Positions 1 through 64,000 of a DNA stretch of 64,000 nt are shown here, piece after piece. Below the pieces are notes generated by a model, which was not told where the DNA came from, searched no databases, and saw nothing but the letters and a program-made list of their open reading frames with translations. The DNA comes from an uncultured Enterobacteriaceae bacterium (GTDB lineage Bacteria > Pseudomonadota > Gammaproteobacteria > Burkholderiales > SG8-39): the NCBI GenBank assembly GCA_964430565.1, contig CAYSFD010000016.1, forward strand, positions 14,902 to 78,901, written 5' to 3'. Position 1 is the stretch's first letter. Each line of letters begins with the position of its first letter. A program made the translations under genes and the position numbers.

Positions 1-118
1 TGCGCAAACCTTCCGCCGGATCCTTCGCGATCTGCACCGCGTGCCCGGCCTGGCGCAAATGCAAGCGCAGCAGATCGCGAAAAACCAGGTCATCCTCGAT
101 CACGAGTATCGTCGCCAC
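1..118 (-). CDS. response regulator receiver domain protein (5' part only; gene continues past window start)
   Basis: Own reverse-strand translation from GTG at 116-118: (M)ATILVIEDDLVFRDLLRLHLRQAGHAVQIAKDPAEGLR. This is a typical CheY-like receiver N-terminus with the DD acidic pair. Too short to appear in the ORF track. Confidence 0.6.
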   Translation of the reverse strand, partial: MATILVIEDDLVFRDLLRLHLRQAGHAVQIAKDPAEGLR

Positions 119-226
119 TCGAGTGCCCCCTAGAGTCGGTTACAAAATGAGAGGACATGCCCCTCATGGTGTTATGACAAATCATTATCCCATGTCGCTC
201 CGCCTTAGGGACGGACCGTTGGATGG

Positions 227-1213
227 TCAATCGGCCTCGTCCGGGGCGCCGCCAACGTTGGTAAGGTCCGCTTGCTTGATTCTGTCCACGTTGAACTTCG
301 CAGCGCGCTCGCGCATGGTTTTGAGGACCTCATCGAGCGGCGGCGGCTCGCCCTGGATCCAGCGCAAAGGGTTCACGCGCGCGACGACGAAGGCGCGCAG
401 GTAAGGACTGACGAAGCCGCGCTCCTTCAGTTTCGCGATGACCTCGGCGACCCGCGCGTCGAGGTCGATCAGCATGCCGGCGTGCTTTTCGTGCTCGCGA
501 ACAGCCTTTGACAGCGGCTCGTCCGAAAAGTTTTCCAGCCTTCGCACGATCGGGTTGTAGGCGCCGCCTGCAAACTTGCCGTTCTTCTCGTAGCACACGC
601 CGAGCGTCACCAACGACGCTTCCTCCAGGTAGAAAGCGAACTGGTTTTCCGGGCGCTTGGCGTCCTCATCGATCAAGCCGTGATAGATCCGGATCACCTC
701 GAGCGATTTCTCGCGCAGGTTGTGCGCTTTTTCCGTGTTGAGCGCGAGGATCTGCCATGCGATCTCTCGTTTCGGAACGATGAGCGCCGTGATCGAACGC
801 GCGCCGAGCCGACGCATCGCCTCGAGTCGATGCCTTCCATTCGGCGTCCAGAAACCTTCCTTAGGCGCGGTGACCGCGATCACCGGATCGAGAAAGATGC
901 CGGTGCGGTGCAGCACGTCGGCGAGCTTTCTGTGATGAGTTTGCGAAAGGTCGCGCTGAAAGGGAGTCGGCTCGATGCGGTCTATGGGCAGAATCGCAAG
1001 GAGCAGCGGCTGCTTGCCGAGCGGATCGCTGTAAGCGCCGAGGACGAGGCCGCCTTCCTTTTCGATTCTGCCGCGCACTTCCTCGGCGTCGCCCGAAAGC
1101 GATTCGAGCCGGCACTCGGCGGGCAAAAGGCCGCGCGTGCCGGGTTTTGCTTTTCTCGGTGTGCGCTTCGCGGGCGCGCGCTTGATGCCGGATTTGCGTT
1201 TCGGTTTGGCCAT
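227..1213 (-). CDS. ParB/sulfiredoxin-like nuclease-domain protein
   Basis: Last 328 aa of ORF 227..2152, starting MAKPKRKSG (alternative Met at 1234). Carries ParB-N-like motifs ILPIDRIEPTPFQRDL and NGRHRLEAMRRLG. The upstream part of the ORF is an Arg/Gly-rich antisense shadow of the Bug gene and is discarded. Confidence 0.7.
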   Translation of the reverse strand: MAKPKRKSGIKRAPAKRTPRKAKPGTRGLLPAECRLESLSGDAEEVRGRIEKEGGLVLGAYSDPLGKQPLLLAILPIDRIEPTPFQRDLSQTHHRKLADVLHRTGIFLDPVIAVTAPKEGFWTPNGRHRLEAMRRLGARSITALIVPKREIAWQILALNTEKAHNLREKSLEVIRIYHGLIDEDAKRPENQFAFYLEEASLVTLGVCYEKNGKFAGGAYNPIVRRLENFSDEPLSKAVREHEKHAGMLIDLDARVAEVIAKLKERGFVSPYLRAFVVARVNPLRWIQGEPPPLDEVLKTMRERAAKFNVDRIKQADLTNVGGAPDEAD

Positions 1214-1318
1214 ATGAACACTATGATCGCCCATCCGCACCGTACCCGCAAAGAAACCCTTGAGGCTCAACGTCGGGTTCCAAGGGTAAAATCCTGCATC
1301 CACCCTCGCGAGGAGGAA

Positions 1319-2293
1319 ATGATGCCCGGAGCACGCTTCATCTTGTGGCTTATTGCTCTCTCCGTTGCTGCAGCAAGCACATCGGCGCAAGCCCAAGCCT
1401 ACCCGACGAAGCCAGTAAGGCTCCTCGTCGGTTTCACCCCCGGCGGGGGCGTCGACATCAACGCGCGGCTGCTCGCCTCCAAGCTGAGCGAGCTTTTCAG
1501 CCAGCAGGTCATCGTCGAGAACCGCCCGGGGGCCGGCACCAATATCGCGAACGAATACGTCGCCAAGTCGACGCCCGACGGCTACACGCTGCTCTTCAAC
1601 AGCCCGGCGGTGGTCATCAACATGACCCTGTACCGGAACCCGCCTTACGACGCGCTGCGCGATTTCACCAGCGTGTCGATATTCTCGGAGAGCACCAACC
1701 TGCTGGTCGTTCCGGCATCGCTTCCCGCGAAATCGGTCAAAGAGCTGGTTGCGCTCGCGCGCGAGCGGCCCGGAGCGCTCAACTATTCCTCGGCCGGCTC
1801 CGGATCGACGCAGCATCTCGCGGGGGAACTCTTCAAGCTGCGCACCGGAACAAGCATCGTGCACGTTCCCTACAAGGGCAGCGCACCCTCGATCGCCGCG
1901 CTGCTCGCCGCGGAAGTACAGCTGAGTTTCATCAACCCCGTCGCGATCGGCGCACACGTGAAGACGGGGCGCCTGCGGGCGCTCGCCGTGACCAGCGCCA
2001 GGCGCACGGAGCTGATGCCCGAGATACCGACGATGAAGGAAGCGGGAGTCGAGGGCGTCGAGTTGCCGCTGTGGTTTGGGCTGCTCGCGCCGGCCGCAAC
2101 CCCGCGCGAGACCGTGCGCACGCTCGCCGCCGGCGTGGCCAAGGCGGCACATTCACCCGACATCCGCAAACGGCTCCTCGAGCAGGGCGCCGAGCCGGTC
2201 GGCAACACGCCCGAGGAGTTCGACCTGCTGCTGCGCGGTGACGTGGCGCGCTGGGGCGAGGTGGTGCGGATCTCAGGCGCGCGCGCCGACTGA
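1319..2293 (+). CDS. Bug-family (TctC-like) periplasmic substrate-binding protein
   Basis: In-frame ATG at 1319 preceded by AGGAGG. Signal peptide MMPGARFILWLIALSVAAASTSAQA. Family motifs YPTKPVRLLVGF, ENRPGAG, VPYKG, and a C-terminal WGEVVR. Confidence 0.9.
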   Translation: MMPGARFILWLIALSVAAASTSAQAQAYPTKPVRLLVGFTPGGGVDINARLLASKLSELFSQQVIVENRPGAGTNIANEYVAKSTPDGYTLLFNSPAVVINMTLYRNPPYDALRDFTSVSIFSESTNLLVVPASLPAKSVKELVALARERPGALNYSSAGSGSTQHLAGELFKLRTGTSIVHVPYKGSAPSIAALLAAEVQLSFINPVAIGAHVKTGRLRALAVTSARRTELMPEIPTMKEAGVEGVELPLWFGLLAPAATPRETVRTLAAGVAKAAHSPDIRKRLLEQGAEPVGNTPEEFDLLLRGDVARWGEVVRISGARAD

Positions 2294-2377
2294 ACGCTTC
2301 GGGCGTGCGCGCGGCGCACGCTACGACTGCGGCTTTCCGGACTTGCGTAGCGTGCGCCATGCGCACGATATCGCGGT

Positions 2378-3532
2378 TCAATCCTTCGCCGGTCGTTGCG
2401 AAAAGCTTCTTTCGAAAATGCCCTCCGCGATCCGGTTCTTGAGGATCTCGATCGAACCGCCGGCGATCATCCAGCCGCGGCAGCGGCGCAGGCAGTACTC
2501 GACCAGTTCCTCCTGCGTGTAGCCGAGGCCGCCCATCACCTGCAACGCCTCGTTCGCCACGTCGAACCCCGCCTGGTTGCAGAACGCCTTGGCGATCGCG
2601 GTTTCCTCCGCCGACGGGAAGCCGCGGTCGGCGTTGACCGCGGCGCGATAGAGCAGGAGCTGCCCGGCGTCGAGCTTCATTTTCATCTCGGCGAATTTCC
2701 ACTGCAGGCCCTGGAACTCGCACAAGAGGCGCCCGAACTGCTTGCGTTGCATCGCCCAGCGGCGCGCCGCCTCGTAGGCGTAGCGCCCGAGCGCGAGCGA
2801 GCGCGACGCGTTGCCGATGCGCTCGACGTTGAATCCGGCGATCTGCTTCTTGAATCCGCCTTCCTTGAGCACCACCATGTCGGCGGGAACGAAGACGTTC
2901 TCGAAGTAGCTCTGCACCCATTCCTCCTGCGACATGAACTTCGAGGGCTTGCCAAAGCGCACCCCCGCCGCCTTTGTGTCGATCAGCACCGAGCCGATGC
3001 CGCCCACGCCCGGACCGAAGCGCACGTAGGCGAGCATCACCTCGGCGTGCGTGGAGTGCGTGGTGAAGATCTTGGAGCCGTTGATGCGGTAGCCTGCGCC
3101 GTCCGGGGTCGCCGCGGTCTTGAGGTCGGTCACGGCCGAACCGGCGTCGGGCTCGGTCATGCCGACGCTGATGATCGATTCGCCGGCGAGCAGGCGCCCG
3201 AGGTAGCGCTGCTTCTGCGCGGGCGATCCGTACTCGGCGAGGACGCGGATCGGACCGAAATTGCCCACCTGCACTACATCACCGCTCCTCGGGCACACCG
3301 AGGCGATGGTCTCGATCGCGATCACCGCGTCGATGAGCGTGCCGCCCTGGCCGCCGTCGGCTTCCGCGATGGTGATGCCGAGCAGGCCCTGCGAGGCCAT
3401 GAGCTTGGCGACGTCCCAGGGATAGTCCGGCGAATGCGCGCGCTCCCGCGCGCCTTTTGCGAGATGCTTCTCGGCGAAGCGCCGCACCGACTCGCGGAAC
3501 TGCTCTTGTTCGGGCGTGAAGTGAAAGTCCAT
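2378..3532 (-). CDS. acyl-CoA dehydrogenase family protein
   Basis: Starts MDFHFTPEQEQFRESVRRF (Met 41 of ORF 2378..3652). Motifs GMTEPDAGS, NGSKIFTT, and QVMGGLGYTQE with a downstream IAGGSIEI. The first 40 codons of the ORF are REP-element sequence. Confidence 0.9.
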   Translation of the reverse strand: MDFHFTPEQEQFRESVRRFAEKHLAKGARERAHSPDYPWDVAKLMASQGLLGITIAEADGGQGGTLIDAVIAIETIASVCPRSGDVVQVGNFGPIRVLAEYGSPAQKQRYLGRLLAGESIISVGMTEPDAGSAVTDLKTAATPDGAGYRINGSKIFTTHSTHAEVMLAYVRFGPGVGGIGSVLIDTKAAGVRFGKPSKFMSQEEWVQSYFENVFVPADMVVLKEGGFKKQIAGFNVERIGNASRSLALGRYAYEAARRWAMQRKQFGRLLCEFQGLQWKFAEMKMKLDAGQLLLYRAAVNADRGFPSAEETAIAKAFCNQAGFDVANEALQVMGGLGYTQEELVEYCLRRCRGWMIAGGSIEILKNRIAEGIFERSFSQRPAKD

Positions 3533-3551
3533 GTCGTCCCCCGTTGTTATA

Positions 3552-3667
3552 TCCCCTCCTTGGACAAGGAGGGGTGTCGCGCGTAGCGCGACGGGGTGGT
3601 TTGATATGCTGCGGCCCACCACCCCGCCGCCTTCGGCGGCACCCCTCCTCACAGAGGAGGGGAAAAA
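3552..3667. repeat. composite multi-hairpin REP-like element, copy 1 (second copy at 61698..61810)
   Basis: Series of short palindromes: cccctcc/ggagggg, tcgcgcg/cgcgcga, ggggtggt/accacccc, gccgcc/ggcggc, cccctcctc/gaggagggg. Alignable by eye along its whole length with 61698..61810. Confidence 0.75.
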
Positions 3668-5730
3668 TTCTGCTCCTTCAGTGCGACCAGCCCATCGACC
3701 GCGATCACGCCCTCGCGCTTCACGATCAGCGGATTGATCTCGGCTTCGGCGACAGGTTGACCCGTCACGAGAGCAAGTCGCGAAACGGCAGCCACGGCCT
3801 TCGCGAGAGCGCCGAGGTCGCCGCGCGGCAATCCGCGGTAGCCGCGCAGCATCGCGAACCCTTTCACTTCCTCTATCATCGTCGCCGCCTCCTTTTCGCT
3901 CACCGGAGCGAGCCGAAGCGCGTAGTCCTTGTAGATCTCGGCGAGCGCCCCTCCCGCGCCGAGGAGCACGAGCGGGCCAACCAGCGCATCGTGGCGGTAG
4001 CCGACAATGGCTTCGGCGAGACCGAACTCCATGCGCTGCACCGTGATTCCCTCGATGCGCGCCTCGGGTCGCGCGGCAGCAACCGAAGCGAGCAAGCCGC
4101 GCACTTTCACATCGTACTCGTTGGAGTTCACGATCCCGAGTGCGACGCCGCCTGCCTCGGTTTTGTGAGCGATCTCGGGCGATAGAATTTTCGCCGCCAC
4201 CGGATAGGCAAGGGCGTGCTCATAGCGCGGCGGCCTGGCAATCGCCGATTCGACCACCGGCACACCGAGTTCCGAGAAGAGCACGAGCGCCTGCGCCTCA
4301 TTGAATTTTCCCCGGCGCGGGAGTCTCGATGGCCACTCGAATTGCGGCGAAGCATCGCGCGCGCGCGGCGAGCGCCAGGCGAAAAAAGCGGCGAGCGCGT
4401 CGGCGCAGGACTCCGGAGTGCGGAACGCGGCGATGCCACTCTCGGCGAGCAGCGCGAGAGAGCGCTCAGCGTGCGGCGTGAAGAAGGCCGCCAGGGGCTT
4501 CGCGCTCGCCTTCGCCCGCAGGATCGGCTCGACCGCGAACTGCGGATGAAACTGCGCCGACGAACCGACGACCGCGACCACCGCGTCGCAGGCGGACGAG
4601 TCGAGCAGAGCTTCGAGCACGGCCGCGTACTGCTTGTCGGTCGCGGCCATAGTGAGGTCGATGATCGGCGAGTCGAGACTGCGCGCGCCGAGGGCCGCCA
4701 GGCGGGTGCGCAACGAGTCGTCCGGCGCCATCGTTTCGAGCCCCAGCGTGCCCATCCGGTCGACCACGCTCGCCGCCCCGCCGCCGGTGGTCGTCACCAC
4801 GGCGATGCGTGGAGCGTGAGACAACCCGGACGGTGCGCGGCCGGCGAGGAGCGGCGCGATCTCCAACAGCGTCTCGAGTAGATCCACCCTCACGATTCCG
4901 CAATCGCGAAAATAGGCATCGAGCGCGGCGTCTTCGCCCGCGAGCGCTCCGGTGTGCGAACGCGCCATCGCCTCGCCGAGACGCGAGCGGCCGAGCTTGT
5001 ACGCCACTACCGGCTTCCCGGCGGCGTGCGCCTTGCGCGCAGCAGCGGAAAGACGCGCCGCGTTGCGCACGGTCTCGAGAAACAGGAGGATTACCCGCGT
5101 GGCCGAATCCTCGGCGAGCAGCTCCACCAGCTCCGCGACGCCAAGGTCGGCCTCGTTGCCCACCGATACCAGCTTGGCGAAGCCCAGGCCGCGCGCCGCG
5201 CCGCGCGAGAGCACCGTGCCGATCATCGTCCCGCTCTGCGACACGAAGCTTGTTGTCCCCGCGGGCAGCGCATCCATCTCGAGTACCGCGTTCGCGCTGA
5301 GCGCGACGCGGCCGGGAATGTCGACGAGCCCCATGCTGTTGGGTCCGAGCAGCCGCACGCCGAGCGCGCGGGCGCGCGCCGCGAGCCGCTCCTGCCGCGC
5401 CGCGCCTTCGGGCCCGGCGTCGGCAAAGCCGTCGCTCAACACCGTGACGACCTTGATACCCCGCGCTCCGCAGTCCTCGAGCGCGCGCTCGACCGATTCA
5501 CTCGGCGTGAGGATGAAGGCGTGGTCGATTCCGTCCGGCGCCTCGGCGAGGCTGCGCCAGGCGCGCTCGCCGAGCACTTCGCTGCGCGACGCGTTGATGG
5601 GCACGATGCGCCCCGGGTAACCGTGCTTGCGGAGAAAACGCATCGGGCGCGCGGTGTTCTTCGCCGCATCGCCCGAGGCGCCGACGAGCGCGACGGCGCG
5701 GGGAGAAAAAAGCGCTTGCGCTAGATCCAC
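3649..5730 (-). CDS. ADP-forming acyl-CoA synthetase (CoA-binding + succinyl-CoA-synthetase-like flavodoxin + ATP-grasp domains)
   Basis: ORF 3649..5769. AVALVGASGD...PGRIVPIN is a CoA-binding fold, and the C-terminal half (KILSPEIAHKTEAGGV) is ATP-grasp-like. I prefer the GTG at 5730, which overlaps the upstream stop by 10 nt; the ATG at 5769 is the alternative. Confidence 0.8.
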   Translation of the reverse strand: MDLAQALFSPRAVALVGASGDAAKNTARPMRFLRKHGYPGRIVPINASRSEVLGERAWRSLAEAPDGIDHAFILTPSESVERALEDCGARGIKVVTVLSDGFADAGPEGAARQERLAARARALGVRLLGPNSMGLVDIPGRVALSANAVLEMDALPAGTTSFVSQSGTMIGTVLSRGAARGLGFAKLVSVGNEADLGVAELVELLAEDSATRVILLFLETVRNAARLSAAARKAHAAGKPVVAYKLGRSRLGEAMARSHTGALAGEDAALDAYFRDCGIVRVDLLETLLEIAPLLAGRAPSGLSHAPRIAVVTTTGGGAASVVDRMGTLGLETMAPDDSLRTRLAALGARSLDSPIIDLTMAATDKQYAAVLEALLDSSACDAVVAVVGSSAQFHPQFAVEPILRAKASAKPLAAFFTPHAERSLALLAESGIAAFRTPESCADALAAFFAWRSPRARDASPQFEWPSRLPRRGKFNEAQALVLFSELGVPVVESAIARPPRYEHALAYPVAAKILSPEIAHKTEAGGVALGIVNSNEYDVKVRGLLASVAAARPEARIEGITVQRMEFGLAEAIVGYRHDALVGPLVLLGAGGALAEIYKDYALRLAPVSEKEAATMIEEVKGFAMLRGYRGLPRGDLGALAKAVAAVSRLALVTGQPVAEAEINPLIVKREGVIAVDGLVALKEQNFSPPL

Positions 5731-7124
5731 GCAGCGCCGTCGAGCGTCGCTTCGCTTTCCAGGCGCCACAGCCGCGCGAGCAGCTTGAGCGCGCGCTCCT
5801 CGCCGAGCACTGGAGAAGCAAGCTCCAGGTATTTGTGCTCGAGCTCGGCGTCGGTAAGCGGGGCGTCCGGGTCGCCCTTTCGCGTGGGCTGAAAATGCTC
5901 GCCGCGCCGACCGTCGCGCGACTCGATTGCGACGCGAGCCGAACGCTGCGCCGGGAATGCGGCATCAATTCCTGGGTCGAGCGTCAGTTCGACGCACCGC
6001 ATGAGCTCGCGCGTGGCAGCGTCCTTAAGCCGTGCCGGCCCGAACGCGTCAAGCCGCACGCTGCCGTGCGTGAGCGCAGTGGCCACCAGATAGGGCGTGC
6101 TGAAGCGGGCCTCCGCCGGGGTCGTGGGGTCCGCGATCCCCGCGACCTCCAGCGTCGCCCGGTAGCCCCCGACGCGCACGCGCGCGATCTCTCCGGCTGC
6201 TACGCCCATCTGTGCTTTGAGCGCGAGCGCGCCGTCGATGGCTGCGAAAGCATGACCGCAGCAGGCGTGGTTCTTGATTGTCATACGGCCGATATGAAAA
6301 TCCTCGCCAAGTGTCGCGAGCCCTCGCTCCCAGTCCGGGCCGTCGCCGCCTGAACCATAGCCCATGGCGCGGGCGAAACCGGCATCGCCTTCGAGCACGT
6401 CGAGCGACCCGGTGACGCCTTCGCTCGCAGCGAGCGCCGCGGTGACCCCCGCTTCTGCGGCGCGGCCCGCATGCATAGGTTTCGACATCGAGTCCTTGCG
6501 GAAGGCCTGCTGCAGTCCGGCGGAAAAGGTCGCGGCCGTGGCGAGCGCGTGCGCAAAGCGCTTCACGTCCAGGCCGAGCAGCTCGGCCGCCGCGCTGCAA
6601 GCCCCAAAGCAGCCGATCGTGCCGGTGTTGTGAAAGTACTTGTAGTGCGCGCGGCCCATCGCCGCGGCGATGCGCGTCGAGATCTCGTAGCCGACGATCA
6701 CCGCGCGCAGGAACGCCTCGCCCGTCGAGCGCCGCGCCTGAGCCAGAGAGAGCGCAGCGGCGATGGTGGGCGCCCCGGGATGGTAGATGCCGTCGCGGAA
6801 GATGTCGTCCACTTCGACCGTATGAGCGGCCGCACCGTTGATGAGCGCCGCTGCGCGTGCCGTGGCGCGCCTGCCCAGCGCGAGACGCGATTCGCCATGG
6901 TCGAGTTCGTCTGCGAGCGCGCGCTCAAGCAACACCGCCGGCGCCGCCACGGCGCCCGGAAAAAGCGCCGCGTACCAGTCGATCACCGCGCGCTTTGCAT
7001 GGTGCAGAAGCTGCGGCGCGAGCCGCCGCGCGCGAAAGCTCTCGGCAAACCCGGCGAAGCGATCCACCAGGTGAATTCCGCCGGCGCCGGATGCCGCGGC
7101 GAGTTCATTGACGGAGACACTCAT
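5721..7124 (-). CDS. MmgE/PrpD family protein (2-methylcitrate dehydratase-like)
   Basis: 467-aa ORF with family-typical AAHTVEVDDIFRDGIYHPGAPTIAAAL and HNTGTIGCFGA segments. Confidence 0.85.
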   Translation of the reverse strand: MSVSVNELAAASGAGGIHLVDRFAGFAESFRARRLAPQLLHHAKRAVIDWYAALFPGAVAAPAVLLERALADELDHGESRLALGRRATARAAALINGAAAHTVEVDDIFRDGIYHPGAPTIAAALSLAQARRSTGEAFLRAVIVGYEISTRIAAAMGRAHYKYFHNTGTIGCFGACSAAAELLGLDVKRFAHALATAATFSAGLQQAFRKDSMSKPMHAGRAAEAGVTAALAASEGVTGSLDVLEGDAGFARAMGYGSGGDGPDWERGLATLGEDFHIGRMTIKNHACCGHAFAAIDGALALKAQMGVAAGEIARVRVGGYRATLEVAGIADPTTPAEARFSTPYLVATALTHGSVRLDAFGPARLKDAATRELMRCVELTLDPGIDAAFPAQRSARVAIESRDGRRGEHFQPTRKGDPDAPLTDAELEHKYLELASPVLGEERALKLLARLWRLESEATLDGAAWI

Positions 7125-7368
7125 TCGTTTCTCCGATAAGTACGGGACCAGTTCATTCTACTGTCGTCGCCGATCCACGACACAGAAAGGCCAACCAGAT
7201 CAGTGTCCTAGTATCTTCGATCCAAACAGCTGTCGCTTCCCGGTGACACGGTCGTGGCTTCGCGTGAGCAAAATCACTCGCTAAGTATCTGAGTTATCTG
7301 GGATTCTATTTCCTGGCACAAGGGCTGCTTTACAATCACTTCCACTTCCGACTCCCGAGGAGGTCGTG

Positions 7369-7584
7369 ATGGACCGCAGGCTGAGCACAGAAGATATGGA
7401 TTGGCTATGCAAGATACGCATCGCCAAGTCCGCCCGGCAACCGCTGCGCGGTATTCCCGAAAGAGTCGCGCGCAGGCTGACGATGTTGCACTGCGCTGAG
7501 ATCAACGGCATAGGCGAATACTCGATCACCCTTCGAGGGTGCGACGAGATCGTCGACCGAGAACTGGAAAAAAAGATCAACTGA
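7369..7584 (+). CDS. hypothetical small protein (71 aa)
   Basis: ORF 7366..7584 in a visibly lower-G+C intergenic islet. GAGGAGG lies upstream of the GTG/ATG at 7366/7369, and a hairpin terminator follows. No recognisable family. Confidence 0.4.
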   Translation: MDRRLSTEDMDWLCKIRIAKSARQPLRGIPERVARRLTMLHCAEINGIGEYSITLRGCDEIVDRELEKKIN

Positions 7585-7609
7585 TTTTTCCGCAGCACGC
7601 GGTTTCACG

Positions 7610-7647
7610 ATCGGGGCGCTTGAGGCGCCCCGATGTGTTTGGTGTTT
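7610..7647 (+). terminator. putative intrinsic terminator between convergent genes
   Basis: 10-bp perfect stem atcggggcgc (7610-7619) / gcgccccgat (7625-7634), 5-nt loop, followed by gtgtttggtgttt. Confidence 0.55.
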
Positions 7648-7666
7648 CCCCGGGTTACTTGCCCGG

Positions 7667-9070
7667 TCAGCGTTTCGCGCCGGGTCGCTTCTTCGTATGC
7701 TTGTCTTCGTACATTCGGCGGTCGGCAAGCCGTATGAGGTCGCCGGCCGAGTCGGCATCGTCGGGCACAATGGCTGATCCGATCGAGGCGCCGACCTTCA
7801 GGGATTGCCCGGCGTAATCGAGCGGCGCTTCCACGGCCTGGCGCACCCGTTGGATCAGCTCGGGGATTTTCTGGCGGTCAGTGCTCTCCAGCACGACAAC
7901 CAACTCGTCGCCGCCCCAACGACCCACGCTGTCGATATTGCGCACCGCGCGCGACGCGCGCGACGCCACACCTTGCAGAACCGCGTCCCCGGCCCGGTGC
8001 CCATATAGGTCGTTGACCCGCTTGAATCCGTCGAGGTCGACAAAAAGAAGCACCGATACCGTCGCCGGGCTGCGGCGTTGGGCGGAGATCGCGCGGTTCA
8101 TCCTGTCTTCGATCAGGCTTCGGTTGGGCAATCCGGTCAGCGTATCGAACATTGCCAGGCGCGCGAGCCGCGCGCGCTGCGCGAGGAGCGAGTACGTGCC
8201 CCAGCCGATGAACGCGGCGAACACCCATACCAGAATACGCAAAGGCCAGACGCGCTCATCCAGGCCCGAAGATATTGCGTGCATCCCAAGGACCCATTTG
8301 CCGCCCGGCACATCGACCTCGACAAGCTCGACGCCGCTTCGCCCGAAAAGCTCCGGATCGCCCCAGAACACGCCGCCTCGCATGCCGCGCGCGTCCCTGC
8401 CGCGAACGGCGAGCTCGACATTCTCGGGGGCCGCGTCCCTGAACGCTTCGGCGATCAGCGAGTCGGCGTCGATAACGGTCGAAATCAGCCCCCAATATTG
8501 TCCGCGGTGCAGTACGGGAACGCGATAAATCAGGCCGCTCCCTCCCTGGACAAGCGGCATCGGGCCGAGGAGGACCGGCGTACCCCCGCCGATCGTGCGC
8601 CTGACACTCGGCCACTGGCCCGGCACGCTTCGATAGTCGAGGCCGACGATCTTTTCATTTCCCTTGACCGGGTACACGTACCTGACCTGGGAGCCGACGG
8701 CTATCGCGAGATTCCGGGTATGGCGCACGCTTCCATGGAGCCTCTCGAGGATGGCCTCGACCTCGCGCCGGTTCAGGGTTCCGCCGCGCACTACGAGGTA
8801 GCTGTTCAACCCGACGATGGGGGATAGCACGCCGCCCAGCTCGCGAATCAGCCGCATTTGCAGCAACGATCCCAAGGAGATCAGGTCGGATTTCCTCTGT
8901 GCTTCAATGCGGCTCATCTCCACGTTGAGGCCGGAGCTGCCCGCGAGCACCACCGCGAGGAAGACCACGCCCCCGACGAGCGGCAGACCCCAGCGAATCC
9001 AGACGGTCTTGAGTCCCCCGTTCACTCGGGACAGCAGCGAGGCGACCGAATCTTTTGTAAACATCAACAA
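7667..9070 (-). CDS. CHASE-domain diguanylate cyclase (GGDEF family)
   Basis: N-terminal TM. The periplasmic segment (YVYPVKGNEKIVGLDY...LLGPMPLVQGGSGLIYRVPV) is CHASE-like. A second TM follows, then GGDEF domain motifs DTLTGLPNR, FVDLDGFKRVND and RWGGDELVVV. Confidence 0.85.
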   Translation of the reverse strand: MLMFTKDSVASLLSRVNGGLKTVWIRWGLPLVGGVVFLAVVLAGSSGLNVEMSRIEAQRKSDLISLGSLLQMRLIRELGGVLSPIVGLNSYLVVRGGTLNRREVEAILERLHGSVRHTRNLAIAVGSQVRYVYPVKGNEKIVGLDYRSVPGQWPSVRRTIGGGTPVLLGPMPLVQGGSGLIYRVPVLHRGQYWGLISTVIDADSLIAEAFRDAAPENVELAVRGRDARGMRGGVFWGDPELFGRSGVELVEVDVPGGKWVLGMHAISSGLDERVWPLRILVWVFAAFIGWGTYSLLAQRARLARLAMFDTLTGLPNRSLIEDRMNRAISAQRRSPATVSVLLFVDLDGFKRVNDLYGHRAGDAVLQGVASRASRAVRNIDSVGRWGGDELVVVLESTDRQKIPELIQRVRQAVEAPLDYAGQSLKVGASIGSAIVPDDADSAGDLIRLADRRMYEDKHTKKRPGAKR

Positions 9071-9315
9071 GGATCACCCTCCCGGGGGCAGGCGTGCCGG
9101 GCGACGGTTCGCCCTGGACTTTTCCTCATTATGCCCCCGGACCGACCCTGCGCGCACTCGCGCGCCGGCGCTTCAAGTTTGCGGACTCCGCGCGGAGAAT
9201 TGCGCGTCGTCTTTCCGGACTCTATAGTACGCACGGCGGGCGCTCAGAAAGTGAAGCAAAGCGCGAGGCGCGCGCGGCTGCGGTTTTAGCGAGGCAGGGC
9301 ACCCTGGGAGGCACT

Positions 9316-10290
9316 ATGAGATTTGCCTGCATTCTTCTACCGACGCTCCTTTCGGCATGCGGGGCGGCTGCTCTTGCCCAATCGCCCGCCGACTATCCCA
9401 GCCGCACGATCCGCATCGTCGTGCCGCTCGCGGCGGGCGGCAACGTTGATTTGGTCGCGCGCGCACTCGCCGATCGGCTCGCCAAGACCCTTGGCCAACC
9501 CGTCCTCGTCGAAAACCGTCCCGGTGCCTCCAGCCTGGTCGGCACGCAGTTCGTCGCAAAATCGCCTGCCGACGGCTACACGCTGCTCGCGATGGCGAAC
9601 ACCTTCGCCACCGTGCCCCTGGTCGTGCCCAACCCTGGGTACGACCCGCTGAAGGACTTCGCCGGCATCACGCTGACCTGCCTTGTGCCGCAGGTGATCA
9701 TCGTGAATCCCGCTCTTCCCGCGCAGTCGGTTCGCGAGCTGATCGCCCTAGCAAAAGCGCAGCCCGGAAGGATCTCCTATGGGACCTCGGGAAACGGGTC
9801 CACCGGCCACATGGCGGCAGAGTTGCTCAACCGCCAGGCGGGCGTAACGATGCTGCACGTTCCGTACAAGGGCAATTCGCAGGCGCTCGTCGACCTGATC
9901 GGCGGCCAGATTGCGATGATGTTCGACCAGGTGAGCACCTCCGCGCCGCAGGTTAAAGCGGGCAAGGTACGCGCCCTCGCCGTGACCAGCCTGAAGCGCT
10001 CGCCGCTCCTTCCCGAGGTGCCCACGGTCGATGAGTCAGGCGTGCCGGGCTACGAAGACATCACCTTCAACGGGCTGGTCGCGCCGGCGGGAACCGCGCG
10101 AGAGATTCTCGTGCGCCTGAACCGCGCGGTGGCCGAGGCCGTGAGCGCACCGGACCTGTACCAGCGCTTCATCGAGCGCGGCGTGGAGTTGACCGCAAGC
10201 GCGTCACCGGACGCGTTCACCGAGCACATCAAGGCGGAGTTCGAGAAGAAGGGCCGGCTCGCGCGCGAGGCCGGGATCAGGTCGGAGTAG
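9316..10290 (+). CDS. Bug-family (TctC-like) periplasmic substrate-binding protein
   Basis: In-frame ATG at 9316 of ORF 9094..10290. Signal peptide MRFACILLPTLLSACGAAALAQ. Motifs YPSRTIRIVVP, ENRPGAS, VPYKG. Confidence 0.9.
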   Translation: MRFACILLPTLLSACGAAALAQSPADYPSRTIRIVVPLAAGGNVDLVARALADRLAKTLGQPVLVENRPGASSLVGTQFVAKSPADGYTLLAMANTFATVPLVVPNPGYDPLKDFAGITLTCLVPQVIIVNPALPAQSVRELIALAKAQPGRISYGTSGNGSTGHMAAELLNRQAGVTMLHVPYKGNSQALVDLIGGQIAMMFDQVSTSAPQVKAGKVRALAVTSLKRSPLLPEVPTVDESGVPGYEDITFNGLVAPAGTAREILVRLNRAVAEAVSAPDLYQRFIERGVELTASASPDAFTEHIKAEFEKKGRLAREAGIRSE

Positions 10291-10325
10291 GCCCTCACCC
10301 TAGCCCTCTCGCCGAAGGGAGAGGG
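10291..10325. repeat. REP-like hairpin element (ccctctc/gagaggg family)
   Basis: gccctcaccctagccctctcgccgaagggagaggg. The same core (ctcaccc-agccctctc-ccg-agggagaggg) recurs at 16585..16668. Confidence 0.65.
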
Positions 10326-10334
10326 AAACTGAGC

Positions 10335-11207
10335 ATGTCATCGCACGCGGAAGCCCATCCCGACTTCCAGTCGCCGCCCTCCGGCTGCGACAGCCACTTT
10401 CACGTGTTCGGAGCCGCGGAGCGCTATCCGTGCAACCAATCGGACCTGCGCTATGCGCCGCCGCACGCGCCGGTCGAGGATTTTCTGGCGCTCGCGCGAG
10501 GGCTCGGCCTGGAGCGCTTCGTTTTCGTGCAGCCGAGCGCCTACGGAAAAGACAACCGTTGCATGCTGGATGCGATGCGCGAGGTCGGGACGGGAAAATG
10601 CCGCGGCATCGTCGATATCGATGAGAACCTGCCCGACTCCGAGCTATCGCGCCTGCACGAGGCGGGCGTGCGTGGCGTGCGCATCAACGTGCCGCCCGTG
10701 AAAGTTTACGAGGCGGGGTTCGCCGCGACACTGCTGCCGCGCATCGAGCGCCTCTCCGCGCGCTGTCGCGAGATTGGCTGGCAGCTCGACTTCCTCACGC
10801 CCGGCTGGTTGACCGCCGAACTGATGCCGACGCTGCGAAGCTTGAACCTTGATTTCACCATCGCCCATTTCGGGCTCTTCCCGGCGAAAGATGGGGTGAG
10901 CCAGCCGGGGTTTCAGCAGTTGCTCGGACTGCTCCGGCACGGCGAGCGGCGCTGCTGGATCAAGCTCACCGGAATCTATCGCATGTCGGTCGCCAAGGAC
11001 TTCGCCGACGTCGCGCCGATGGCGCGCGCCTTGATCGAGGCGGCGCCCGACCGGATCATCTGGGGAAGCGACTATCCCCACCTTTCCTTCGCCGACAAAG
11101 TCGGCTCGGTCGATCTGTGGAACCTGCTCGGAAAATGGGCGCCGGATGAGGCGACGCGGCGCAGGATCCTTGTTGACAATCCGCAGCGGCTTTTCAAGTT
11201 CTCATAG
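10335..11207 (+). CDS. amidohydrolase-2 family protein (LigI / 2-pyrone-4,6-dicarboxylate lactonase-like)
   Basis: 290-aa ORF. Carries CDSHFHVF (metal/HxH-type start of a TIM-barrel hydrolase), VFVQPS, and IIWGSDYPH near the C-terminus. Confidence 0.8.
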   Translation: MSSHAEAHPDFQSPPSGCDSHFHVFGAAERYPCNQSDLRYAPPHAPVEDFLALARGLGLERFVFVQPSAYGKDNRCMLDAMREVGTGKCRGIVDIDENLPDSELSRLHEAGVRGVRINVPPVKVYEAGFAATLLPRIERLSARCREIGWQLDFLTPGWLTAELMPTLRSLNLDFTIAHFGLFPAKDGVSQPGFQQLLGLLRHGERRCWIKLTGIYRMSVAKDFADVAPMARALIEAAPDRIIWGSDYPHLSFADKVGSVDLWNLLGKWAPDEATRRRILVDNPQRLFKFS

Positions 11208-11286
11208 CGACTTCGCCCATGATGAAGCGACTGCAGCGCTGGGCAATCGACTACAGATTCTGATCTCCGGACGGCGTTCCTTGCGT

Positions 11287-11541
11287 TCAGTCGGAGCCAT
11301 CGTCCGACCAGCGCCGGCGAGGTCCTGGATAGTCGTATTCCTCCGGCGAGTCCGCGCTCGCCTCTTCTTCAATCTCCTCGAACTTGTCCATTTCCTGCAG
11401 CAGCGCTTGCAGCCGCAACTCGGCGGCGGAATCCCGTTCGGTTTGACCGGACAATCGTTTGACGAGCGCCGACGCGCCCGTGTAGTCGCGCTTCGTCTTG
11501 ATCGGCCGCGCGCTCCCGTTGGGTTTTCTTGATTTGGTCAT
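11287..11541 (-). CDS. hypothetical small acidic protein (84 aa)
   Basis: ORF 11287..11541. The segment PIKTKRDYTGASALVKRL...ELRLQALLQEMDKFE resembles the N-terminal (non-HTH) segment of HigA-type antitoxins, but no HTH or toxin partner is present. Confidence 0.4.
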   Translation of the reverse strand: MTKSRKPNGSARPIKTKRDYTGASALVKRLSGQTERDSAAELRLQALLQEMDKFEEIEEEASADSPEEYDYPGPRRRWSDDGSD

Positions 11542-11759
11542 GGCTGCGCTCCCTCGGGCTCAAGTTCGCGATAGTGTAAGCCCTGCCCCGAAATCTGTGC
11601 GGGTCGAGTGCATCCGCTCCCGACGAGCTATCGTGAAGCTTCGAACCCGCTGCTCGCACCCGGGCGAAGGCGCTTGACCGGTGGACCCCGCGGAAGCATG
11701 ATCCGCCATCGCGCCCACAACGTGGGCCGCGAGACGGCAAGGGCCGGACAGGGGATCAC

Positions 11760-13388
11760 ATGACGCCCCAGATTCAGAGCAAGCAGGTTGAGCCCCCGCG
11801 CGATACCGATTCGCGGGAGCGCTCCTGGCTGGTATTCCGGCTCGGCCCGCACGTCATGTGCGCTTCCGCGCTCGACGTCGAGGGCATCATCGAACGCCCG
11901 AGAAGGATCACGGCATTCCCCGTCATGCCCGAGTACGCGCTCGGCGCCTTTCTGTTCCGGGACCACTCCGCGACCGCGATCAGCTTGCGCAGGAAACTGA
12001 AGGTCCGGGACGGCGAGGACTCCGCAAAGGGCCCCTTCATCGCGGCGCGCATCCGCGACGCCATCGTCGCGTTTTGGGTCGATGAAGTGAAGGACGTGAT
12101 CGAGGAGAAGGATACCGCGTGGCAGCCGATGCCGGAGATGCTCGCAGGCGGACTGTTCGACCGGTTTACGATCCGTGAGGGGGAACTCATCCTGCACACG
12201 AGCTTTGCGGCGCTGCTGGAGGCCACGGTCGAGATTCAATCGGTCGCCCGCTGGGCCGCGGCCCAGACCGATTCCGGCGTTACGCCCGTCCCTGCCCCAG
12301 CGTTGCGTGCGGCTGCTCCGGAAACAGCCCCGCCTCTCGTCGGCGAAACGGCCGCCGTTGGCGCCGCCGACTCGGACGCGCACAAGCGGCGTGCCGAAGC
12401 GCTTCCTACGGGCGCTGCTGCGCCGGATAGAACACCGCAGATCGTCGAGACATCATCCGCTCGCACCGTTACGGTGGGACCCGGAGCGGGGGCCGACGCT
12501 CAGGACAAAGATGCCGACCGCGCCGGTGATGGCGCGGCGGCCACTCGTCCCCCGCCCGGAGTCGAGATGGATTCGAGCGTCGCGCCTGCAACCGCCGAAG
12601 CGAAGGCGCTCGCCGCCGCCGCCGATGTTCCCGGCAGCGTCGACGTCCACGAAATCCGGCGATCCGACTCCGCCCGCGAGGCTCCCTTCGAATCCGCAGC
12701 GACTGCAGCGGACCCAGCAGCGAGCGAAGCTTCGGGCCCTGGAGGGCATCGACAAACCTATCCTCGACACCCGTACTCGGGTGCGACAGGGACCACCTCC
12801 GTTTCGCCGCGAACGGGCGTGCGCCCGGCCACGACGGGGAATACCGCGCTTGAGGACTTGAGCACGGTCACCTCGCGCAATATTTTTGAAGCCGACCGCG
12901 AGCCGCGTTCCTCGACGCGATACTGGGTCGGCGGCGCGGTGCTGGCGATCGCGCTGTTGGCGGTGATGCTGTACGCATTTTCGCCGGGTTTTCTCGGCGA
13001 TGCGGGGCCACCCATTGCGTCGGCGCCGCCCACAACGAGCACCGTGCCCGCTGCCGCGTCACCAAAGCCTGAGCCCGCTACCCGGCAAATCGTCTCGATC
13101 AAGTCCGAGGCGCTGACGCTGACGGTCGAGCGCCCTGCCGGCAACGACGCTCAACCGGCCGCCGCGAATCCCGTTGCAGCGGCAAGCGCCGCGCCATCGC
13201 GGCCGGCAGACCCGAACACTCGCACGCACGTCGTCGTGCGCGGCGACACGCTGTGGGACATCGCGAAAAAGCATGTCGGCGATCCCTACCGCTATCCGGA
13301 GCTGGCGGAGTTCAGCAATATCCGCAACCCAGACCTGATTTACCCGGGCGACATCGTGCGCATCGAGATTCGAGACAATCGCAAGTAG
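11760..13388 (+). CDS. CheW-like domain / transmembrane / LysM domain fusion protein
   Basis: N-terminus (WLVFRLGPHVMCASALDVEGII...AFWVDEVKDVI...ELILHTSFAALL) is CheW-like. A long Ala/Pro-rich linker follows. One TM (YWVGGAVLAIALLAVMLYAF). C-terminal LysM (HVVVRGDTLWDIAKKHVGDPYRYPELAEFSNIRNPDLIYPGDIVRI). Confidence 0.75.
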   Translation: MTPQIQSKQVEPPRDTDSRERSWLVFRLGPHVMCASALDVEGIIERPRRITAFPVMPEYALGAFLFRDHSATAISLRRKLKVRDGEDSAKGPFIAARIRDAIVAFWVDEVKDVIEEKDTAWQPMPEMLAGGLFDRFTIREGELILHTSFAALLEATVEIQSVARWAAAQTDSGVTPVPAPALRAAAPETAPPLVGETAAVGAADSDAHKRRAEALPTGAAAPDRTPQIVETSSARTVTVGPGAGADAQDKDADRAGDGAAATRPPPGVEMDSSVAPATAEAKALAAAADVPGSVDVHEIRRSDSAREAPFESAATAADPAASEASGPGGHRQTYPRHPYSGATGTTSVSPRTGVRPATTGNTALEDLSTVTSRNIFEADREPRSSTRYWVGGAVLAIALLAVMLYAFSPGFLGDAGPPIASAPPTTSTVPAAASPKPEPATRQIVSIKSEALTLTVERPAGNDAQPAAANPVAAASAAPSRPADPNTRTHVVVRGDTLWDIAKKHVGDPYRYPELAEFSNIRNPDLIYPGDIVRIEIRDNRK

Positions 13389-13406
13389 GATCGCCGGTTC
13401 CGCCCA

Positions 13407-15425
13407 GTGCATAAGCTCTTCCACTACTCCTGGATCGCGGGCCTGCTGATAATAGGCGCGGCGGTCATCGCGCTCTCGCTGCTCTACCGGCAGCTCGTGT
13501 TCGATTCCTTGATCGAGGGCGAGACGCGCTCCAACGTGGCGCTCACCCGATCGTTCGCGAACTCGATCTGGCCGGATCACGCGGAATTCATTCTGCGGGC
13601 TTCAAGAGTGCCGCCGGAAGAGCTTGCCTCGCGCCCGGAAATCCAGCGGATCGATCGCGACTTGCGTTCGATGATGAGCGGTCTGACCGTGGTCAAGGTC
13701 AAGATCTACGATGCCAAGGGCCTTACCGTTTTTTCCACCGACCGGCGCCAGATCGGCGAGGACAAGTCCGGCAACCCCGGATACCTGAGCGCCCGAAGCG
13801 GCACCCCGGCGAGCGATATCACCTACCGCGACCGGTTCGACGCCTGGGAAGGCGTGATCTCGGACCGTAACATTATCGCGACCTATGTTCCCGTGCGCGC
13901 GCAGAACGGTGCGCAGGTCGCTGCGGTGATGGAGGTCTACAGCGACGTCACTCACCTGGTCGAAAAGATGGAGCGCAGCCAGTGGAAGATCCTCGCCGGC
14001 GTGCTCGGCAGCTTGCTGGCGATCTACGCCCTGATACTCGGGATACTGCTGAGGTACCGCAAGCTCTTTAACGAGCAGGAGACCGCGCGTTTGGCGCAGG
14101 AAGAGCGCATTCGTCACCAGGCGTACCACGACGCCCTGACCGGATTGCCGAACCGCGCCAGCTTCGCCGAGCATCTCGAAGAGGCCGTTCGGCGCGCGCG
14201 CCGAACGGGATGGACACTCGGCGTGATGTTTCTGGACCTCGACCATTTCAAGCTAATCAATGACAGCCTCGGCCACGACGCGGGCGACCAGCTGCTGCGC
14301 GTCGCCACCGCGCGTATCCAACGCTCCGTAAGAGACACCGACATGCTGTTCCGGATGGGGGGCGACGAGTTCACAGTCTTGCTCGAAAGCGTTCGCGGAC
14401 CGGAGGAAACCGCGGCGGTCGCCCAGAGAATCATCGAAGCGATCGCGGAACCGGTCCAGCTCCAGCAGCATGAGATCGGGGTCACCACCAGCATCGGCAT
14501 GTCCTTGTTCCCGAGGGACGATCCCTCGGGTGTACGGCTTGTGAAGAGCGCCGACACCGCCATGTACCGCGCGAAGGAGCTTGGACGCAACCGTTTCGAG
14601 TTCTTCACGGCGGAGATGAATCAGCGCGTGGAGAACCAGCTCTTGCTGGGAGCGGCGCTTCGGCGCGCGGTGAAAGCCGGGGAATTCGTGCTCCATTTCC
14701 AGCCACGGGTAAGCGCGGCGGAGCGAAAGGTCGTCGGGGTCGAGGCGCTCCTGCGCTGGCAACACCCGCAGCGGGGTCTGGTTCCACCGGCCGATTTCAT
14801 TCCGCTGCTCGAGGAAACAGACCTGATTATTCCGGTCGGCGACTGGGTGCTTCGAACTGCATGCCGGCAAGCCCGAGAGTGGCAGGAGCACGGCCTGTCG
14901 TTGCGCGTATCGGTGAATATTTCATCGCGACAGTTTCGGAGCGAATCGCTCGTCGACACGGTCGCAGCGGCGCTGCAATCAAGCGCCCTCGCGCCGGAGT
15001 TCCTCGAGCTGGAATTGACCGAGAGCCTGCTGGTCGAGAACGCCGAGCGCGCGATCTCGATCATGACGCGCCTCAAGAAACTGGGCGTGACGCTGTCAAT
15101 CGACGACTTCGGCACGGGGTATTCGTCATTAGGGTATCTCCGGCAGTTCCCGATCGATTTTCTCAAGGTGGACCGGGTGTTTATCCGGGACGTGGACAAG
15201 AACGCCAAGGACGCGGCCATCGTGCGGGCGATTTCGGCGCTGGCGCGAAGCCTCGGTATCGGTTTCGTCGCCGAAGGGGTCGAGGAGGCCGGCCAGGCGG
15301 AGTATCTCGAGACCTGCGACTGCGCCGAGATGCAGGGATACCTGTTCGGCCGTCCCGTTCCGGCGGAGGAGCTTCCGGAAATCGTGTCGCGGTTCGGGCC
15401 GCAGGCGATGCGGCTGAGGGCATGA
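13407..15425 (+). CDS. membrane sensor GGDEF-EAL protein (c-di-GMP turnover)
   Basis: GTG start 19 nt after the previous gene. Two TMs flank a Cache/PDC-like periplasmic segment. GGDEF domain ([11 protein letters not shown]). EAL domain ([21 protein letters not shown]). Confidence 0.9.
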
Positions 15426-15561
15426 ACGGTGACGCCGCGGACGCGCGTCTGGCCGGACGCCGCCCGATACGGTAGGCTATGCGGCCTGAAGTAAAAGTTT
15501 CAGAGCGCCACGCCGCCGCTGGTGTGACGCGCCAATGATCCGATTACAAGGGAGACCCGCC

Positions 15562-16584
15562 ATGCATTCCGCACTTCGCATCGCTCTTGCCGCCTTTGCC
15601 GCGCTCGCCGCGGGCGCCGCGGCGGCTCAAGTCACACTCAACGCGAGCTCGTGGGTGCCCCCCGGACATCCAGTCACGGCCAACATGCTGGTGCCGCTGT
15701 GCGAGGACATCGCGAAGGTGACCTCGGGACGCGTGAAGTGCAACGTGCTTCCCAAACCGCCGGTCGCGGCGCCGCAGACGTTCGACGGGGTGGCGAACGG
15801 CCTGATGGATCTGTCCTTCACCTCGCACGGCTACACGCCGGGACGCTTCGCGCTGACCGAGGCGCCGGAATTTCCCTTCATGGGCGACACCGCCGAAGTC
15901 ACCGCCGTAGCCTACCAGCGCATCTACGCTCGCATGCTCGCCAAGTCGGACGAGCACAAGGGCGTGGTCGTGCTCGGAGTATTCACCCACGGCCCCGGCC
16001 AGATGTTCAACACCAAGCGCGCGATCACCGCGCTGAAGGATCTCGAGGGACTGAAGATCCGCGTCGGCGGAGGCGTCGTCACCGACGTCGCCAAGGCGCT
16101 CGGCGCCGTGCCCATCCTCAAGCCCGCTCCCGAGTCCTACGAGCTGCTCTCCTCGGGCGTTGCCGACGGGGTGTTCTTTCCGAAGGAGGCCCCGGCCTCG
16201 TTCAAGTTCATCCCCTTGATCAAGCACATGACCGTCATCCCGGGGGGGCTGTACAACACGAGCTTCGTGTGGATGGCGAATCCTGCCAAATGGAACTCGA
16301 TCTCGCAAGCCGACCGCAATCTCATCCAGCCTCTGCTCGGGGAGGCCCTCGCCCGCCGCTCCGGGCGCGCTTGGGACACGGCCGACGTGAAGGGGTTCGC
16401 CGCCATGAAGGAAGCAAACGTCCCCATGGTCACTGCGAGTCCACAGTTGATGGCGGACATCCGGGCGAAGACCGCAGGCCTCGAGAACGAGTGGATCGAA
16501 AAGAAAGCCAAGCCCAAAGGCGTGGACGGCGCTGCGGTGCTGAAGGCGTTGCGCGCCGAGATTGCGGCGCTGCAGAAGAAGTAA
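15562..16584 (+). CDS. dctP: TRAP transporter substrate-binding protein (DctP family)
   Basis: ATG at 15562 (MHSALRIALAAFAALAAGAAAAQ signal peptide) within ORF 15535..16584. Followed directly by DctQ- and DctM-type genes. Confidence 0.85.
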   Translation: MHSALRIALAAFAALAAGAAAAQVTLNASSWVPPGHPVTANMLVPLCEDIAKVTSGRVKCNVLPKPPVAAPQTFDGVANGLMDLSFTSHGYTPGRFALTEAPEFPFMGDTAEVTAVAYQRIYARMLAKSDEHKGVVVLGVFTHGPGQMFNTKRAITALKDLEGLKIRVGGGVVTDVAKALGAVPILKPAPESYELLSSGVADGVFFPKEAPASFKFIPLIKHMTVIPGGLYNTSFVWMANPAKWNSISQADRNLIQPLLGEALARRSGRAWDTADVKGFAAMKEANVPMVTASPQLMADIRAKTAGLENEWIEKKAKPKGVDGAAVLKALRAEIAALQKK

Positions 16585-16668
16585 GGCTTCTCCCTCACCC
16601 CAGCCCTCTCCCGCAGGGAGAGGGGGTTTCTCCCTTCTCCCCCCGGGAGAAGGGTCGGGGATGAGGGA
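16585..16668. repeat. REP-like nested hairpin element between dctP and dctQ
   Basis: tccctcacccc...ggggatgaggga is the outer stem. Two inner hairpins are enclosed: ccctctc/gagaggg and tctccc/gggaga. The candidate dctQ ATG (16661) lies inside the outer stem. Confidence 0.65.
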
Positions 16669-17188
16669 AAAACTCCGGATGGAATCCCCCCAGCCCCTGG
16701 ATCGATTCGATCGCATCGTCGTTCCCGTCCTGGGATACGTCGCAGCGGCAGTGATGTTCAGTCTGATGCTGCTCACCTGCGTGGACGTGATCGGGCGTTA
16801 CTTCCTCAACAAGCCGATCTGGGGCGGGTTCGAACTCACCGAGATGCTGCTCGCCGCGCTCATCTTCGCCGGACTGCCCCTCGTGACGCTGAGGAACGAG
16901 CATGTCGTGGTCGACCTCTTCGATGCGGTCACGCCGGACTGGCTGTTCCGGATCCAGCACGTCGCCGCGTGCGCGATCGGCTGCGTGTGTACTGGCTATC
17001 TCGCCTGGCGCCTCTGGCTGCGCGCCGAGGCCCTCGACCGCGCGGGCGAGACCACCTCGCAGCTGCAGTTCAAGATCGCCTGGCTCACTTACTCGATGAG
17101 CATCCTGATGGCTTTCACCGCCGTGGCGCTCGCGATTCTCGCGTTCCGGCGTACGCGCCGCCACTTCGTCGCGGACGGCGGCGCGTGA
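16661..17188 (+). CDS. dctQ: TRAP transporter small permease (DctQ family)
   Basis: Four hydrophobic helices and the typical VDVIGRYFLNKPIWGGFELTE segment. Alternative Met at 16679. The upstream part of ORF 16562..17188 is REP sequence. Confidence 0.8.
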   Translation: MREKLRMESPQPLDRFDRIVVPVLGYVAAAVMFSLMLLTCVDVIGRYFLNKPIWGGFELTEMLLAALIFAGLPLVTLRNEHVVVDLFDAVTPDWLFRIQHVAACAIGCVCTGYLAWRLWLRAEALDRAGETTSQLQFKIAWLTYSMSILMAFTAVALAILAFRRTRRHFVADGGA

Positions 17189-18477
17189 CCGAGGCGCTCC
17201 TCGGGTTCGCCGCCTTTCTCGCGCTCGCTTTCCTGCGGGTGCCGATGGCCTTTGCCATGGGCATCGTCGGCTTCTTCGGCTTCGCGTACAAAGTGAATTT
17301 CGGCGCCGCGGCTTCGATGATCGGGCAGACGACCTACGAGACCGGCCTTTCGTACACGCTGTCGGTGATTCCGCTCTTCATCCTCATGGGCAATTTCGTG
17401 GTGCGGGCGCGGATGTCCGAGGAGCTCTACCACGCAGCCTACACCTTCCTCGGGCACAGGCGCGGCGGCCTGGCGATGTCCACCATCGTCGCGAGCGCGG
17501 GCTTCGGCTCGATCTGCGGCTCCTCGATCGCCACCGCGGCGACCTTCGCCAAAGTAGCCTACCCCTCGATGCGCAAGTTCGGCTACAAGGACTCCCTAGC
17601 GGCCGGCGCCATCGCGGGCGGCGGCACGCTCGGCATCCTGATCCCGCCCTCGGTGATCATGGTGATCTACGGCGTCATGACCGAGACCAGCATCGGCAAG
17701 GTGTTCGTCGCCGGCATCCTGCCCGGTATCGTCGCGACGCTGCTGCTGTGCCTCGCGGTCGCGTGGATCACCTGGCGCGATCCCAAGGCGGGCCCGCCCG
17801 GGAAGCACAGCTCCTGGCCCGAACGGCTCGAGGCGATCAGGCACGTCTGGCCGGTGCTGCTGCTGTTCGTGCTGGTGATCGGCGGGATCTACGGCGGCGT
17901 GTTCACCGCGACCGAGGGCGCGGGCATCGGCGCGGGCGGCGCGTTCCTGTTCGCGCTCGCGCGCCGAGCGCTGTCGTGGCGCGTGCTTGTCGAGGTACTG
18001 ATCGAGAGCGTACGCACCACGTCGATGCTTTTCATGATTCTGATCGGCGCGCTGATCTTCGCCAACTTCATCAACTACACGACGATGCCGGCGGACCTGA
18101 AGGGCTTCGTCACCCAGTTCCAGGTGCACCCGATCCTGGTGATCGTGGCGATCTGCGCAATCTACGTCGTGCTCGGGACGGCGATGGAGGAGCTGTCGAT
18201 GATCCTGCTCACCGTGCCGGTGCTCTTCCCGGTTGTCGTCTCACTCGGCTTCGACCCGGTCTGGTTCGGGATCATCGTCGTCATCGTCGTCCAGATCGGC
18301 CTCATCAGCCCGCCGGTCGGCATGAACATCTTCGTCGTGAAGAGCCTGCTGCGCCATCTGACGATTGGCACCGTGTTCCGCGGCGTGACCCCCTTCACCG
18401 TGGCGCTCATCGCGCTGCTCGCGATCGTCGTCGCGTTCCCGCCGCTCGCGACGTACCTGCCGGGGTTCATGAAGTGA
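17185..18477 (+). CDS. dctM: TRAP transporter large permease (DctM family)
   Basis: GTG at 17185 overlaps the dctQ TGA (GTGA). Polytopic, with DctM-like segments GSICGSSIATAATF and GILIPPS. Confidence 0.85.
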   Translation: MTEALLGFAAFLALAFLRVPMAFAMGIVGFFGFAYKVNFGAAASMIGQTTYETGLSYTLSVIPLFILMGNFVVRARMSEELYHAAYTFLGHRRGGLAMSTIVASAGFGSICGSSIATAATFAKVAYPSMRKFGYKDSLAAGAIAGGGTLGILIPPSVIMVIYGVMTETSIGKVFVAGILPGIVATLLLCLAVAWITWRDPKAGPPGKHSSWPERLEAIRHVWPVLLLFVLVIGGIYGGVFTATEGAGIGAGGAFLFALARRALSWRVLVEVLIESVRTTSMLFMILIGALIFANFINYTTMPADLKGFVTQFQVHPILVIVAICAIYVVLGTAMEELSMILLTVPVLFPVVVSLGFDPVWFGIIVVIVVQIGLISPPVGMNIFVVKSLLRHLTIGTVFRGVTPFTVALIALLAIVVAFPPLATYLPGFMK

Positions 18478-18497
18478 TCGCCTGGCGCCGTCGCGTC

Positions 18498-19667
18498 TCA
18501 GCGGCAGTCCTCCGCAAACTCGCGCCGCCGGTAATTGCCGCCGCCGTCCGACAGCGATTCCAGAAACGCAACCAAGTCCTCGGTTTCCCCCTCGGTCAGC
18601 TTGAGCGGCTTCAAGATCGCCTCGCCGTCGGAGTGCAGCCGATCGGGACTGATTTCCGAATAATGTTTTACGACATCGCGCAGGGTCGCGAGGCTGCCGT
18701 TGTGCATGTAGGGCGCGGTGAGCGCGAGATTCCTCAAGGACGGCACCTTGAACTCGCCGAAGTTGCGGTGCTCGAGCGCGACGTGGCGCGTGCCGGTGGC
18801 GCTCGAGCGCTTGGCGTCGTCGTTGTAGGGTCCGAGCAGGTTCATGCGGTTCGAGAGCAGCCGCTTGATGCCGCCGTGCCGCCCTGCATCCACCTGCCCG
18901 GGCCGGATGAAGAACGGAATTCCGGTATCGTGGAACTCACCGTTGGTGAACGAAGGCCCAGCGTGGCACATATTGCACGAGCCCTTGCCGATGAAGATGC
19001 GCAAGCCCCGCTGCGCCGGCTCCGGATAGCGCGCCGCCGCAATCTTGTCACCGCGCGCGAGCGCATCGCGAAATTCATCGAACGCGGTGCGGCCGCTTGT
19101 CAGAGTCTCCTGGAACGCAGCGAGCGCCTTAGCGACGTCTACCAGCACTTTCTCGTCCTCTGCGGCGGGCGCCGAGCCGAAGGCCCTGCTATAGCGGCAG
19201 GCAAGGTCGCGATCGCCGCGCAGGAGCTTGGCCGCGTGCGCCGCGCTCCCCCCAAGTTCTCGCGGGTCGAGAACCGGTCGGACACTCTGCGACCACAGGC
19301 TGTCGTTCGCGCCGTCCCAGCCGAACCAGCGCTGGGTGCGCGCGTTGGTGACGCTCGGCGTGTTCCGGTCCACTTCATCGATCCCGACGGCTCGCGCGAG
19401 ACCGTCGCTCCAGTTGCGCTCGGGCAGGTGGCAGCGCGAGCATGAGACTTCGCCGTTCCCGGAGAGGCGCCGGTCGAAGAAGAGCCGCTCGCCCAATTCG
19501 ATCGCCTGCGCGTTCCCCGAAACCCGGTTGCTCGGATCGCGCGTCCATGGCGCCGGCCAGGGCCCGTGCGAGAGGATAGCGCGCGCTTCCGCTTCGGTGA
19601 ATGAAGGAGAAGCCCCCTCCGCAGCGGTCGCCGCCGCGAGGATGAGAAGGACGAAACCCCGCTTCAC
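18498..19667 (-). CDS. di-haem cytochrome c peroxidase / MauG family protein
   Basis: GTG at 19667 (VKRGFVLLILAAATAA signal) overlaps the upstream stop. Two haem motifs, CSRCH and CNMCH. Also FGWDGANDSLW and APYMHNGSLATL. Confidence 0.85.
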   Translation of the reverse strand: MKRGFVLLILAAATAAEGASPSFTEAEARAILSHGPWPAPWTRDPSNRVSGNAQAIELGERLFFDRRLSGNGEVSCSRCHLPERNWSDGLARAVGIDEVDRNTPSVTNARTQRWFGWDGANDSLWSQSVRPVLDPRELGGSAAHAAKLLRGDRDLACRYSRAFGSAPAAEDEKVLVDVAKALAAFQETLTSGRTAFDEFRDALARGDKIAAARYPEPAQRGLRIFIGKGSCNMCHAGPSFTNGEFHDTGIPFFIRPGQVDAGRHGGIKRLLSNRMNLLGPYNDDAKRSSATGTRHVALEHRNFGEFKVPSLRNLALTAPYMHNGSLATLRDVVKHYSEISPDRLHSDGEAILKPLKLTEGETEDLVAFLESLSDGGGNYRRREFAEDCR

Positions 19668-20047
19668 TCGAGCTTGAGGCTTTGCGCGAGCCGCTCGGTC
19701 GCGCCTCCGGCGCGCACTTCGAACACCAACTCCCAGCGCCCCGCCATATGGAACATCAACCCCTCGGCGCGGTAGCGCCCGCCGCCCAGCGCTGCGACGG
19801 TCGGCCGGTAATTCATGCCGTGGCGATGCTCGGGCATGGTGGCGTCCACGCGCACGCCTTCCGGCGCCGGGCACACCGCGAATTCAAGGGCGAAGTGCTC
19901 GCCGACGCGCGGCGCGGGCTGCGCGCGGTAGAGGACGACGTGACGGGGAGATTCGATTCTCTGCGCACCGCCGCCGGGCAGCTCACAGGCCTGTGCGGCA
20001 GTCGAAGCCGCCGCGGCCAGTGCGGCGAGCAGCAGCGCCCGCGTCAT
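19664..20047 (-). CDS. secreted small protein, YtkA/FixH-like fold candidate with Met/His-rich loop
   Basis: MTRALLLAALAAAASTAAQA signal peptide. DATMPEHRHGMNYRP loop. ATGA overlap with the upstream gene and GTGA overlap with the downstream peroxidase gene. Confidence 0.6.
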   Translation of the reverse strand: MTRALLLAALAAAASTAAQACELPGGGAQRIESPRHVVLYRAQPAPRVGEHFALEFAVCPAPEGVRVDATMPEHRHGMNYRPTVAALGGGRYRAEGLMFHMAGRWELVFEVRAGGATERLAQSLKLE

Positions 20048-20850
20048 TTCTTGGGCGCGAACAGCGCCTCGCCGTTCCTCCAGGCGATGCGCTCGGCGAC
20101 CTGCGGCGGCAGATCGGCGAGCCAGCCGCGCGCCCACACCGCGTGCTCGGCGACGTAATGCCAGCGCTCCGGCGTGTAGGTATCGGTGCCGAGCAGGAAG
20201 CGATCGGGGAATTCCAGGAAAGCCTTGCGCCATTCGGCATCGACCTTGCCTCCGGAGGCCTGGTCGGTGCGGAAAGCGAGATCGCACCAGAGGTTCTTGT
20301 GCTTGCGCAGCATCTCGCGCACGCGCTCGGGACGGTCGAATCCCGAATGCGCCCACAGGATCTTCGCCTGCGGCCACTGCTTGAACAGGCGCTCGACCGC
20401 TTCGACATCGGAATGCGCGTGCAGGAAAAGGCCGTGCTGCTTCGCCAGCTCGACCAAACGGCGCGGAACTGGAAGGTCCGCGTCGGCACCGTATAAGTGG
20501 AACTCGCCGATCCCCGCGTAGCGGAATTTCTTCAGCCGCTCCTCGAGGTAGGCCGGAAGGGTTTCGTCGCGGAACCAGGTGCCGGTGTCGCCGCGCGAGC
20601 GGTAGGGGCGCAGCTCGGGGACGATCAAATCGGGCGCCTCGGCGGCCAGGCGCTGCTGGCCGTCGTCGCCCGAGCTGGAAACAAGCGCACGCTTCACGCC
20701 CGCCTTGCGCAGCATCGCGATCGCCTGCTTGGGCGGCACCACGTCCCACGCATCGTGGCTGTAGTGCAGGTGCGCGTCGAAAATCGGCAGATCGGCGGCC
20801 CGCGCCGCGACCGGCGCGAGGGCCAATGCCAGCAATGCAATCCAGTGCAT
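20044..20850 (-). CDS. secreted amidohydrolase-family (TIM-barrel metal hydrolase) protein
   Basis: Signal peptide MHWIALLALALAPVAARA. IFDAHLHY is an HxH metal motif. Also LHAHS and LGTDTY. Confidence 0.7.
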   Translation of the reverse strand: MHWIALLALALAPVAARAADLPIFDAHLHYSHDAWDVVPPKQAIAMLRKAGVKRALVSSSGDDGQQRLAAEAPDLIVPELRPYRSRGDTGTWFRDETLPAYLEERLKKFRYAGIGEFHLYGADADLPVPRRLVELAKQHGLFLHAHSDVEAVERLFKQWPQAKILWAHSGFDRPERVREMLRKHKNLWCDLAFRTDQASGGKVDAEWRKAFLEFPDRFLLGTDTYTPERWHYVAEHAVWARGWLADLPPQVAERIAWRNGEALFAPKK

Positions 20851-20868
20851 GCGCCGATTCTACCCTCG

Positions 20869-22011
20869 TCAGGTCTTGGGAATCTCTTTCCCGGGATCGA
20901 TGAACGGTTTTGGAACGACCGCCGCACGCCGCTTTCCGACCCCCGGGATTGTCACTTGCAGTGCAGTTCCCGGCGCGGCCTGCGCCGCGGGAAGCATGGC
21001 GTAGCCGATGTTTTTCTCCAGGCGCGGCGAATACACCGCCGAGGTGACGCGGCCGACCGTCTCGCCGCTGGAGGCGACGGGCCATGCCACTGCGTTCATT
21101 TCGATGCGCGGGCCCTCGATCTCGATACCTACCAGCTTGCGCCTAACGCCTTCGGCCTTGATGCGCTTCAGGGCCGCGCTGCCGATGTAGTCCGCGGATT
21201 TGCCTTCGTCCACAAGATAGTCGAGCCCGACCTCGTAGAGGTTGTTCTCGATCATCATGTCGGTGCCCCAGTTGAGGATGCCCGCCTCGACGCGGCGGAT
21301 GTCCGATGGGCCGGTCGGGCGGATGTTGCTGGCCTTGCCGGCCTCCATGATCCGCTCCCACAGCTCGTCGCCGCGGCTGCCGTCGCGCAGATACACCTCG
21401 TAGCCCACTTCGCCGGTCCAGCCGGTGCGCGTCACGACCAGTGGGATGCCGTCGAGCCTGGTCTCGATGAACCAGTAGTAACGCAGCGACGTCACGGCAT
21501 CGCCGAACAGCGCCTGCACGACATCCTTCGCCTTCGGGCCCTGGATTTGCAGCGGCGACACGTCGGGCTCGGTGATCTTCACCCGAAGCCCCGACTTGAG
21601 CGCCACGCCGCGGGCCCACAGCAGCACGTCGCTGTCGGCGAGCGCGAGCCAGAAGTGGTTCTCGCCCAGGCGCAGCAGCACCGGGTCGTTGATTATGCCG
21701 CCGTCCTCCGCCGTGATCGCCACGTACTTGCCCTGGCCGACCGCGCAGCGCGAGAGATCGCGCGGCGTCAGCATGTTCGTGAACGCGAGCGCGTCGGGCC
21801 CGGTGATCTCGACCTGCCGCTCGACCGAGACGTCCCACAGCGTGACGTGGTTGAGGAGATGCCAGTATTCTTCCTCCAAGTCGGCGAAGCCGATCGGGAA
21901 GAGCATATGGTTATATACAGTGTAGGCCTTCGCCCCGTGGCGCTGCGTCGCCTCGAAGAAGGGGCTGCGGCGCAACCGCGCGCCGCGCTGGACGAGATTC
22001 ATGTCAAACAT
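20869..22011 (-). CDS. aminomethyltransferase (glycine-cleavage T-protein / DmdA-like folate-dependent demethylase family)
   Basis: 380-aa ORF. TLWDVSVERQVEITGPDA, TRTGWTGEVGYEVY and the C-terminal barrel segment are typical of the GcvT family. Confidence 0.8.
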   Translation of the reverse strand: MFDMNLVQRGARLRRSPFFEATQRHGAKAYTVYNHMLFPIGFADLEEEYWHLLNHVTLWDVSVERQVEITGPDALAFTNMLTPRDLSRCAVGQGKYVAITAEDGGIINDPVLLRLGENHFWLALADSDVLLWARGVALKSGLRVKITEPDVSPLQIQGPKAKDVVQALFGDAVTSLRYYWFIETRLDGIPLVVTRTGWTGEVGYEVYLRDGSRGDELWERIMEAGKASNIRPTGPSDIRRVEAGILNWGTDMMIENNLYEVGLDYLVDEGKSADYIGSAALKRIKAEGVRRKLVGIEIEGPRIEMNAVAWPVASSGETVGRVTSAVYSPRLEKNIGYAMLPAAQAAPGTALQVTIPGVGKRRAAVVPKPFIDPGKEIPKT

Positions 22012-22222
22012 GTCTGTCGATGAAGCCTGATTGATGGTGCGTGAGGTGAGTCGGGCTGCGCGCAGTTTACAGCCCGGGCCCCAAATGCGGTAGAGCCCGG
22101 CGCGGCGCGACCGATAGCGGTCCGACTAGCAACTCGATGCGGCGCACTTGCCTGAAAGAGACCAAACCGGGCACCATGGGCCACCAGGCTGACGGATAGT
22201 CAGCCCATTTCTGGAGGAGAAC

Positions 22223-24097
22223 ATGAGCCGCAACCTGCACGTCGGAGAGCAACACATTCCCAACCCCTCGCAGAATCCGAGCTTCGGCGAGATCCTGCTG
22301 TCCCGCCGCGATCTGCTGAAAGCGGCCTTCAGCTCCGCGGCGCTCGCGGCCCTTCCCGGCTGCGCGGCCCAGGGCACGCGCCCGCAAATTAGTTTCACGC
22401 CGATTCCGCCCTCGAACGACGACCAGCTGCGCATCGCGCCGGAATACGACGCCAGGGTGCTCTACCGCTGGGGCGACCCGGTGGGCGTCCCTGGCGCGAT
22501 GCCGGCGTTCAAAACCGACGCCTCGAACACCGCCGCCGAGCAGGCGCTGCAGGCGGGAATGCATCACGATGGGATGCATTTCTTTCCGCTTGCCGGCTCC
22601 GCGCACGGCCTGCTGGTGATGAACCACGAATACCTGGACGAAGGACTGCTGTTCACCGACGGCCAGAAGACCTGGAGCGCGGAAAAAGTGGCGAAAGCGC
22701 AGAACGCCGTCGGCGTCTCGGTGATCGAAGTGAAGCTCGAAGGCGGCGAGTGGCGCGTGTTGCCCTCCAAGTACGCGCGCCGCGTCACCGCGCGCACGCC
22801 CTGCGGCGTCGCCGGGCCGGCGGCCGGCCACGCGCTCATGCGCACCGCCGCTGATCCTTCCGGCCGTGTGGCGATCGGCACCTACAACGGCTGCGCCCAC
22901 GGCTGGACGCCGTGGGGAACCTACCTCACCTGCGAAGAGAACTGGCACTTCAATTTCGTCAACGCGGGCGAAATCACCGCCGACCAGCGGCGCTATCGCA
23001 TGACGGCGAAGGGACGCGGCTACCGCTGGGAGGCGCACGACGAGCGCTTCGACGCGGGGCGTCACCCGAATGAATTCCACCGCTTCGGCTGGGTCGTGGA
23101 GATCGACCCCTTCGACCCGGACTCGGTGCCGGTGAAGCGCACTGCGCTCGGCCGCATGGGGCACGAAGGCGCCGCCTGCTCGGTCGGAGCGAACCGACGC
23201 ATGGCCTTCTACATGGGCGACGACTGGAATTTCGAGTACGTCTACAAATTCGTGACCGCGCTCGCCTGGAATCCCGAGAACCGCGAATCGAACCGCAACC
23301 TGCTGGACGACGGCACGCTCTACGTCGCGCGCTTCAACGCCGATGGAACAGGGGAGTGGCTGCCGCTCATACACGGCGCGGGCCCGCTCACCGCGGCGAA
23401 CGGCTTTCGCGATCAGGGAGAAGTGGCGATCAGGACACGCCAGGCAGCCGACGCCGTCGGCGCGACCAAGATGGACCGCGCCGAGTGGATCGTGCCGCAC
23501 CCGGTGACGCGCGAAGTGTTCTGTGCCTGCAGCAACAACTCCGAGCGCGGGCGCGACAAATTCGAGGGCCCGAACGCGGCCAATCGCCGTGCGCCGAATC
23601 CCTTCGGCCACATCGTGCGCTGGCGCGAGGAAGGCGCCGATCCTGCGGCGACGCGCTTCCGCTGGGATGTCATGGTCGAGGCGGGACCCGAGGGCAAGAA
23701 CACGATCAAGGGCGACGCCTTCGCCTGCCCCGACGGGCTGTGGATCGACTCGGCGGGGACGCTGTGGGTGCAGACCGACGTTTCACCCACCGTGCTCGGG
23801 AAGGGCGATTTCGCGCCGCTCGGCAACAACCAGCTGCTGGCAGTGGATCCGTCCACGGGAGTCTTCCGGCGCTTCCTCACCGGACCGCGCGGTTGCGAGA
23901 TCACGGGCTTTCACACGACGCCGGACAACCGCACGGCCTTCGTCAACATCCAGCACCCCGGCGAGGTTCCCGGCGACCGCTCCAACCCGGACAATCCGCG
24001 TGCGCTGTCGAACTGGCCGGACTACGCACCGAACGGCCGCCCGCGCTCGGCGACCGTGGCCATCCGCCGCAAGGACGGAGGCATCGTCGGCACATGA
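22223..24097 (+). CDS. phoX: PhoX-family (DUF839) secreted phosphatase
   Basis: Tat signal SRRDLLKAAFSSAALAAL. PhoX-like segments MHHDGMHFFP, GCAHGWTPWGTYLTCEEN, FVNIQHPGE. GGAGGAG RBS before the ATG. Confidence 0.85.
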   Translation: MSRNLHVGEQHIPNPSQNPSFGEILLSRRDLLKAAFSSAALAALPGCAAQGTRPQISFTPIPPSNDDQLRIAPEYDARVLYRWGDPVGVPGAMPAFKTDASNTAAEQALQAGMHHDGMHFFPLAGSAHGLLVMNHEYLDEGLLFTDGQKTWSAEKVAKAQNAVGVSVIEVKLEGGEWRVLPSKYARRVTARTPCGVAGPAAGHALMRTAADPSGRVAIGTYNGCAHGWTPWGTYLTCEENWHFNFVNAGEITADQRRYRMTAKGRGYRWEAHDERFDAGRHPNEFHRFGWVVEIDPFDPDSVPVKRTALGRMGHEGAACSVGANRRMAFYMGDDWNFEYVYKFVTALAWNPENRESNRNLLDDGTLYVARFNADGTGEWLPLIHGAGPLTAANGFRDQGEVAIRTRQAADAVGATKMDRAEWIVPHPVTREVFCACSNNSERGRDKFEGPNAANRRAPNPFGHIVRWREEGADPAATRFRWDVMVEAGPEGKNTIKGDAFACPDGLWIDSAGTLWVQTDVSPTVLGKGDFAPLGNNQLLAVDPSTGVFRRFLTGPRGCEITGFHTTPDNRTAFVNIQHPGEVPGDRSNPDNPRALSNWPDYAPNGRPRSATVAIRRKDGGIVGT

Positions 24098-24115
24098 AAC
24101 CGATGGAGAAGCGCT

Positions 24116-25462
24116 TTGGCGGCAACGGTCACTGAAGCGGCACCGCGCGACGCCGGCGATTTCGCCTCCGACTGCTCGCGCTACGCGCGATTCTGGGAGC
24201 AGAGCGCGGCGTTGCTCGCGGGTATGCCTGCGAAGCCTGCGCGCAACGCGGAGCAGGCGGATACTGCCGAGCAAATCAAGCGGGCCGCACGCGACTCACG
24301 CAGCCGCTTCCTTTCCGCCCACGTCGAGACGATCTACGACCGGCTCACGCAGAACCGGTCGCGCTTTGTCCGCGTCGAGCAGCTCGTGTACGAGGCGTCG
24401 GAGCGCGTGCCGGGGCTCGCCCCGACGCGCGCGCAGGTTGACGCGGAGTCCGTGCTCCTGCAGCGTGACAAGGAAGGGATCGAGATCGACCAGGGGATCT
24501 TCGTCTCCGCGGTACTCGCGAATCCGCGCGCCGGCCGTCACCTCTGCCATGCGATGCTGCTTCCCCACCCCGGGACTGCCGAACGAATCCCGGAACTTGA
24601 AAAGAGCGCTCGCGTGGATCTCGGCGCGGCCGAAGTCTTCCGCAGGGGCAAGGCCTCGCACGTGATCCAGAAGAATCCCCGCCACCTGAACGCCGAGGAC
24701 GACACGACCATCGACGCAGCGGAGATCGCAGTGGACCTCGCGATCATCGATCCGCACTCCCAGATCTGCGTGCTGCGCGGGGACCACGTGCAAAGCGGAA
24801 AGTATCAAGGGCGCCGCGTGCTCGGCAGCGGCATCAACCTGACCCACCTCTACCACGGCAAGGTGCCGTTCATCTGGTACGTGCAGCGTGACCTGGGGAT
24901 CGTCAACAAGATCTATCGGGGCCTCGCGCGCCCGGACGCGGTGCCCGACGACATCACCGGGCAAACCGTCGAGAAGCCCTGGATCGCAGCCGTGGAGGGA
25001 TTCGCCATCGGCGGGCACTGCCAGTACCTGCTCGTCATGGACTACGTGCTCGCGGCCAAGGATGCATACCTGAGCCTGCCCGCTCGAAAGGAAGGCATCA
25101 TCCCCGGCGCCGCCAACCTGCGCCTGCCGCGCTTCACCGGGGACCGCATCGCGCGCCAGGCGATCATGGCCGAGCGCCGGATCGAGTGCGACAGCCCCGA
25201 GGGACGGCTGATCTGCGACGAAGTGGTTGCGGAAGGCGACATGGACGGCGCGATCGAGCGCGTCGTCGACAAGCTGACCGGATCGGGCGTGGTCAGTGCC
25301 GCGGCGAACCGGCGGGCGTTCAGAATCGCGCAGGAGCCTCTTGACCTGTTTCGCAATTACTTTGCCCTGTACGCGCTCGAGCAGGCCTACTGCCACTTCA
25401 GCCCCGCGCTGATCGCCAACCTCGAACAGAACTGGAATGCGAAAAACCGCAAGATGGACTGA
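24116..25462 (+). CDS. DpgC-like crotonase-fold protein (3,5-dihydroxyphenylacetyl-CoA 1,2-dioxygenase family)
   Basis: By-eye match to DpgC as I recall it: LNAEDDTTIDAAEIAVDLA, SGINLTHLYHG, EKPWIAAVEGFAIGGHCQYLLVMDYVLAAKDAYLSLPARKEGIIPGAANLRLPRF. The ORF-track start is a TTG at 24116; the first ATG is at 24224. Confidence 0.65.
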   Translation: MAATVTEAAPRDAGDFASDCSRYARFWEQSAALLAGMPAKPARNAEQADTAEQIKRAARDSRSRFLSAHVETIYDRLTQNRSRFVRVEQLVYEASERVPGLAPTRAQVDAESVLLQRDKEGIEIDQGIFVSAVLANPRAGRHLCHAMLLPHPGTAERIPELEKSARVDLGAAEVFRRGKASHVIQKNPRHLNAEDDTTIDAAEIAVDLAIIDPHSQICVLRGDHVQSGKYQGRRVLGSGINLTHLYHGKVPFIWYVQRDLGIVNKIYRGLARPDAVPDDITGQTVEKPWIAAVEGFAIGGHCQYLLVMDYVLAAKDAYLSLPARKEGIIPGAANLRLPRFTGDRIARQAIMAERRIECDSPEGRLICDEVVAEGDMDGAIERVVDKLTGSGVVSAAANRRAFRIAQEPLDLFRNYFALYALEQAYCHFSPALIANLEQNWNAKNRKMD

Positions 25463-26396
25463 AGCCGCCCAGGCGTTCCTCGGCGCGACGCTGCTTCTCG
25501 CGGCAGGGGCTGTGCTCGCGCAGGGATTCCCTTCCAAGCCGGTTCGCATCGTCGTGCCGTTCCCGCCGGGCGGCGGCGCCGACACGCTCGCCCGCATCAT
25601 GGAGCCGCGGCTCGCCGCGATCTGGGGGCAGCCGATCGTCGTCGAGAACCGCCCCGGCGCGAGCGGTCACATCGGCGCGGATGTCGTCGCCAAATCTGCG
25701 CCCGACGGCCATACGCTGCTGATGAGCTCGACCGCGTCGCTCACCGAGAAGAACGTGGACCAGTTCGCACCGGTATCGCTGGTCTCGGCCTCGGCTTACG
25801 TCGTCACCGCGAACCCGGGCGTAGCGGCCGCGAACATCCGCGAGCTGATCGCACTCGCCAGGACGAATCCGGGCAAGCTTACTTTCGCCTCCTCCGGCGC
25901 GGGCGCCGCGTCGCATCTTTCGGCGGAGCTCTTCAAGGCGATGGCGGGCGTGGATCTGCTGCACGTGCCCTACAAAGGCACCGGGCAGGCCGTCACCGAC
26001 CTGCTCGCGGGCCACGTAAACCTGCTGTTCGCGCCCGCGCAGGTGGTGATGCAGCACGTGCAGGCGGGCAAGCTCAAGGCGCTCGCCCTCACCGGGTCGA
26101 AACGCTCGGAGACGCTGCCCAATCTCCCGACCGTCGCGGAGTCGGGGCTGCCCGGCTACGAGGCCGTCGGCTGGTTCGGCCTGCTTGCGCCCGCAGCGAC
26201 GCCGAAGGCCGCGGTGGCCAAAGCGAGCGCCGACGTGAACCGGGTGCTCGCCGAGCGCGAGGTACGCGAGAAAATGCTCGGGCTGGGGAGCGAGCCCGCC
26301 GGCAACACACCCGAAGCATTCGCGCGCTTCATCCGCGCCGACCAGGCGAAATGGTCGAAGCTGATGAAGGAGGCGGGAATCACGGTTTCCCAGTAG
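25437..26396 (+). CDS. Bug-family (TctC-like) periplasmic substrate-binding protein
   Basis: 319-aa ORF overlapping the preceding gene by 26 nt. Motifs FPSKPVRIVVPFPPGGG, ENRPGAS, VPYKG. Confidence 0.9.
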   Translation: MRKTARWTEAAQAFLGATLLLAAGAVLAQGFPSKPVRIVVPFPPGGGADTLARIMEPRLAAIWGQPIVVENRPGASGHIGADVVAKSAPDGHTLLMSSTASLTEKNVDQFAPVSLVSASAYVVTANPGVAAANIRELIALARTNPGKLTFASSGAGAASHLSAELFKAMAGVDLLHVPYKGTGQAVTDLLAGHVNLLFAPAQVVMQHVQAGKLKALALTGSKRSETLPNLPTVAESGLPGYEAVGWFGLLAPAATPKAAVAKASADVNRVLAEREVREKMLGLGSEPAGNTPEAFARFIRADQAKWSKLMKEAGITVSQ

Positions 26397-26498
26397 GCGC
26401 GAGCGCCCTATAGGGATGTGCCAACGGCGTGACGCCGTTCACGCTGCCCCGGGAACCAGACGTTTTCTTCACGGACCTGATCTCGTATCATCGCAACC

Positions 26499-27218
26499 AT
26501 GAACCTTTCCGACCCGATCGTGGCCGCGTTCATCGCCGCCGGCGCCACGGTGCTGGCCACCCTCGTCCAGCTGCGCATCTCCTGGCGCAAGGAGTTGAGG
26601 GAGCGCGAGCGCGGGCAGCCCATCACGAAGAAAACTCGGCGCGGACCGGTCACGGTCGTTTTCTTGATGATGATCGCTGCGGCGGTCGGCGGGTTTGCGC
26701 TCTCTCAATATTTCGTGTCGCTGCGCGAAGGCGACCGGGACGCCCTGCGCGCCGATCTGCAATCGAAGCTCTCCGAGATCAACGCGACCGCGATGCGGCT
26801 GGAGCAGGCGCGGTTGAACGAGCGCGATCAGATCGAAACGGGCGCCCGCCGCGCGGATGCCGCGCGCCTGGGCGAGGATGGCGTCACCGCGAGCGTCGTG
26901 GTCGGCCCTTGCCCGGCCGTCCCCGCGGACAAGCAGGATTGCACCGAAAAGAGCGCGGTGCGCGTTGCCGTATGCGCCAAGGTGCCGGCCTCGGCGAGCG
27001 TCAAGGAAGTGCTGCTCTACACCCGCTTCGAGGACTCGCAGGCGCCCTGGGCGGACGCGCGCGTACAGCCTGGACAGGACGCGGGGCAGGCGCGGTTCAC
27101 GGACAAGGCCCTAGAGCGACCCGACGGCGATGGAGTGAAGCAGATCTGCCAGACGTTCGTGAACTGGAACCGCGAGAAGTCGCGCCTTGCGCGGATTCTC
27201 GTCAAGTACGCGCAGTAG
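26499..27218 (+). CDS. hypothetical membrane protein
   Basis: 239-aa ORF. Two predicted TM helices (IVAAFIAAGATVLATLV, VVFLMMIAAAVGGFALSQYF), then a coiled-coil-like stretch and a Cys-containing domain. No family recognised. Confidence 0.5.
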   Translation: MNLSDPIVAAFIAAGATVLATLVQLRISWRKELRERERGQPITKKTRRGPVTVVFLMMIAAAVGGFALSQYFVSLREGDRDALRADLQSKLSEINATAMRLEQARLNERDQIETGARRADAARLGEDGVTASVVVGPCPAVPADKQDCTEKSAVRVAVCAKVPASASVKEVLLYTRFEDSQAPWADARVQPGQDAGQARFTDKALERPDGDGVKQICQTFVNWNREKSRLARILVKYAQ

Positions 27219-27248
27219 GCACCCTGCCCGCCCCGCCCCCTCTTCGCC

Positions 27249-28046
27249 TCAGCGGTAGGCGGCGGGATTCCAGGTGTGGACTTCGTCCCGTCCTTCCTTG
27301 CACCAGGCGTAGAGCGCGTCGTACATCACCATGCCGTGCCTGAGCATCTCATGGTCGTCGGCGAAGTTGCGCGACAACCCGAGCGAGATCGCCGCGAGCC
27401 CCGGCGCCTGCGGCGCGAGATCCAGCTGCGCGGTGTCCGCGCCGCGCACGATGACGGCGAGCTGCTCGAGCGCCGGGTCGGCAAGGCGGTAGTGCTTGAG
27501 GAACGCATCGAAGCTGCAGCGCTCGCCTTCGTGCGAGAAGTGAACGTCGGGAATGTCGTAAGGCGTTGCTTCGCGCTCCTTCGCGGCCTCCAGCACCTGC
27601 TTCGTCGGCACGTACAGGAACTCCGCTTCCGCGTCGACGAAGCGCGCGATCAGCCACGGACAGGCGATGCGGTCTATCTTCGGCCGCTCGCGCGTCACCC
27701 AGCGGGTGTTGGCGCCGGCGGGCTTTGCGTCGAGCGCACCGCCCGCGGCCTTCCAGCCCTCTTCGAATCCGCTCTGCAAGTACTGGGCGGCGATGCCGCG
27801 CTCGGCGAGCGCCTTTGCAGCCCCCTGGCTCACCTCGTGCCCGTGGACGCAGTACGTAACGACGCGGCTCGCGCGCGGCAGCGAGGGCGCCCACTCGGCG
27901 ACGCGTTCCGGATCGCGCCACAGCGCGCCCGCGATCATGCCGGTCGCGGCCTGAAACATCGGCCGCCGCCGCACGTCGATGATCAATGGAGGCCGGCCGC
28001 TCGCAAGCGCCGACAAGAGTTCCCTGCTCGATGTGGATGTGTCCAT
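27249..28046 (-). CDS. rhodanese domain / ChrB C-terminal domain fusion protein
   Basis: Met 40 of ORF 27249..28163, with AGGAGG upstream. Rhodanese loop is VVTYCVHGHEVS. ChrB_C-like segment is WVTRERPKIDRIACPWLIARFVDAEAEFLYV...CSFDAFLKHY. Confidence 0.75.
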   Translation of the reverse strand: MDTSTSSRELLSALASGRPPLIIDVRRRPMFQAATGMIAGALWRDPERVAEWAPSLPRASRVVTYCVHGHEVSQGAAKALAERGIAAQYLQSGFEEGWKAAGGALDAKPAGANTRWVTRERPKIDRIACPWLIARFVDAEAEFLYVPTKQVLEAAKEREATPYDIPDVHFSHEGERCSFDAFLKHYRLADPALEQLAVIVRGADTAQLDLAPQAPGLAAISLGLSRNFADDHEMLRHGMVMYDALYAWCKEGRDEVHTWNPAAYR

Positions 28047-28242
28047 AGCTCCTCCTGACGAAGTCAAGTGAAGCAGAGCTTGGACGCGAGGCGTCTTGGA
28101 CCGGTGGGCCCGCGGGGAGTCTGCATTTTTCCCCGCGAGAGCGATATCGTCGTCCCGCGCCACCGCGATGTCAAGCGCGCAGTCGCGCCGGACATGACAC
28201 GCACATCGGTATCACAGCGTAGACTCCCGCTCCGAGAGCACG

Positions 28243-28830
28243 ATGACCCCGATCACCCAGGCACTTGTCATTGCCAACGTAGCCGTGTTCCTGCTGCAGT
28301 CCGTAAGCGGAGGACTGCTGGAGACGTGGTTCGCCCTCTGGCCGCCCGGGCACGGATTCGGGATCTGGCAGCTCGTCACCTACGGCTTCCTCCACGGCGG
28401 GCTCGCGCACATCATCTTCAACATGTTCGGGTTGTACATGTTCGGGAGCGATATCGAGCGGCTGTTCGGCTCGCGCTTTTTTCTGCGTTACTACTTCGCC
28501 TGCGTAGTCTCGGCCGCGCTGTGCCAGCTCGTGGTGATCAGCGTGACGGGCGGGCCCCCCTTTCCGACGCTGGGCGCCTCCGGCGGCGTCTATGGACTGC
28601 TGCTCGCCTTCGGCATCTATTTCCCGCGGCGCATGGTGATGCTGATCTTTCCGCCGATCCCGATGCAGGCGCGGTTCTTCGTGATTCTATTCGGCTCGAT
28701 CGAGCTCGTGCTCGGGGTCACCGGCACCGAAGCGGGGGTCGCGCACTTCGCGCACCTGGGCGGCATGCTCGGCGGCTGGCTGATGATCCAGTACCGTCGC
28801 CGCCGCTTTCCTTTCACGCCGCCGCGCTGA
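28243..28830 (+). CDS. rhomboid-family intramembrane serine protease
   Basis: 195-aa polytopic ORF. Motifs WQLVTYGFLHGGLAHIIFNM, GASGGVYGL (catalytic Ser) and AHFAHLGGMLGG (catalytic His). Confidence 0.85.
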   Translation: MTPITQALVIANVAVFLLQSVSGGLLETWFALWPPGHGFGIWQLVTYGFLHGGLAHIIFNMFGLYMFGSDIERLFGSRFFLRYYFACVVSAALCQLVVISVTGGPPFPTLGASGGVYGLLLAFGIYFPRRMVMLIFPPIPMQARFFVILFGSIELVLGVTGTEAGVAHFAHLGGMLGGWLMIQYRRRRFPFTPPR

Positions 28831-28922
28831 GCGGCGAGCGTGCGGGCCGCGACGGACCCGCGCGTTCGTTCGTTGCTACAATTCCCGGACGCGGCGAAGC
28901 GCGCCGAACGAAGGAGAGCACG

Positions 28923-29747
28923 ATGGATTTCTCGAAGTTCCAGACCGTGAAGGTTGAGATTGCCGATGGCGTTGCCTGGGTGACGATGAACCGCCCGGAC
29001 AAGCGCAATGCGATGAGCCCGCAGATGCACGAGGAGATGATCGCGGCGCTGCGAGCGCTCGCTGAGGCGCCGGAAGCCAAAGTGCTCGTCCTCACCGGCG
29101 CGGGCGAGAGCTGGAGCGCCGGGCAGGACATCCAGCTTTTCTTTCGCGACCTCGACGACAAGCCGATCGAGAAGCGCCGCGCGATCCTCGCTAGCCAGGA
29201 GTGGCGCTGGAACCAGCTCGCGCATTTCCCCAAGCCCACGATCGCGATGGTGAACGGCTTCTGCTACGGCGCCGCGTTCACGCCGCTGGTCGCCTGCGAT
29301 TTCGCGATCGCCGCGGAAGACGCGAAGTTCGGCATCTCCGAGATCAACTGGGGCATCCTGCCGGCAGGCCTCGTCGCCAAAGTCCTGCTCGATGCGGTGA
29401 GCTACCGCGACGCCAAGTGGTACGCGCTCACCGGAGAGCCCTTCGATGGCAAGGTCGCCGCGCAGATCCGCCTCGTAAACTTCGCCGTGCCGCGCGCCAA
29501 GCTTCGCGAGGAGACGCTGAAGCTCGCGAAGATGCTGCTCACAAAGAATCCGCAAGTGTACAAGTCGGTGAAGGAAGTCATGCACCACGTGCGCGGCATG
29601 GACGTCGAGCAGGCGACCGATTACCTGAAGGCGAAGGAGATGGAGATGCGCTTCCTCGACCGCGAGAGCGGGCGCGCGCAAGGCATGAAACAGTTCCTCG
29701 ACGACAAGACCTATCGCCCGGGTCTGGAAACCTACAAGCGCGGGTGA
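28923..29747 (+). CDS. hydroxycinnamoyl-CoA hydratase/lyase (HCHL)-like crotonase
   Basis: In-frame ATG at 28923 of ORF 28068..29747. Collinear by eye with Pseudomonas HCHL as recalled: VKVEIADGVAWVTMNRPDKRNAMSP, KPTIAMVNG, PLVACD, FGISEINWGI, and a C-terminal GMKQFLDDKTYRPGLETYKR. Confidence 0.75.
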   Translation: MDFSKFQTVKVEIADGVAWVTMNRPDKRNAMSPQMHEEMIAALRALAEAPEAKVLVLTGAGESWSAGQDIQLFFRDLDDKPIEKRRAILASQEWRWNQLAHFPKPTIAMVNGFCYGAAFTPLVACDFAIAAEDAKFGISEINWGILPAGLVAKVLLDAVSYRDAKWYALTGEPFDGKVAAQIRLVNFAVPRAKLREETLKLAKMLLTKNPQVYKSVKEVMHHVRGMDVEQATDYLKAKEMEMRFLDRESGRAQGMKQFLDDKTYRPGLETYKRG

Positions 29748-29768
29748 GAAGCTCGTTGGCCACCGCGC

Positions 29769-29849
29769 TGTCATCCTGAGCGTAGCGAGGGATCCGCTTT
29801 TGTTCTTGCGAGAAAAGCAGATTCTTCGGGCTGCGCCCTCAGAATGACA
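29769..29849. repeat. REP/MITE-like inverted-repeat element (gtcatcctgag family)
   Basis: Terminal inverted repeat tgtcatcctgag / ctcagaatgaca encloses an inner hairpin gctttt..aaaagc. Lies in the intergenic gap between two + strand genes. Confidence 0.6.
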
Positions 29850-29865
29850 TGAGAGGAAACCGCCC

Positions 29866-31053
29866 ATGTCGAGCCCGCTGAAAGGCATACGCGTTCTCGA
29901 ACTCGGCCAGTTCATCGCCGGCCCCTACGCCGGGCTGCAGCTCGCCGATCTCGGGGCCAAAGTGATAAAGGTCGAGCGGCCGCAAGGGGGCGACGCTTTC
30001 CGCGAGTTCGGATTGAGCGCGAATGCGCAGGGTTACAGCCACAATTTCTGCGCCTTCAACCGGAACAAATTGAGCCTCACGCTTGACATCGCCTCGCCGC
30101 GCGGGCAGGAGGCGTTTCGCAAGCTCGCGCGGCAGGTCGACGTGGTGCTGGAGAATTTCCGTCCGGGGGTGATGAAGCGCCTGGGACTCGACTACGGGAC
30201 GCTGCGCGCGGCGAACCCCCGTCTCGTTTACTGCTCGATCACCGGGTTCGCGGAGGACGGCCCGTACGGCGAGCGGCCCGCTTACGACGCCGTAGGCCAG
30301 GCGCTTTCTGGGCTGCTCAGCCTGCTGGTCGATCCGAAGGACCCGCGCACGCTCGGGCCGACGCTCTCCGACCAGGTGAGCGGCATGCAGGCCAGCATGG
30401 CGGTGCTCGGCGCACTCTACGATCGCGAGCGCACTGGGAAAGGAGCGCGCGTGGAAGTGACGATGGTCGAGGCGAGCATGGCGCTGATTCCCGATTCGTT
30501 CGCCGCGTACACGCACGCCGGCTACGTGATGCAGCCCGAATCGCGCGCGGCGGTGTCGCTTTCGTTCGCCTTCGCTTGCGCCGACGGCAAGATCCTCGCG
30601 ATCCACGTCTCCTCGATGGAGAAATTCTGGCGAGCGTTAATCGCCGCCATCGAGCGCCCGGACATCGCCGAGGACGCGCGCTTTCGCGAGCGCATGGGGC
30701 GGATCAAGAACTACGAAGCGCTCGTTCAGACGCTCCGGCCCGTGTTCGCCGCGCAGCCGCGCGCGGCCTGGGCGGAACGGCTCGCCGCGCACGACGTGCC
30801 CGCGGCAGTGGTGCATTCCATCCCGGAGGCGATGCAGGAGCCGGAAGTGAAGCACCTCGGCATGTTCCACGAGCTTTCGCACCCGCGCTACGGCAAGATG
30901 ACCGCGATGCGCCGCGCCTCGCGCATCGACGGCGAGCGCGAGTCGCAGCCGCTGCCGCCGCCCGCGCTGGGCGAGCACACCGAGGAGGTCCTGCGGGAAT
31001 TCGGCTTCGCCGCGCCCGAGATCGCCGAGCTGCGTGGGGCCGGCATCATCTGA
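29866..31053 (+). CDS. family III CoA-transferase (CaiB/BaiF family)
   Basis: N-terminus is MSSPLKGIRVLELGQFIAGPYAGLQLADLGAKVIKVERP, followed by an LENFRPG motif. Confidence 0.9.
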   Translation: MSSPLKGIRVLELGQFIAGPYAGLQLADLGAKVIKVERPQGGDAFREFGLSANAQGYSHNFCAFNRNKLSLTLDIASPRGQEAFRKLARQVDVVLENFRPGVMKRLGLDYGTLRAANPRLVYCSITGFAEDGPYGERPAYDAVGQALSGLLSLLVDPKDPRTLGPTLSDQVSGMQASMAVLGALYDRERTGKGARVEVTMVEASMALIPDSFAAYTHAGYVMQPESRAAVSLSFAFACADGKILAIHVSSMEKFWRALIAAIERPDIAEDARFRERMGRIKNYEALVQTLRPVFAAQPRAAWAERLAAHDVPAAVVHSIPEAMQEPEVKHLGMFHELSHPRYGKMTAMRRASRIDGERESQPLPPPALGEHTEEVLREFGFAAPEIAELRGAGII

Positions 31054-31062
31054 GGAACGACT

Positions 31063-32214
31063 ATGGACTTCAGCTTCACCGAAGCGCAGCGCATGATGCG
31101 CGACAGCGTACGCAAGGCGATGGACCGCATCGCCACGCCCGAGTACGTGCGGCGCCTCGACCGCGAGCAGGCCTATCCGCGGGAGCTTTACGACGCCTGG
31201 GTGGAGCTCGGCCTGCTGCGCATTCCCTTCGCCGAGGAGTACGGGGGCCTGGGCGGCAGCGTCATCGACCTCGTGATCGTCGCCGAGGAGATTTCGCGAA
31301 AGAGCGCGGACTTCTTCATGGCCTACGCGGGAAGCGTGTTCTGCGGGCTGAACGTCGAGAGGAAAGGCACCGAGGAACAGAAGCGTCACTGGCTACCGAA
31401 GCTCCTATCGGGCGAAATCAAGATGTCGATCTCGATGTCGGAACCCGAAGCCGGTTCGGACATCGCCGCGATGCGCACGAGCGCCCGGCGTGACGGCGAC
31501 GAGTACGTCATCTCCGGTCAGAAACTCTGGGCGACGGGCGCCGGCGCGAAAGGAAACGTCATCAACGTCTACGTGAAGACCGATCCGCAGGCGAACATCC
31601 GCCAGGGCATGTCGCTCTTCCTCGTGGACAACACGGCGAAGGGCCTGGAATTGAAGAAGCTCGAGATGCTCGGGCGCCGCTGCACCGGCACCTACGAGGT
31701 CTTCTTCAACGACGTGCGCGTGCCGCCCGAGCGCCTCGTCGGGGGCGAAAACCGGGGCTGGGACTGCATCCTCTCCGGCCTGCAGGCCGAGCGCATCACT
31801 TCGGCCGCGGGCAACCTCGGTGCGGCGCAGGCTTGCCTCGACCTCGCGGTCGAGTATGCCAAAGAGCGGAAGCAGTTCGGCCGCGCGATCGGGACCAACC
31901 AGGCGATCGCGCACCTGCTTGCCGACATGGCGACCGAGATCGAGGCGGCGCGCGCGCTCACCTGGCGCGCGGCCTGGATGGTCTCCGGCGGCCAGGACGC
32001 GCTCCGCGAAATCTCGATGGCGAAGCTTTTTTCCTCCGAGGCCTACGTCAAGTGCGCGAACCTCGGCATGCAGGTCTTCGGCGGCTACGGCTACAGCATG
32101 GAGTTCGACATGCAGCGCCACTACCGCGACTCGCGCTCGGCCACCATCGCCGCGGGCACCTCGCAAATTCAGCGCAACATCATAGCCGGCCTGATGGGGC
32201 TGAAGGTGCAGTAA
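31063..32214 (+). CDS. acyl-CoA dehydrogenase family protein
   Basis: 383-aa ORF with SMSEPEAGSD, the ISGQKLWATG segment, QVFGGYGYS and IAAGTSQIQRNI. Confidence 0.9.
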   Translation: MDFSFTEAQRMMRDSVRKAMDRIATPEYVRRLDREQAYPRELYDAWVELGLLRIPFAEEYGGLGGSVIDLVIVAEEISRKSADFFMAYAGSVFCGLNVERKGTEEQKRHWLPKLLSGEIKMSISMSEPEAGSDIAAMRTSARRDGDEYVISGQKLWATGAGAKGNVINVYVKTDPQANIRQGMSLFLVDNTAKGLELKKLEMLGRRCTGTYEVFFNDVRVPPERLVGGENRGWDCILSGLQAERITSAAGNLGAAQACLDLAVEYAKERKQFGRAIGTNQAIAHLLADMATEIEAARALTWRAAWMVSGGQDALREISMAKLFSSEAYVKCANLGMQVFGGYGYSMEFDMQRHYRDSRSATIAAGTSQIQRNIIAGLMGLKVQ

Positions 32215-32223
32215 TGCAGACGG

Positions 32224-32772
32224 CTAGAACTTGATCTGCAAGCCGGCGAAACCGCCTTTATCCACGTTCGACTTGGCTCCGCTGTCGAGCTCGGTCTGTA
32301 CCTGGCGGTAGCCGATATACAGAAAGCTGTTCTTGATCAACTCGACCTCCGCACGCACGCCGGCCTCCCAGAACCACACCCCGTCCAGGAAGGTCACGAC
32401 GCGAGGCGCGAAGAAGCCGTAACCTGCGACGGAAAACGGGCCGTCGCCGAAGAACCATCGCAGCTGTCCGCCCAGTCCCAGCGCGAGGACTTCGTCATTG
32501 TCGATGGAAATGGCATACAACTTGCCCCCGAGGCCGGCATCGACTCGCGACCCCCCCACGCGCGTTTCACCCGTCGCAAGCAGGCCAACATTGACGAGCT
32601 GGTCCTTTTGATCTCTGTTGTACAAGGCACCGAAGGTCCATTCCCCGAAGCCGACCCCGGAGTTATATTTGGCCTCGATAGTGTCGCTCGATAGATTGAG
32701 ATCCACGGAATCCGCCGCCGCCGAAGCGGTCGCTGCGGCAAGCAGGGCAAAAACGATCACACGCAAACGCAT
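32224..32772 (-). CDS. small outer-membrane beta-barrel protein (YfaZ-like)
   Basis: Met 28 of ORF 32224..32853, with GGAGGA upstream. Signal peptide MRLRVIVFALLAAATASAAA. Alternating-hydrophobicity strands and a terminal ...GLQIKF, the aromatic C-terminus typical of OMPs. Confidence 0.65.
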   Translation of the reverse strand: MRLRVIVFALLAAATASAAADSVDLNLSSDTIEAKYNSGVGFGEWTFGALYNRDQKDQLVNVGLLATGETRVGGSRVDAGLGGKLYAISIDNDEVLALGLGGQLRWFFGDGPFSVAGYGFFAPRVVTFLDGVWFWEAGVRAEVELIKNSFLYIGYRQVQTELDSGAKSNVDKGGFAGLQIKF

Positions 32773-32920
32773 GATGCTCCTCCGAAATTCAAGTTGATCT
32801 CCCCATGAAAGATGGCGGATTATCCCATCCCTTGAAGCGTTGCAGCAGATCATTCCGCCCGAACGGGCGAACGGGCGGCAATCCCGGAGTTCAAGCGCAC
32901 CGGGTATGGCGCCGCTGCCA

Positions 32921-35074
32921 TCAGAAATCCCAGCGGTAACCCAGTGAGAAGAAATTGCGCCGGACTTTCTCTTCGAATCCTTCGCTGCGCGTGGTCGAGT
33001 TCTCGGCGCCGGCTTCGACCTCGAACGTCACGCTGTTTCCCCACTTGTAGCCCAGGCGAGCAATGGGAGAAATGCGCTGCAGCTTGGAACCATTGTCGTT
33101 GGTCTGCTCGTACCACAGGACCACACCTTCCAGCGTCCAGAGCCCGGCCAACGGCGCGCGGCTGCTGAGCCGCCAGGAGTGGCCCCGGAAAGTGAGGGCG
33201 GAGAGTTGGCTTGCGGACACCACGGTTACGTCGCGCTTCGCGAGCAAACCGGTGCCGATGGCCTGCTCGTTGAGCACGTAGATGTTGCCGCTGCCCGGCG
33301 TCGCCGGGATCGTTCCAGGCTGGTCTCGCGACACCGTCCCGTCCGTAGGCGAAATTCGCGACACGTTGAAGCCGGCGCCGAGCTGCCAGGCAGGAGTCAC
33401 CGGGTGCGTCAAGCCGGCGGAGGCGAATGTCGACTGCGCGGTAAGCGCCCGCGCGCGCTGGCGCAGTTCTTCTTCACTGTAGGTTTGGAGCAGCGTCTGA
33501 ATAGAACTCGTAGGCTCGCCGAGAATCGCGGTGATTGTTTGCAGCGTCGGGGTCATGCGGTAATCGACGATCATGTTGTACGAGGTCTTCCAGGGGGCCA
33601 GCCAGTTGGCCTGCATCGTTGCGATGTTGAGGTGCCGGAATACCGTGTCGTAGTCCAGCATTGAAATGAAAGCCCCCTGCGGCGCGAAGTAGCGCACCTC
33701 CGTACCGACCACTTGGCGATCGATGATGCTGTCGACGGTCTGCTGCAGTAAATACGCGCTTCCGCTCCAGCGCTCATACAGGGGACCGATATCGGTGCTG
33801 ACGCCGTAGAGGCGGCGTTTCGAATCTATCGTGAAACTGTAGTCGAACGGCTCGCCGCCAACCAGATTGAGGCGCAGGCCGGGCAGGACCCCGTAGCCGA
33901 GCAAAACGCCGTCGAATCGCCCGAGAACCCCGCCGGTGTTGGCCGGCTGCCGCCCGACGCGCGCCGATGCGTCGGCGGGTTTGTACTTGTACTCGTAATA
34001 GGCGGAATCCAGGCGATTGACGTCCTTCTGCCCGCTGACGAAGTTCTGTGTATTCAGGTCGCGGAACACGAGCCGGTTGTCGTGCGTCTCGTCAAGGAAG
34101 CGGGCGTTGAGATTGAGACTGCTCACCAGCGCCAACTGGTCGGTCAGCGACAGCGTGGTCTGGTCGAGCGTATTCGCAACCACCTGCTGAGTGTCGATCT
34201 TGCTGGCGCCGTGGTAGTAGATCTGGGACAAGCTGCCCACGGTGATCGACCGCCAACCGACGCCCGTCTGAACAGGGGCGCGCAGCGTTTCGGCTCGCGG
34301 TGCGGCGCCCAGGTTCGCCAGCCTCTGGCGCACGCGCACCGAGTCCTCCCCCTCCGGATAGCGCTTGAGGTAGTTCCCGTATTCCAGCCTGGCGCGGGCC
34401 GTGTCGCCGCGGCGCTCGTAGGCGAGCGCCAGGAATTCCTGGGCGTCGCGGCTGAGTTCGCTCTCGGGTAGTGCGAGCAGCTGCGTGAAGGCGCGTACCG
34501 CCGCGGCGTAATCCTCGCGAGTGATCGCGCTGCGGCCCTCGGCCATCAGCGCCTCGGCGGCGCCGGGAGCCGGCTGCGCGGGCGCCGAAGGAATCTGCGG
34601 CGTCGCCGCCCGCGGCGAGGTCGCCAGCGGGGGTGTCGGCGGCGGCGGCGCTACAGACGGCAGCGCCGGCGCCGAAGGAGCGGGAGGAGCTGGAGGAGCT
34701 GGAGGAGCAGGTTTCGCCTTTTGCTGCGCTTTCACCACGTTGTCGCGCTCCAGCGGATGGACGGCGATCACGCGCGCTTCCCGAAAGCTCTTCACGAGCT
34801 GCTGTCTCGCGCGCTCCGCTTCGTTGCGCGTGTCGAAGAAGCCGAGACACAGCTGATAGCTCACCGCGTTTCCCGACTTCAGGACCCGCCAGTAGAGCTG
34901 ATTGCTCCTGAAGGCCGAGGGCAGCGGGGTGGAGGGGCGCTCGCTCGTCCTCGCTACAGTCGCGAGCGCGACCACGTAAAGTTCCGATGCCGCCGGCGAC
35001 TGGGCGTGCGCCGCCGGCAAAACCAGAAAGAGGCCGGACGCCGCGAGCTGCGGTAGAAGGCCGCGCAAGGTCAT
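32921..35074 (-). CDS. outer-membrane protein: SPOR-like domain + Pro-rich linker + TPR + large C-terminal beta-barrel
   Basis: Signal peptide ...LPAAHAQ. SPOR-like segment YVVALATV...YQLCLGFFDTRNEAERARQQL. PAPPAPPAPPAP linker. TPR-like helices (YAAAVRAFTQLL..LALAYERRGDTARARLEY). About 450 aa of strand-like sequence ending GYRWDF. Confidence 0.7.
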   Translation of the reverse strand: MTLRGLLPQLAASGLFLVLPAAHAQSPAASELYVVALATVARTSERPSTPLPSAFRSNQLYWRVLKSGNAVSYQLCLGFFDTRNEAERARQQLVKSFREARVIAVHPLERDNVVKAQQKAKPAPPAPPAPPAPSAPALPSVAPPPPTPPLATSPRAATPQIPSAPAQPAPGAAEALMAEGRSAITREDYAAAVRAFTQLLALPESELSRDAQEFLALAYERRGDTARARLEYGNYLKRYPEGEDSVRVRQRLANLGAAPRAETLRAPVQTGVGWRSITVGSLSQIYYHGASKIDTQQVVANTLDQTTLSLTDQLALVSSLNLNARFLDETHDNRLVFRDLNTQNFVSGQKDVNRLDSAYYEYKYKPADASARVGRQPANTGGVLGRFDGVLLGYGVLPGLRLNLVGGEPFDYSFTIDSKRRLYGVSTDIGPLYERWSGSAYLLQQTVDSIIDRQVVGTEVRYFAPQGAFISMLDYDTVFRHLNIATMQANWLAPWKTSYNMIVDYRMTPTLQTITAILGEPTSSIQTLLQTYSEEELRQRARALTAQSTFASAGLTHPVTPAWQLGAGFNVSRISPTDGTVSRDQPGTIPATPGSGNIYVLNEQAIGTGLLAKRDVTVVSASQLSALTFRGHSWRLSSRAPLAGLWTLEGVVLWYEQTNDNGSKLQRISPIARLGYKWGNSVTFEVEAGAENSTTRSEGFEEKVRRNFFSLGYRWDF

Positions 35075-35101
35075 GTCAAGATCCCCGATGCGAAGGTCGC
35101 G

Positions 35102-35578
35102 TCAGAGTTTTTCCCCGGCGGTGGGTTGACCTCCCTCCCCATCGGACACGAGAGGCAGATCGAGCAGCAGGCTGCGACGATCCTCGCCCAGGCGGATCTG
35201 GTGGCGGACCGCGCGATCGAACCGGATCACGATGCAAACCGGCTGGGGCGCGGGACCGCAGCGCGGATCCAGGGTCACCCTCACTGTGAAGCGAGGCACC
35301 AGAGCGCTCTCCGGCGAGCGCTTCACTTCATCGGGACCGGACCTGTCGCCGAAGTTCTCCGGCGCAAGCGCCTGCAGGTACACGTTGACGCTGTCGCCGC
35401 TCGCCGAAGAGTAGTCGCGGAGATAGTGCACCGGCCCGGTAAGACGTAGCCGGACCTTCGCCTCGAGGCCGTGACGCTCGATCGCGATATCGTCGATCAC
35501 CTCGGCGATCACCGGCGGCGTGTGCACCGCAGCGGCGATCGACAGCACGGCGAGGACCCTGAGCAGGATGTGACGCAT
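35102..35578 (-). CDS. secreted AMIN-like domain protein
   Basis: Signal peptide MRHILLRVLAVLSIAAAV. IDDIAIERHGLEAKVRLRLTGPVHY...SLLLDLP resembles the AMIN (AmiC/PilQ N-terminal) pattern. Confidence 0.5.
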   Translation of the reverse strand: MRHILLRVLAVLSIAAAVHTPPVIAEVIDDIAIERHGLEAKVRLRLTGPVHYLRDYSSASGDSVNVYLQALAPENFGDRSGPDEVKRSPESALVPRFTVRVTLDPRCGPAPQPVCIVIRFDRAVRHQIRLGEDRRSLLLDLPLVSDGEGGQPTAGEKL

Positions 35579-35750
35579 TCGCGTCGCGCCTCAGAAGCCG
35601 GAGTTCATGTAACGACGATGAACGCTGCGGCTTGTCGTGATCGTTCCGCCGCGCGCACGGCAGGCGTGCCTCGCGCCGGAGCGGTCGTTCAGCGGCTTTG
35701 CCTCGCACACGTTCAGCCCCCCGACTCACCAACTCTTGTAGGCGGCGCCC

Positions 35751-36740
35751 TCAAAGCGTCCAGCGCGAGTAGGCGCTGCCGGTGTTGCCTAGGGGCCTAT
35801 GGCACCCGGACTGCGAGCAATCTGTGACCCCGGTGCTTTTGTTATGGGTCAACGACATCCTCTGCTCGTTGCCGAGATAGTTCGTGCTGCCGCTTAAATG
35901 GCAGCCCTTGCACCAGCCCGAACCATTGCCCAGCGAGTTGTTGTGGTTCATCCTCTGAATCGTAAAACTCGTGGTGCTGGTGTGACAGGCGTCGCAGCCC
36001 ATGCTCGAGCCGGCGAGCAATTGCGACTGGTAGGGGATGTGGTTGGCCGGTTTGCCCTTCGCCGTGGTGCCGTTATGACAGGTTCCGCATGTTCCAGGCG
36101 TCACGCTGGCGTGACTGAAGGTCCCCGGCAGCCATGCGGTGGTGCGGTGACACAGATCACAGGATGCCGAAGTTACGATATGGTTGCTCGGCTTGCCCCT
36201 CGCCGTGGTTCCGTTGTGGCAGCTTGCGCATGTTCCGGGTGTAACGCTCGCGTGGTTGAAGCTCGCCGGGATCCATGCGGTGGTGCGATGGCAAGTGTCG
36301 CAAGACGCCGTGGTCAGCATATGGTTGGTCGGCTTACCGGTCGCCGTGCTGCCGTTGTGGCACGAAGCACAGGTGCCCGGCGCAACTGCGGCGTGGGAGA
36401 AGCGTGCGCCGGCCCACGTGACCGAGGAGCGATGGCAGACATCGCATTGCTCGGCCGTCTGGACATGCCGCATGGGCTTGACCGTGGCTGCGATGCGGCC
36501 GCCTGCGCGGTGGCAGTATTCGCACTGCGTCGGTGTGCCTTCCATGCGTCCGCCCACATGGCAGGTTTCGCAGGGCGTGATGGCGTGCACGCCGGTGAGC
36601 GGAAAGTTCGTGCGAAGATGATCGAAACTGCCGCGACCCCCTTGTTGCGCGAGCGAAGCACCCGCCTGCGCGAGAATCACCATCGCCATGAAACCGGTGA
36701 AGACGGACCGTGCAAGATAACGCGTGCGCGTGGCAGTCAT
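35751..36740 (-). CDS. multihaem c-type cytochrome, 10 CXXCH + 1 CX4CH (doubled-CXXCH repeat family)
   Basis: Signal peptide ...AGASLAQQ. Haem motifs: CETCH, CEYCH, CDVCH, CASCH, CDTCH, CASCH, CDLCH, CGTCH, CDACH, CKGCH, CSQSGCH. Three tandem ~43-aa repeats of the form PGTCxSCHNGTTAxGKPxNH..T.ASCDxCHRTTAW. Confidence 0.9.
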   Translation of the reverse strand: MTATRTRYLARSVFTGFMAMVILAQAGASLAQQGGRGSFDHLRTNFPLTGVHAITPCETCHVGGRMEGTPTQCEYCHRAGGRIAATVKPMRHVQTAEQCDVCHRSSVTWAGARFSHAAVAPGTCASCHNGSTATGKPTNHMLTTASCDTCHRTTAWIPASFNHASVTPGTCASCHNGTTARGKPSNHIVTSASCDLCHRTTAWLPGTFSHASVTPGTCGTCHNGTTAKGKPANHIPYQSQLLAGSSMGCDACHTSTTSFTIQRMNHNNSLGNGSGWCKGCHLSGSTNYLGNEQRMSLTHNKSTGVTDCSQSGCHRPLGNTGSAYSRWTL

Positions 36741-36753
36741 AACCTCTCTCCTT

Positions 36754-38352
36754 TCACTTAAGTGGGCGTCCGGCGGCCCCGGGCTTGATGGTCTTGAACG
36801 AACTCGTGACGTGGCAGCGCTCGCACATGCGCCCGAATCCGCCGTTGTGGACGTCGCTCTCTTCGTGGCAGCTCACGCACGAGGTGGAAACGACCGCGCG
36901 GCCTCGAATCGGGAACTTGTGACAGGCGTGGCAATCCAGGCCTTTGTGCTTGCCGTCGAGAACGAATTTGGTACGCTTGTTGTGATCGAAATCCCACTGC
37001 TTCCAGCTGCGCGCGTTGTGGCACTCCTCGCACAGCGTCCCGAGCCGAAGCTTGTGCTTGTCGTCCTTGCGGTGGCACGAATAGCAATCGGTCTTGGCGT
37101 CCTTGTACTGCGGCGTCGCATGGCATTCCTTGCACTTCACGCTCGCGTGCTTGCCGAGCAGCGGAAAGCGGCTCAGGCCGTGATCGAAGCGCGTCCGACC
37201 CCAGCTTGCTTCGTTGTGGCAGGACTCGCACTTCGGTCCGAGCTGGTCCTTGTGCTTGTCGTCCTTCTTGTGGCAGGAGACGCAGGTCGTGCCGAGCTTC
37301 TCCTTGTATAGAATTCCGGCGTGGCAGGTTGCGCATTTCGCCTCCGCGTGCTTGCCCCTGAGCGGGTAGCGCGTGTCGCGGCTGTGGTCGAAAGTCGTGC
37401 TCTTCCAATCTTTCTCGATATGGCAGCTCTCGCATTTCTCCCCGAAGCGGCCCTTGTGACCGTTTTTCTGGTCGTCGCCCTTGTGGCAGGCAATGCACGA
37501 CGTTGCAAACTTCTCCTGATACAGGATCCCCGTGTGGCACGACTGGCACTTGGCGAACTGGTGTTTTCCCTTGAGCGGGTAGCGCGTGTCGCGATCGTGG
37601 TTAAATTTCGCGGTCGTCTTCCAGTTCCTGTCGTCGTGGCAGGTCTCGCACTTCCTGCCGAACTTGCCCTTGTGCCCTTTCGCCTGATCGTTTTTTTGAT
37701 GGCACTCGACGCAGGCGAGCGGCGCGCCTTTGAAGTCCTTCGACTTGTGGCATGCATCGCAGGCCACGTCCGCGTGGCCGTTCCGGAGCGGAAAGCGCGT
37801 CTTGCCGTGGTCGAAGCGGGTCTTCTTCCAGTCGACCTCGCCGTGGCAGTCGGCACAGGCCTTGCCGAGCTTGCCCTTGTGCTTGTCGTCCTTCTGGTGG
37901 CAACTGTAGCAGTCCGACGGCGCCGCGCGGTATTTCTTGTTCGGCACGTGGCAGGCGCGACACTCGATATCCCTCGAAGCATGGGCGCCCTTCAAGGCGA
38001 AGTCCGTCTTCTGATGATCGAAGCTGCGAGGGTTCAGCGGGGAAATGTCCGCGCCGCGGCCCTTGTGATCCGTATGGCAAGTGCGGCACTCCTTCTCCGT
38101 CAGGTGCCCGTGGAGGCCACGCCGCCCGGAAATGTCCCGCGCGACGTCCTTGTGGCAATCAGCGCAAAGCCCCGTTTGTGCCGCGCGGTTGAAGCGCACG
38201 TGGCAGTTCTTGCATTCGCTTTCGAGCTTCGCATGCCCCTGGATGACCTGGCCGGGCATGATTGCGGTCTCAAGACTCTGCGCGAACGCGCCCGGAGCGA
38301 ACAGGCCCGGGAGCACGACGCAGGCGGCGGCGATCCGTCGTCCCGGCATCAC
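36754..38352 (-). CDS. multihaem c-type cytochrome with 21 CXXCH motifs (seven c7-like trihaem modules)
   Basis: Signal peptide MMPGRRIAAACVVLPGLFAPGAFAQ. I counted 21 CXXCH motifs in 532 aa. Recurrent module: C..CH(K)(K)DDKHKG.(L/F)G..C..CH....W....FDH..T.(F/Y)PL.G.H....C..CH. Confidence 0.9.
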   Translation of the reverse strand: MMPGRRIAAACVVLPGLFAPGAFAQSLETAIMPGQVIQGHAKLESECKNCHVRFNRAAQTGLCADCHKDVARDISGRRGLHGHLTEKECRTCHTDHKGRGADISPLNPRSFDHQKTDFALKGAHASRDIECRACHVPNKKYRAAPSDCYSCHQKDDKHKGKLGKACADCHGEVDWKKTRFDHGKTRFPLRNGHADVACDACHKSKDFKGAPLACVECHQKNDQAKGHKGKFGRKCETCHDDRNWKTTAKFNHDRDTRYPLKGKHQFAKCQSCHTGILYQEKFATSCIACHKGDDQKNGHKGRFGEKCESCHIEKDWKSTTFDHSRDTRYPLRGKHAEAKCATCHAGILYKEKLGTTCVSCHKKDDKHKDQLGPKCESCHNEASWGRTRFDHGLSRFPLLGKHASVKCKECHATPQYKDAKTDCYSCHRKDDKHKLRLGTLCEECHNARSWKQWDFDHNKRTKFVLDGKHKGLDCHACHKFPIRGRAVVSTSCVSCHEESDVHNGGFGRMCERCHVTSSFKTIKPGAAGRPLK

Positions 38353-38357
38353 GACGA

Positions 38358-39332
38358 TCAGTACATGTGCACCGCGACGACATGGACGATCGCGCTCAAC
38401 ACGAGCATGTAGACGAACGGTACGTGCAGGACGTGCCAGAGCGAGAACAGGCGCTCGTAGGCCCGGAACTGGGCGACGTCCTGCAGTTCGCGGAGATATC
38501 CCTTGAGCAAGTGCCGCGCGACCTGAAGACGACGAGACCGCTCCTGCGGCTCCCAGCCACGCTCAACGGCGACCTTGACGAGAATGCGCCGGACGTCGCG
38601 CATACTCCGCCAGTACACCCAGCGCACCCGCAGGGCGACGGCGAGGAACCGCCGCAGGCCGAGAAATCCCGGCCGCGTCTCGTCCGTGGCATAGGCCTCG
38701 AGAACCTTGAGGCGCTCCTCGACCCGGGGCGCGAAATGAAATTTCGATTTCACCGACTCGCCGGAGAACCCGAGGCGCGCCTGAGCCTCCCTCAGCGTGG
38801 CCTGACGGCCGTAGAGGCCGTGGTGGATCTTGGTGTAGATGAAGCGGCCGAAAATGCCGCTACCCGCCACTATGAGCATGCTGTAGAAGGCAACCGCGGC
38901 GTTGAGCGAGCCGAGCTTGAGCGTGGAGTGATAAATCACCAGCACCGGCCCGGCGATCCCGAGAAACATGTGCAGCTTGAACCAGTGGCGCAGCTCACCG
39001 CCCTTCTGCAGGATGCGAAAACGCTTGCGCAGCGGGTACAGCAGCAGCAAGGCCATGAAGATCGAGCCGACCAGGCCCATGTAATACCCGAGATCGGAAC
39101 CCGGGGTGTAGAACCCAGTCCGGCCCGCACCCCAGGCCCCCGCGGCCAGAACGAGCGCGACCAGCAGGATGGACGTGGCCGAGAGCGGGCGCGCGGCGTC
39201 GTTTCGCTCCGCCCCTGACGATGGCCGCAGCGCCGTTCGGCGCTCGATGCTGAATGCTGGGTCTGCGGGGGAAGACAAGTTGTCCCTTCCTTCGGTCGGA
39301 CGAGTTGCGGAGATCTGCTGCTTCGACGACAT
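38358..39332 (-). CDS. integral membrane protein with two H-x13-H pairs (candidate di-haem b / ferric-reductase-like transmembrane module)
   Basis: I take Met 57 (39332) of ORF 38358..39500, because 39500 would abut the divergent gene. About 5 TM helices, including KLHMFLGIAGPVLVIYH and LHVPFVYMLVLSAIVH. The stop lies 5 nt before the 21-haem gene. Confidence 0.6.
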   Translation of the reverse strand: MSSKQQISATRPTEGRDNLSSPADPAFSIERRTALRPSSGAERNDAARPLSATSILLVALVLAAGAWGAGRTGFYTPGSDLGYYMGLVGSIFMALLLLYPLRKRFRILQKGGELRHWFKLHMFLGIAGPVLVIYHSTLKLGSLNAAVAFYSMLIVAGSGIFGRFIYTKIHHGLYGRQATLREAQARLGFSGESVKSKFHFAPRVEERLKVLEAYATDETRPGFLGLRRFLAVALRVRWVYWRSMRDVRRILVKVAVERGWEPQERSRRLQVARHLLKGYLRELQDVAQFRAYERLFSLWHVLHVPFVYMLVLSAIVHVVAVHMY

Positions 39333-39499
39333 TGTCGTTGGTTCGACATCTAGGCCACTGTGATAATATTCCACTTCGCAGCAGTAATCGTGCGCGGCGT
39401 GAGAAATTCCCGGAATGAAACTCCGAGCGCGGTGTAGGGTTCGCCCGACAGCTTCACCGAACGCAGACCTCTCGGCAGAGACTACGCTCTCTGTCTCCA
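39333..39499. promoter_or_regulatory. divergent intergenic region (promoters of the cytochrome operon and the Fe-S flavoprotein gene expected here)
   Basis: 167-nt gap between divergent starts. It contains the only AT-rich patch locally (tgtgataatattccact). No consensus operator could be assigned. Confidence 0.3.
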
Positions 39500-40810
39500 A
39501 TGCCCGACACTCTCAGCTCCTCTACCGCTTTGCTGCTTTACGGCCTGCCGTTCGTGATCGTGCTCGCGTGGTACGTGACGCGGCGGCGCAGGAGTGAGCG
39601 TGAAAGCGCCGCCCGTCTGACGCACGCGATCGAGGTAGGCTTTAACGAGCCCGCGTCGCTGCATCCGGTCATCGATCCCAACCGCTGCTTGAGCTCGATG
39701 GCCTGCGTCGCGGCCTGCCCCGAGCAAGCGATCGGCATCATCAACGGCAAGGCGCAACTCGTGAACGCGGCCGCGTGCATTGGTCACGGCGCCTGCAGAA
39801 CAGCGTGCCCGCATGACGCGATCCAGCTCGTGTTCGGCACCTCCATGCGGGGAATGGACATCCCGCTGGTCAAGCCGAATTTCGAGACCAACGTGCCGGG
39901 CATATTCATCGCCGGAGAGCTCGGCGGCATGGGACTCATACGCAAGGCTGTCGAACAGGGCCGCCAGGCGATGGACTCAATCGCGAAGCTCAAAGGAAGC
40001 GCCTTTCCGTACGACGTGCTGATCATCGGCGCCGGCCCGGCCGGGATTTCAGCATCGCTCGCCTCGAAGGAGAAGAATCTCAAATCCGTAACGATCGAAC
40101 AGGAAGATTCCTTCGGCGGGACCGTCTACCACTATCCGCGCAATAAGGTCGTCATGACCGCGCCGGTGCAGCTGCCGATCGTGGGCAAGATGAAGTTCGG
40201 CGAAGTGAGCAAGGAAACGCTGCTCGAATTCTGGACGGGCGTGGTCAAACGGACCGGCCTGAAGGTGAATTTTTTCGAGCGCATGGAAACCGTGAAGCCC
40301 GAGGGCAAGGGCTTCGTCGTCAGGACCTCAAGGCAGGAGTACAGGACGCGCTCGATCCTGCTCGCGATGGGACGGCGCGGCACGCCGCGCAAGCTCGGGG
40401 TAAAGGGGGAGGAACAACCCAAAGTCGTCTATCGCCTGATCGACCCCGAACAATACCGCGGGCAGCATGTGCTCGTCGTGGGCGGGGGCGATTCGGCGCT
40501 CGAAGCGGCGATCGCCTGCGCCAAAGAACCCGGTACCATGGTCACGCTCTCGTACCGCAGCGAAGCATTCTCGCGCGTGAAGCAGAAGAACCGCGAAAGC
40601 GTGCAACAGGCCGAGGCGACCCGCAAGCTGAAGGTGCTGCTGTCGTCGAACATCGAGGAGATAGGCGTGGACACTATCGCGCTCGACCAGGGCGGAAAGA
40701 AGATCAGGCTCAAGAACGATGCCGTGATCGTCTGCGCCGGGGGCATTCTCCCGACGCCGTTTCTCAAGGAAATCGGCGTTCAGGTCGATACCATGTACGG
40801 CGCCGCGTAG
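39500..40810 (+). CDS. membrane-anchored ferredoxin-domain + FAD/NAD(P)H-dependent (thioredoxin-reductase/YpdA-like) oxidoreductase
   Basis: N-terminal TM (ALLLYGLPFVIVLAWYV) followed by RRRRS. Two ferredoxin-like motifs: CLSSMACVAACP and CIGHGACRTACP. FAD fold DVLIIGAGPAGISASL. NAD(P)H fold HVLVVGGGDSALEAA. Confidence 0.8.
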   Translation: MPDTLSSSTALLLYGLPFVIVLAWYVTRRRRSERESAARLTHAIEVGFNEPASLHPVIDPNRCLSSMACVAACPEQAIGIINGKAQLVNAAACIGHGACRTACPHDAIQLVFGTSMRGMDIPLVKPNFETNVPGIFIAGELGGMGLIRKAVEQGRQAMDSIAKLKGSAFPYDVLIIGAGPAGISASLASKEKNLKSVTIEQEDSFGGTVYHYPRNKVVMTAPVQLPIVGKMKFGEVSKETLLEFWTGVVKRTGLKVNFFERMETVKPEGKGFVVRTSRQEYRTRSILLAMGRRGTPRKLGVKGEEQPKVVYRLIDPEQYRGQHVLVVGGGDSALEAAIACAKEPGTMVTLSYRSEAFSRVKQKNRESVQQAEATRKLKVLLSSNIEEIGVDTIALDQGGKKIRLKNDAVIVCAGGILPTPFLKEIGVQVDTMYGAA

Positions 40811-40864
40811 TACTGCGTACGTCGGAGAGGGAAACCCCCTGTTAAGGGACGACCCTAGGGCGGG

Positions 40865-40975
40865 CTACACCGCCGGCCGTTTGGAGAGCCCGCCGTCGAT
40901 GGTGACAATGGTGCCGCTCGTGTAGGAACTCAGGTCGGCGCGAACGCGCCCCAGGACATGTTCCGAATTCGCATG
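40865..40975 (-). pseudogene. 3' remnant of a short-chain dehydrogenase/reductase gene
   Basis: Own translation: ...HANSEHVLGRVRADLSSYTSGTIVTIDGGLSKRPAV*. This resembles the SDR C-terminus (..aSd.ssy.tG..i.vDGG). No upstream body or start codon exists. Confidence 0.4.
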
Positions 40976-41014
40976 GCCCGATTCTATCCGCTCGGCGGCA
41001 GAGCGGTGTGCCGC

Positions 41015-41043
41015 GCGTCAGCTCCCGTCCTTCTCCACCCGGC
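41015..41043. repeat. 29-bp duplicate (part A) of the 3' end of the molybdoenzyme gene at 48651..48679
   Basis: gcgtcagctcccgtccttctccacccggc is identical at 41015-41043 and 48651-48679, in the same orientation. Confidence 0.85.
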
Positions 41044-41090
41044 CCGCGCTATGCCAATCGTATCGGTGCGGCGCAGCCGCTTCCTCCGCC

Positions 41091-41894
41091 CTATTTCCGA
41101 ACCAGTTTCTGCCCTTCCGCGGAAAGCAGGAAATCGATCAGTTTTTGCACGTCCGCACTGGGCTTGCCGATCGTGACAACACCCCACGGCCGCGAACCCG
41201 ATGGCCCGCTTACGCCTTTGATGTTGGCTCCGGGCGAGTCTATGTATCGATCGCTGATAAACCCTATTGCGCCCGGGTCGTGTGAAACCCGCTTCACTTC
41301 TTCGGCGGTGGTGCGGACTTCAGTCACCCCCGCCGAAAACGCTTGCCCATCCAGCACCTGCCGCTCGACGACCAGCCGGGTAGCCGTAGTAGGCGTGCCG
41401 GTAATTACTTTCAGGGGCAAATCCGGGCCGCCCAACTGTTTCCAGTTGGCGATCCTGCTCGCCGCGATATCTTTGAATTGTTGTCTGCTGATGGCTGTAA
41501 CCGGGTTTTGCTTGTTTACGACGATTACCAGCTTGTCGGTGCCGAACTGTTTGTAGGACAAGTTCTTGGGAATCGAGAGGGTGGTGCGTTGCTCCTTAGC
41601 AACCGCGTGCGCCTGCTTTATTGCCTCGTCCAGCGTGTCAAGCGCGAAGGCAGCCTGGGCCTTGCCTTCGATGAGCAGGTAAATGCCCAAGCCGGTGGTT
41701 GGCCCCGCATACTTGATGTTAAGTCCGGTCCTGTCCTTGAATGTCCTCGCGTTGGGTTCCAGAACTTCCTTATAGAACGTCAGGCCGCCCGCGACTTCCA
41801 GGGTCTGTGCGCGTGCCGAGGCAGCCGCAAGAAAAGCGATGGCAACACTCGACGCGATGGCGCCGATGATGGCCCTCGTGCTCATGATCTTCAT
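41091..41894 (-). CDS. periplasmic binding protein, PstS/PBP-like-2 family
   Basis: Signal peptide. The segment [45 protein letters not shown] is typical of phosphate-type PBP-like-2 proteins. Its ATG overlaps the stop of the chemoreceptor gene (ATGA). Confidence 0.65.
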
Positions 41895-43624
41895 TCGTTG
41901 GTCTCCGTTATGGGTTGGCCGATTCCATGGCTGGGGGCCTCCCCCGCGGCATTGCGTAGCGCAATGCCGCGGCTGGCCTGCACGAGTCTGGCGGTGGGGA
42001 ACGCCTCGGGCGGCGGCGCACGTTGCGCGCGGCGCGTGTGTTCGTAAACGGAAGATTGCACAGGCGCCGCACCGCTCAACTTGAACACGCTCACTGACTG
42101 AACCAATTCCTGTGCATTCGCCTGCATCAATTCTGCCGCAGCGGCGGCCTGTACGACTATGGCGGCGTTTTGCTGCACCACCTGATCCATCTGGCTAATC
42201 GCCATGTTTACCTGCCCGATGCCGCTGGCCTGTTCGCGCGAGGCGGTACTGATCTGGTCGATGTTCGCGGTGACCTTCTCCACCGAGGCGACGATTTCGC
42301 TCATGGTCTTGCCGGCTTCTTCGACCTGTTGCGTGCCGGTTTCCACCTTTTCCACGGAGTCGCCGATCAGCGTCTTGATTTCCTTGGCGGCACCCGCCGA
42401 GCGTTGCGCGAGTGAACGCACTTCGGCGGCCACTACCGCGAAGCCGCGACCCTGCTCGCCGGCGCGCGCGGCTTCGACCGCTGCGTTGAGCGCCAGAATA
42501 TTGGTCTGAAACGCAATACCGTCGATGACGCCGATGATGTCGCCGATTTTCCTGGAGCTCTCCCGAATCTCGTTCATGGTGGCGACAACGGCGCTCACCA
42601 CTTCACCGCCGCGTGCGGCAACCTGATTCGCCTGTTTGGCCAGCACGTTGGCGTTCCCCGCGCTCTGGGTATTCTCTTGCACGGTGGAAGTCAGTTCCTC
42701 CATGCTGGCGGCGGTCTCTTCGAGGGTCGATGCTTGTTCCTCGGTACGGCTCGAGAGCTCATTGTTGCCGGATGCGACTTCCCCGGCGGCGTTGTGTATC
42801 GATTCCGCACTAAGTCGAATGCCACTCACCATGCGCGTGAGATTCTCGTTCATGGCTTTCAGCGCGCCCAAGAGCTTACCAAACTCGTCGTCGGACCTGA
42901 CTTCGATAGTCGCGGTTAGATCGCCGGCGGCCACCTGATTGGCGAATGCCAGCCCCGCGTTCAGCGGGCCTGTGATGGAACGGGTGATCCAGATCGACGC
43001 CAGAATCCCGATGATGAGCGCGAAGACAGTTCCGACGGCGATAGCTCTTACGCTCGCGGCGCTCGTATTGGATACCGCCTGCGCCGTCCCCACGACCTGC
43101 CGAACCACTCCCTCCTGGAGTCTGTCCAGCTTTTCCGAAATCGCAATCTGCACGGGTCTGAGGTCGTTATAGACCACCCATGAGGCCTCATCGTACTGCG
43201 CTAAGTTGATGAGATTGAGTGCCCGCGTGATTACCTCGTTGGTCTTTCCTTTGCTTGCGATGACTTCGTCTATTCCTAGGACGCCGCTTTCGCCGCCCAT
43301 GGCCGTCCTCTGGCGCAGAGACTCGATGGAGCGGTCGATGACCTTGCTCTGCTCGACCAACGCGGCTATCGACTGCTTCTGCACCGCCAGGTCGCTGTGA
43401 CCCGCGATGTCCCTTACCAGAACGGACACCTTGAGATGGGCCCTTTGCAGGGCTTCCATCTCGAACACCAGCGGAAGGTACGTATTTGCCATGCGATCGC
43501 TGGCATCCCGATTTTGCGAGAGCGCAAACCACGAAGCGCCCGCCACGGCCACCAGCAGGGTCAGCACCAGCCCGAAACTGGCGGCGAGGCGCTTGCCTGT
43601 CGAATCGAGAAATCTGTCGCTCAT
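41891..43624 (-). CDS. methyl-accepting chemotaxis protein (4HB-type sensor, HAMP, MA domain)
   Basis: Met 28 of ORF 41891..43705. Two TMs and a HAMP domain. Highly conserved signalling hairpin [41 protein letters not shown]. Confidence 0.9.
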
Positions 43625-43723
43625 TACGCCACCGCCTTTCGTCCTTCTTTCGACATGAGGAAGGCTATGAACGCCCCGCGCCGATGACACCGCAACTGGA
43701 AGCAAGGGCGCGGCATGCTGCGC

Positions 43724-45382
43724 CTACTTCTGACTGGCGGGGTGCTTATGGAACCGACGCCTAGAGATCTCCTCGTCGCAGTAGATTGGGGGCGTCTCGC
43801 TGTGGTAACGAGTGACCCTTTCGAAAGCCGCGGCGATTCTGAAGAGCAAACGTTCTTCAAAGTCGTTCGCCACGATTTGCAGGCCAATGGGCATTCCAGT
43901 CGAGCTGAAGCCGCAAGGAATGGAGATGGCTGGGAACCCCGTGTAACTAATCGGTACTGTGAATTGGCGGACACCGGCATCGCCTTCGGCGTTGACAGTA
44001 ACCGGAGGGGCAACAAAGGGGTGCGTCGGTGTTATGAATGCATCGACGCTACGGAAGACTTCTCTGATCTCGCTGATTTCGGCCGGCCGCCGGCTGATGG
44101 CCGCTTCATAGGCTGCCGGCGAGATCAGCTCGCCCTGTGCGATATTGGCCTGGACCACCGGCCCAAACAGGGTCTTGTCCGGCTCGGCACGGTAGGTGTC
44201 ACCCAGGATCTGGTTGAACTCATATAGCAGGATCGTCAGGGGATAGCGGAAATCAATTGGCCCGCTCAGCAGAGGGATCCGTACGGTGTGAATCCGCGCA
44301 CCGCGCTCCTCCAATACCCGACTGGCGTTAAACACCGCCAGGGCGACTTCCGGATCAACATTGCGGAACGTAAAGTCCTCGACAATCCCGACACGCAAGC
44401 CCTCGACACCCCGATGCAAATCGGCCGTAAAGTCGTCGTGAGGGGAGGGCTTGGCATATGGATCGAGTGGATCGTAGCCGCCAATGGCATTCAACAGAGT
44501 GGCGGCATCGGCGACCGTATGTGCCAGCGGTCCCACGGTATCAAGACTGTAGGCGCGCGGAAACGTACCGCGTACGCTCACACGCCCGTAGGAGGGTCGG
44601 ACGCCCACAAGACCCAGCCAGCTGGCAGGCCCACGGACGGAAACGCCAGTGTCCGTTCCCAAACCGCCCAGACACAGACCAGAGCTGATCGCCACCCCGG
44701 TACCGCTCGACGAGCCTCCCGGCCACCGCCCAAGATCCCAGGGGTTATGGGCATTTCCATAGAACTGGTTGAACCCGGCCACCCCTGCCGCAAACTCGTT
44801 CATATTGGCTTTGCCGAGCATGACCGCGCCAGCCGCGTGCAACTTGCGGACCGCCTCGGCATCGGTTGTGGCCACGCGCGAGCTGTAGAATTTCGAACCC
44901 ATGGTGGTCGGTATGCCCGCCGTATCGAAATTGTCCTTGTAGACGATCGGGATGCCATGCAAGGGGCCCCTTACGCGACCAGCCTGCAATTCCCGGTCCA
45001 AGACAGCCGCCGTTGCTAGGGCGTGAGCCTCCGTAATCGTGATGAACGGATTCAGGATAGGTTCAAGCTCTCGGGCGCATTGCAGATAGGTCGTGATGAG
45101 TTCTGTGACGCTCACCCGTCCAGTACGCAGGAGTCTTGCAGCCTCTGTGATGGTTCTGGGTAGGTGAAAACGACCGGCATGCGCGGCAGCCTGACGGCTA
45201 AGCGCGAAGGGAGACGCCAGCAATGCGGCTCCCGCCGACATCCCTCGTAAAATGTCGCGGCGCCGTAGCGTCCTGGGCTGACCTTGCCGTTGACTGCTAT
45301 GCCCTCTCTTTACCAACAGCGACCTCCTGTGTAGGTGAACCCCATTGCTCTCATGCGCCACGCAGCCGCGACGCAGCGTCAC
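43724..45382 (-). CDS. amidase (amidase-signature family), probable Tat-exported
   Basis: RRRDILRGMSAGAALLASPFA is a Tat-like signal. AS signature: GKANMNEFA...GGSSSGTGVAISSGLCLGGLGTDTGVSVRGPAS. Start uncertain (ATG at 45382, or an internal TTG about 20 codons downstream). Confidence 0.8.
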   Translation of the reverse strand: MTLRRGCVAHESNGVHLHRRSLLVKRGHSSQRQGQPRTLRRRDILRGMSAGAALLASPFALSRQAAAHAGRFHLPRTITEAARLLRTGRVSVTELITTYLQCARELEPILNPFITITEAHALATAAVLDRELQAGRVRGPLHGIPIVYKDNFDTAGIPTTMGSKFYSSRVATTDAEAVRKLHAAGAVMLGKANMNEFAAGVAGFNQFYGNAHNPWDLGRWPGGSSSGTGVAISSGLCLGGLGTDTGVSVRGPASWLGLVGVRPSYGRVSVRGTFPRAYSLDTVGPLAHTVADAATLLNAIGGYDPLDPYAKPSPHDDFTADLHRGVEGLRVGIVEDFTFRNVDPEVALAVFNASRVLEERGARIHTVRIPLLSGPIDFRYPLTILLYEFNQILGDTYRAEPDKTLFGPVVQANIAQGELISPAAYEAAISRRPAEISEIREVFRSVDAFITPTHPFVAPPVTVNAEGDAGVRQFTVPISYTGFPAISIPCGFSSTGMPIGLQIVANDFEERLLFRIAAAFERVTRYHSETPPIYCDEEISRRRFHKHPASQK

Positions 45383-45412
45383 ACATTGTGACCGGATCGA
45401 CCTACCCAGTAA

Positions 45413-45481
45413 GTCAGGTAAGCTCTACTAATGACGTCAGGTAAACCCTACTAACGACGTCAGGTAAACCCTACTAACGAC
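45413..45481. repeat. three head-to-tail 23-bp direct repeats
   Basis: Units: gtcaggtaagctctactaatgac, gtcaggtaaaccctactaacgac, gtcaggtaaaccctactaacgac. Units 2 and 3 are identical and unit 1 differs at 3 positions. The array lies 31-99 nt upstream of the amidase ATG. Confidence 0.9.
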
Positions 45482-45538
45482 ATAATTGCTGCGGCTAGGA
45501 AGCGTGCCAAGAAAACGCGCGGGGCAAAGCACCAATGA

Positions 45539-45928
45539 CTATGGAGGCGCCATTGGCTTGCAGCGCCTGGCGAGAAATTCCACAAGCGGTCGCATTGCTT
45601 CTGGCAGCGTAAGATCGTCGAACGATGGCTCAAGCTTGCTTGCGTCTGTTTCGATCGAAATATCGTGGAGGAGAAGGTCCGGCACGCCTTGGCTCTTGGC
45701 TGATTTCAGCTTGGCCGGCGGTATAGCGTCGAGCAAGCGCTTTAGGGCTTTCGCCTCTGCCGCCCTGAGCGCTCGACGCGGCACAGCAACCCGCGCAGTT
45801 GGTAGGTCCCCATCTGCGGATCGTAGGGCCTTAAAAACTGCCGCCGACGCAGCTGTAGATCTTTCCGAGAAATCGTCTTCGAACCCGGCCAAGAACGCAG
45901 CCTGAATCAACGCCCATGCCGCGGTCAC
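45539..45928 (-). CDS. hypothetical protein (129 aa), possibly chimeric
   Basis: GTG at 45928 overlaps the upstream TGA (GTGA). The C-terminal half looks protein-like (LKRLLDAIPPAKLKSAKSQGVPDLLLHDISIE). The ORF reads through repeat copy B in a frame different from the parental gene. Confidence 0.3.
   Translation of the reverse strand: MTAAWALIQAAFLAGFEDDFSERSTAASAAVFKALRSADGDLPTARVAVPRRALRAAEAKALKRLLDAIPPAKLKSAKSQGVPDLLLHDISIETDASKLEPSFDDLTLPEAMRPLVEFLARRCKPMAPP
45794..45829. repeat. 36-bp duplicate (part B) of the 3' end of the molybdoenzyme gene at 48691..48726
   Basis: cgcagttggtaggtccccatctgcggatcgtagggc is identical at both places, in the same orientation. In the intact gene, parts A and B are 11 nt apart. 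Confidence 0.85.
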
Positions 45929-48327
45929 TCCAAGGTGACCCCGTTCCGGTCGACGCTCGGCACCACCCAGAACTGATACATCCCGGCAAACGTGCCGGGA
46001 TGACGCGACTCGTATTCGGCCCAGTTCCCGAGCGAAACCGCCGCCGGGTCGTCCGGAAACTCGCGCTGATAGTCGAGCAGCGCAGTGCGGATCTCGAACT
46101 CGAATCCGAGGAACTCCAGCCCCAAGTCCGCGAGCAAGGCTTCGATCTCTCCGAGCGAGTAGCGCCGTTCCTGGACGTGGAACAGCAGATCGCGGCAACC
46201 CGACAGGGAATAGAAGTCCAGCGAATCCGCAACAGCGCGCGCGGAATTCTCCATCGGCAGCGCCAGGATCGCGGCACGCGCCGCGCGCATGCCCTGCGCG
46301 TCGGCGGGGTATCCGCGCTCGGCAATGAGCGTCCTGGCGGCAACCACGGAGCGCCGCCCGATCTCGCTGTAGAGCCCGACTTTCATTCGGCCGCCCGGAT
46401 TGAGCTGTCCGGCCAGTACCCGCCAGCCCTCGGCGGGATCCTGCATGTGATGCAGCACACCCGAGCACTCGATCATGTCGAAGCGCCGGTCTAGCCGGAC
46501 GAGTTCCAGGATGTCTGCCTGCGCGAATTCGACATTCAGCAGCCCGAGCTCTTTCGTGCGCCTGGCCGCGTACGCGAGGCTCGCCCGGCTCAGATCGATG
46601 GCGAGGATGCGGCTCCGGGGATTGAGCATCGACGTGATCGCCACATGCCTACCGGTTCCGCAGCCGGCGATGAGGATACTCGGTTGCTCCGCAACCTCTC
46701 CCGCCGATATCGAGTGTGGGAAAAGCGTGCGCAGCCGCAGCGCGAGGGGAAAGGCGCCTCCTGTCGATGGCACGCGCATCCAACGCGGGTAGGGGCGCTC
46801 CTCGTACTGCGTCCGAACCGCGCGTGAAACCTCATTGCCGATGACCCCCACCAACGTCAACTCGTTGCGGAAGCGCGCTTCCTCCGCGGGCTCGGTCACC
46901 TGCCGCAGAAATAGCCGCTCAAACATCGAGTTCGTCGATGCAGGCATGGCCGCCAGTCCCCGCAACGCGTGCAGGGGGCAATAGCACGCGTACAAGGCGA
47001 GGTCTGTCTCGCTCAAACCCTCTCCCCGCGCCAATCCGTTTTCAAGTTCCCCCTTCAGGCGCTCGACGATGCGCGTCTCGTCATCATCTTGCGCATGCAC
47101 ATACTCGCTCAGGAAACACTGATGCGCGATGGCCGCCAGAACATCGCGCATGAGCGCGTCGCCGCGGAGTGTTCCCTCATCCCGCGCGAGGATGGCAGCG
47201 CGGCGAACGCGGGAAATCAGAGCCTCAAAATCAGGCTCGGGGATGAGCGCGTTTTCCAACATCAGGAGTAACATCGGCCGCGCGAGTTGGCGCACTACGG
47301 CTTCGTTGAGCTGCAGCACCGCGCCGCTCCGGCAATCGAGCGGCAGCACGGAGACAAAACGCGCATCGGTGCGCAGCAGGCTCGCAGCAGCCTGCGCGAG
47401 ATACGCCGGCTCGATGTCCGGCCGCGAGAAGCATTCCATGAGCTCGGATTCGGCCTCGGGCGTGTAGACGTCGAACCGGAACTGGGCCAGCACATCAGCC
47501 AGCCACTGCCAAGCCACCGGCTCCTGCGGCGCCAATCGCGCGGCGGCATACAGATGCTCCAGCGCGGCACCGGGCTGCGCCGCATCGACCAGCGCCCGCC
47601 CGAAGTTGAGCCTCGCCATGGGAAAACCCGGGTCAATCTCCACCGCGCGTTGATAGTTCGCCATGCTTCCGGGCATGTCGCCCAGCGCGCGCAGCGCATT
47701 GCCAAGATTGTTGTGCGCCATGGCATTGCGCGGATTGAGCTCGATCGCCAGATGGAACCGTTCGCGTGCCCGCTCCACCTCGCCGTGTTCCAGCAGCGCG
47801 TAACCGAAGTTGTTGTGGACCGTATCGTCTGCCGGATTCAGGGCCAGTGCCGTCTCGAATGCCGTCACCGCTTGCTCGAATCGCCCCATGCGCAGCAGGA
47901 CCACGGCGAGATAGTTGTAAGCTGCCGCGGAATCGCCTTTTGCGGACACGGCCCGACGCAGCGACACTTCCGCCTCGGGCAGTTCATTGAGCTGCAGCAG
48001 CACGATGCCGCGGTTGCGCCAGTACGCCTCGTTCGCGGGCGCCAACTCGACCGAGCGTTGCAGTGCCGTGAGGCTCTCGTCACGGCGCCCCATCTGAAAC
48101 AGGCACATGCCGAGAAAATGCACCGCTTCGGCACTGGATGGCTCGCGCGCGAGTATCTGCCGGTACATCTGCTCGGCCTGCCCGAGTTGTCCGCCCTGGA
48201 GCAGGCGCGACGCAAACGCCAGTGATCCGGCTGGACCGGCGGTACGGCCGGGTCCGGCAGGTGCTCCGCAGCAGTGCTTGTATTTCCTGCTGCTGCCGCA
48301 GGGACAAGGATCGTTGCGACCGGTCAC
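45925..48327 (-). CDS. SEC-C motif + TPR repeat + class I SAM-dependent methyltransferase protein
   Basis: N-terminus GRNDPCPCGSSRKYKHCCG is a SEC-C metal-binding motif. About 8 TPR units follow. C-terminal methyltransferase fold ILIAGCGTGRH...ILAIDLS...FDMIECSGVLHH. Confidence 0.8.
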   Translation of the reverse strand: MTGRNDPCPCGSSRKYKHCCGAPAGPGRTAGPAGSLAFASRLLQGGQLGQAEQMYRQILAREPSSAEAVHFLGMCLFQMGRRDESLTALQRSVELAPANEAYWRNRGIVLLQLNELPEAEVSLRRAVSAKGDSAAAYNYLAVVLLRMGRFEQAVTAFETALALNPADDTVHNNFGYALLEHGEVERARERFHLAIELNPRNAMAHNNLGNALRALGDMPGSMANYQRAVEIDPGFPMARLNFGRALVDAAQPGAALEHLYAAARLAPQEPVAWQWLADVLAQFRFDVYTPEAESELMECFSRPDIEPAYLAQAAASLLRTDARFVSVLPLDCRSGAVLQLNEAVVRQLARPMLLLMLENALIPEPDFEALISRVRRAAILARDEGTLRGDALMRDVLAAIAHQCFLSEYVHAQDDDETRIVERLKGELENGLARGEGLSETDLALYACYCPLHALRGLAAMPASTNSMFERLFLRQVTEPAEEARFRNELTLVGVIGNEVSRAVRTQYEERPYPRWMRVPSTGGAFPLALRLRTLFPHSISAGEVAEQPSILIAGCGTGRHVAITSMLNPRSRILAIDLSRASLAYAARRTKELGLLNVEFAQADILELVRLDRRFDMIECSGVLHHMQDPAEGWRVLAGQLNPGGRMKVGLYSEIGRRSVVAARTLIAERGYPADAQGMRAARAAILALPMENSARAVADSLDFYSLSGCRDLLFHVQERRYSLGEIEALLADLGLEFLGFEFEIRTALLDYQREFPDDPAAVSLGNWAEYESRHPGTFAGMYQFWVVPSVDRNGVTLE

Positions 48328-48653
48328 ACCGGGTCAGTGCCGGTCAAGGAAACGCGCCACTTCACCTCCGTCCAGGTGCACAAACAGAACGACTGCAGCG
48401 TCCTTTGGCAGTTGCGGCCGTTTCGCGCCGATTCGGGCCGAGCGGAGATCGGGCATGCGGGGATTTTGCGCTTGGGGTGGCCGGATTTGCAACACCAGTG
48501 CCTCACGGGGCCAGGTGCGGGACCGGCGCAACGCAACCGCAGGGCGCGAGGCCCGTGGCGGGCGGGTCGCGCTCATCGGGCTCGGACGCCCAGCGCCCTT
48601 ATCCTTCAGAATCGTCCACACCTTATCGGGTGTGATCGAGACCTCGAGATGCG

Positions 48654-50774
48654 TCAGCTCCCGTCCTTCTCCACCCGGCAGAGCATCCCCCGCAGTTGGT
48701 AGGTCCCCATCTGCGGATCGTAGGGCGGGCCGTTGTCGGTGAGCACGTTGGCATTCGAGCGCCACACGCCGTACTCGGGCGCGCCCTCCTCCGGAAACCA
48801 CCAGCCGTGCTCGGCGTGGATGACGCGCGGGTCGCTGCCCGGGGCGTATTTCGCTTTCTGGCGGATGCGCCCGCGGCGCGTCTCGATCCACATCCACTCG
48901 TTCTCCACGATGCCGTGGCGCGCGGCGGTCTCAGGATGGATCTCGGCGCGCGGCTCGCGGTAAGCCTTGCGCAGGTTCGGCAGCTGGCGGTGCTCCGAGT
49001 TGAAGAAGTACGGGATGCGCGCGCCGGTGGTGAGCACCAGCGGGAACTCGCGCGCCACCTCGGGCGCGGAGATCGGGCTCTCGGGCGGCTCTTCGTAATG
49101 CGGCAGCGGCGCGTAGCCCATTGCCTCGAATCGGGTCGAGTAGAGCTCGATTTTGCCGGTCGGCGTCTTGAAGCCGTGCTCCTCGTACTTGCGGTACTTG
49201 AAAGGCATTTGATGGAAGCCGCGCTGCGTCAGCTCCTCGAAGCTCATGCCCACGCCGCCGGCCTTGAGCTGCTGGTTGAGGACCTCCTTTACCGATTCCT
49301 CGCACACGCCGAGCTTCATGCGGCGCGCGAGCGCGACGAAGATCTCCTCGTCCGGCTTGCATTCGCCCACCTGTACGACCTTCTGCTGCGCGAGCACGAC
49401 GTTCGCGGCGACCGTCGGCAGCCCGGCGAGCTGGTCAAGCTCGGGCCAGGCCGCCGCGGGCAGGACGATGTCGGCGAGCTCGGCGGTCGGCGTCATAAAC
49501 AGATCCGCGCACACCATGAAGTCGAGCTTCATGAGCGACTCGTACACGAGCTTGGTATTGGCGTAAGTGGTGAGCGTGTTGTTGCCGAACACGAGGAAAG
49601 CCTTCACTGGATAAGGCTTGCCCTCGCGCATCGCCTGCAGCAAAGTCGGGATGTGCGCGGCCGGAAGATCGGCGCCCTCGCCGCCGAGCAGCTTGAACTT
49701 GTCCGCGCCCAGACGTTTCGCGTTTGCTTCGGGGGACAGGTGCTCGATCAGGCTCGGGAAGCGCCCCAGGCCCTTCATGCCGAACACCCAGCCGCCGGGC
49801 ACGTCGACGTTGCCGGTGAGCGCGGGCAGCATCGAGATCGCGCGCACCGTCTGGATGCATTTAGGCGTGTGCTCAATGGCGCAGCCCCATTCGAGCATCG
49901 ATGGCCGGGTCGCGGCGTAGAGCCGCGCGGCGGCGCGGATTTTCTCGGCCGGCACCCAGGTGATCGGCGCCGCCCACTCAGGCGTATACGGCCGCAGGTG
50001 CGCAACGAGCTGATCGAAGCCGTGCGTCCAGCGCGCGACAAACGCCCGGTCGTGCAGGTTTTCCGTGACGATTGCGTTCAGCATCGCGAGCGCGAGTGCG
50101 TCGTCCACGCCCGGTCGCACGCGCAGCCAGACATCGGCGCGCTTGGCGAGCTCGGTCTCGCGCGGATCGACGACGATGATTTTCGGGTTGCCTTCGAGCG
50201 AGTCGCGTGCATTGAAGCGCGTTTCTCCGTCCGGCCCCGAGTTGAGCGGGTTGTGGCCCCAGTACAGGATGCATTCGGGTTTCGTGTCGCCGGTGAAGTC
50301 GCACACCGGGAAGTCGCCGTAGGTGAGGAGGCAGGTGTTGACGCGCGGATGGAAGCACTGCGCGAAGCCCGGCTCGCACCAGTTGGGCGTGCCGAGTGCG
50401 TGCGCGAAGCGCGACACCCAGCGGATGTGGTGGCGACCGGTGCCGGTGCCAAGCGCGATCGCTTCGGCGCCGAATTCCCTACGGATCGCGAGCAGCCGGG
50501 CGGAGATTTCGTCCAGCGCCGCGTCCCAGGAAATACGCTCCCATTTTCCTGAGCCGCGCGGGCCGACGCGCCGCAGCGGGTGCTTGAGACGATCCGGGTG
50601 GTAGACCAGATCGAGGGTCGCGCTGCCGATGGGGCAGAGCCGCCCGCGGTTCAAGGGCGAGTCGGGATCGCCGCGCACCTTGGTGAGGCGCCCGTCCTCG
50701 ACGTGCATGAGCGCGCCGCAGCCGCCGTGGCAGGAGCGGCATACGCTCTTGAAGACGCGGGTCGCGCTCTCCAT
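48654..50774 (-). CDS. molybdopterin-dependent oxidoreductase (DMSO-reductase superfamily, cytoplasmic, N-terminal 4Fe-4S motif)
   Basis: CRSCHGGCG...C is a Cys cluster. Followed by the ISWDEAL-type segment (ISWDAALDEI), the VVDPR motif and a C-terminal beta-barrel domain. No Tat signal. Confidence 0.85.
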   Translation of the reverse strand: MESATRVFKSVCRSCHGGCGALMHVEDGRLTKVRGDPDSPLNRGRLCPIGSATLDLVYHPDRLKHPLRRVGPRGSGKWERISWDAALDEISARLLAIRREFGAEAIALGTGTGRHHIRWVSRFAHALGTPNWCEPGFAQCFHPRVNTCLLTYGDFPVCDFTGDTKPECILYWGHNPLNSGPDGETRFNARDSLEGNPKIIVVDPRETELAKRADVWLRVRPGVDDALALAMLNAIVTENLHDRAFVARWTHGFDQLVAHLRPYTPEWAAPITWVPAEKIRAAARLYAATRPSMLEWGCAIEHTPKCIQTVRAISMLPALTGNVDVPGGWVFGMKGLGRFPSLIEHLSPEANAKRLGADKFKLLGGEGADLPAAHIPTLLQAMREGKPYPVKAFLVFGNNTLTTYANTKLVYESLMKLDFMVCADLFMTPTAELADIVLPAAAWPELDQLAGLPTVAANVVLAQQKVVQVGECKPDEEIFVALARRMKLGVCEESVKEVLNQQLKAGGVGMSFEELTQRGFHQMPFKYRKYEEHGFKTPTGKIELYSTRFEAMGYAPLPHYEEPPESPISAPEVAREFPLVLTTGARIPYFFNSEHRQLPNLRKAYREPRAEIHPETAARHGIVENEWMWIETRRGRIRQKAKYAPGSDPRVIHAEHGWWFPEEGAPEYGVWRSNANVLTDNGPPYDPQMGTYQLRGMLCRVEKDGS

Positions 50775-50782
50775 GGCGGGAC

Positions 50783-51130
50783 TCAGCTCGCGAGCTTCGG
50801 CACCACGAGGTGAAAGAGCTTCAACGGCGCGCTGCCTGAATGGCGGACAATCGCCCGCTCGTTCGGGCCGAGATAGATGCCCGCGCCCTTGCCGACCTCA
50901 TGGTCTTTCGCGTTCAGCGTGATGACGCCTTGACCTTCCATGAGGTAGATGAGCTGGTGCGAGTTCTTCTCCGCGCCGGCCTCAAGCCGCTCGCCCGCGC
51001 GCAGCCAGCGAAGCATTCCGAGCCCGTTCTTCGCTCCGCACAGCTTCTCGTTCATGATCTCCGCCACCTCGCCTGCGCCTGCGATCTTTCGTTTCGGGCA
51101 GTCGCCCGTCTTGATGAATGTCGCGGTCAT
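50783..51130 (-). CDS. cupin-domain protein
   Basis: 115-aa ORF. The HQLIYLMEGQGVITL...GAGIYLGPNE pattern fits the two-motif cupin barrel. Confidence 0.6.
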   Translation of the reverse strand: MTATFIKTGDCPKRKIAGAGEVAEIMNEKLCGAKNGLGMLRWLRAGERLEAGAEKNSHQLIYLMEGQGVITLNAKDHEVGKGAGIYLGPNERAIVRHSGSAPLKLFHLVVPKLAS

Positions 51131-51142
51131 GGCTCGTCTCCC

Positions 51143-51556
51143 CTAGCTCTGCACCCAGACCTTGCCGTCCTTGCGCTCCCACAGGAGATCCTCCTTGGTG
51201 CCGTCGAGGATGGTGGTCTTGAAGCGGTTCGGCGACTGGTACTCGAAGTAGAACAGCGGCTCGACCGCGCGCAGGCGGTGGCGGTCGTCCGCCGGGAAGA
51301 AGATCAGGTCGCCGGGCGCGACATCGCGCACGCCCTCGGCCGTCTCCACCGTGGCCTTGCCTTCCATGATGAAGTAGAAGTGCTCGCAGTTCGCGTGCTG
51401 ATGCAGGGGCGAAGCCGCGCCCTTCTTGTAGCGCATGATCCCGGCGAGCATGGCGTCGGTCTGCGTCAATTCCTTGCTGACGAAGAACACGCGCTCGCGT
51501 CCCGGCACCGTGGACACCAGACTCGGCAATTCGTTCTGATGAAAGATGTAGGCCAT
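51143..51556 (-). CDS. cupin-domain protein
   Basis: 137-aa ORF with PLHQHANCEHFYFIMEGKATV...GDLIFFPADDRHRL (cupin motifs 1 and 2 with His ligands). Confidence 0.7.
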   Translation of the reverse strand: MAYIFHQNELPSLVSTVPGRERVFFVSKELTQTDAMLAGIMRYKKGAASPLHQHANCEHFYFIMEGKATVETAEGVRDVAPGDLIFFPADDRHRLRAVEPLFYFEYQSPNRFKTTILDGTKEDLLWERKDGKVWVQS

Positions 51557-51589
51557 CCGTTTCTCCTCGTTATGCCACGATCAACCGGC

Positions 51590-52447
51590 TCAAGAGGCCG
51601 GGCGCTGCTCCAGCATGATGTCGCCCAGCACGGCGCTCTTGCCCAGCGCCACCTCGAGCGTCTTCGACGCGAAGCGCGCGTCGGCGATGCGCAAGCGGTA
51701 GGCACCGCTTCCTTCCTCGAGACCGCCGAAGCGGAAGTCGCCGTACGGGTCGCTCACCGCCTCGGCGATCTGCGCACCGTTCTTCTCCAGCGTGACGCGC
51801 GCGCCTTCGACGCATTCGGTCATGCCGCCGATCTCGCCGGCAAGGCTGCCCGCGACGAACACCCGGGTCCAGCGATCGAGGTTCTTGTAATACACGCGCG
51901 GCTTCGTCTTGAACTCCGGATGCAGGACCGAAAGCTTCTCCTCGCGCGCGATGCGCTGCATTTCCTCGTCCTCGACATGCAGCGTGCGCATCGCGCGCGT
52001 GGGGCAAACCTGCGCGCCGCGCGTCTGCGTCCAGCCGGCGTCGAGCAAATGCGCATCGAACGGCCAGGCCTGCGGCAACTGCTTCTCTTCGTTCCACCAG
52101 ATCGCGCCGTAGGGACAGGCTTCGACCAGTTGCCGCTGCCCCTTCGCCTTTTCCGGAACGATGATGACGATGCCGTCGGCACGCTTCGTTATTGCGCCGT
52201 CGCGCGCGGCTTTCATGCACGGCGGGTTATCGCAGTGGTTGCAGGTCACCGGAAGGTACGAGACCTCGACCACCGGGAAGGTGCCGCTCTCGCGCTGGCG
52301 GATCTCGATCCAGCGGTGGCCGAGGCGCGACATCTCCGCCGCGACGCCGGGGAAGTCGTTGCCGAAATACTCGTCGTGGCAGGCCATGGTGCAGGCGTTG
52401 CAGCCGAAGCACTGCGCGACGTCGATGACCAGGTTCCATTTTTTCAT
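51590..52447 (-). CDS. 4Fe-4S beta subunit of a DMSO-reductase-family enzyme (BthL-like, with C-terminal beta-sandwich extension)
   Basis: Cluster motifs CFGCNACTMAC, CNHCDNPPC and ACPYGAIWW. The ~90-aa C-terminal Gly-rich strand domain (ARVTLEKNG...YGDFRFGGL..GAYRLRI) resembles a carboxypeptidase-regulatory/Ig-like fold. Confidence 0.75.
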   Translation of the reverse strand: MKKWNLVIDVAQCFGCNACTMACHDEYFGNDFPGVAAEMSRLGHRWIEIRQRESGTFPVVEVSYLPVTCNHCDNPPCMKAARDGAITKRADGIVIIVPEKAKGQRQLVEACPYGAIWWNEEKQLPQAWPFDAHLLDAGWTQTRGAQVCPTRAMRTLHVEDEEMQRIAREEKLSVLHPEFKTKPRVYYKNLDRWTRVFVAGSLAGEIGGMTECVEGARVTLEKNGAQIAEAVSDPYGDFRFGGLEEGSGAYRLRIADARFASKTLEVALGKSAVLGDIMLEQRPAS

Positions 52448-52459
52448 GTGCGCCGCCCC

Positions 52460-55456
52460 TCACGCGCTCGCCGCCTGGGCGGCGGGGTGCAGCGCACCCG
52501 ATCCGTCCCAGCGCACGATCTCCACCAGACAGGAGTTCACCGCAGTGCCGGTCACCTTGGCCGCGATCGAGCGCTTGGGTGTGAGCTGATTGATGCAGCC
52601 GCCGCGATCGACCGAATTTCCCGGCTCGCCCATCGGGTCGTACACCGCGGAGGACTCGTAGGAATGCACGGTCCCGCGCGGCAGGCGCTCGGTGAGCTGC
52701 GCCGCGCACACCACCGCGCCGCGGTCGTTGAACACCCTGACGAGGTCGTGCTGCTTGATGCCGCGCGCTTTCGCGTCTTCGCTGTTGATACGCATCACCC
52801 AGTAGTAGTAGCCGTCGATACGCACGCGGTGCTCTTCGATGTCGTTCACCGCGCTCTCCTTACCGTCGGAGAGCGTGTGATAGGAAAAGCGCGAGTGCGG
52901 CGAGATCATCTGCAGGGGGTAGCGCTCCACCAGTCCCTTCGTCTGCAGGCCTTCCCACGAGGGCAGGTATTTCACGATCGGCGGGCGCTCGGGGTCATCC
53001 GGGTCGAAGCGCTTGAGGCTGGAGCACTCGAACTCGAACTTTCCCGACCGCGTCTGCAGGCCTTCGAGATACTGCTTGCCGTAGTCCCCCGGCAGAGGAT
53101 GCGGCTCGGGCACGTCCTTCTTGCGGCCCTCGTAGAACCAGCGCAGCGCCGGCGGGTCGCGCCGCTCTTCGGACGGCGCCGGCACGACGAAATATCCTTT
53201 CTTGAGGAATTCCGGCCACGAGATGTGCTTGGGCAGATCGGAAGCGTCGAACAGGCGCTTCACCCAGTCGAGCTCGTTCATGCCCTCGGAATAGTAGGTG
53301 CCCAGGCCGAGGCGATTGGCAAGCTCGAGAAAGATCTGGTAATCGGACTTCGACTCGCCCAGCGGCTCGATGCATTTGTGTTGCATCAGCACGATGCGGT
53401 GGTTCATCTGCGTCTGGCCGTGCAGCGCGTAGCCGCCGGTGCCGCCGAACTCGCTGATGTCCCAGCGCTCGAACTGCGTGCACGCGGGCAGGATCACGTC
53501 GGCGAACTTCGCCTCGCCCTCGAACCAGATCGACTGGTTGACCACGAACTCCAGGTTCTCGGTGCGGTAGGCCTTCACGTAGCGATTGGTCTCGCTCATG
53601 GTGCCGATCGAGGCGCCGCCGTACTTGTAGAACATGCGGATTGGGCTGTGGCCGGGCGCCGGATAGCTGAATTTCTGGAACTGTCCCTCGATCGTCTTGC
53701 CGTTCCAGGGATAGCCCTCGGTCTTGCCCTCCAGAATCGCCTCGGGAATGCGCAGCCGCGGTACCTTCTGCGTCGAAGGATTGAAGCTCGGCAATTGCGG
53801 CATGCGCTGATACAGGCTGATCGGCATGCCGGTGTTCTCGATATCGCCCGAGATGCCGCCGTCGGCGTAGCCGGGGAAATAGAAGTGCAGGTCGATCGGC
53901 GTGCCCCACTGGAGGTGGCCGAAGTTAACTCCGGGACGGCCCATGCCCTGCATCGCAAGGAGACACGCCAATGCCCTCGCCCATTGGATGCCGGTCGCCG
54001 AGCGGCAGGCGCCGCCGTGGCCGTTGCCCCAGCCGCCCGCGCCGAGGTAGGTTTTCTTGCTCGCCCAGCGACGCGCGAGCGCGCGCACGTCCTTCGCGGC
54101 GATGCCGGTCTCGGGCTCCTGCCACTCGGGCGTCTTCGGTACGCCGTCCTCTTTTCCGACGATGTAGTCGCGCCACACCTCGAACCCCACCGAACGCTCG
54201 GCGACATATTTCTTGTCATACGTTCCCTCCGTGATCCAAACCCAGGCGATGGCGAGCGCCATCGCGGCATCGGTGCCGGGCTTGGGCGCGAACCACTTGC
54301 CGCCGAGCAGCGCCGCCGTGTGGTTGTAGTAGGGATCGATGTGCACGATCTCGATGCCGAGGTCCTTCAGCCACTGCCGGCGCGGCGTGCCCTCGAAAGC
54401 GCTGTACGAGCCGCTGGTGCACTCCGGATCGGCCGACCAGAACACCACCATCTCGGCTTCCTTCATGAGGTCTTCGACCAGGCTGTAGGTCTCGGTCTGG
54501 CCGAGGCGCATGCTGTAGCCGTAGTGGTGCATCGCGCCCCAGTACCAGCCCTCCCAGCTGTCGGGATTGTGGATGACGCGCGTAGTGCCGATGGCGTTGA
54601 AGAACTTGTACGCGGCGCTGATGTAGTAGCCGATGTTGCCCCAGGTGTGGTGCGAGCCGTGGTTGGCGATGATCGCGCCCTGGCCGTGCTCGGTCTTCAC
54701 GCGTCTGATCTCGGAGGCGACGAGCTCGAGCGCCTCGTCCCAGCTGATCCTCACGTAGCCCGAGACGCCGCGGTTCCTAGGGTTGCGTTCGCCCTTGGGA
54801 TCGAAATCGACGCGCTTCATCGGGTAGAGCAGCCGATGCGGCGAATAGACCGTCGATTTCGAGCACAGCGTGTGCGGCGCGACGCTGGTCTTGCGCGGCG
54901 GCGTGAAGCTCTTGCCGCGCGCCTTGATCGTCCACGGCTCCGCGTCGTCCTCGCCGAACTCGATCGGCGTCAGGCGCACGATCCTGTCGTCCTTTACATA
55001 AACGAAAAGCGGTCCGCCGTTGGTGTTGGTCACGAAACGCCTGGTGCCGTCGGGCATGGCGGTGCCGTATTCGAGACCCACGGTCTGCATCATGGCGAGG
55101 GTCTGGGTAAACCACACGACCAGCTCGTCGGGCCCCTCGGCCTTGAAGTCGAAGTTCTTCATCGCCTCGATGCGCTCGAGCTGTTCCACCCACGGGGTGA
55201 AAAGCCGCGCACCGAGCTCAGCTGAGGCGATGGAAACAGTGATCTGCGGGTCCGGGTGCAGGCCGCTCCTTGACTCGATGCGTCCATCGCGGAAGCTGAA
55301 ATAGCGGCCGACGTCGCCGTCGAAGGTCCGGATCTGCGCGGTGAAGTTCTTCTCGGCGAGGCGCTTGGCGAAGGCGGAATGCCTGCGCGCCTTGTGCCGG
55401 AGCATCTTCAGCATGCCAAAGAGCAGCGCCGAGAACTTGAGTGTGCCGAGGCTCAT
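52460..55456 (-). CDS. molybdopterin alpha subunit, pyrogallol-phloroglucinol transhydroxylase / resorcinol hydroxylase (AthL)-like, with N-terminal SCP2-like extension
   Basis: Met at 55456 (MSLGTLKF) within ORF 52460..56326. No N-terminal Cys cluster, as in AthL. Long collinear Mo-bisPGD enzyme body. Residues ~35-125 resemble the SCP2 sterol-carrier fold. Confidence 0.7.
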
Positions 55457-55530
55457 GTAAGCGTCCCGAAAGTCAGCGGAATTCTCTCCCGCTAGCCTCC
55501 AGCACTCCGCCAGGAGCCATTTGATGCAAA

Positions 55531-56442
55531 TCAAGGAAAGGCGGGATTCCTCCGAGGCGCCACGAATCGCTCCATTCTGGCGCGCAGGTCGTCCGGGATC
55601 GGCACCGACTTCCATGTTTCGCGCGAAACCAGGCAGAGCGTCCACGCCGCGCGCAGGCGTTCTTCGTTCCCGGCCTTGCCCGAGAGCGCGAGGTGAATGG
55701 AGCTGCGGCCGATCTGTGTGGGCCACAGGTCGAAATCCAGCGGCTCGCCCAGCCGGCAGGCGCGCCTGAACTCGGCGCCGATCACGAGCGAAGGCGTGCG
55801 CAGGTTTCGCTTCGCCACGAGGTCGCTGCCCAACGGGCAGTCCAGGCCTTCGCTGAGCCAGTCCTCGAGCGCGGCGTCGAACATGCTGAAGAAGCGCGGG
55901 AAGTACACGATCCCCCCGGGATCGCAATGCGCGTAGCGAACCCGCTGCCTGGAGCGGAACGCGCTCGGCGGCGTCGCCCCCGTCCACATCGGCAGCGCAC
56001 GGCCGGGAGGATCGTTCTCCGAAGGGGCGAGATAGTCCATCGCCCGCGCGCGCAGCGCTTCGGGAATCGCGATGGGACGAAAGCTGTCCATCGATATCAT
56101 TGCGGTGCGATGGCGCAGCCGCATGCGCTCTTCGTCTCCCACTTTCACCGTGATGCGCATATCGATGGAGCTGTGTCCGATCCGCACGGGCGCCAGCTCC
56201 AGCGTCAGATCCTCCCCGAAATGGCAGGGAATCAGGAACTCGCACTGCGTAGTGACGACGGGATTTCCGTAGCCGTGCTCCATGTGAAACGCATCGAAGG
56301 GCATCCCGAGACCGATCTCGAACCACTCCTCGACCGCCGTGTTCACGAAATCGAAGACATGCGGGAAGTAGAGAATCCCCGCCGGATCGCAGTGCGCGAA
56401 GCGGATTTTCTGCGCCAACGAAAAAATCTTGCTCTGCCTCAC
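55531..56442 (-). CDS. double hotdog-fold acyl-CoA thioesterase (two 4HBT-like domains)
   Basis: GTG at 56442, with AGGA 7 nt upstream. Two repeats of the 4HBT signature ([18 protein letters not shown] and [18 protein letters not shown]). Confidence 0.75.
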
Positions 56443-56450
56443 GGCCGGTC

Positions 56451-56819
56451 CTACATCAGCAGCAGCAGTCCGCCGACGATGCCGCAGTTTGAAAAAATGA
56501 ACGACACGTGCAAGTGGCGGCGCAGGGGATCCTCGACGCGCCAGTACTGGTGGAAGATGGCCGTGGCAAGCACGGTAAAGACGATCAGGATGGACGCGCC
56601 GAGAGCGCGGTGCCAGTCGAGCGCGACCAGAAGGGCGCCTGCGAATTGCATGGCGAAGCCCGCGATCAGCAGCGGCTTCGCGTACGGCACGCCGACCGCC
56701 ACCATTCGGTCCAGATGCTGGCGGAACTTCGTCGTGACGTTCACGATCCCGGTTGCGAGAAAAAGGAAAGCGACAAGCAGCTGGCCGACAACGTGGAGCG
56801 GCGTCTGTTCCTGGTACAT
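56451..56819 (-). CDS. DoxX-family membrane protein
   Basis: Met 59 of ORF 56451..56993 ([24 protein letters not shown]). Four hydrophobic helices of typical DoxX length. Confidence 0.7.
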
Positions 56820-57064
56820 GGGCTTCGTCCTCCTTCGATCCGTCCATGGCGTCCGGCCGGGCGCGAGATCAATGCTCCTCAACACGGCAGCTTCGAAGAG
56901 GGATTCTATCCGGAGCGAGGACGCGCGCGCAGCCGGAGCCAAGAAACGGGTTCGACACCCCGGCATGTTCAATAGGTGTCTTTCCGCAACCAAATCGCGG
57001 ACAATTGACGCCGGTAGATTTGCCTACACGCGACGCTCTCCCCGAGAGAACGTAGAAAGAAACA

Positions 57065-58243
57065 ATGAATTCTCCGCGTCAGCTCGACCGCAGGCTGATG
57101 GTGCTGCTCCTCGTGGCGGTGTTCGCGGGCGCGGGAACCATCCACTACCAGACACCGATGCTCGGCGCGTTCGCCGCGGAGTTCCACGCAGACGCGGCGG
57201 CAGCGGGATGGGTGGCGACGCTTACCTTCGGCGGCTTCCTCACCGGCACGATCTTTCTCGTGCCGCTCGGCGACCGCTTCGACAAGCGGCGGCTGATCCT
57301 AGCGGAGCTCGCGGTGCTGATCGTCGCCCTGCTCGCGATGGCGGCCGCGCCTTCGCTCGCGACGCTCGCGGCGGCGAGCTTCGTCGTCGGCGTCACGGCC
57401 GGCTTTGCCCAGCTCATCATCCCGCTGACGGCGGAGCTTGCCCCGCCCGAGACGCGCGGGCGCGTGATGGGCGCGCTGCTCGCCTGCCTTTTTCTCGGCA
57501 TTCTTTTCGGGCGCGTGGCGGGTGGCCTCATCGCCCACTATCTCGGTTGGCGGTGGACGTACGTGGCCGCCGCCGTCATGCTCCTTGCGCTCGCGCCGGC
57601 GCTCGTACTGTGGCTCCCCAGCATGCCGGCAAGAACGCAGCTCGGCTACGGCCGCCTGATGCGCTCGCTGGGTGAATTCCTGCGCGACAACGCGATGTTG
57701 CGGCGTGCATCCGCCATCCAGTTCCTGCTCGGCATCTCCTACGGGGGCTTCTGGGCAACCGCCGCGCCGATGCTCGCCCTGTTCCACGGCTTCGGGCCGG
57801 CGCAAACCGGCTTGCTGGCGATTCCCGGCGCGGCGGGCATCCTAGTGTCGCAAGCGGCGGGCCGTTGGTCGGACCGCCGCGGCGCATTTCCCATCGTCAC
57901 GGCCGGCGTGTGCCTGGTGCTCGCGGCGTACGTCGTGTTCGCGTTCGCCCCCTTTTGGGTCGGCGCCGTGATCGCGGGCGCCGTGCTGCTCGACTGCGGG
58001 CTGCGCTCGGCCCTGGTGGCGAATCAGACGCTGATCACGTCGGTCGCGCCGGACGCGCGCAGCCGCTTCAACACGGTGTTCGGCGCGCACATCTGGGGCG
58101 GCAACGCAGCCGGGGCGTTTCTCGCGAGCACGGCGCTCGCGCACTCCGGGTGGACCGCGGTGTGCCTGATCGCGGTCGGCGCCTCCAGTCTCGCGCTATT
58201 CCAGCAATGGCGCTCGCGCGCCGCCCACGCTCGCCCTCATTGA
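57065..58243 (+). CDS. MFS transporter
   Basis: 392-aa ORF with 12 hydrophobic segments and the MFS loop motif GDRFDKRR between TM2 and TM3. Confidence 0.85.
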   Translation: MNSPRQLDRRLMVLLLVAVFAGAGTIHYQTPMLGAFAAEFHADAAAAGWVATLTFGGFLTGTIFLVPLGDRFDKRRLILAELAVLIVALLAMAAAPSLATLAAASFVVGVTAGFAQLIIPLTAELAPPETRGRVMGALLACLFLGILFGRVAGGLIAHYLGWRWTYVAAAVMLLALAPALVLWLPSMPARTQLGYGRLMRSLGEFLRDNAMLRRASAIQFLLGISYGGFWATAAPMLALFHGFGPAQTGLLAIPGAAGILVSQAAGRWSDRRGAFPIVTAGVCLVLAAYVVFAFAPFWVGAVIAGAVLLDCGLRSALVANQTLITSVAPDARSRFNTVFGAHIWGGNAAGAFLASTALAHSGWTAVCLIAVGASSLALFQQWRSRAAHARPH

Positions 58244-58262
58244 CTACCGCCGTTGGGGGCCT

Positions 58263-59243
58263 TCACTCCGCCTTCACGCCGGTGCGCCTGACGATCTCGC
58301 CGTAGACTTTCGTGTCGCTGCGGATCAGTTCGGCGAGCTGCGCAGGGCTGCTTGGTACGGGATCGACCCCGATGCCCTTAAACCGCTCCCGGATCGTGGC
58401 GTCGGCGAGTGCCGCCGCGATGTCCGAGCTGATGCGTTGCGCGAGTTCCGCCGGAGTGCCGCGAGGCGCGACCAGCGACACCCAGGTGTCCACCTCGTAC
58501 CCCACCGGCCCGCCCGCCTCCGCCACGGTCGGAACATCGGGATAGTCGGGAAGCCGCGTCTTCTGCGCGAAGGCGATGAGCTTGAGCTTTCCCGCCTTGA
58601 GGAGCGGCAGCACCGATCCCACCGAGCCGAGCGCCCAATCGACATCGCCGTTCGCAACCGAGATGTAGATCTGCGCGCCGTCTTTGAAGGGGATGTGCAC
58701 CATCTCGGCCCCTATCAGGTGCGCGAACAGGGCGGCGCCCAGATGCGGCGGGCTGCCGACGTAGGGCGAGCTGTAGGAGAGCTTCTTCTGGCTCGCCTTG
58801 GCGGCTGCAATCAGGTCCGCAACGTTCTTGTAAGGGCCGGCGGCGGCTACTGCAATGAAAAAGGGCGTGCGGTAAATCTGTGACAGCGGCACGAAATCCC
58901 GTTGTGCGTCGTACGGCGCCTTGGGAAAGATGTTCGGGTTGATCGAAAGATGCGCCTGCCCCGCGAGCAGCAGCTCGTGACCGTCGGGGGCGGCTTTCTT
59001 CGCCGCGCCGATCGCGATGAAGCCGTTCGCGCCCGGCCGCGGCTCGACGATCACCGGCTGGTTCCAGGTTCTCGAAAGGCGGTCGGCGACCGCACGCACG
59101 GCGATATCGGGCGTGAGGCCGTTCGGATATGGCGAGACGATGCGCACCGGCTTGCTCGGGAACGCCTGCGGCGATGCGGCGGGCGATCCCGCGGCGAGCG
59201 CCACGCCGGAAAGGAGCGAGAGGAACAGATTGCGTGCGTTCAT
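58263..59243 (-). CDS. Bug-family (TctC-like) periplasmic substrate-binding protein
   Basis: In-frame ATG at 59243 (MNARNLFLSLLSGVALAAG) of ORF 58263..59675. Motifs FPSKPVRIVSPY, EPRPGAN, IPFKDG. Confidence 0.85.
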   Translation of the reverse strand: MNARNLFLSLLSGVALAAGSPAASPQAFPSKPVRIVSPYPNGLTPDIAVRAVADRLSRTWNQPVIVEPRPGANGFIAIGAAKKAAPDGHELLLAGQAHLSINPNIFPKAPYDAQRDFVPLSQIYRTPFFIAVAAAGPYKNVADLIAAAKASQKKLSYSSPYVGSPPHLGAALFAHLIGAEMVHIPFKDGAQIYISVANGDVDWALGSVGSVLPLLKAGKLKLIAFAQKTRLPDYPDVPTVAEAGGPVGYEVDTWVSLVAPRGTPAELAQRISSDIAAALADATIRERFKGIGVDPVPSSPAQLAELIRSDTKVYGEIVRRTGVKAE

Positions 59244-59254
59244 GATTTTTCTCC

Positions 59255-59755
59255 CTATTCGTGCGATTCGTCGGTCTCGACGGCGTGCAGGTTCATTTCG
59301 AAGAGGTCTCCGCGGGCGAAGAAGTCGTCGATAGCGCGCGGCTCGTACTGGATCTCCCACCAGTTGTTGTCGAGGTCCTGGAAGTAGAAGCCGTACGCTC
59401 CGTGCCGGTCGAGCACCTTGTTGACTTTCTGTATCCCGTATTTCTCCTTCTGCCGATGCGCCTCGGCGTGCGCACGGTCCACTTCCTCGCGCGTCGCCAC
59501 GTTCAGGCCCCAGTGGGTAAGCACGTGCTGGTTGGGAACGCGCTCGCCGATGCACACGGCAACCACGTACATGCCGGTCTTCAGGCGCAGCATCATCGCG
59601 GGCCGCGCGTGGCGCACCACTTCCAGCCCGAGGAACTCCTCGTAGAAGCGCCGCGACCTGGCGAGATCCTTGCACATCAGCGTGCCGTGCGAGAGCAGCA
59701 TGGGACGCACGACTGACACCTTGCTCTCTTGCGGAGCGAACTGGACCTGGCTCAT
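59255..59755 (-). CDS. VOC-family (glyoxalase/bleomycin-resistance/extradiol dioxygenase fold) protein
   Basis: 166-aa ORF. LSHGTLMCKDLARSRRFYEEFLGLEV and HGAYGFYFQDLDNNWWEI are typical paired beta-alpha-beta-beta-beta modules. Confidence 0.7.
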   Translation of the reverse strand: MSQVQFAPQESKVSVVRPMLLSHGTLMCKDLARSRRFYEEFLGLEVVRHARPAMMLRLKTGMYVVAVCIGERVPNQHVLTHWGLNVATREEVDRAHAEAHRQKEKYGIQKVNKVLDRHGAYGFYFQDLDNNWWEIQYEPRAIDDFFARGDLFEMNLHAVETDESHE

Positions 59756-59767
59756 GTTCCCCTCCCC

Positions 59768-60721
59768 CTAGCGAAGTACGCCCGCTTCGCGCATGTATTT
59801 CAGCACGCCCGGATGGATCAGGTCCTGCCGCGGCGCGGCGGCGAGCGTATTGGCGAGCGTCGATTCACGCGCCTGCGCGAGCTTCGCGCCGATCGCCGCC
59901 TCGCCCTTGTGCAACGCGCGCGCGATCCGGTAGGCGACGTCCTCCGGCAGGGAGGGCGCGGCGAGCACGAAGGCCCATGAGCCGAGTGTCGCGACCGGCG
60001 TGTCCTGCCCCGGATAACTTCCCGCGGGCAGAGTGATCGGCTTGATGAAGGAGTGCTTGGCGATAATACGCTTCAGCTCGTCCGCGCTCGGCGCGATGAA
60101 ACGCGCGCCCGAAGGCCCCTTCGACACCGCGACGAAACCGGGCCAGCCGACCCCGCCGCCCCATAGCGCCGCCGCGCGCCCGTCGAGCACCATCGTCGGG
60201 CCGTCCGCGGCCTTTTCAAGAAAGATCGGCTGAAAATCCTTGGCGATGTCCATTCCCAATCCGTCGAACACATAGCGCGCGAGCACGACGAAACCGGAGC
60301 CGCTCGCGCCCCAGGCGATCGGTTTTCCCTTCAGATCGGCGAGAGCGCGATACGGGCCGTCGGCGCGCACGATGAACATGCCGGAATTCGAATACATCGC
60401 GTTGATGATGCGCAGGTCCGCCTTCGGCCGGCCGATCCCGGCGAGCGCCTCGTAGGTGACTTCGCCCGTCGCCTGGCCGATGTGGATCTTGCCGGCCTCG
60501 ACGAGCGGAATGTTCTCGGTGCTGCCCTTGGTATTCTTCGGCTCGATCGAGAGCGTCGGATCCATCTCATTGATCGTCGAGGAGTACGCCGCGCCGTACA
60601 GGGGAAAGCCGCCGCCCGGGGTCGCCGTGCCGAGCACGACCACGGTTTTCTGCTGCGCGACTGCGCCGCCGGTCAACGCCACGGCGAAAAACACCGCCGC
60701 AACGATGTGATGAGATCGCAT
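59768..60721 (-). CDS. TAXI-family TRAP transporter solute receptor
   Basis: Signal peptide. TAXI-like segments LGTATPGGGFPLYGAA, NTKGSTENIPLV, PIAWGASGSG, LHPGVLKYMREAG. Confidence 0.8.
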   Translation of the reverse strand: MRSHHIVAAVFFAVALTGGAVAQQKTVVVLGTATPGGGFPLYGAAYSSTINEMDPTLSIEPKNTKGSTENIPLVEAGKIHIGQATGEVTYEALAGIGRPKADLRIINAMYSNSGMFIVRADGPYRALADLKGKPIAWGASGSGFVVLARYVFDGLGMDIAKDFQPIFLEKAADGPTMVLDGRAAALWGGGVGWPGFVAVSKGPSGARFIAPSADELKRIIAKHSFIKPITLPAGSYPGQDTPVATLGSWAFVLAAPSLPEDVAYRIARALHKGEAAIGAKLAQARESTLANTLAAAPRQDLIHPGVLKYMREAGVLR

Positions 60722-60749
60722 ATCCCTCTCCTCATTGCCTGGTTTGAGT

Positions 60750-61826
60750 TCAATCCGCCCGCGCGCCCGAAGACCGGATCACACGGCCCCATTTCTCGCC
60801 TTCCGCCTGCATGAACTTGCGCAGTTCGTCGGGCGAACTTCCTACCGGCTGCGCGCCCTGGTTGGTGAGCTGAGTGCGCAACTCCGGAATCGCCACCGTG
60901 GCGACCAGCGTCTGATTCAGCTTCTCGAGCACGTCGCGCGGCGTGCCCGCCGGTGCGACCACCGCATGCCAGGACCCGCCCTGCAGCGCGGGCAAGCCCA
61001 CTTCCGGCGCAGCGGGGACATCGGGCAGCAGCGGCGAGCGCGCCGGAGCGGTGATCACCAGCGCCTTCAAGCGCCCGGCTTTCACGTGCGGCAGGAACGC
61101 GGGGATCGTGTTGAACGCGATCTGCACTTTGCCCGACATCATCTCGGGGAGCGCCTGCGCGACGCCCTTGTAGGGCACGTGCACGATCTGTATCCCGGCG
61201 ACGCTCTTGAACAGCTCCGCGATGAGATGCAGGCCGGAGCCCACGCCGGTCGAGCCGAAATTGATCTCGCCAGGATGCGCCTTGGCGTAGGCGATGAGCT
61301 CGCTGACCGAGTTCGCCGGCAGCACCGGGCTCGCGAACAGCACGAAAGGCAAAGTCGCGACCAGCGATACGGGCTCGAAATCCTTGGCGACGTCGTAGCC
61401 GAGCTTCTTGTAGAGGCCGGGGCCGATGGCGAGCGGCCCGACGTTGCCCCACAGGAGTGTGTAGCCGTCGGGCGCGGATTTCGCGACCGCTTCGCTGCCG
61501 ATCGTCCCGCCCGCGCCGCCGCGGTTATCGACCACAATCTGCTGGCCGAGAGCCGCGGACCACGACTGGCCGACCAGGCGCGCGGTCGCGTCGACCGATT
61601 CGCCCGCAGGAAACGGCACCACAAGGCGCACCGGCTTCGTCGGGTACTGAGCAAAGGCGCCGCCGGCCAGAGCGAGCAGCAACGCCAGACAAACGACTTC
61701 CCCTCCTTTCTTAAGGAGGGGTGCCTGCGAAGCAGGCGGGGTGGTCTGCAGCCCGCCGCCACCACCCCCCGCCTTCGGCGTACCCCTCCTCCCCAGGGAG
61801 GAGGGGAAAGATCTCGCAATGCTCAT
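60750..61826 (-). CDS. Bug-family (TctC-like) substrate-binding protein with REP-derived insertion in the signal-peptide region
   Basis: YPTKPVRLVVPFPAG, DNRGGAGG and VPYKG motifs. The only in-frame start (ATG 61826) lies beyond the REP-like element, so codons ~6-44 are element sequence. Confidence 0.8.
   Translation of the reverse strand: MSIARSFPSSLGRRGTPKAGGGGGGLQTTPPASQAPLLKKGGEVVCLALLLALAGGAFAQYPTKPVRLVVPFPAGESVDATARLVGQSWSAALGQQIVVDNRGGAGGTIGSEAVAKSAPDGYTLLWGNVGPLAIGPGLYKKLGYDVAKDFEPVSLVATLPFVLFASPVLPANSVSELIAYAKAHPGEINFGSTGVGSGLHLIAELFKSVAGIQIVHVPYKGVAQALPEMMSGKVQIAFNTIPAFLPHVKAGRLKALVITAPARSPLLPDVPAAPEVGLPALQGGSWHAVVAPAGTPRDVLEKLNQTLVATVAIPELRTQLTNQGAQPVGSSPDELRKFMQAEGEKWGRVIRSSGARAD
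61698..61810. repeat. composite multi-hairpin REP-like element, copy 2
   Basis: Same order of hairpins as copy 1: cccctcc/ggagggg, cctgc/gcagg, ggggtggt/accacccc, gcc/ggc, cccctcctc/gaggagggg. Lies inside the 5' end of the Bug ORF. Confidence 0.75.
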
Positions 61827-61844
61827 GCTCGCTCCCCAATTACA

Positions 61845-63002
61845 CTAGATGTTCGCCGCGATCCAGTCGGCAATATAGCCGATCCCCAGCGGCCGGTTGT
61901 CCACCTGGCAGTGCTCGGCCCCGCCCTCCTCGGCCGTGAAGATCTTCAGCGTCTTCTTCTTTGTCGTGAGCGCGGCATGGAGCTTGTGCGCCGCCTCCAC
62001 CGGCACGACGCGGTCGTTCTGCCCGTGGGTGATCAGCACCGGGCAGGTGATCTTGTCCGCGACGCCGGCGAGAGAAAACTCTTTCGCACGCTCGAGCGCC
62101 GCGTCCGAGTCGGACAGTCCCAAGATCCATTGGAACTGGAAGTTCGACTGCGCGCTTTTCTTCGGGTCGGCCTTGAGCTGCTCCTTGATTTTCGACTGCC
62201 ACGCGTGCAGGTCCCAGTGCAGGGCTCCGAGGCACACGCAGGCGGAGTAGCGGCGCTCGAAGGCCGCGATCCTCGGCGCGTAATAGCCGCCAAAGCTGTA
62301 GCCCATAATCACGACTTTTTCCGGATCGACGTCGGCGCGCTTCGCGACGAACTCGTAGGCGGCCGTGCCCGGCACTTCGTAGTCGTGGCGCGCGTAGATC
62401 TTGCGCAGGCGCAGCGCCTCGCCCTGCCCCGGCCCGTCGATCGCGAGCGTATGCAATCCGCGCTTCGCGAACTCCAGGCCCGCGAACAGCACGCTCATCT
62501 CCTTGCAGTTGTCCATGCCGTCGAAGAGCACCACCGTAGGTGCGCGCCCCGTCGTTCCTTGAGCCTTCATGAAGTGCGCCGGCAGCGTCTTGCCCTCGTA
62601 CGGTACCTCGACGAACTCGATGTTCCTGTGCCGGCGCTTCAAGCCCTCCCGGTAACAACGCAGCGCCTTCTTGTAGATCTCGAGCTTCCTCTCCCCCGGG
62701 GGAACGAAGCGCTCGCCGGTGTAGTAGTAATTGCCCGCGCGCAGGTAATGGTCCCCGGCGGTCAAGTCGCGGCCGTCGGCCGCGGCTTTGTCGGCGAGAG
62801 CTTCGTTTCTCTCCGCCATCGCGCACCACTCCTGCCACCACGCATCCGAGTCGCCCATGTCGCGCGCGGCCAGCCGCTCGCCGATCCGGTCGATCTCCCC
62901 GATCGCGACCGCGCCGTAGGGCGCCATGCCCTTGCAGACGAGCGTCGCGTTCGACCACATGAAATTGCCGGGAAAATGATCGATCCAGGTGCTGCCCGAC
63001 AT
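61845..63002 (-). CDS. alpha/beta hydrolase (2,6-dihydroxypseudooxynicotine hydrolase-like C-C hydrolase family)
   Basis: In-frame ATG at 63002, with GGAGG upstream. Nucleophile elbow is MGYSFGGYYA. The C-terminal ITHGQNDRVVP ... EHCQ supplies candidate Asp/His. Confidence 0.7.
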   Translation of the reverse strand: MSGSTWIDHFPGNFMWSNATLVCKGMAPYGAVAIGEIDRIGERLAARDMGDSDAWWQEWCAMAERNEALADKAAADGRDLTAGDHYLRAGNYYYTGERFVPPGERKLEIYKKALRCYREGLKRRHRNIEFVEVPYEGKTLPAHFMKAQGTTGRAPTVVLFDGMDNCKEMSVLFAGLEFAKRGLHTLAIDGPGQGEALRLRKIYARHDYEVPGTAAYEFVAKRADVDPEKVVIMGYSFGGYYAPRIAAFERRYSACVCLGALHWDLHAWQSKIKEQLKADPKKSAQSNFQFQWILGLSDSDAALERAKEFSLAGVADKITCPVLITHGQNDRVVPVEAAHKLHAALTTKKKTLKIFTAEEGGAEHCQVDNRPLGIGYIADWIAANI

Positions 63003-63079
63003 CCTCGCCTCCGCGTTTCGTCCCTTCGCGCAAGCATACAGCAGCGCGTCGGCCCTCGACCCCGTGGATCCTTCCCCGG

Positions 63080-63874
63080 CTACCGGGTAAGTTTTCGCAT
63101 CCAGCCGACAATCGCGGCCACGACCGCGGCCGGGTGCTCGGGGATGAGCGCATGGCTCGCATCCGGGATCACGGCGAGAGTGGCGCGCTCGCCGAACTCT
63201 TCCTTCAGCTCGTTCGCCGTCTCGCGCGGCTTGAACGGATCGAGCGCCGCCTGAAGGTCGAGGAGCGGCGCGCTTCCCGCCCCCCACCATTCTTCCTGCC
63301 GCGTGGCCCGACCCGCCTCGAACTGGCTCTGGTTCACCTCCGGATACCAGCCTTCCAGCCATTCGCTCGGGTCATGGCCCGGCGCGAAGAACGCCGAGCG
63401 CAGGTGCTGCAGGCGTTCCGTTTCGCTGACCGCGGGGTCGCCGGCCTTCTTCACCGCTTCGACGAGCCGCTGCGCCCCGGCAAAACCCGGATAGCTCTTC
63501 GACGCGGCCGCGAGGATCGCCACGCCGCGAACGAGCCGCGGATGATCCGCCGCGGTCATGCGTGCGACCCAGTTGCCGAAGGCGTGGCCGGCGACGACCG
63601 CGGGGCCGCCGTCCGCGTGCGCTATTACCGCCGCCACGTCGCCGGCGAAATCGTGGAGCGTGAGACCCATCATCGGCCCGGTGCTGCGGCAGGTGCCGCG
63701 CGGCTGCGGTCGCAGCACGCGATATCCGGCTCTCGCGATCCCTGCGGCGACCTCGTCGTAATCCTCGGAATCGCGACCGCGCGAGGGCAGGAGAACAACG
63801 AGGGGCCCCGCGCCTTCGGCAATCACTTCGATACGCGCGTCGCCCGAGGCGACAATGTCGCGCGTACGTTGCAT
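63080..63874 (-). CDS. alpha/beta-fold protein with Ala at the nucleophile position
   Basis: 264-aa ORF with a typical fold layout: PLVVLLPSRG, elbow AGHAFGNW, C-terminal IPDASHAL. Confidence 0.7.
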   Translation of the reverse strand: MQRTRDIVASGDARIEVIAEGAGPLVVLLPSRGRDSEDYDEVAAGIARAGYRVLRPQPRGTCRSTGPMMGLTLHDFAGDVAAVIAHADGGPAVVAGHAFGNWVARMTAADHPRLVRGVAILAAASKSYPGFAGAQRLVEAVKKAGDPAVSETERLQHLRSAFFAPGHDPSEWLEGWYPEVNQSQFEAGRATRQEEWWGAGSAPLLDLQAALDPFKPRETANELKEEFGERATLAVIPDASHALIPEHPAAVVAAIVGWMRKLTR

Positions 63875-64000
63875 TCAGGATCGTTCGCGGCGGTCGATTC
63901 CCGCGCGCCGCTCAGGACCGTCGTAGTGCGGATCCCGGCGCTGCCGCCGGTCACTGCCGCTGCGTCCGATCTGGCCTCCCTCCAGTCCAGGCGCACCGGG

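Follow-up and report, generated by a model that had tools for sequence, protein, structure and literature searches.

PCC3-type porin-cytochrome clusters are among the most widespread predicted extracellular-electron-transfer systems of iron- and sulfur-cycling Betaproteobacteria and were defined on the basis of genomes by He et al. 2017 (Front Microbiol 8:1584), with Slit_0867-0870 and Slit_1446-1449 of Sideroxydans lithotrophicus ES-1 and a cluster of Leptothrix cholodnii SP-6 as examples. They characteristically encode an inner-membrane protein (IMP) of ~300 aa with five transmembrane (TM) helices, an SGXXG motif on TM4 and WX3HX13H motifs on TM3 and TM5, together with a 21-haem periplasmic cytochrome, an outer cytochrome rich in Thr/Ser/Ala/Gly, and an outer-membrane barrel. 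The class of periplasmic multihaem cytochromes comprises proteins with 21, 24, or 27 haems (PMC9900912), and the outer cytochromes range from 10 to 35 haems. He et al. already noted the NOX/ferric-reductase-like spacing of His residues in the IMP and proposed quinones as its partner. PCC3 has been named and modelled in the literature, where it is called functionally unverified, and its published definition in the literature that we searched comprises four genes, with no mention of a flavoprotein, of TPR/SPOR modules on the porin, or of any connection to NAD(P)H.

The window analyzed here is a stretch of 64,000 nt of contig CAYSFD010000016.1 (assembly GCA_964430565.1), and all positions given below are window positions. 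Genes are labelled G1 to G7 in window order, with G6 being the IMP:

32224..32772, minus strand: G1, YfaZ-family small outer-membrane barrel, 182 aa (Pfam YfaZ)
32921..35074, minus strand: G2, PCC3 outer-membrane porin, 717 aa (AF2 model, Pfam TPR_16)
35102..35578, minus strand: G3, small secreted protein, 158 aa (signal peptide, family alignment)
35751..36740, minus strand: G4, 11-haem cytochrome c, 329 aa (motif count, Pfam Cytochrome_C7)
36754..38352, minus strand: G5, 21-haem periplasmic cytochrome c, 532 aa (motif count, Pfam Cytochrome_C7)
38358..39332, minus strand: G6, PCC3 inner-membrane protein (IMP), 324 aa (motifs, AF2 model)
39333..39499, no strand: divergent intergenic region between G6 and G7, 167 nt (coordinates)
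39500..40810, plus strand: G7, membrane-anchored ferredoxin-FAD-NAD(P)H oxidoreductase, 436 aa (Pfam, PDB matches)

The gaps from G1 to G6 measure 148, 27, 172, 13, and 5 nt in the ORF list, and an independent gene call on the identical public contig returned the same seven genes, in agreement with the coordinates, strands, and gaps of the initial annotation. The 167-nt spacer between G6 and G7 is presumed to be a shared control region; it contains a single weak sigma-70-like match that is not above chance expectation. Other ORFs with CXXCH motifs in the 64 kb are limited to a di-haem peroxidase-like gene and one single-motif ORF, the remaining genes of the window have an organotrophic appearance, and no glycosyltransferase or export genes flank the cluster.

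All six sequence and architecture features that mark PCC3 were found at this locus: the IMP, its motifs, the 21-haem cytochrome, a second cytochrome, the barrel, and synteny. The latter extends over 80 related genome loci from Burkholderiales, Thiobacillus, Gallionellaceae/Sideroxydans, and Acidiferrobacterales, which share the order of IMP, G5-like cytochrome (mostly with 21 or 24 haems, 27 in two loci), variable cytochrome, and porin. Seven loci of Sideroxydans and Gallionellaceae (L050, L055, L059, L063, L065, L068, and L071) show the same gene order as the window at identities of 40-44% for the IMP, 49-53% for G5, and 29-37% for the porin; the PCC3 match is based on these loci and on the published criteria, with the Slit_ and Lcho_ proteins compared by description only. 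Because all motif and architecture features of He et al. 2017 are present and the order is conserved in related loci, we identify the cluster from sequences and models as a typical member of PCC3 and not as a new kind of system. It has the same four core genes in the same order as published PCC3 clusters, but its sub-clade additionally carries the small secreted protein G3 and the YfaZ-like barrel G1, its outer cytochrome lies with 11 haems at the short end of the reported 10 to 35, and its porin is modelled with ~22 strands compared to the up to 42 predicted transmembrane regions given for PCC3 porins.

The initial annotation had likened the locus to PCC3-type clusters, which turns out to be the correct identification, and the gene-neighbourhood conservation that it proposed to check (with a lack of synteny elsewhere counting against it) is strong in other genomes. 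Its view that the products span cytoplasm, inner membrane, periplasm, and outer membrane is upheld, and we likewise found no signature of a standard respiratory enzyme operon. Conversely, none of the three differences from PCC3 that it had listed holds, since the inner-membrane protein is PCC3's own IMP, TPR modules occur in most PCC3 porins tested, and the AMIN label finds no support. The label "uncharacterised" is apt for the experimental side only, given that the system has already been named and modelled.

The two cytochromes both carry signal peptides and lack CXXCK motifs. G5, which starts 5 nt after G6, contains 21 CXXCH motifs in seven tandem c7-like tri-haem modules of 67-84 aa each (25 aa per haem; Pfam Cytochrome_C7, 5e-25). 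G4 contains 10 CXXCH motifs plus CSQSGCH (CX4CH) in 47-aa two-haem repeats (30 aa per haem; 44% T+S+A+G; Cytochrome_C7, 6e-17), and its counterparts in related loci range from 6 to 59 haems. Motif counting therefore bears out the initial haem counts (21 and 10+1) and the absence of CXXCK. We infer that G4 is the "extracellular" cytochrome of PCC3 and located at the cell surface; counting against this location, G4 has no lipobox and the cluster has no secretion gene.

The model of the porin G2 (AF2, pLDDT 85.6) comprises a signal peptide (residues 1-25), a SPOR-like alpha/beta domain (32-120), a Pro/Ala-rich linker (121-170), a five-helix TPR module (172-256), and a beta-barrel of ~22 strands (275-716) with a helical insert (513-543). 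Barrel and TPR module (TPR_16, 1.5e-7) thus stand as initially annotated, but SPOR (PF05036) gave no match at E<=0.01 in the window copy and was matched in 13 of 43 aligned homologues (best 1.6e-6). Neither module sets this porin apart from PCC3, with a TPR module in six of nine distant PCC3 porins tested (from Thiobacillus, Nitrospira, Rhodocyclaceae, Sideroxydans, and others) and SPOR in a subset. The periplasmic SPOR-like/TPR extension probably anchors the barrel to peptidoglycan, serves as a docking site for G5, or both. Porin homologues follow the cytochrome genes in 51 of the 80 loci, and many of the other loci end at a contig edge.

By their distribution, the two remaining minus-strand genes are clade-specific accessories. 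G3 has a signal peptide and two Cys that are kept in most of 13 aligned relatives, and occurs in 17 of the 80 loci, only within a sub-clade; its earlier AMIN label finds no support, as no AMIN or other Pfam match appeared at E<=1 in any of the 13 family members and a PDB profile search gave chance-level matches only (E 0.15). The YfaZ-like label of G1 is well founded, with a match to PF07437 at 1.1e-9 (38.6 bits against a cutoff of 23, profile positions 3-180 of 180). G1 occurs in 8 of 80 loci, all of the closest clade, and has moved in one of them (L008) but is still inside the cluster.

The IMP G6 is modelled (AF2, pLDDT 74) with TM helices at residues 52-71, 80-97, 117-136, 143-~165, and 295-323, four of which lie above the hydropathy threshold used, and with a helical insert of ~125 aa between TM4 and TM5 that is predicted to be cytoplasmic because of the positive-inside rule. 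Its motif residues are W117-H121-H135 on TM3, S158-G159-G162 (SGIFG) on TM4, and W299-H303-H317 on TM5, and these are invariant in 45 database homologues and 70 locus-encoded homologues. G6 is a probable di-haem b transmembrane cytochrome, and in the model its four invariant His are placed such that a pair of stacked b haems could fit between them, one towards either face of the membrane. G6 matches no curated family of Pfam or NCBIfam, and its more than 3000 homologues include no functional name among the matches listed. Below threshold, DUF4405 was matched by 37 of 45 family members (best E 4e-4), none of which reached the 26.7-bit cutoff (the window protein scores 10.3 bits), and Ni_hydr_CYTB by 10 of 45 (best 2e-3); haem b binding has been shown experimentally for a DUF4405 protein (mSystems 2024, PMC11334425). 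Pfam, NCBIfam, and a low-threshold profile search found no quinone-binding family signature in G6, the ferric-reductase domain had no match even at E<=5 in any of the 45 family members, and the moderate-confidence model gave no PDB fold match better than E=0.6.

G7 has a single N-terminal TM helix followed by RRRR, which places the bulk of the protein in the cytoplasm. This bulk consists of a ferredoxin-type domain and a TrxR/YpdA-like two-dinucleotide-binding domain without CxxC (Pfam matches to Pyr_redox_3 at 1e-43 and to Fer4 families), confirming the initial description of a membrane-anchored NAD(P)H/FAD/Fe-S protein. The Fe-S domain has six Cys and not the canonical eight, arranged in two 3-Cys motifs (CxxSxxCxxxCP and CIGHGACxxxCP). 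All six (C63, C69, C73, C93, C99, and C103) are invariant, as are His96 and the GAGPAG and GGGDSA motifs for FAD and NAD(P)H, while Ser66 is found in 57 of 62 homologues. The closest PDB entries are YpdA/Bdr (7a7b, 1e-29) and, at ~1e-12, TrxR-type ferredoxin-NADP reductases. We rejected an assignment of G7 as YpdA bacillithiol-disulfide reductase given its score of 165 bits against the YpdA equivalog TIGR04018 (cutoff 339.9) and its additional TM anchor and ferredoxin domain.

Homologues of G7 were found in 65 of the 80 loci and adjoin the IMP gene in ~62 of them (59 divergent plus 3 overlapping ORF calls), and their identity of 57-87% shows better conservation than that of the IMP (mostly 40-50% outside the closest clade). 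In a reverse test, a metagenome scan starting from G7, a G6-like gene was present on 25 of 38 contigs with a G7-like gene; seven of the other 13 contigs are cut at the contig end and one encodes a protein without the ferredoxin domain. Ferredoxin-less YpdA-like relatives had no G6 or cytochrome neighbours in the metagenome scan. In a distant low-GC clade, the genes overlap in the order G6-G7, and behind them lie genes for two multihaem cytochromes and probably a barrel. Beyond Proteobacteria-like genomes, the G6/G7 module thus recurs as a pair of overlapping genes that has cytochromes and a probable barrel of its own. Across these genome comparisons, G7 is genetically coupled to G6. At the same time, no G7 lies within reach at a minimum of 8 loci whose sequence extends ~9-10 kb upstream of the IMP (11 when loci with 3-7 kb are counted), mainly of Sideroxydans/Gallionella types. 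Because the IMP retains nearly all conserved cytoplasmic residues at these loci, it may also function without G7, e.g., with quinones. What the initial annotation had called a split NOX/Fre-type NAD(P)H-to-haem module gains support as an NAD(P)H-to-haem entry from the reciprocal linkage of G7 and G6, but not as NOX/Fre-type by homology.

Several known systems resemble parts of this locus. MtrCAB, MtoAB, and PioAB share its logic, in which a multihaem cytochrome of the periplasm inserts into an outer-membrane barrel and there meets a surface cytochrome, but their barrels have 26 strands compared to ~22 in G2, the periplasm is here spanned by 21 haems in one protein (G5), and G6 is no quinol dehydrogenase of the CymA/NapC type; neither MtrA/DmsE decahaem nor MtrB/PioB porin families are among the Pfam and NCBIfam matches of G2, G4, and G5 at E<=0.01. 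Hmc and Tmc of sulfate reducers similarly link periplasmic and cytoplasmic redox pools through a large multihaem cytochrome in the periplasm, a cytochrome b in the membrane, and an Fe-S protein in the cytoplasm, and G4 and G5 match HmcA weakly (25-32 bits against a cutoff of 400). However, the window cluster has no HdrD-like subunit and instead features a flavin/NAD(P)H site and a further stage at the outer membrane.

G6 and G7 resemble NOX, Fre, and MsrQ in that TM3 and TM5 each carry a pair of His spaced by 13 residues, in having their site for flavin and NAD(P)H at the cytoplasmic face, and in the proposed outward transfer of single electrons. We rejected membership in the NOX/ferric-reductase family, given that neither a ferric-reductase TM match nor a fold match was found and only the His spacing is shared. 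These proteins have six TM helices compared to five in G6, their dehydrogenase is a fused FNR-like domain where G7 is a separate TrxR/YpdA-like protein with an Fe-S domain, and they pass electrons directly to O2 or Fe(III) where the acceptor here would be a 21-haem cytochrome. DUF4405/MsrQ-like proteins resemble G6 as small polytopic proteins with four membrane-embedded His as their most conserved residues, but G6 has five TM helices with a large cytoplasmic insert, and their partners are flavinylated proteins whereas those of G6 are multihaem cytochromes. YpdA/Bdr and TrxR-type FNRs share the two-Rossmann FAD/NAD(P)H fold without CxxC, yet G7 differs by its membrane anchor, its fused ferredoxin domain with 3-Cys motifs, and a genomic context of cytochromes and not thiol metabolism.

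Taken together, we consider it probable that the cluster forms a PCC3 haem wire across the Gram-negative envelope through which electrons flow outward, fed by G7 and G6 as a quinone-independent NAD(P)H module. Electrons would pass from NAD(P)H via FAD to the two Fe-S clusters of G7 and on to the two b haems of G6, from there to G5 across the periplasm and into the G2 barrel, and finally via G4 at the cell surface to acceptors outside the cell, e.g., Fe(III), Mn(IV), humics, or O2. Flow in this direction would be thermodynamically spontaneous and run with the membrane potential, so that reducing power would be dissipated and no energy conserved. The organotrophic look of the other genes in the window was counted for the outward direction. 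Most PCC3 hosts are lithotrophs for which electron uptake is the prevailing hypothesis, and this was counted against it.

Such uptake, with G4, G2, and G5 drawing electrons from Fe(II), minerals, or cathodes outside the cell and G6 reducing the quinone pool, seems rather doubtful to us for this cluster; G7 would then be a side branch, a redox-balancing accessory, or an energy-requiring path to NAD(P)H. The enrichment of PCC3 in iron- and sulfur-oxidizing Gallionellaceae, Thiobacillus, Leptothrix, and Acidiferrobacterales fits an inward direction, as do the loci without G7 that keep the conserved residues of the IMP. By established bioenergetics, NAD(P)+ lies far uphill for electrons at Fe(II)-range potentials, and their transfer would additionally have to work against the membrane potential. 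G6 and G7 show no hint of proton coupling, and G6 lacks a quinone-binding family signature. The reciprocal linkage of G6 and G7 and the gene overlap in the distant clade are also hard to square with a peripheral G7. Among transcriptional data in the literature, up-regulation of a PCC3 IMP gene in Sideroxydans CL21 cells showing iron oxidation counts for the inward direction, and lowered expression of both S. lithotrophicus ES-1 PCC3 clusters on Fe(II) (PMC8788666) for the outward one.

It appears quite improbable that G7 is simply a conserved neighbour with an unrelated cytoplasmic job as thiol or ferredoxin reductase next to a conduit of the published four genes. Its divergent transcription outside the operon, its absence from some PCC3 loci, and a bacillithiol-disulfide reductase as closest solved relative would be compatible with such a role, but the linkage outlasts changes of gene order and strand in distant clades up to a translational overlap with the IMP gene, and ferredoxin-less relatives were never seen in this context. 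In addition, G7 has a membrane anchor, lacks a redox-active Cys pair, and scores far under the YpdA equivalog cutoff. That G2 is a polysaccharide or secretion exporter of the BcsC, PgaA, or AlgE type beside unrelated cytochromes, with no trans-envelope wire, appears most implausible despite a TPR-plus-barrel architecture typical of BcsC/PgaA-type exporters and AlgE among the Foldseek matches, since these matches are generic outer-membrane barrels (E down to 9e-12) with low TM-scores and no specific exporter, no glycosyltransferase or export genes lie alongside, and the barrel, checked for just such a context after the initial annotation, adjoins multihaem cytochrome genes, and no polysaccharide or secretion genes, wherever loci are long enough (in all 51 loci having it).

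What is new here is that an Fe-S flavoprotein, not listed in the PCC3 literature searched, is a regular PCC3 neighbour, which suggests that PCC3 connects directly to the NAD(P)H of the cytoplasm. This membrane-anchored protein, whose NAD(P)H and FAD sites are intact, travels with the PCC3 IMP across distant lineages and gene orders. More tentatively, G7 and G6 could form a previously unrecognised quinone-independent NAD(P)H:multihaem-cytochrome oxidoreductase and most PCC3 clusters could be trans-envelope outlets for cytoplasmic reducing power. PCC3 would then be, in function, a bacterial counterpart of NADPH oxidase that reaches through the outer membrane, with reduction of Fe(III), Mn(IV), or humics, superoxide production outside the cell, or redox balancing as candidate roles. 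The concrete testable hypothesis is NAD(P)H-dependent reduction of the di-haem b protein and the 21-haem cytochrome. If true, PCC3 genes would be unusable as markers of iron oxidation in metagenomes, and a compact quinone-independent module would be at hand to wire cell metabolism to electrodes; a general function of PCC3 as outlet would replace the iron-oxidase role that has been assumed for these clusters since 2017.

The seven genes form a typical member of PCC3, a known family of porin-cytochrome clusters that was defined bioinformatically from genomes (He et al. 2017, PMC5566968).

Genes of the cluster, with coordinates in the window and matches in Pfam/NCBIfam
G1, 32224-32772, minus strand, 182 aa: YfaZ-family barrel (YfaZ)
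G2, 32921-35074, minus strand, 717 aa: porin (TPR)
G3, 35102-35578, minus strand, 158 aa: small secreted protein (no family)
G4, 35751-36740, minus strand, 329 aa: multihaem cytochrome (c7/c3-type cytochrome domain)
G5, 36754-38352, minus strand, 532 aa: multihaem cytochrome (c7/c3-type cytochrome domain)
G6, 38358-39332, minus strand, 324 aa: inner-membrane protein (no family)
G7, 39500-40810, plus strand, 436 aa: membrane-anchored flavoprotein (ferredoxin domain and Pyr_redox_3)

The ORF coordinates bear out the described layout with gaps of 5, 13, 172, 27 and 148 nt and a divergent spacer of 167 nt, and independent gene calls on a public assembly contig with an identical cluster give the same seven genes. 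The haem counts stand as well, with 21 CXXCH motifs in G5 (seven tri-haem modules in tandem) and 10 plus CSQSGCH in G4, and a motif scan confirmed that neither cytochrome has a CXXCK motif. As defined by He et al. 2017 (PMC5566968), PCC3 comprises a porin, a multihaem cytochrome termed "extracellular" with many repeats and much Thr, Ser, Ala and Gly, another termed "periplasmic" with a median of 21 haems, and an inner-membrane protein (IMP) of ~300 aa that has five TM helices and carries an SGXXG motif on TM4 and a WX3HX13H motif on each of TM3 and TM5. Later work put the periplasmic subunit at 21/24/27 haems and the outer one at 10-35 (PMC9900912). The haem numbers of G5 (21) and G4 (11) both lie within these later ranges, and G4 is composed to 44% of T, S, A and G, with 30 residues per haem and two-haem repeats of 47 aa. 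G6 shows the IMP pattern in full (W117-x3-H121-x13-H135, S158-G-x2-G162 and W299-x3-H303-x13-H317), and these motifs do not vary among 45 homologues from databases or among 70 that the loci encode. Sequence and profile searches of the PDB with G6, G5, G4 and G3 returned nothing useful.

A scan with the IMP alignment across one genome per species found 302 relatives, and the gene order G6-G5-G4-(G3)-G2-(G1) recurs among the best 80 of these 302 loci. The closest of these 80 are Burkholderiales MAGs with 71-78% IMP identity, and the same order is found in Acidiferrobacterales, Thiobacillus, Rubrivivax, one Nitrospira MAG and Sideroxydans/Gallionellaceae, the last being taxa in which PCC3 was defined. 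Synteny in other genomes, set beforehand as a test of the initial annotation, is thus present, and the neighbours of the barrel elsewhere are cytochromes rather than unrelated genes. The initial annotation had rightly sensed a putative trans-envelope cytochrome conduit, which PCC3 features now identify; what it took for a new kind of system had already been described, and its three claimed departures from PCC3 do not hold, because TPR modules are common in the family, the AMIN label finds no support, and G6 is the PCC3 IMP. The function of PCC3 is still putative in the literature as of 2025-2026.

Elsewhere in the 64-kb window, CXXCH occurs in two ORFs only, a di-haem peroxidase-like gene and one with a single motif. 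The former (18498-19874, minus strand) belongs to the di-haem cytochrome c peroxidase/MauG family (Pfam CCP_MauG, 4e-39) and is the sole ORF outside the cluster with more than one such motif. Another minus-strand ORF (27249-28163) joins rhodanese-like and ChrB C-terminal (chromate-resistance regulator-like) domains. Directly beyond G7 lies a pair of minus-strand genes (41091-43705 together), for a methyl-accepting chemotaxis protein and a periplasmic binding protein (PBP_like_2), that overlap by 4 nt; related loci do not keep this pair next to the cluster. On the other flank, past G1, the acyl-CoA genes are common to the closest relatives only and therefore reflect genome synteny, not function. 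A promoter/terminator scan of the cluster gave counts at or below chance, so the 167-, 172- and 148-nt spacers hold no usable signal.

The AlphaFold2 model of the porin G2 (pLDDT 85.6) consists of a signal peptide (residues 1-25), an alpha/beta domain (32-120), a Pro/Ala linker (121-170), a five-helix TPR module (172-256) and a barrel of ~22 strands (275-716). The linker (window 34565-34714), which joins the SPOR-like module to the TPR module, is Pro/Ala-rich and of low complexity (PAPPAPPAPPAPSAPALPSVAPPPPTPP...), modelled as disordered; long antisense ORFs over this region are artefacts of its GC-rich base composition. Of the modules that had been noted on the barrel, TPR is matched in G2 itself and SPOR (Pfam) in 13 of 43 aligned homologues, and they do not set it apart from PCC3. 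Nine distant PCC3 porins were tested for TPR, and the module is detectable in six, from two Thiobacillus-type loci, Nitrosomonadales, Nitrospira, Rhodocyclaceae and one Sideroxydans, which makes it a common extension across the family. Judging from the Pfam matches, SPOR is seen in a subset of PCC3 porins, with a weak match also in one distant Thiobacillus porin. For many distant porins, the alignment with G2 begins at residue ~15-33. Neither module is mentioned for PCC3 porins by He et al. 2017 (PMC5566968). A polysaccharide exporter was considered for G2 and dropped, since Foldseek returned generic outer-membrane barrels only and no specific exporter match. The secreted protein G3 has two cysteines that most of the 13 aligned relatives keep, and its assignment as AMIN had to be abandoned at the HMM level: neither G3 nor 12 relatives match AMIN at E<=1, and a profile search of the PDB gave no match. 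Among the best 80 of 302 loci, G3 occurs in 17 and the YfaZ-family barrel G1 in 8, so both are sub-clade accessories. In locus L008, one of the related loci from our scans, the YfaZ-like gene (7826-8368) has been relocated beyond the flavoprotein gene and remains with the cluster, a hint that the two are functionally linked in the closest clade.

The His spacing of the PCC3 IMP was already noted to be NOX/ferric-reductase-like by He et al. 2017 (PMC5566968). The view of G6 as part of a NOX-type module is ruled out by homology, as a ferric-reductase domain is absent even at E<=5 and no PDB fold matches. The G6 model (AlphaFold2, pLDDT 74) has five TM helices and a cytoplasmic helical insert of ~125 residues between TM4 and TM5; a fold search of the PDB with this model yielded no match below E=0.6 and hence no structural connection to NOX, MsrQ or cytochrome b. 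Below threshold, matches to DUF4405 (37 of 45 family members) and prokaryotic cytochrome b561 (10 of 45) recur, and haem b binding has been demonstrated experimentally for a DUF4405 protein (PMC11334425). Together, these make a di-haem b transmembrane cytochrome the best reading of G6. Seven histidines (121, 135, 170, 300, 303, 317 and 322) are invariant in 70 IMP homologues, and two bis-His haems would use only four of them. H170 lies in a strictly conserved cytoplasmic YT(K/R)xHxGLYG motif just past TM4.

G7 starts with one TM helix and then RRRR; homologues keep this pattern, which predicts a cytoplasmic location for the bulk of the protein. Its flavoprotein domain is nearest to YpdA/Bdr (7a7b, 1e-29) and TrxR-type ferredoxin-NADP reductases, with invariant GAGPAG and GGGDSA motifs among homologues and no CxxC, and a Y-R-x5-R stretch at the TrxR site for the 2'-phosphate of NADPH suggests a preference for this cofactor. 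The ferredoxin domain (residues 63-104, window 39686-39811) has only six cysteines, arranged as C-x2-S-x2-C-x3-CP and C-I-G-H-G-A-C-x3-CP, where Ser66 (57 of 62 homologues) and the invariant His96 each replace the usual second cysteine; in one distant homologue (L113) the first motif is the canonical CIGCGIC. Succinate dehydrogenase and fumarate reductase show the pattern C-x5-C-x3-CP at their [3Fe-4S] site. G7 may accordingly hold [3Fe-4S] clusters or [4Fe-4S] clusters with His/Ser ligands, and either type would make a suitable step in potential on the way from flavin to haem b.

Among the 80 IMP-seeded loci (best 80 of 302), 65 carry a G7 homologue, and it directly adjoins the IMP gene in ~62 of the 80 (59 scored as divergent neighbours plus three with overlapping ORF calls). 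It is also more conserved than the IMP (57-87% identity versus mostly 40-50% outside the closest clade). L048 and L058 have the flavoprotein gene after the porin instead, on its downstream side. In the reverse direction, a metagenome scan seeded with the G7 alignment found 38 contigs with a G7-like gene, and 25 of these carry a G6-like gene; among the other 13, seven end at the contig edge and one lacks the ferredoxin domain. Neither an IMP nor a cytochrome is encoded beside the 42 YpdA-like matches that lack the ferredoxin domain. A distant low-GC clade (39-50% identity) has the IMP gene followed by an overlapping flavoprotein gene, 20-23-haem and 10-19-haem cytochromes and a ~535-aa ORF ending in ...QRF, which has no Pfam match and is probably the barrel. 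This operon looks like a PCC3-like system outside Proteobacteria-like genomes; its genes are co-directional in L097, L099, L101, L113 and similar loci (e.g., L099 4150-11181). That the linkage outlasts changes of strand and order and becomes a translational overlap is strong evidence, from gene context, that G6 and G7 are a functional pair. The main text and accessible supplements of He et al. 2017 make no mention of the flavoprotein, nor do the Gallionellaceae pangenome paper or the papers reached by targeted full-text searches, and searches of the accessible literature found no published link between a flavoprotein and PCC3.

At least eight loci have ~9-10 kb of upstream sequence without G7 (11 when loci with 3-7 kb are counted), mostly of Sideroxydans/Gallionella types with long outer cytochromes (24-33 haems), e.g., L050, L055, L063, L069 and L071, for which absence means within 10 kb and whose outer cytochromes have 26-33 haems. 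This may be why the literature centred on Sideroxydans lithotrophicus ES-1 has four genes. An alternative redox partner encoded upstream was sought there, and only housekeeping genes were found (HD-domain, EamA, aminotransferase and DapD-like genes in L055 and L069, the two loci examined). A loss of conserved cytoplasmic residues, which would have pointed to a docking site, was looked for and not seen: the IMPs of these loci keep essentially all conserved residues, including YT(K/R)xHxGLYG and the seven invariant histidines, and cytoplasmic positions differ weakly only at 188, 212 and 268. With these residues retained, the IMP may also accept a different partner, for instance quinones, which the literature proposes; another possibility is a G7 gene at some other place in those genomes.

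From the parts, predicted topology and genetic linkage established here, we infer an electron path in which NAD(P)H would reduce FAD and then the two Fe-S clusters, all within G7, which would pass electrons to a cytoplasmic-side haem b (H121/H303) and on to a periplasmic-side haem b (H135/H317) of G6. The 21-haem G5 would carry them across the periplasm into the G2 barrel and to the 11-haem G4 at the surface. With any acceptor above about -320 mV, electrons moving outward go downhill and in the sense that the membrane potential favours. To reach NAD(P)+ from donors in the Fe(II) range, they would have to climb in chemical as well as electrical terms, and no device that could couple this is evident. 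The down-regulation of both ES-1 PCC3 clusters on Fe(II) (PMC8788666) and the organotrophic look of other window genes (TRAP transporter, acyl-CoA dehydrogenase, CoA-transferase and amidase) lend circumstantial support to the outward direction, to be read with caution, as most PCC3 hosts are lithotrophs. We hold this model of PCC3 as an NAD(P)H outlet only tentatively, with its chances somewhat below even.

What is gained lies at the level of the family, in a conserved Fe-S flavoprotein partner of PCC3, and not in the locus itself. The predicted properties of this partner suggest an entry module that would be NAD(P)H-linked and quinone-independent, and it allows a concrete biochemical test of what PCC3 does, a question of long standing.
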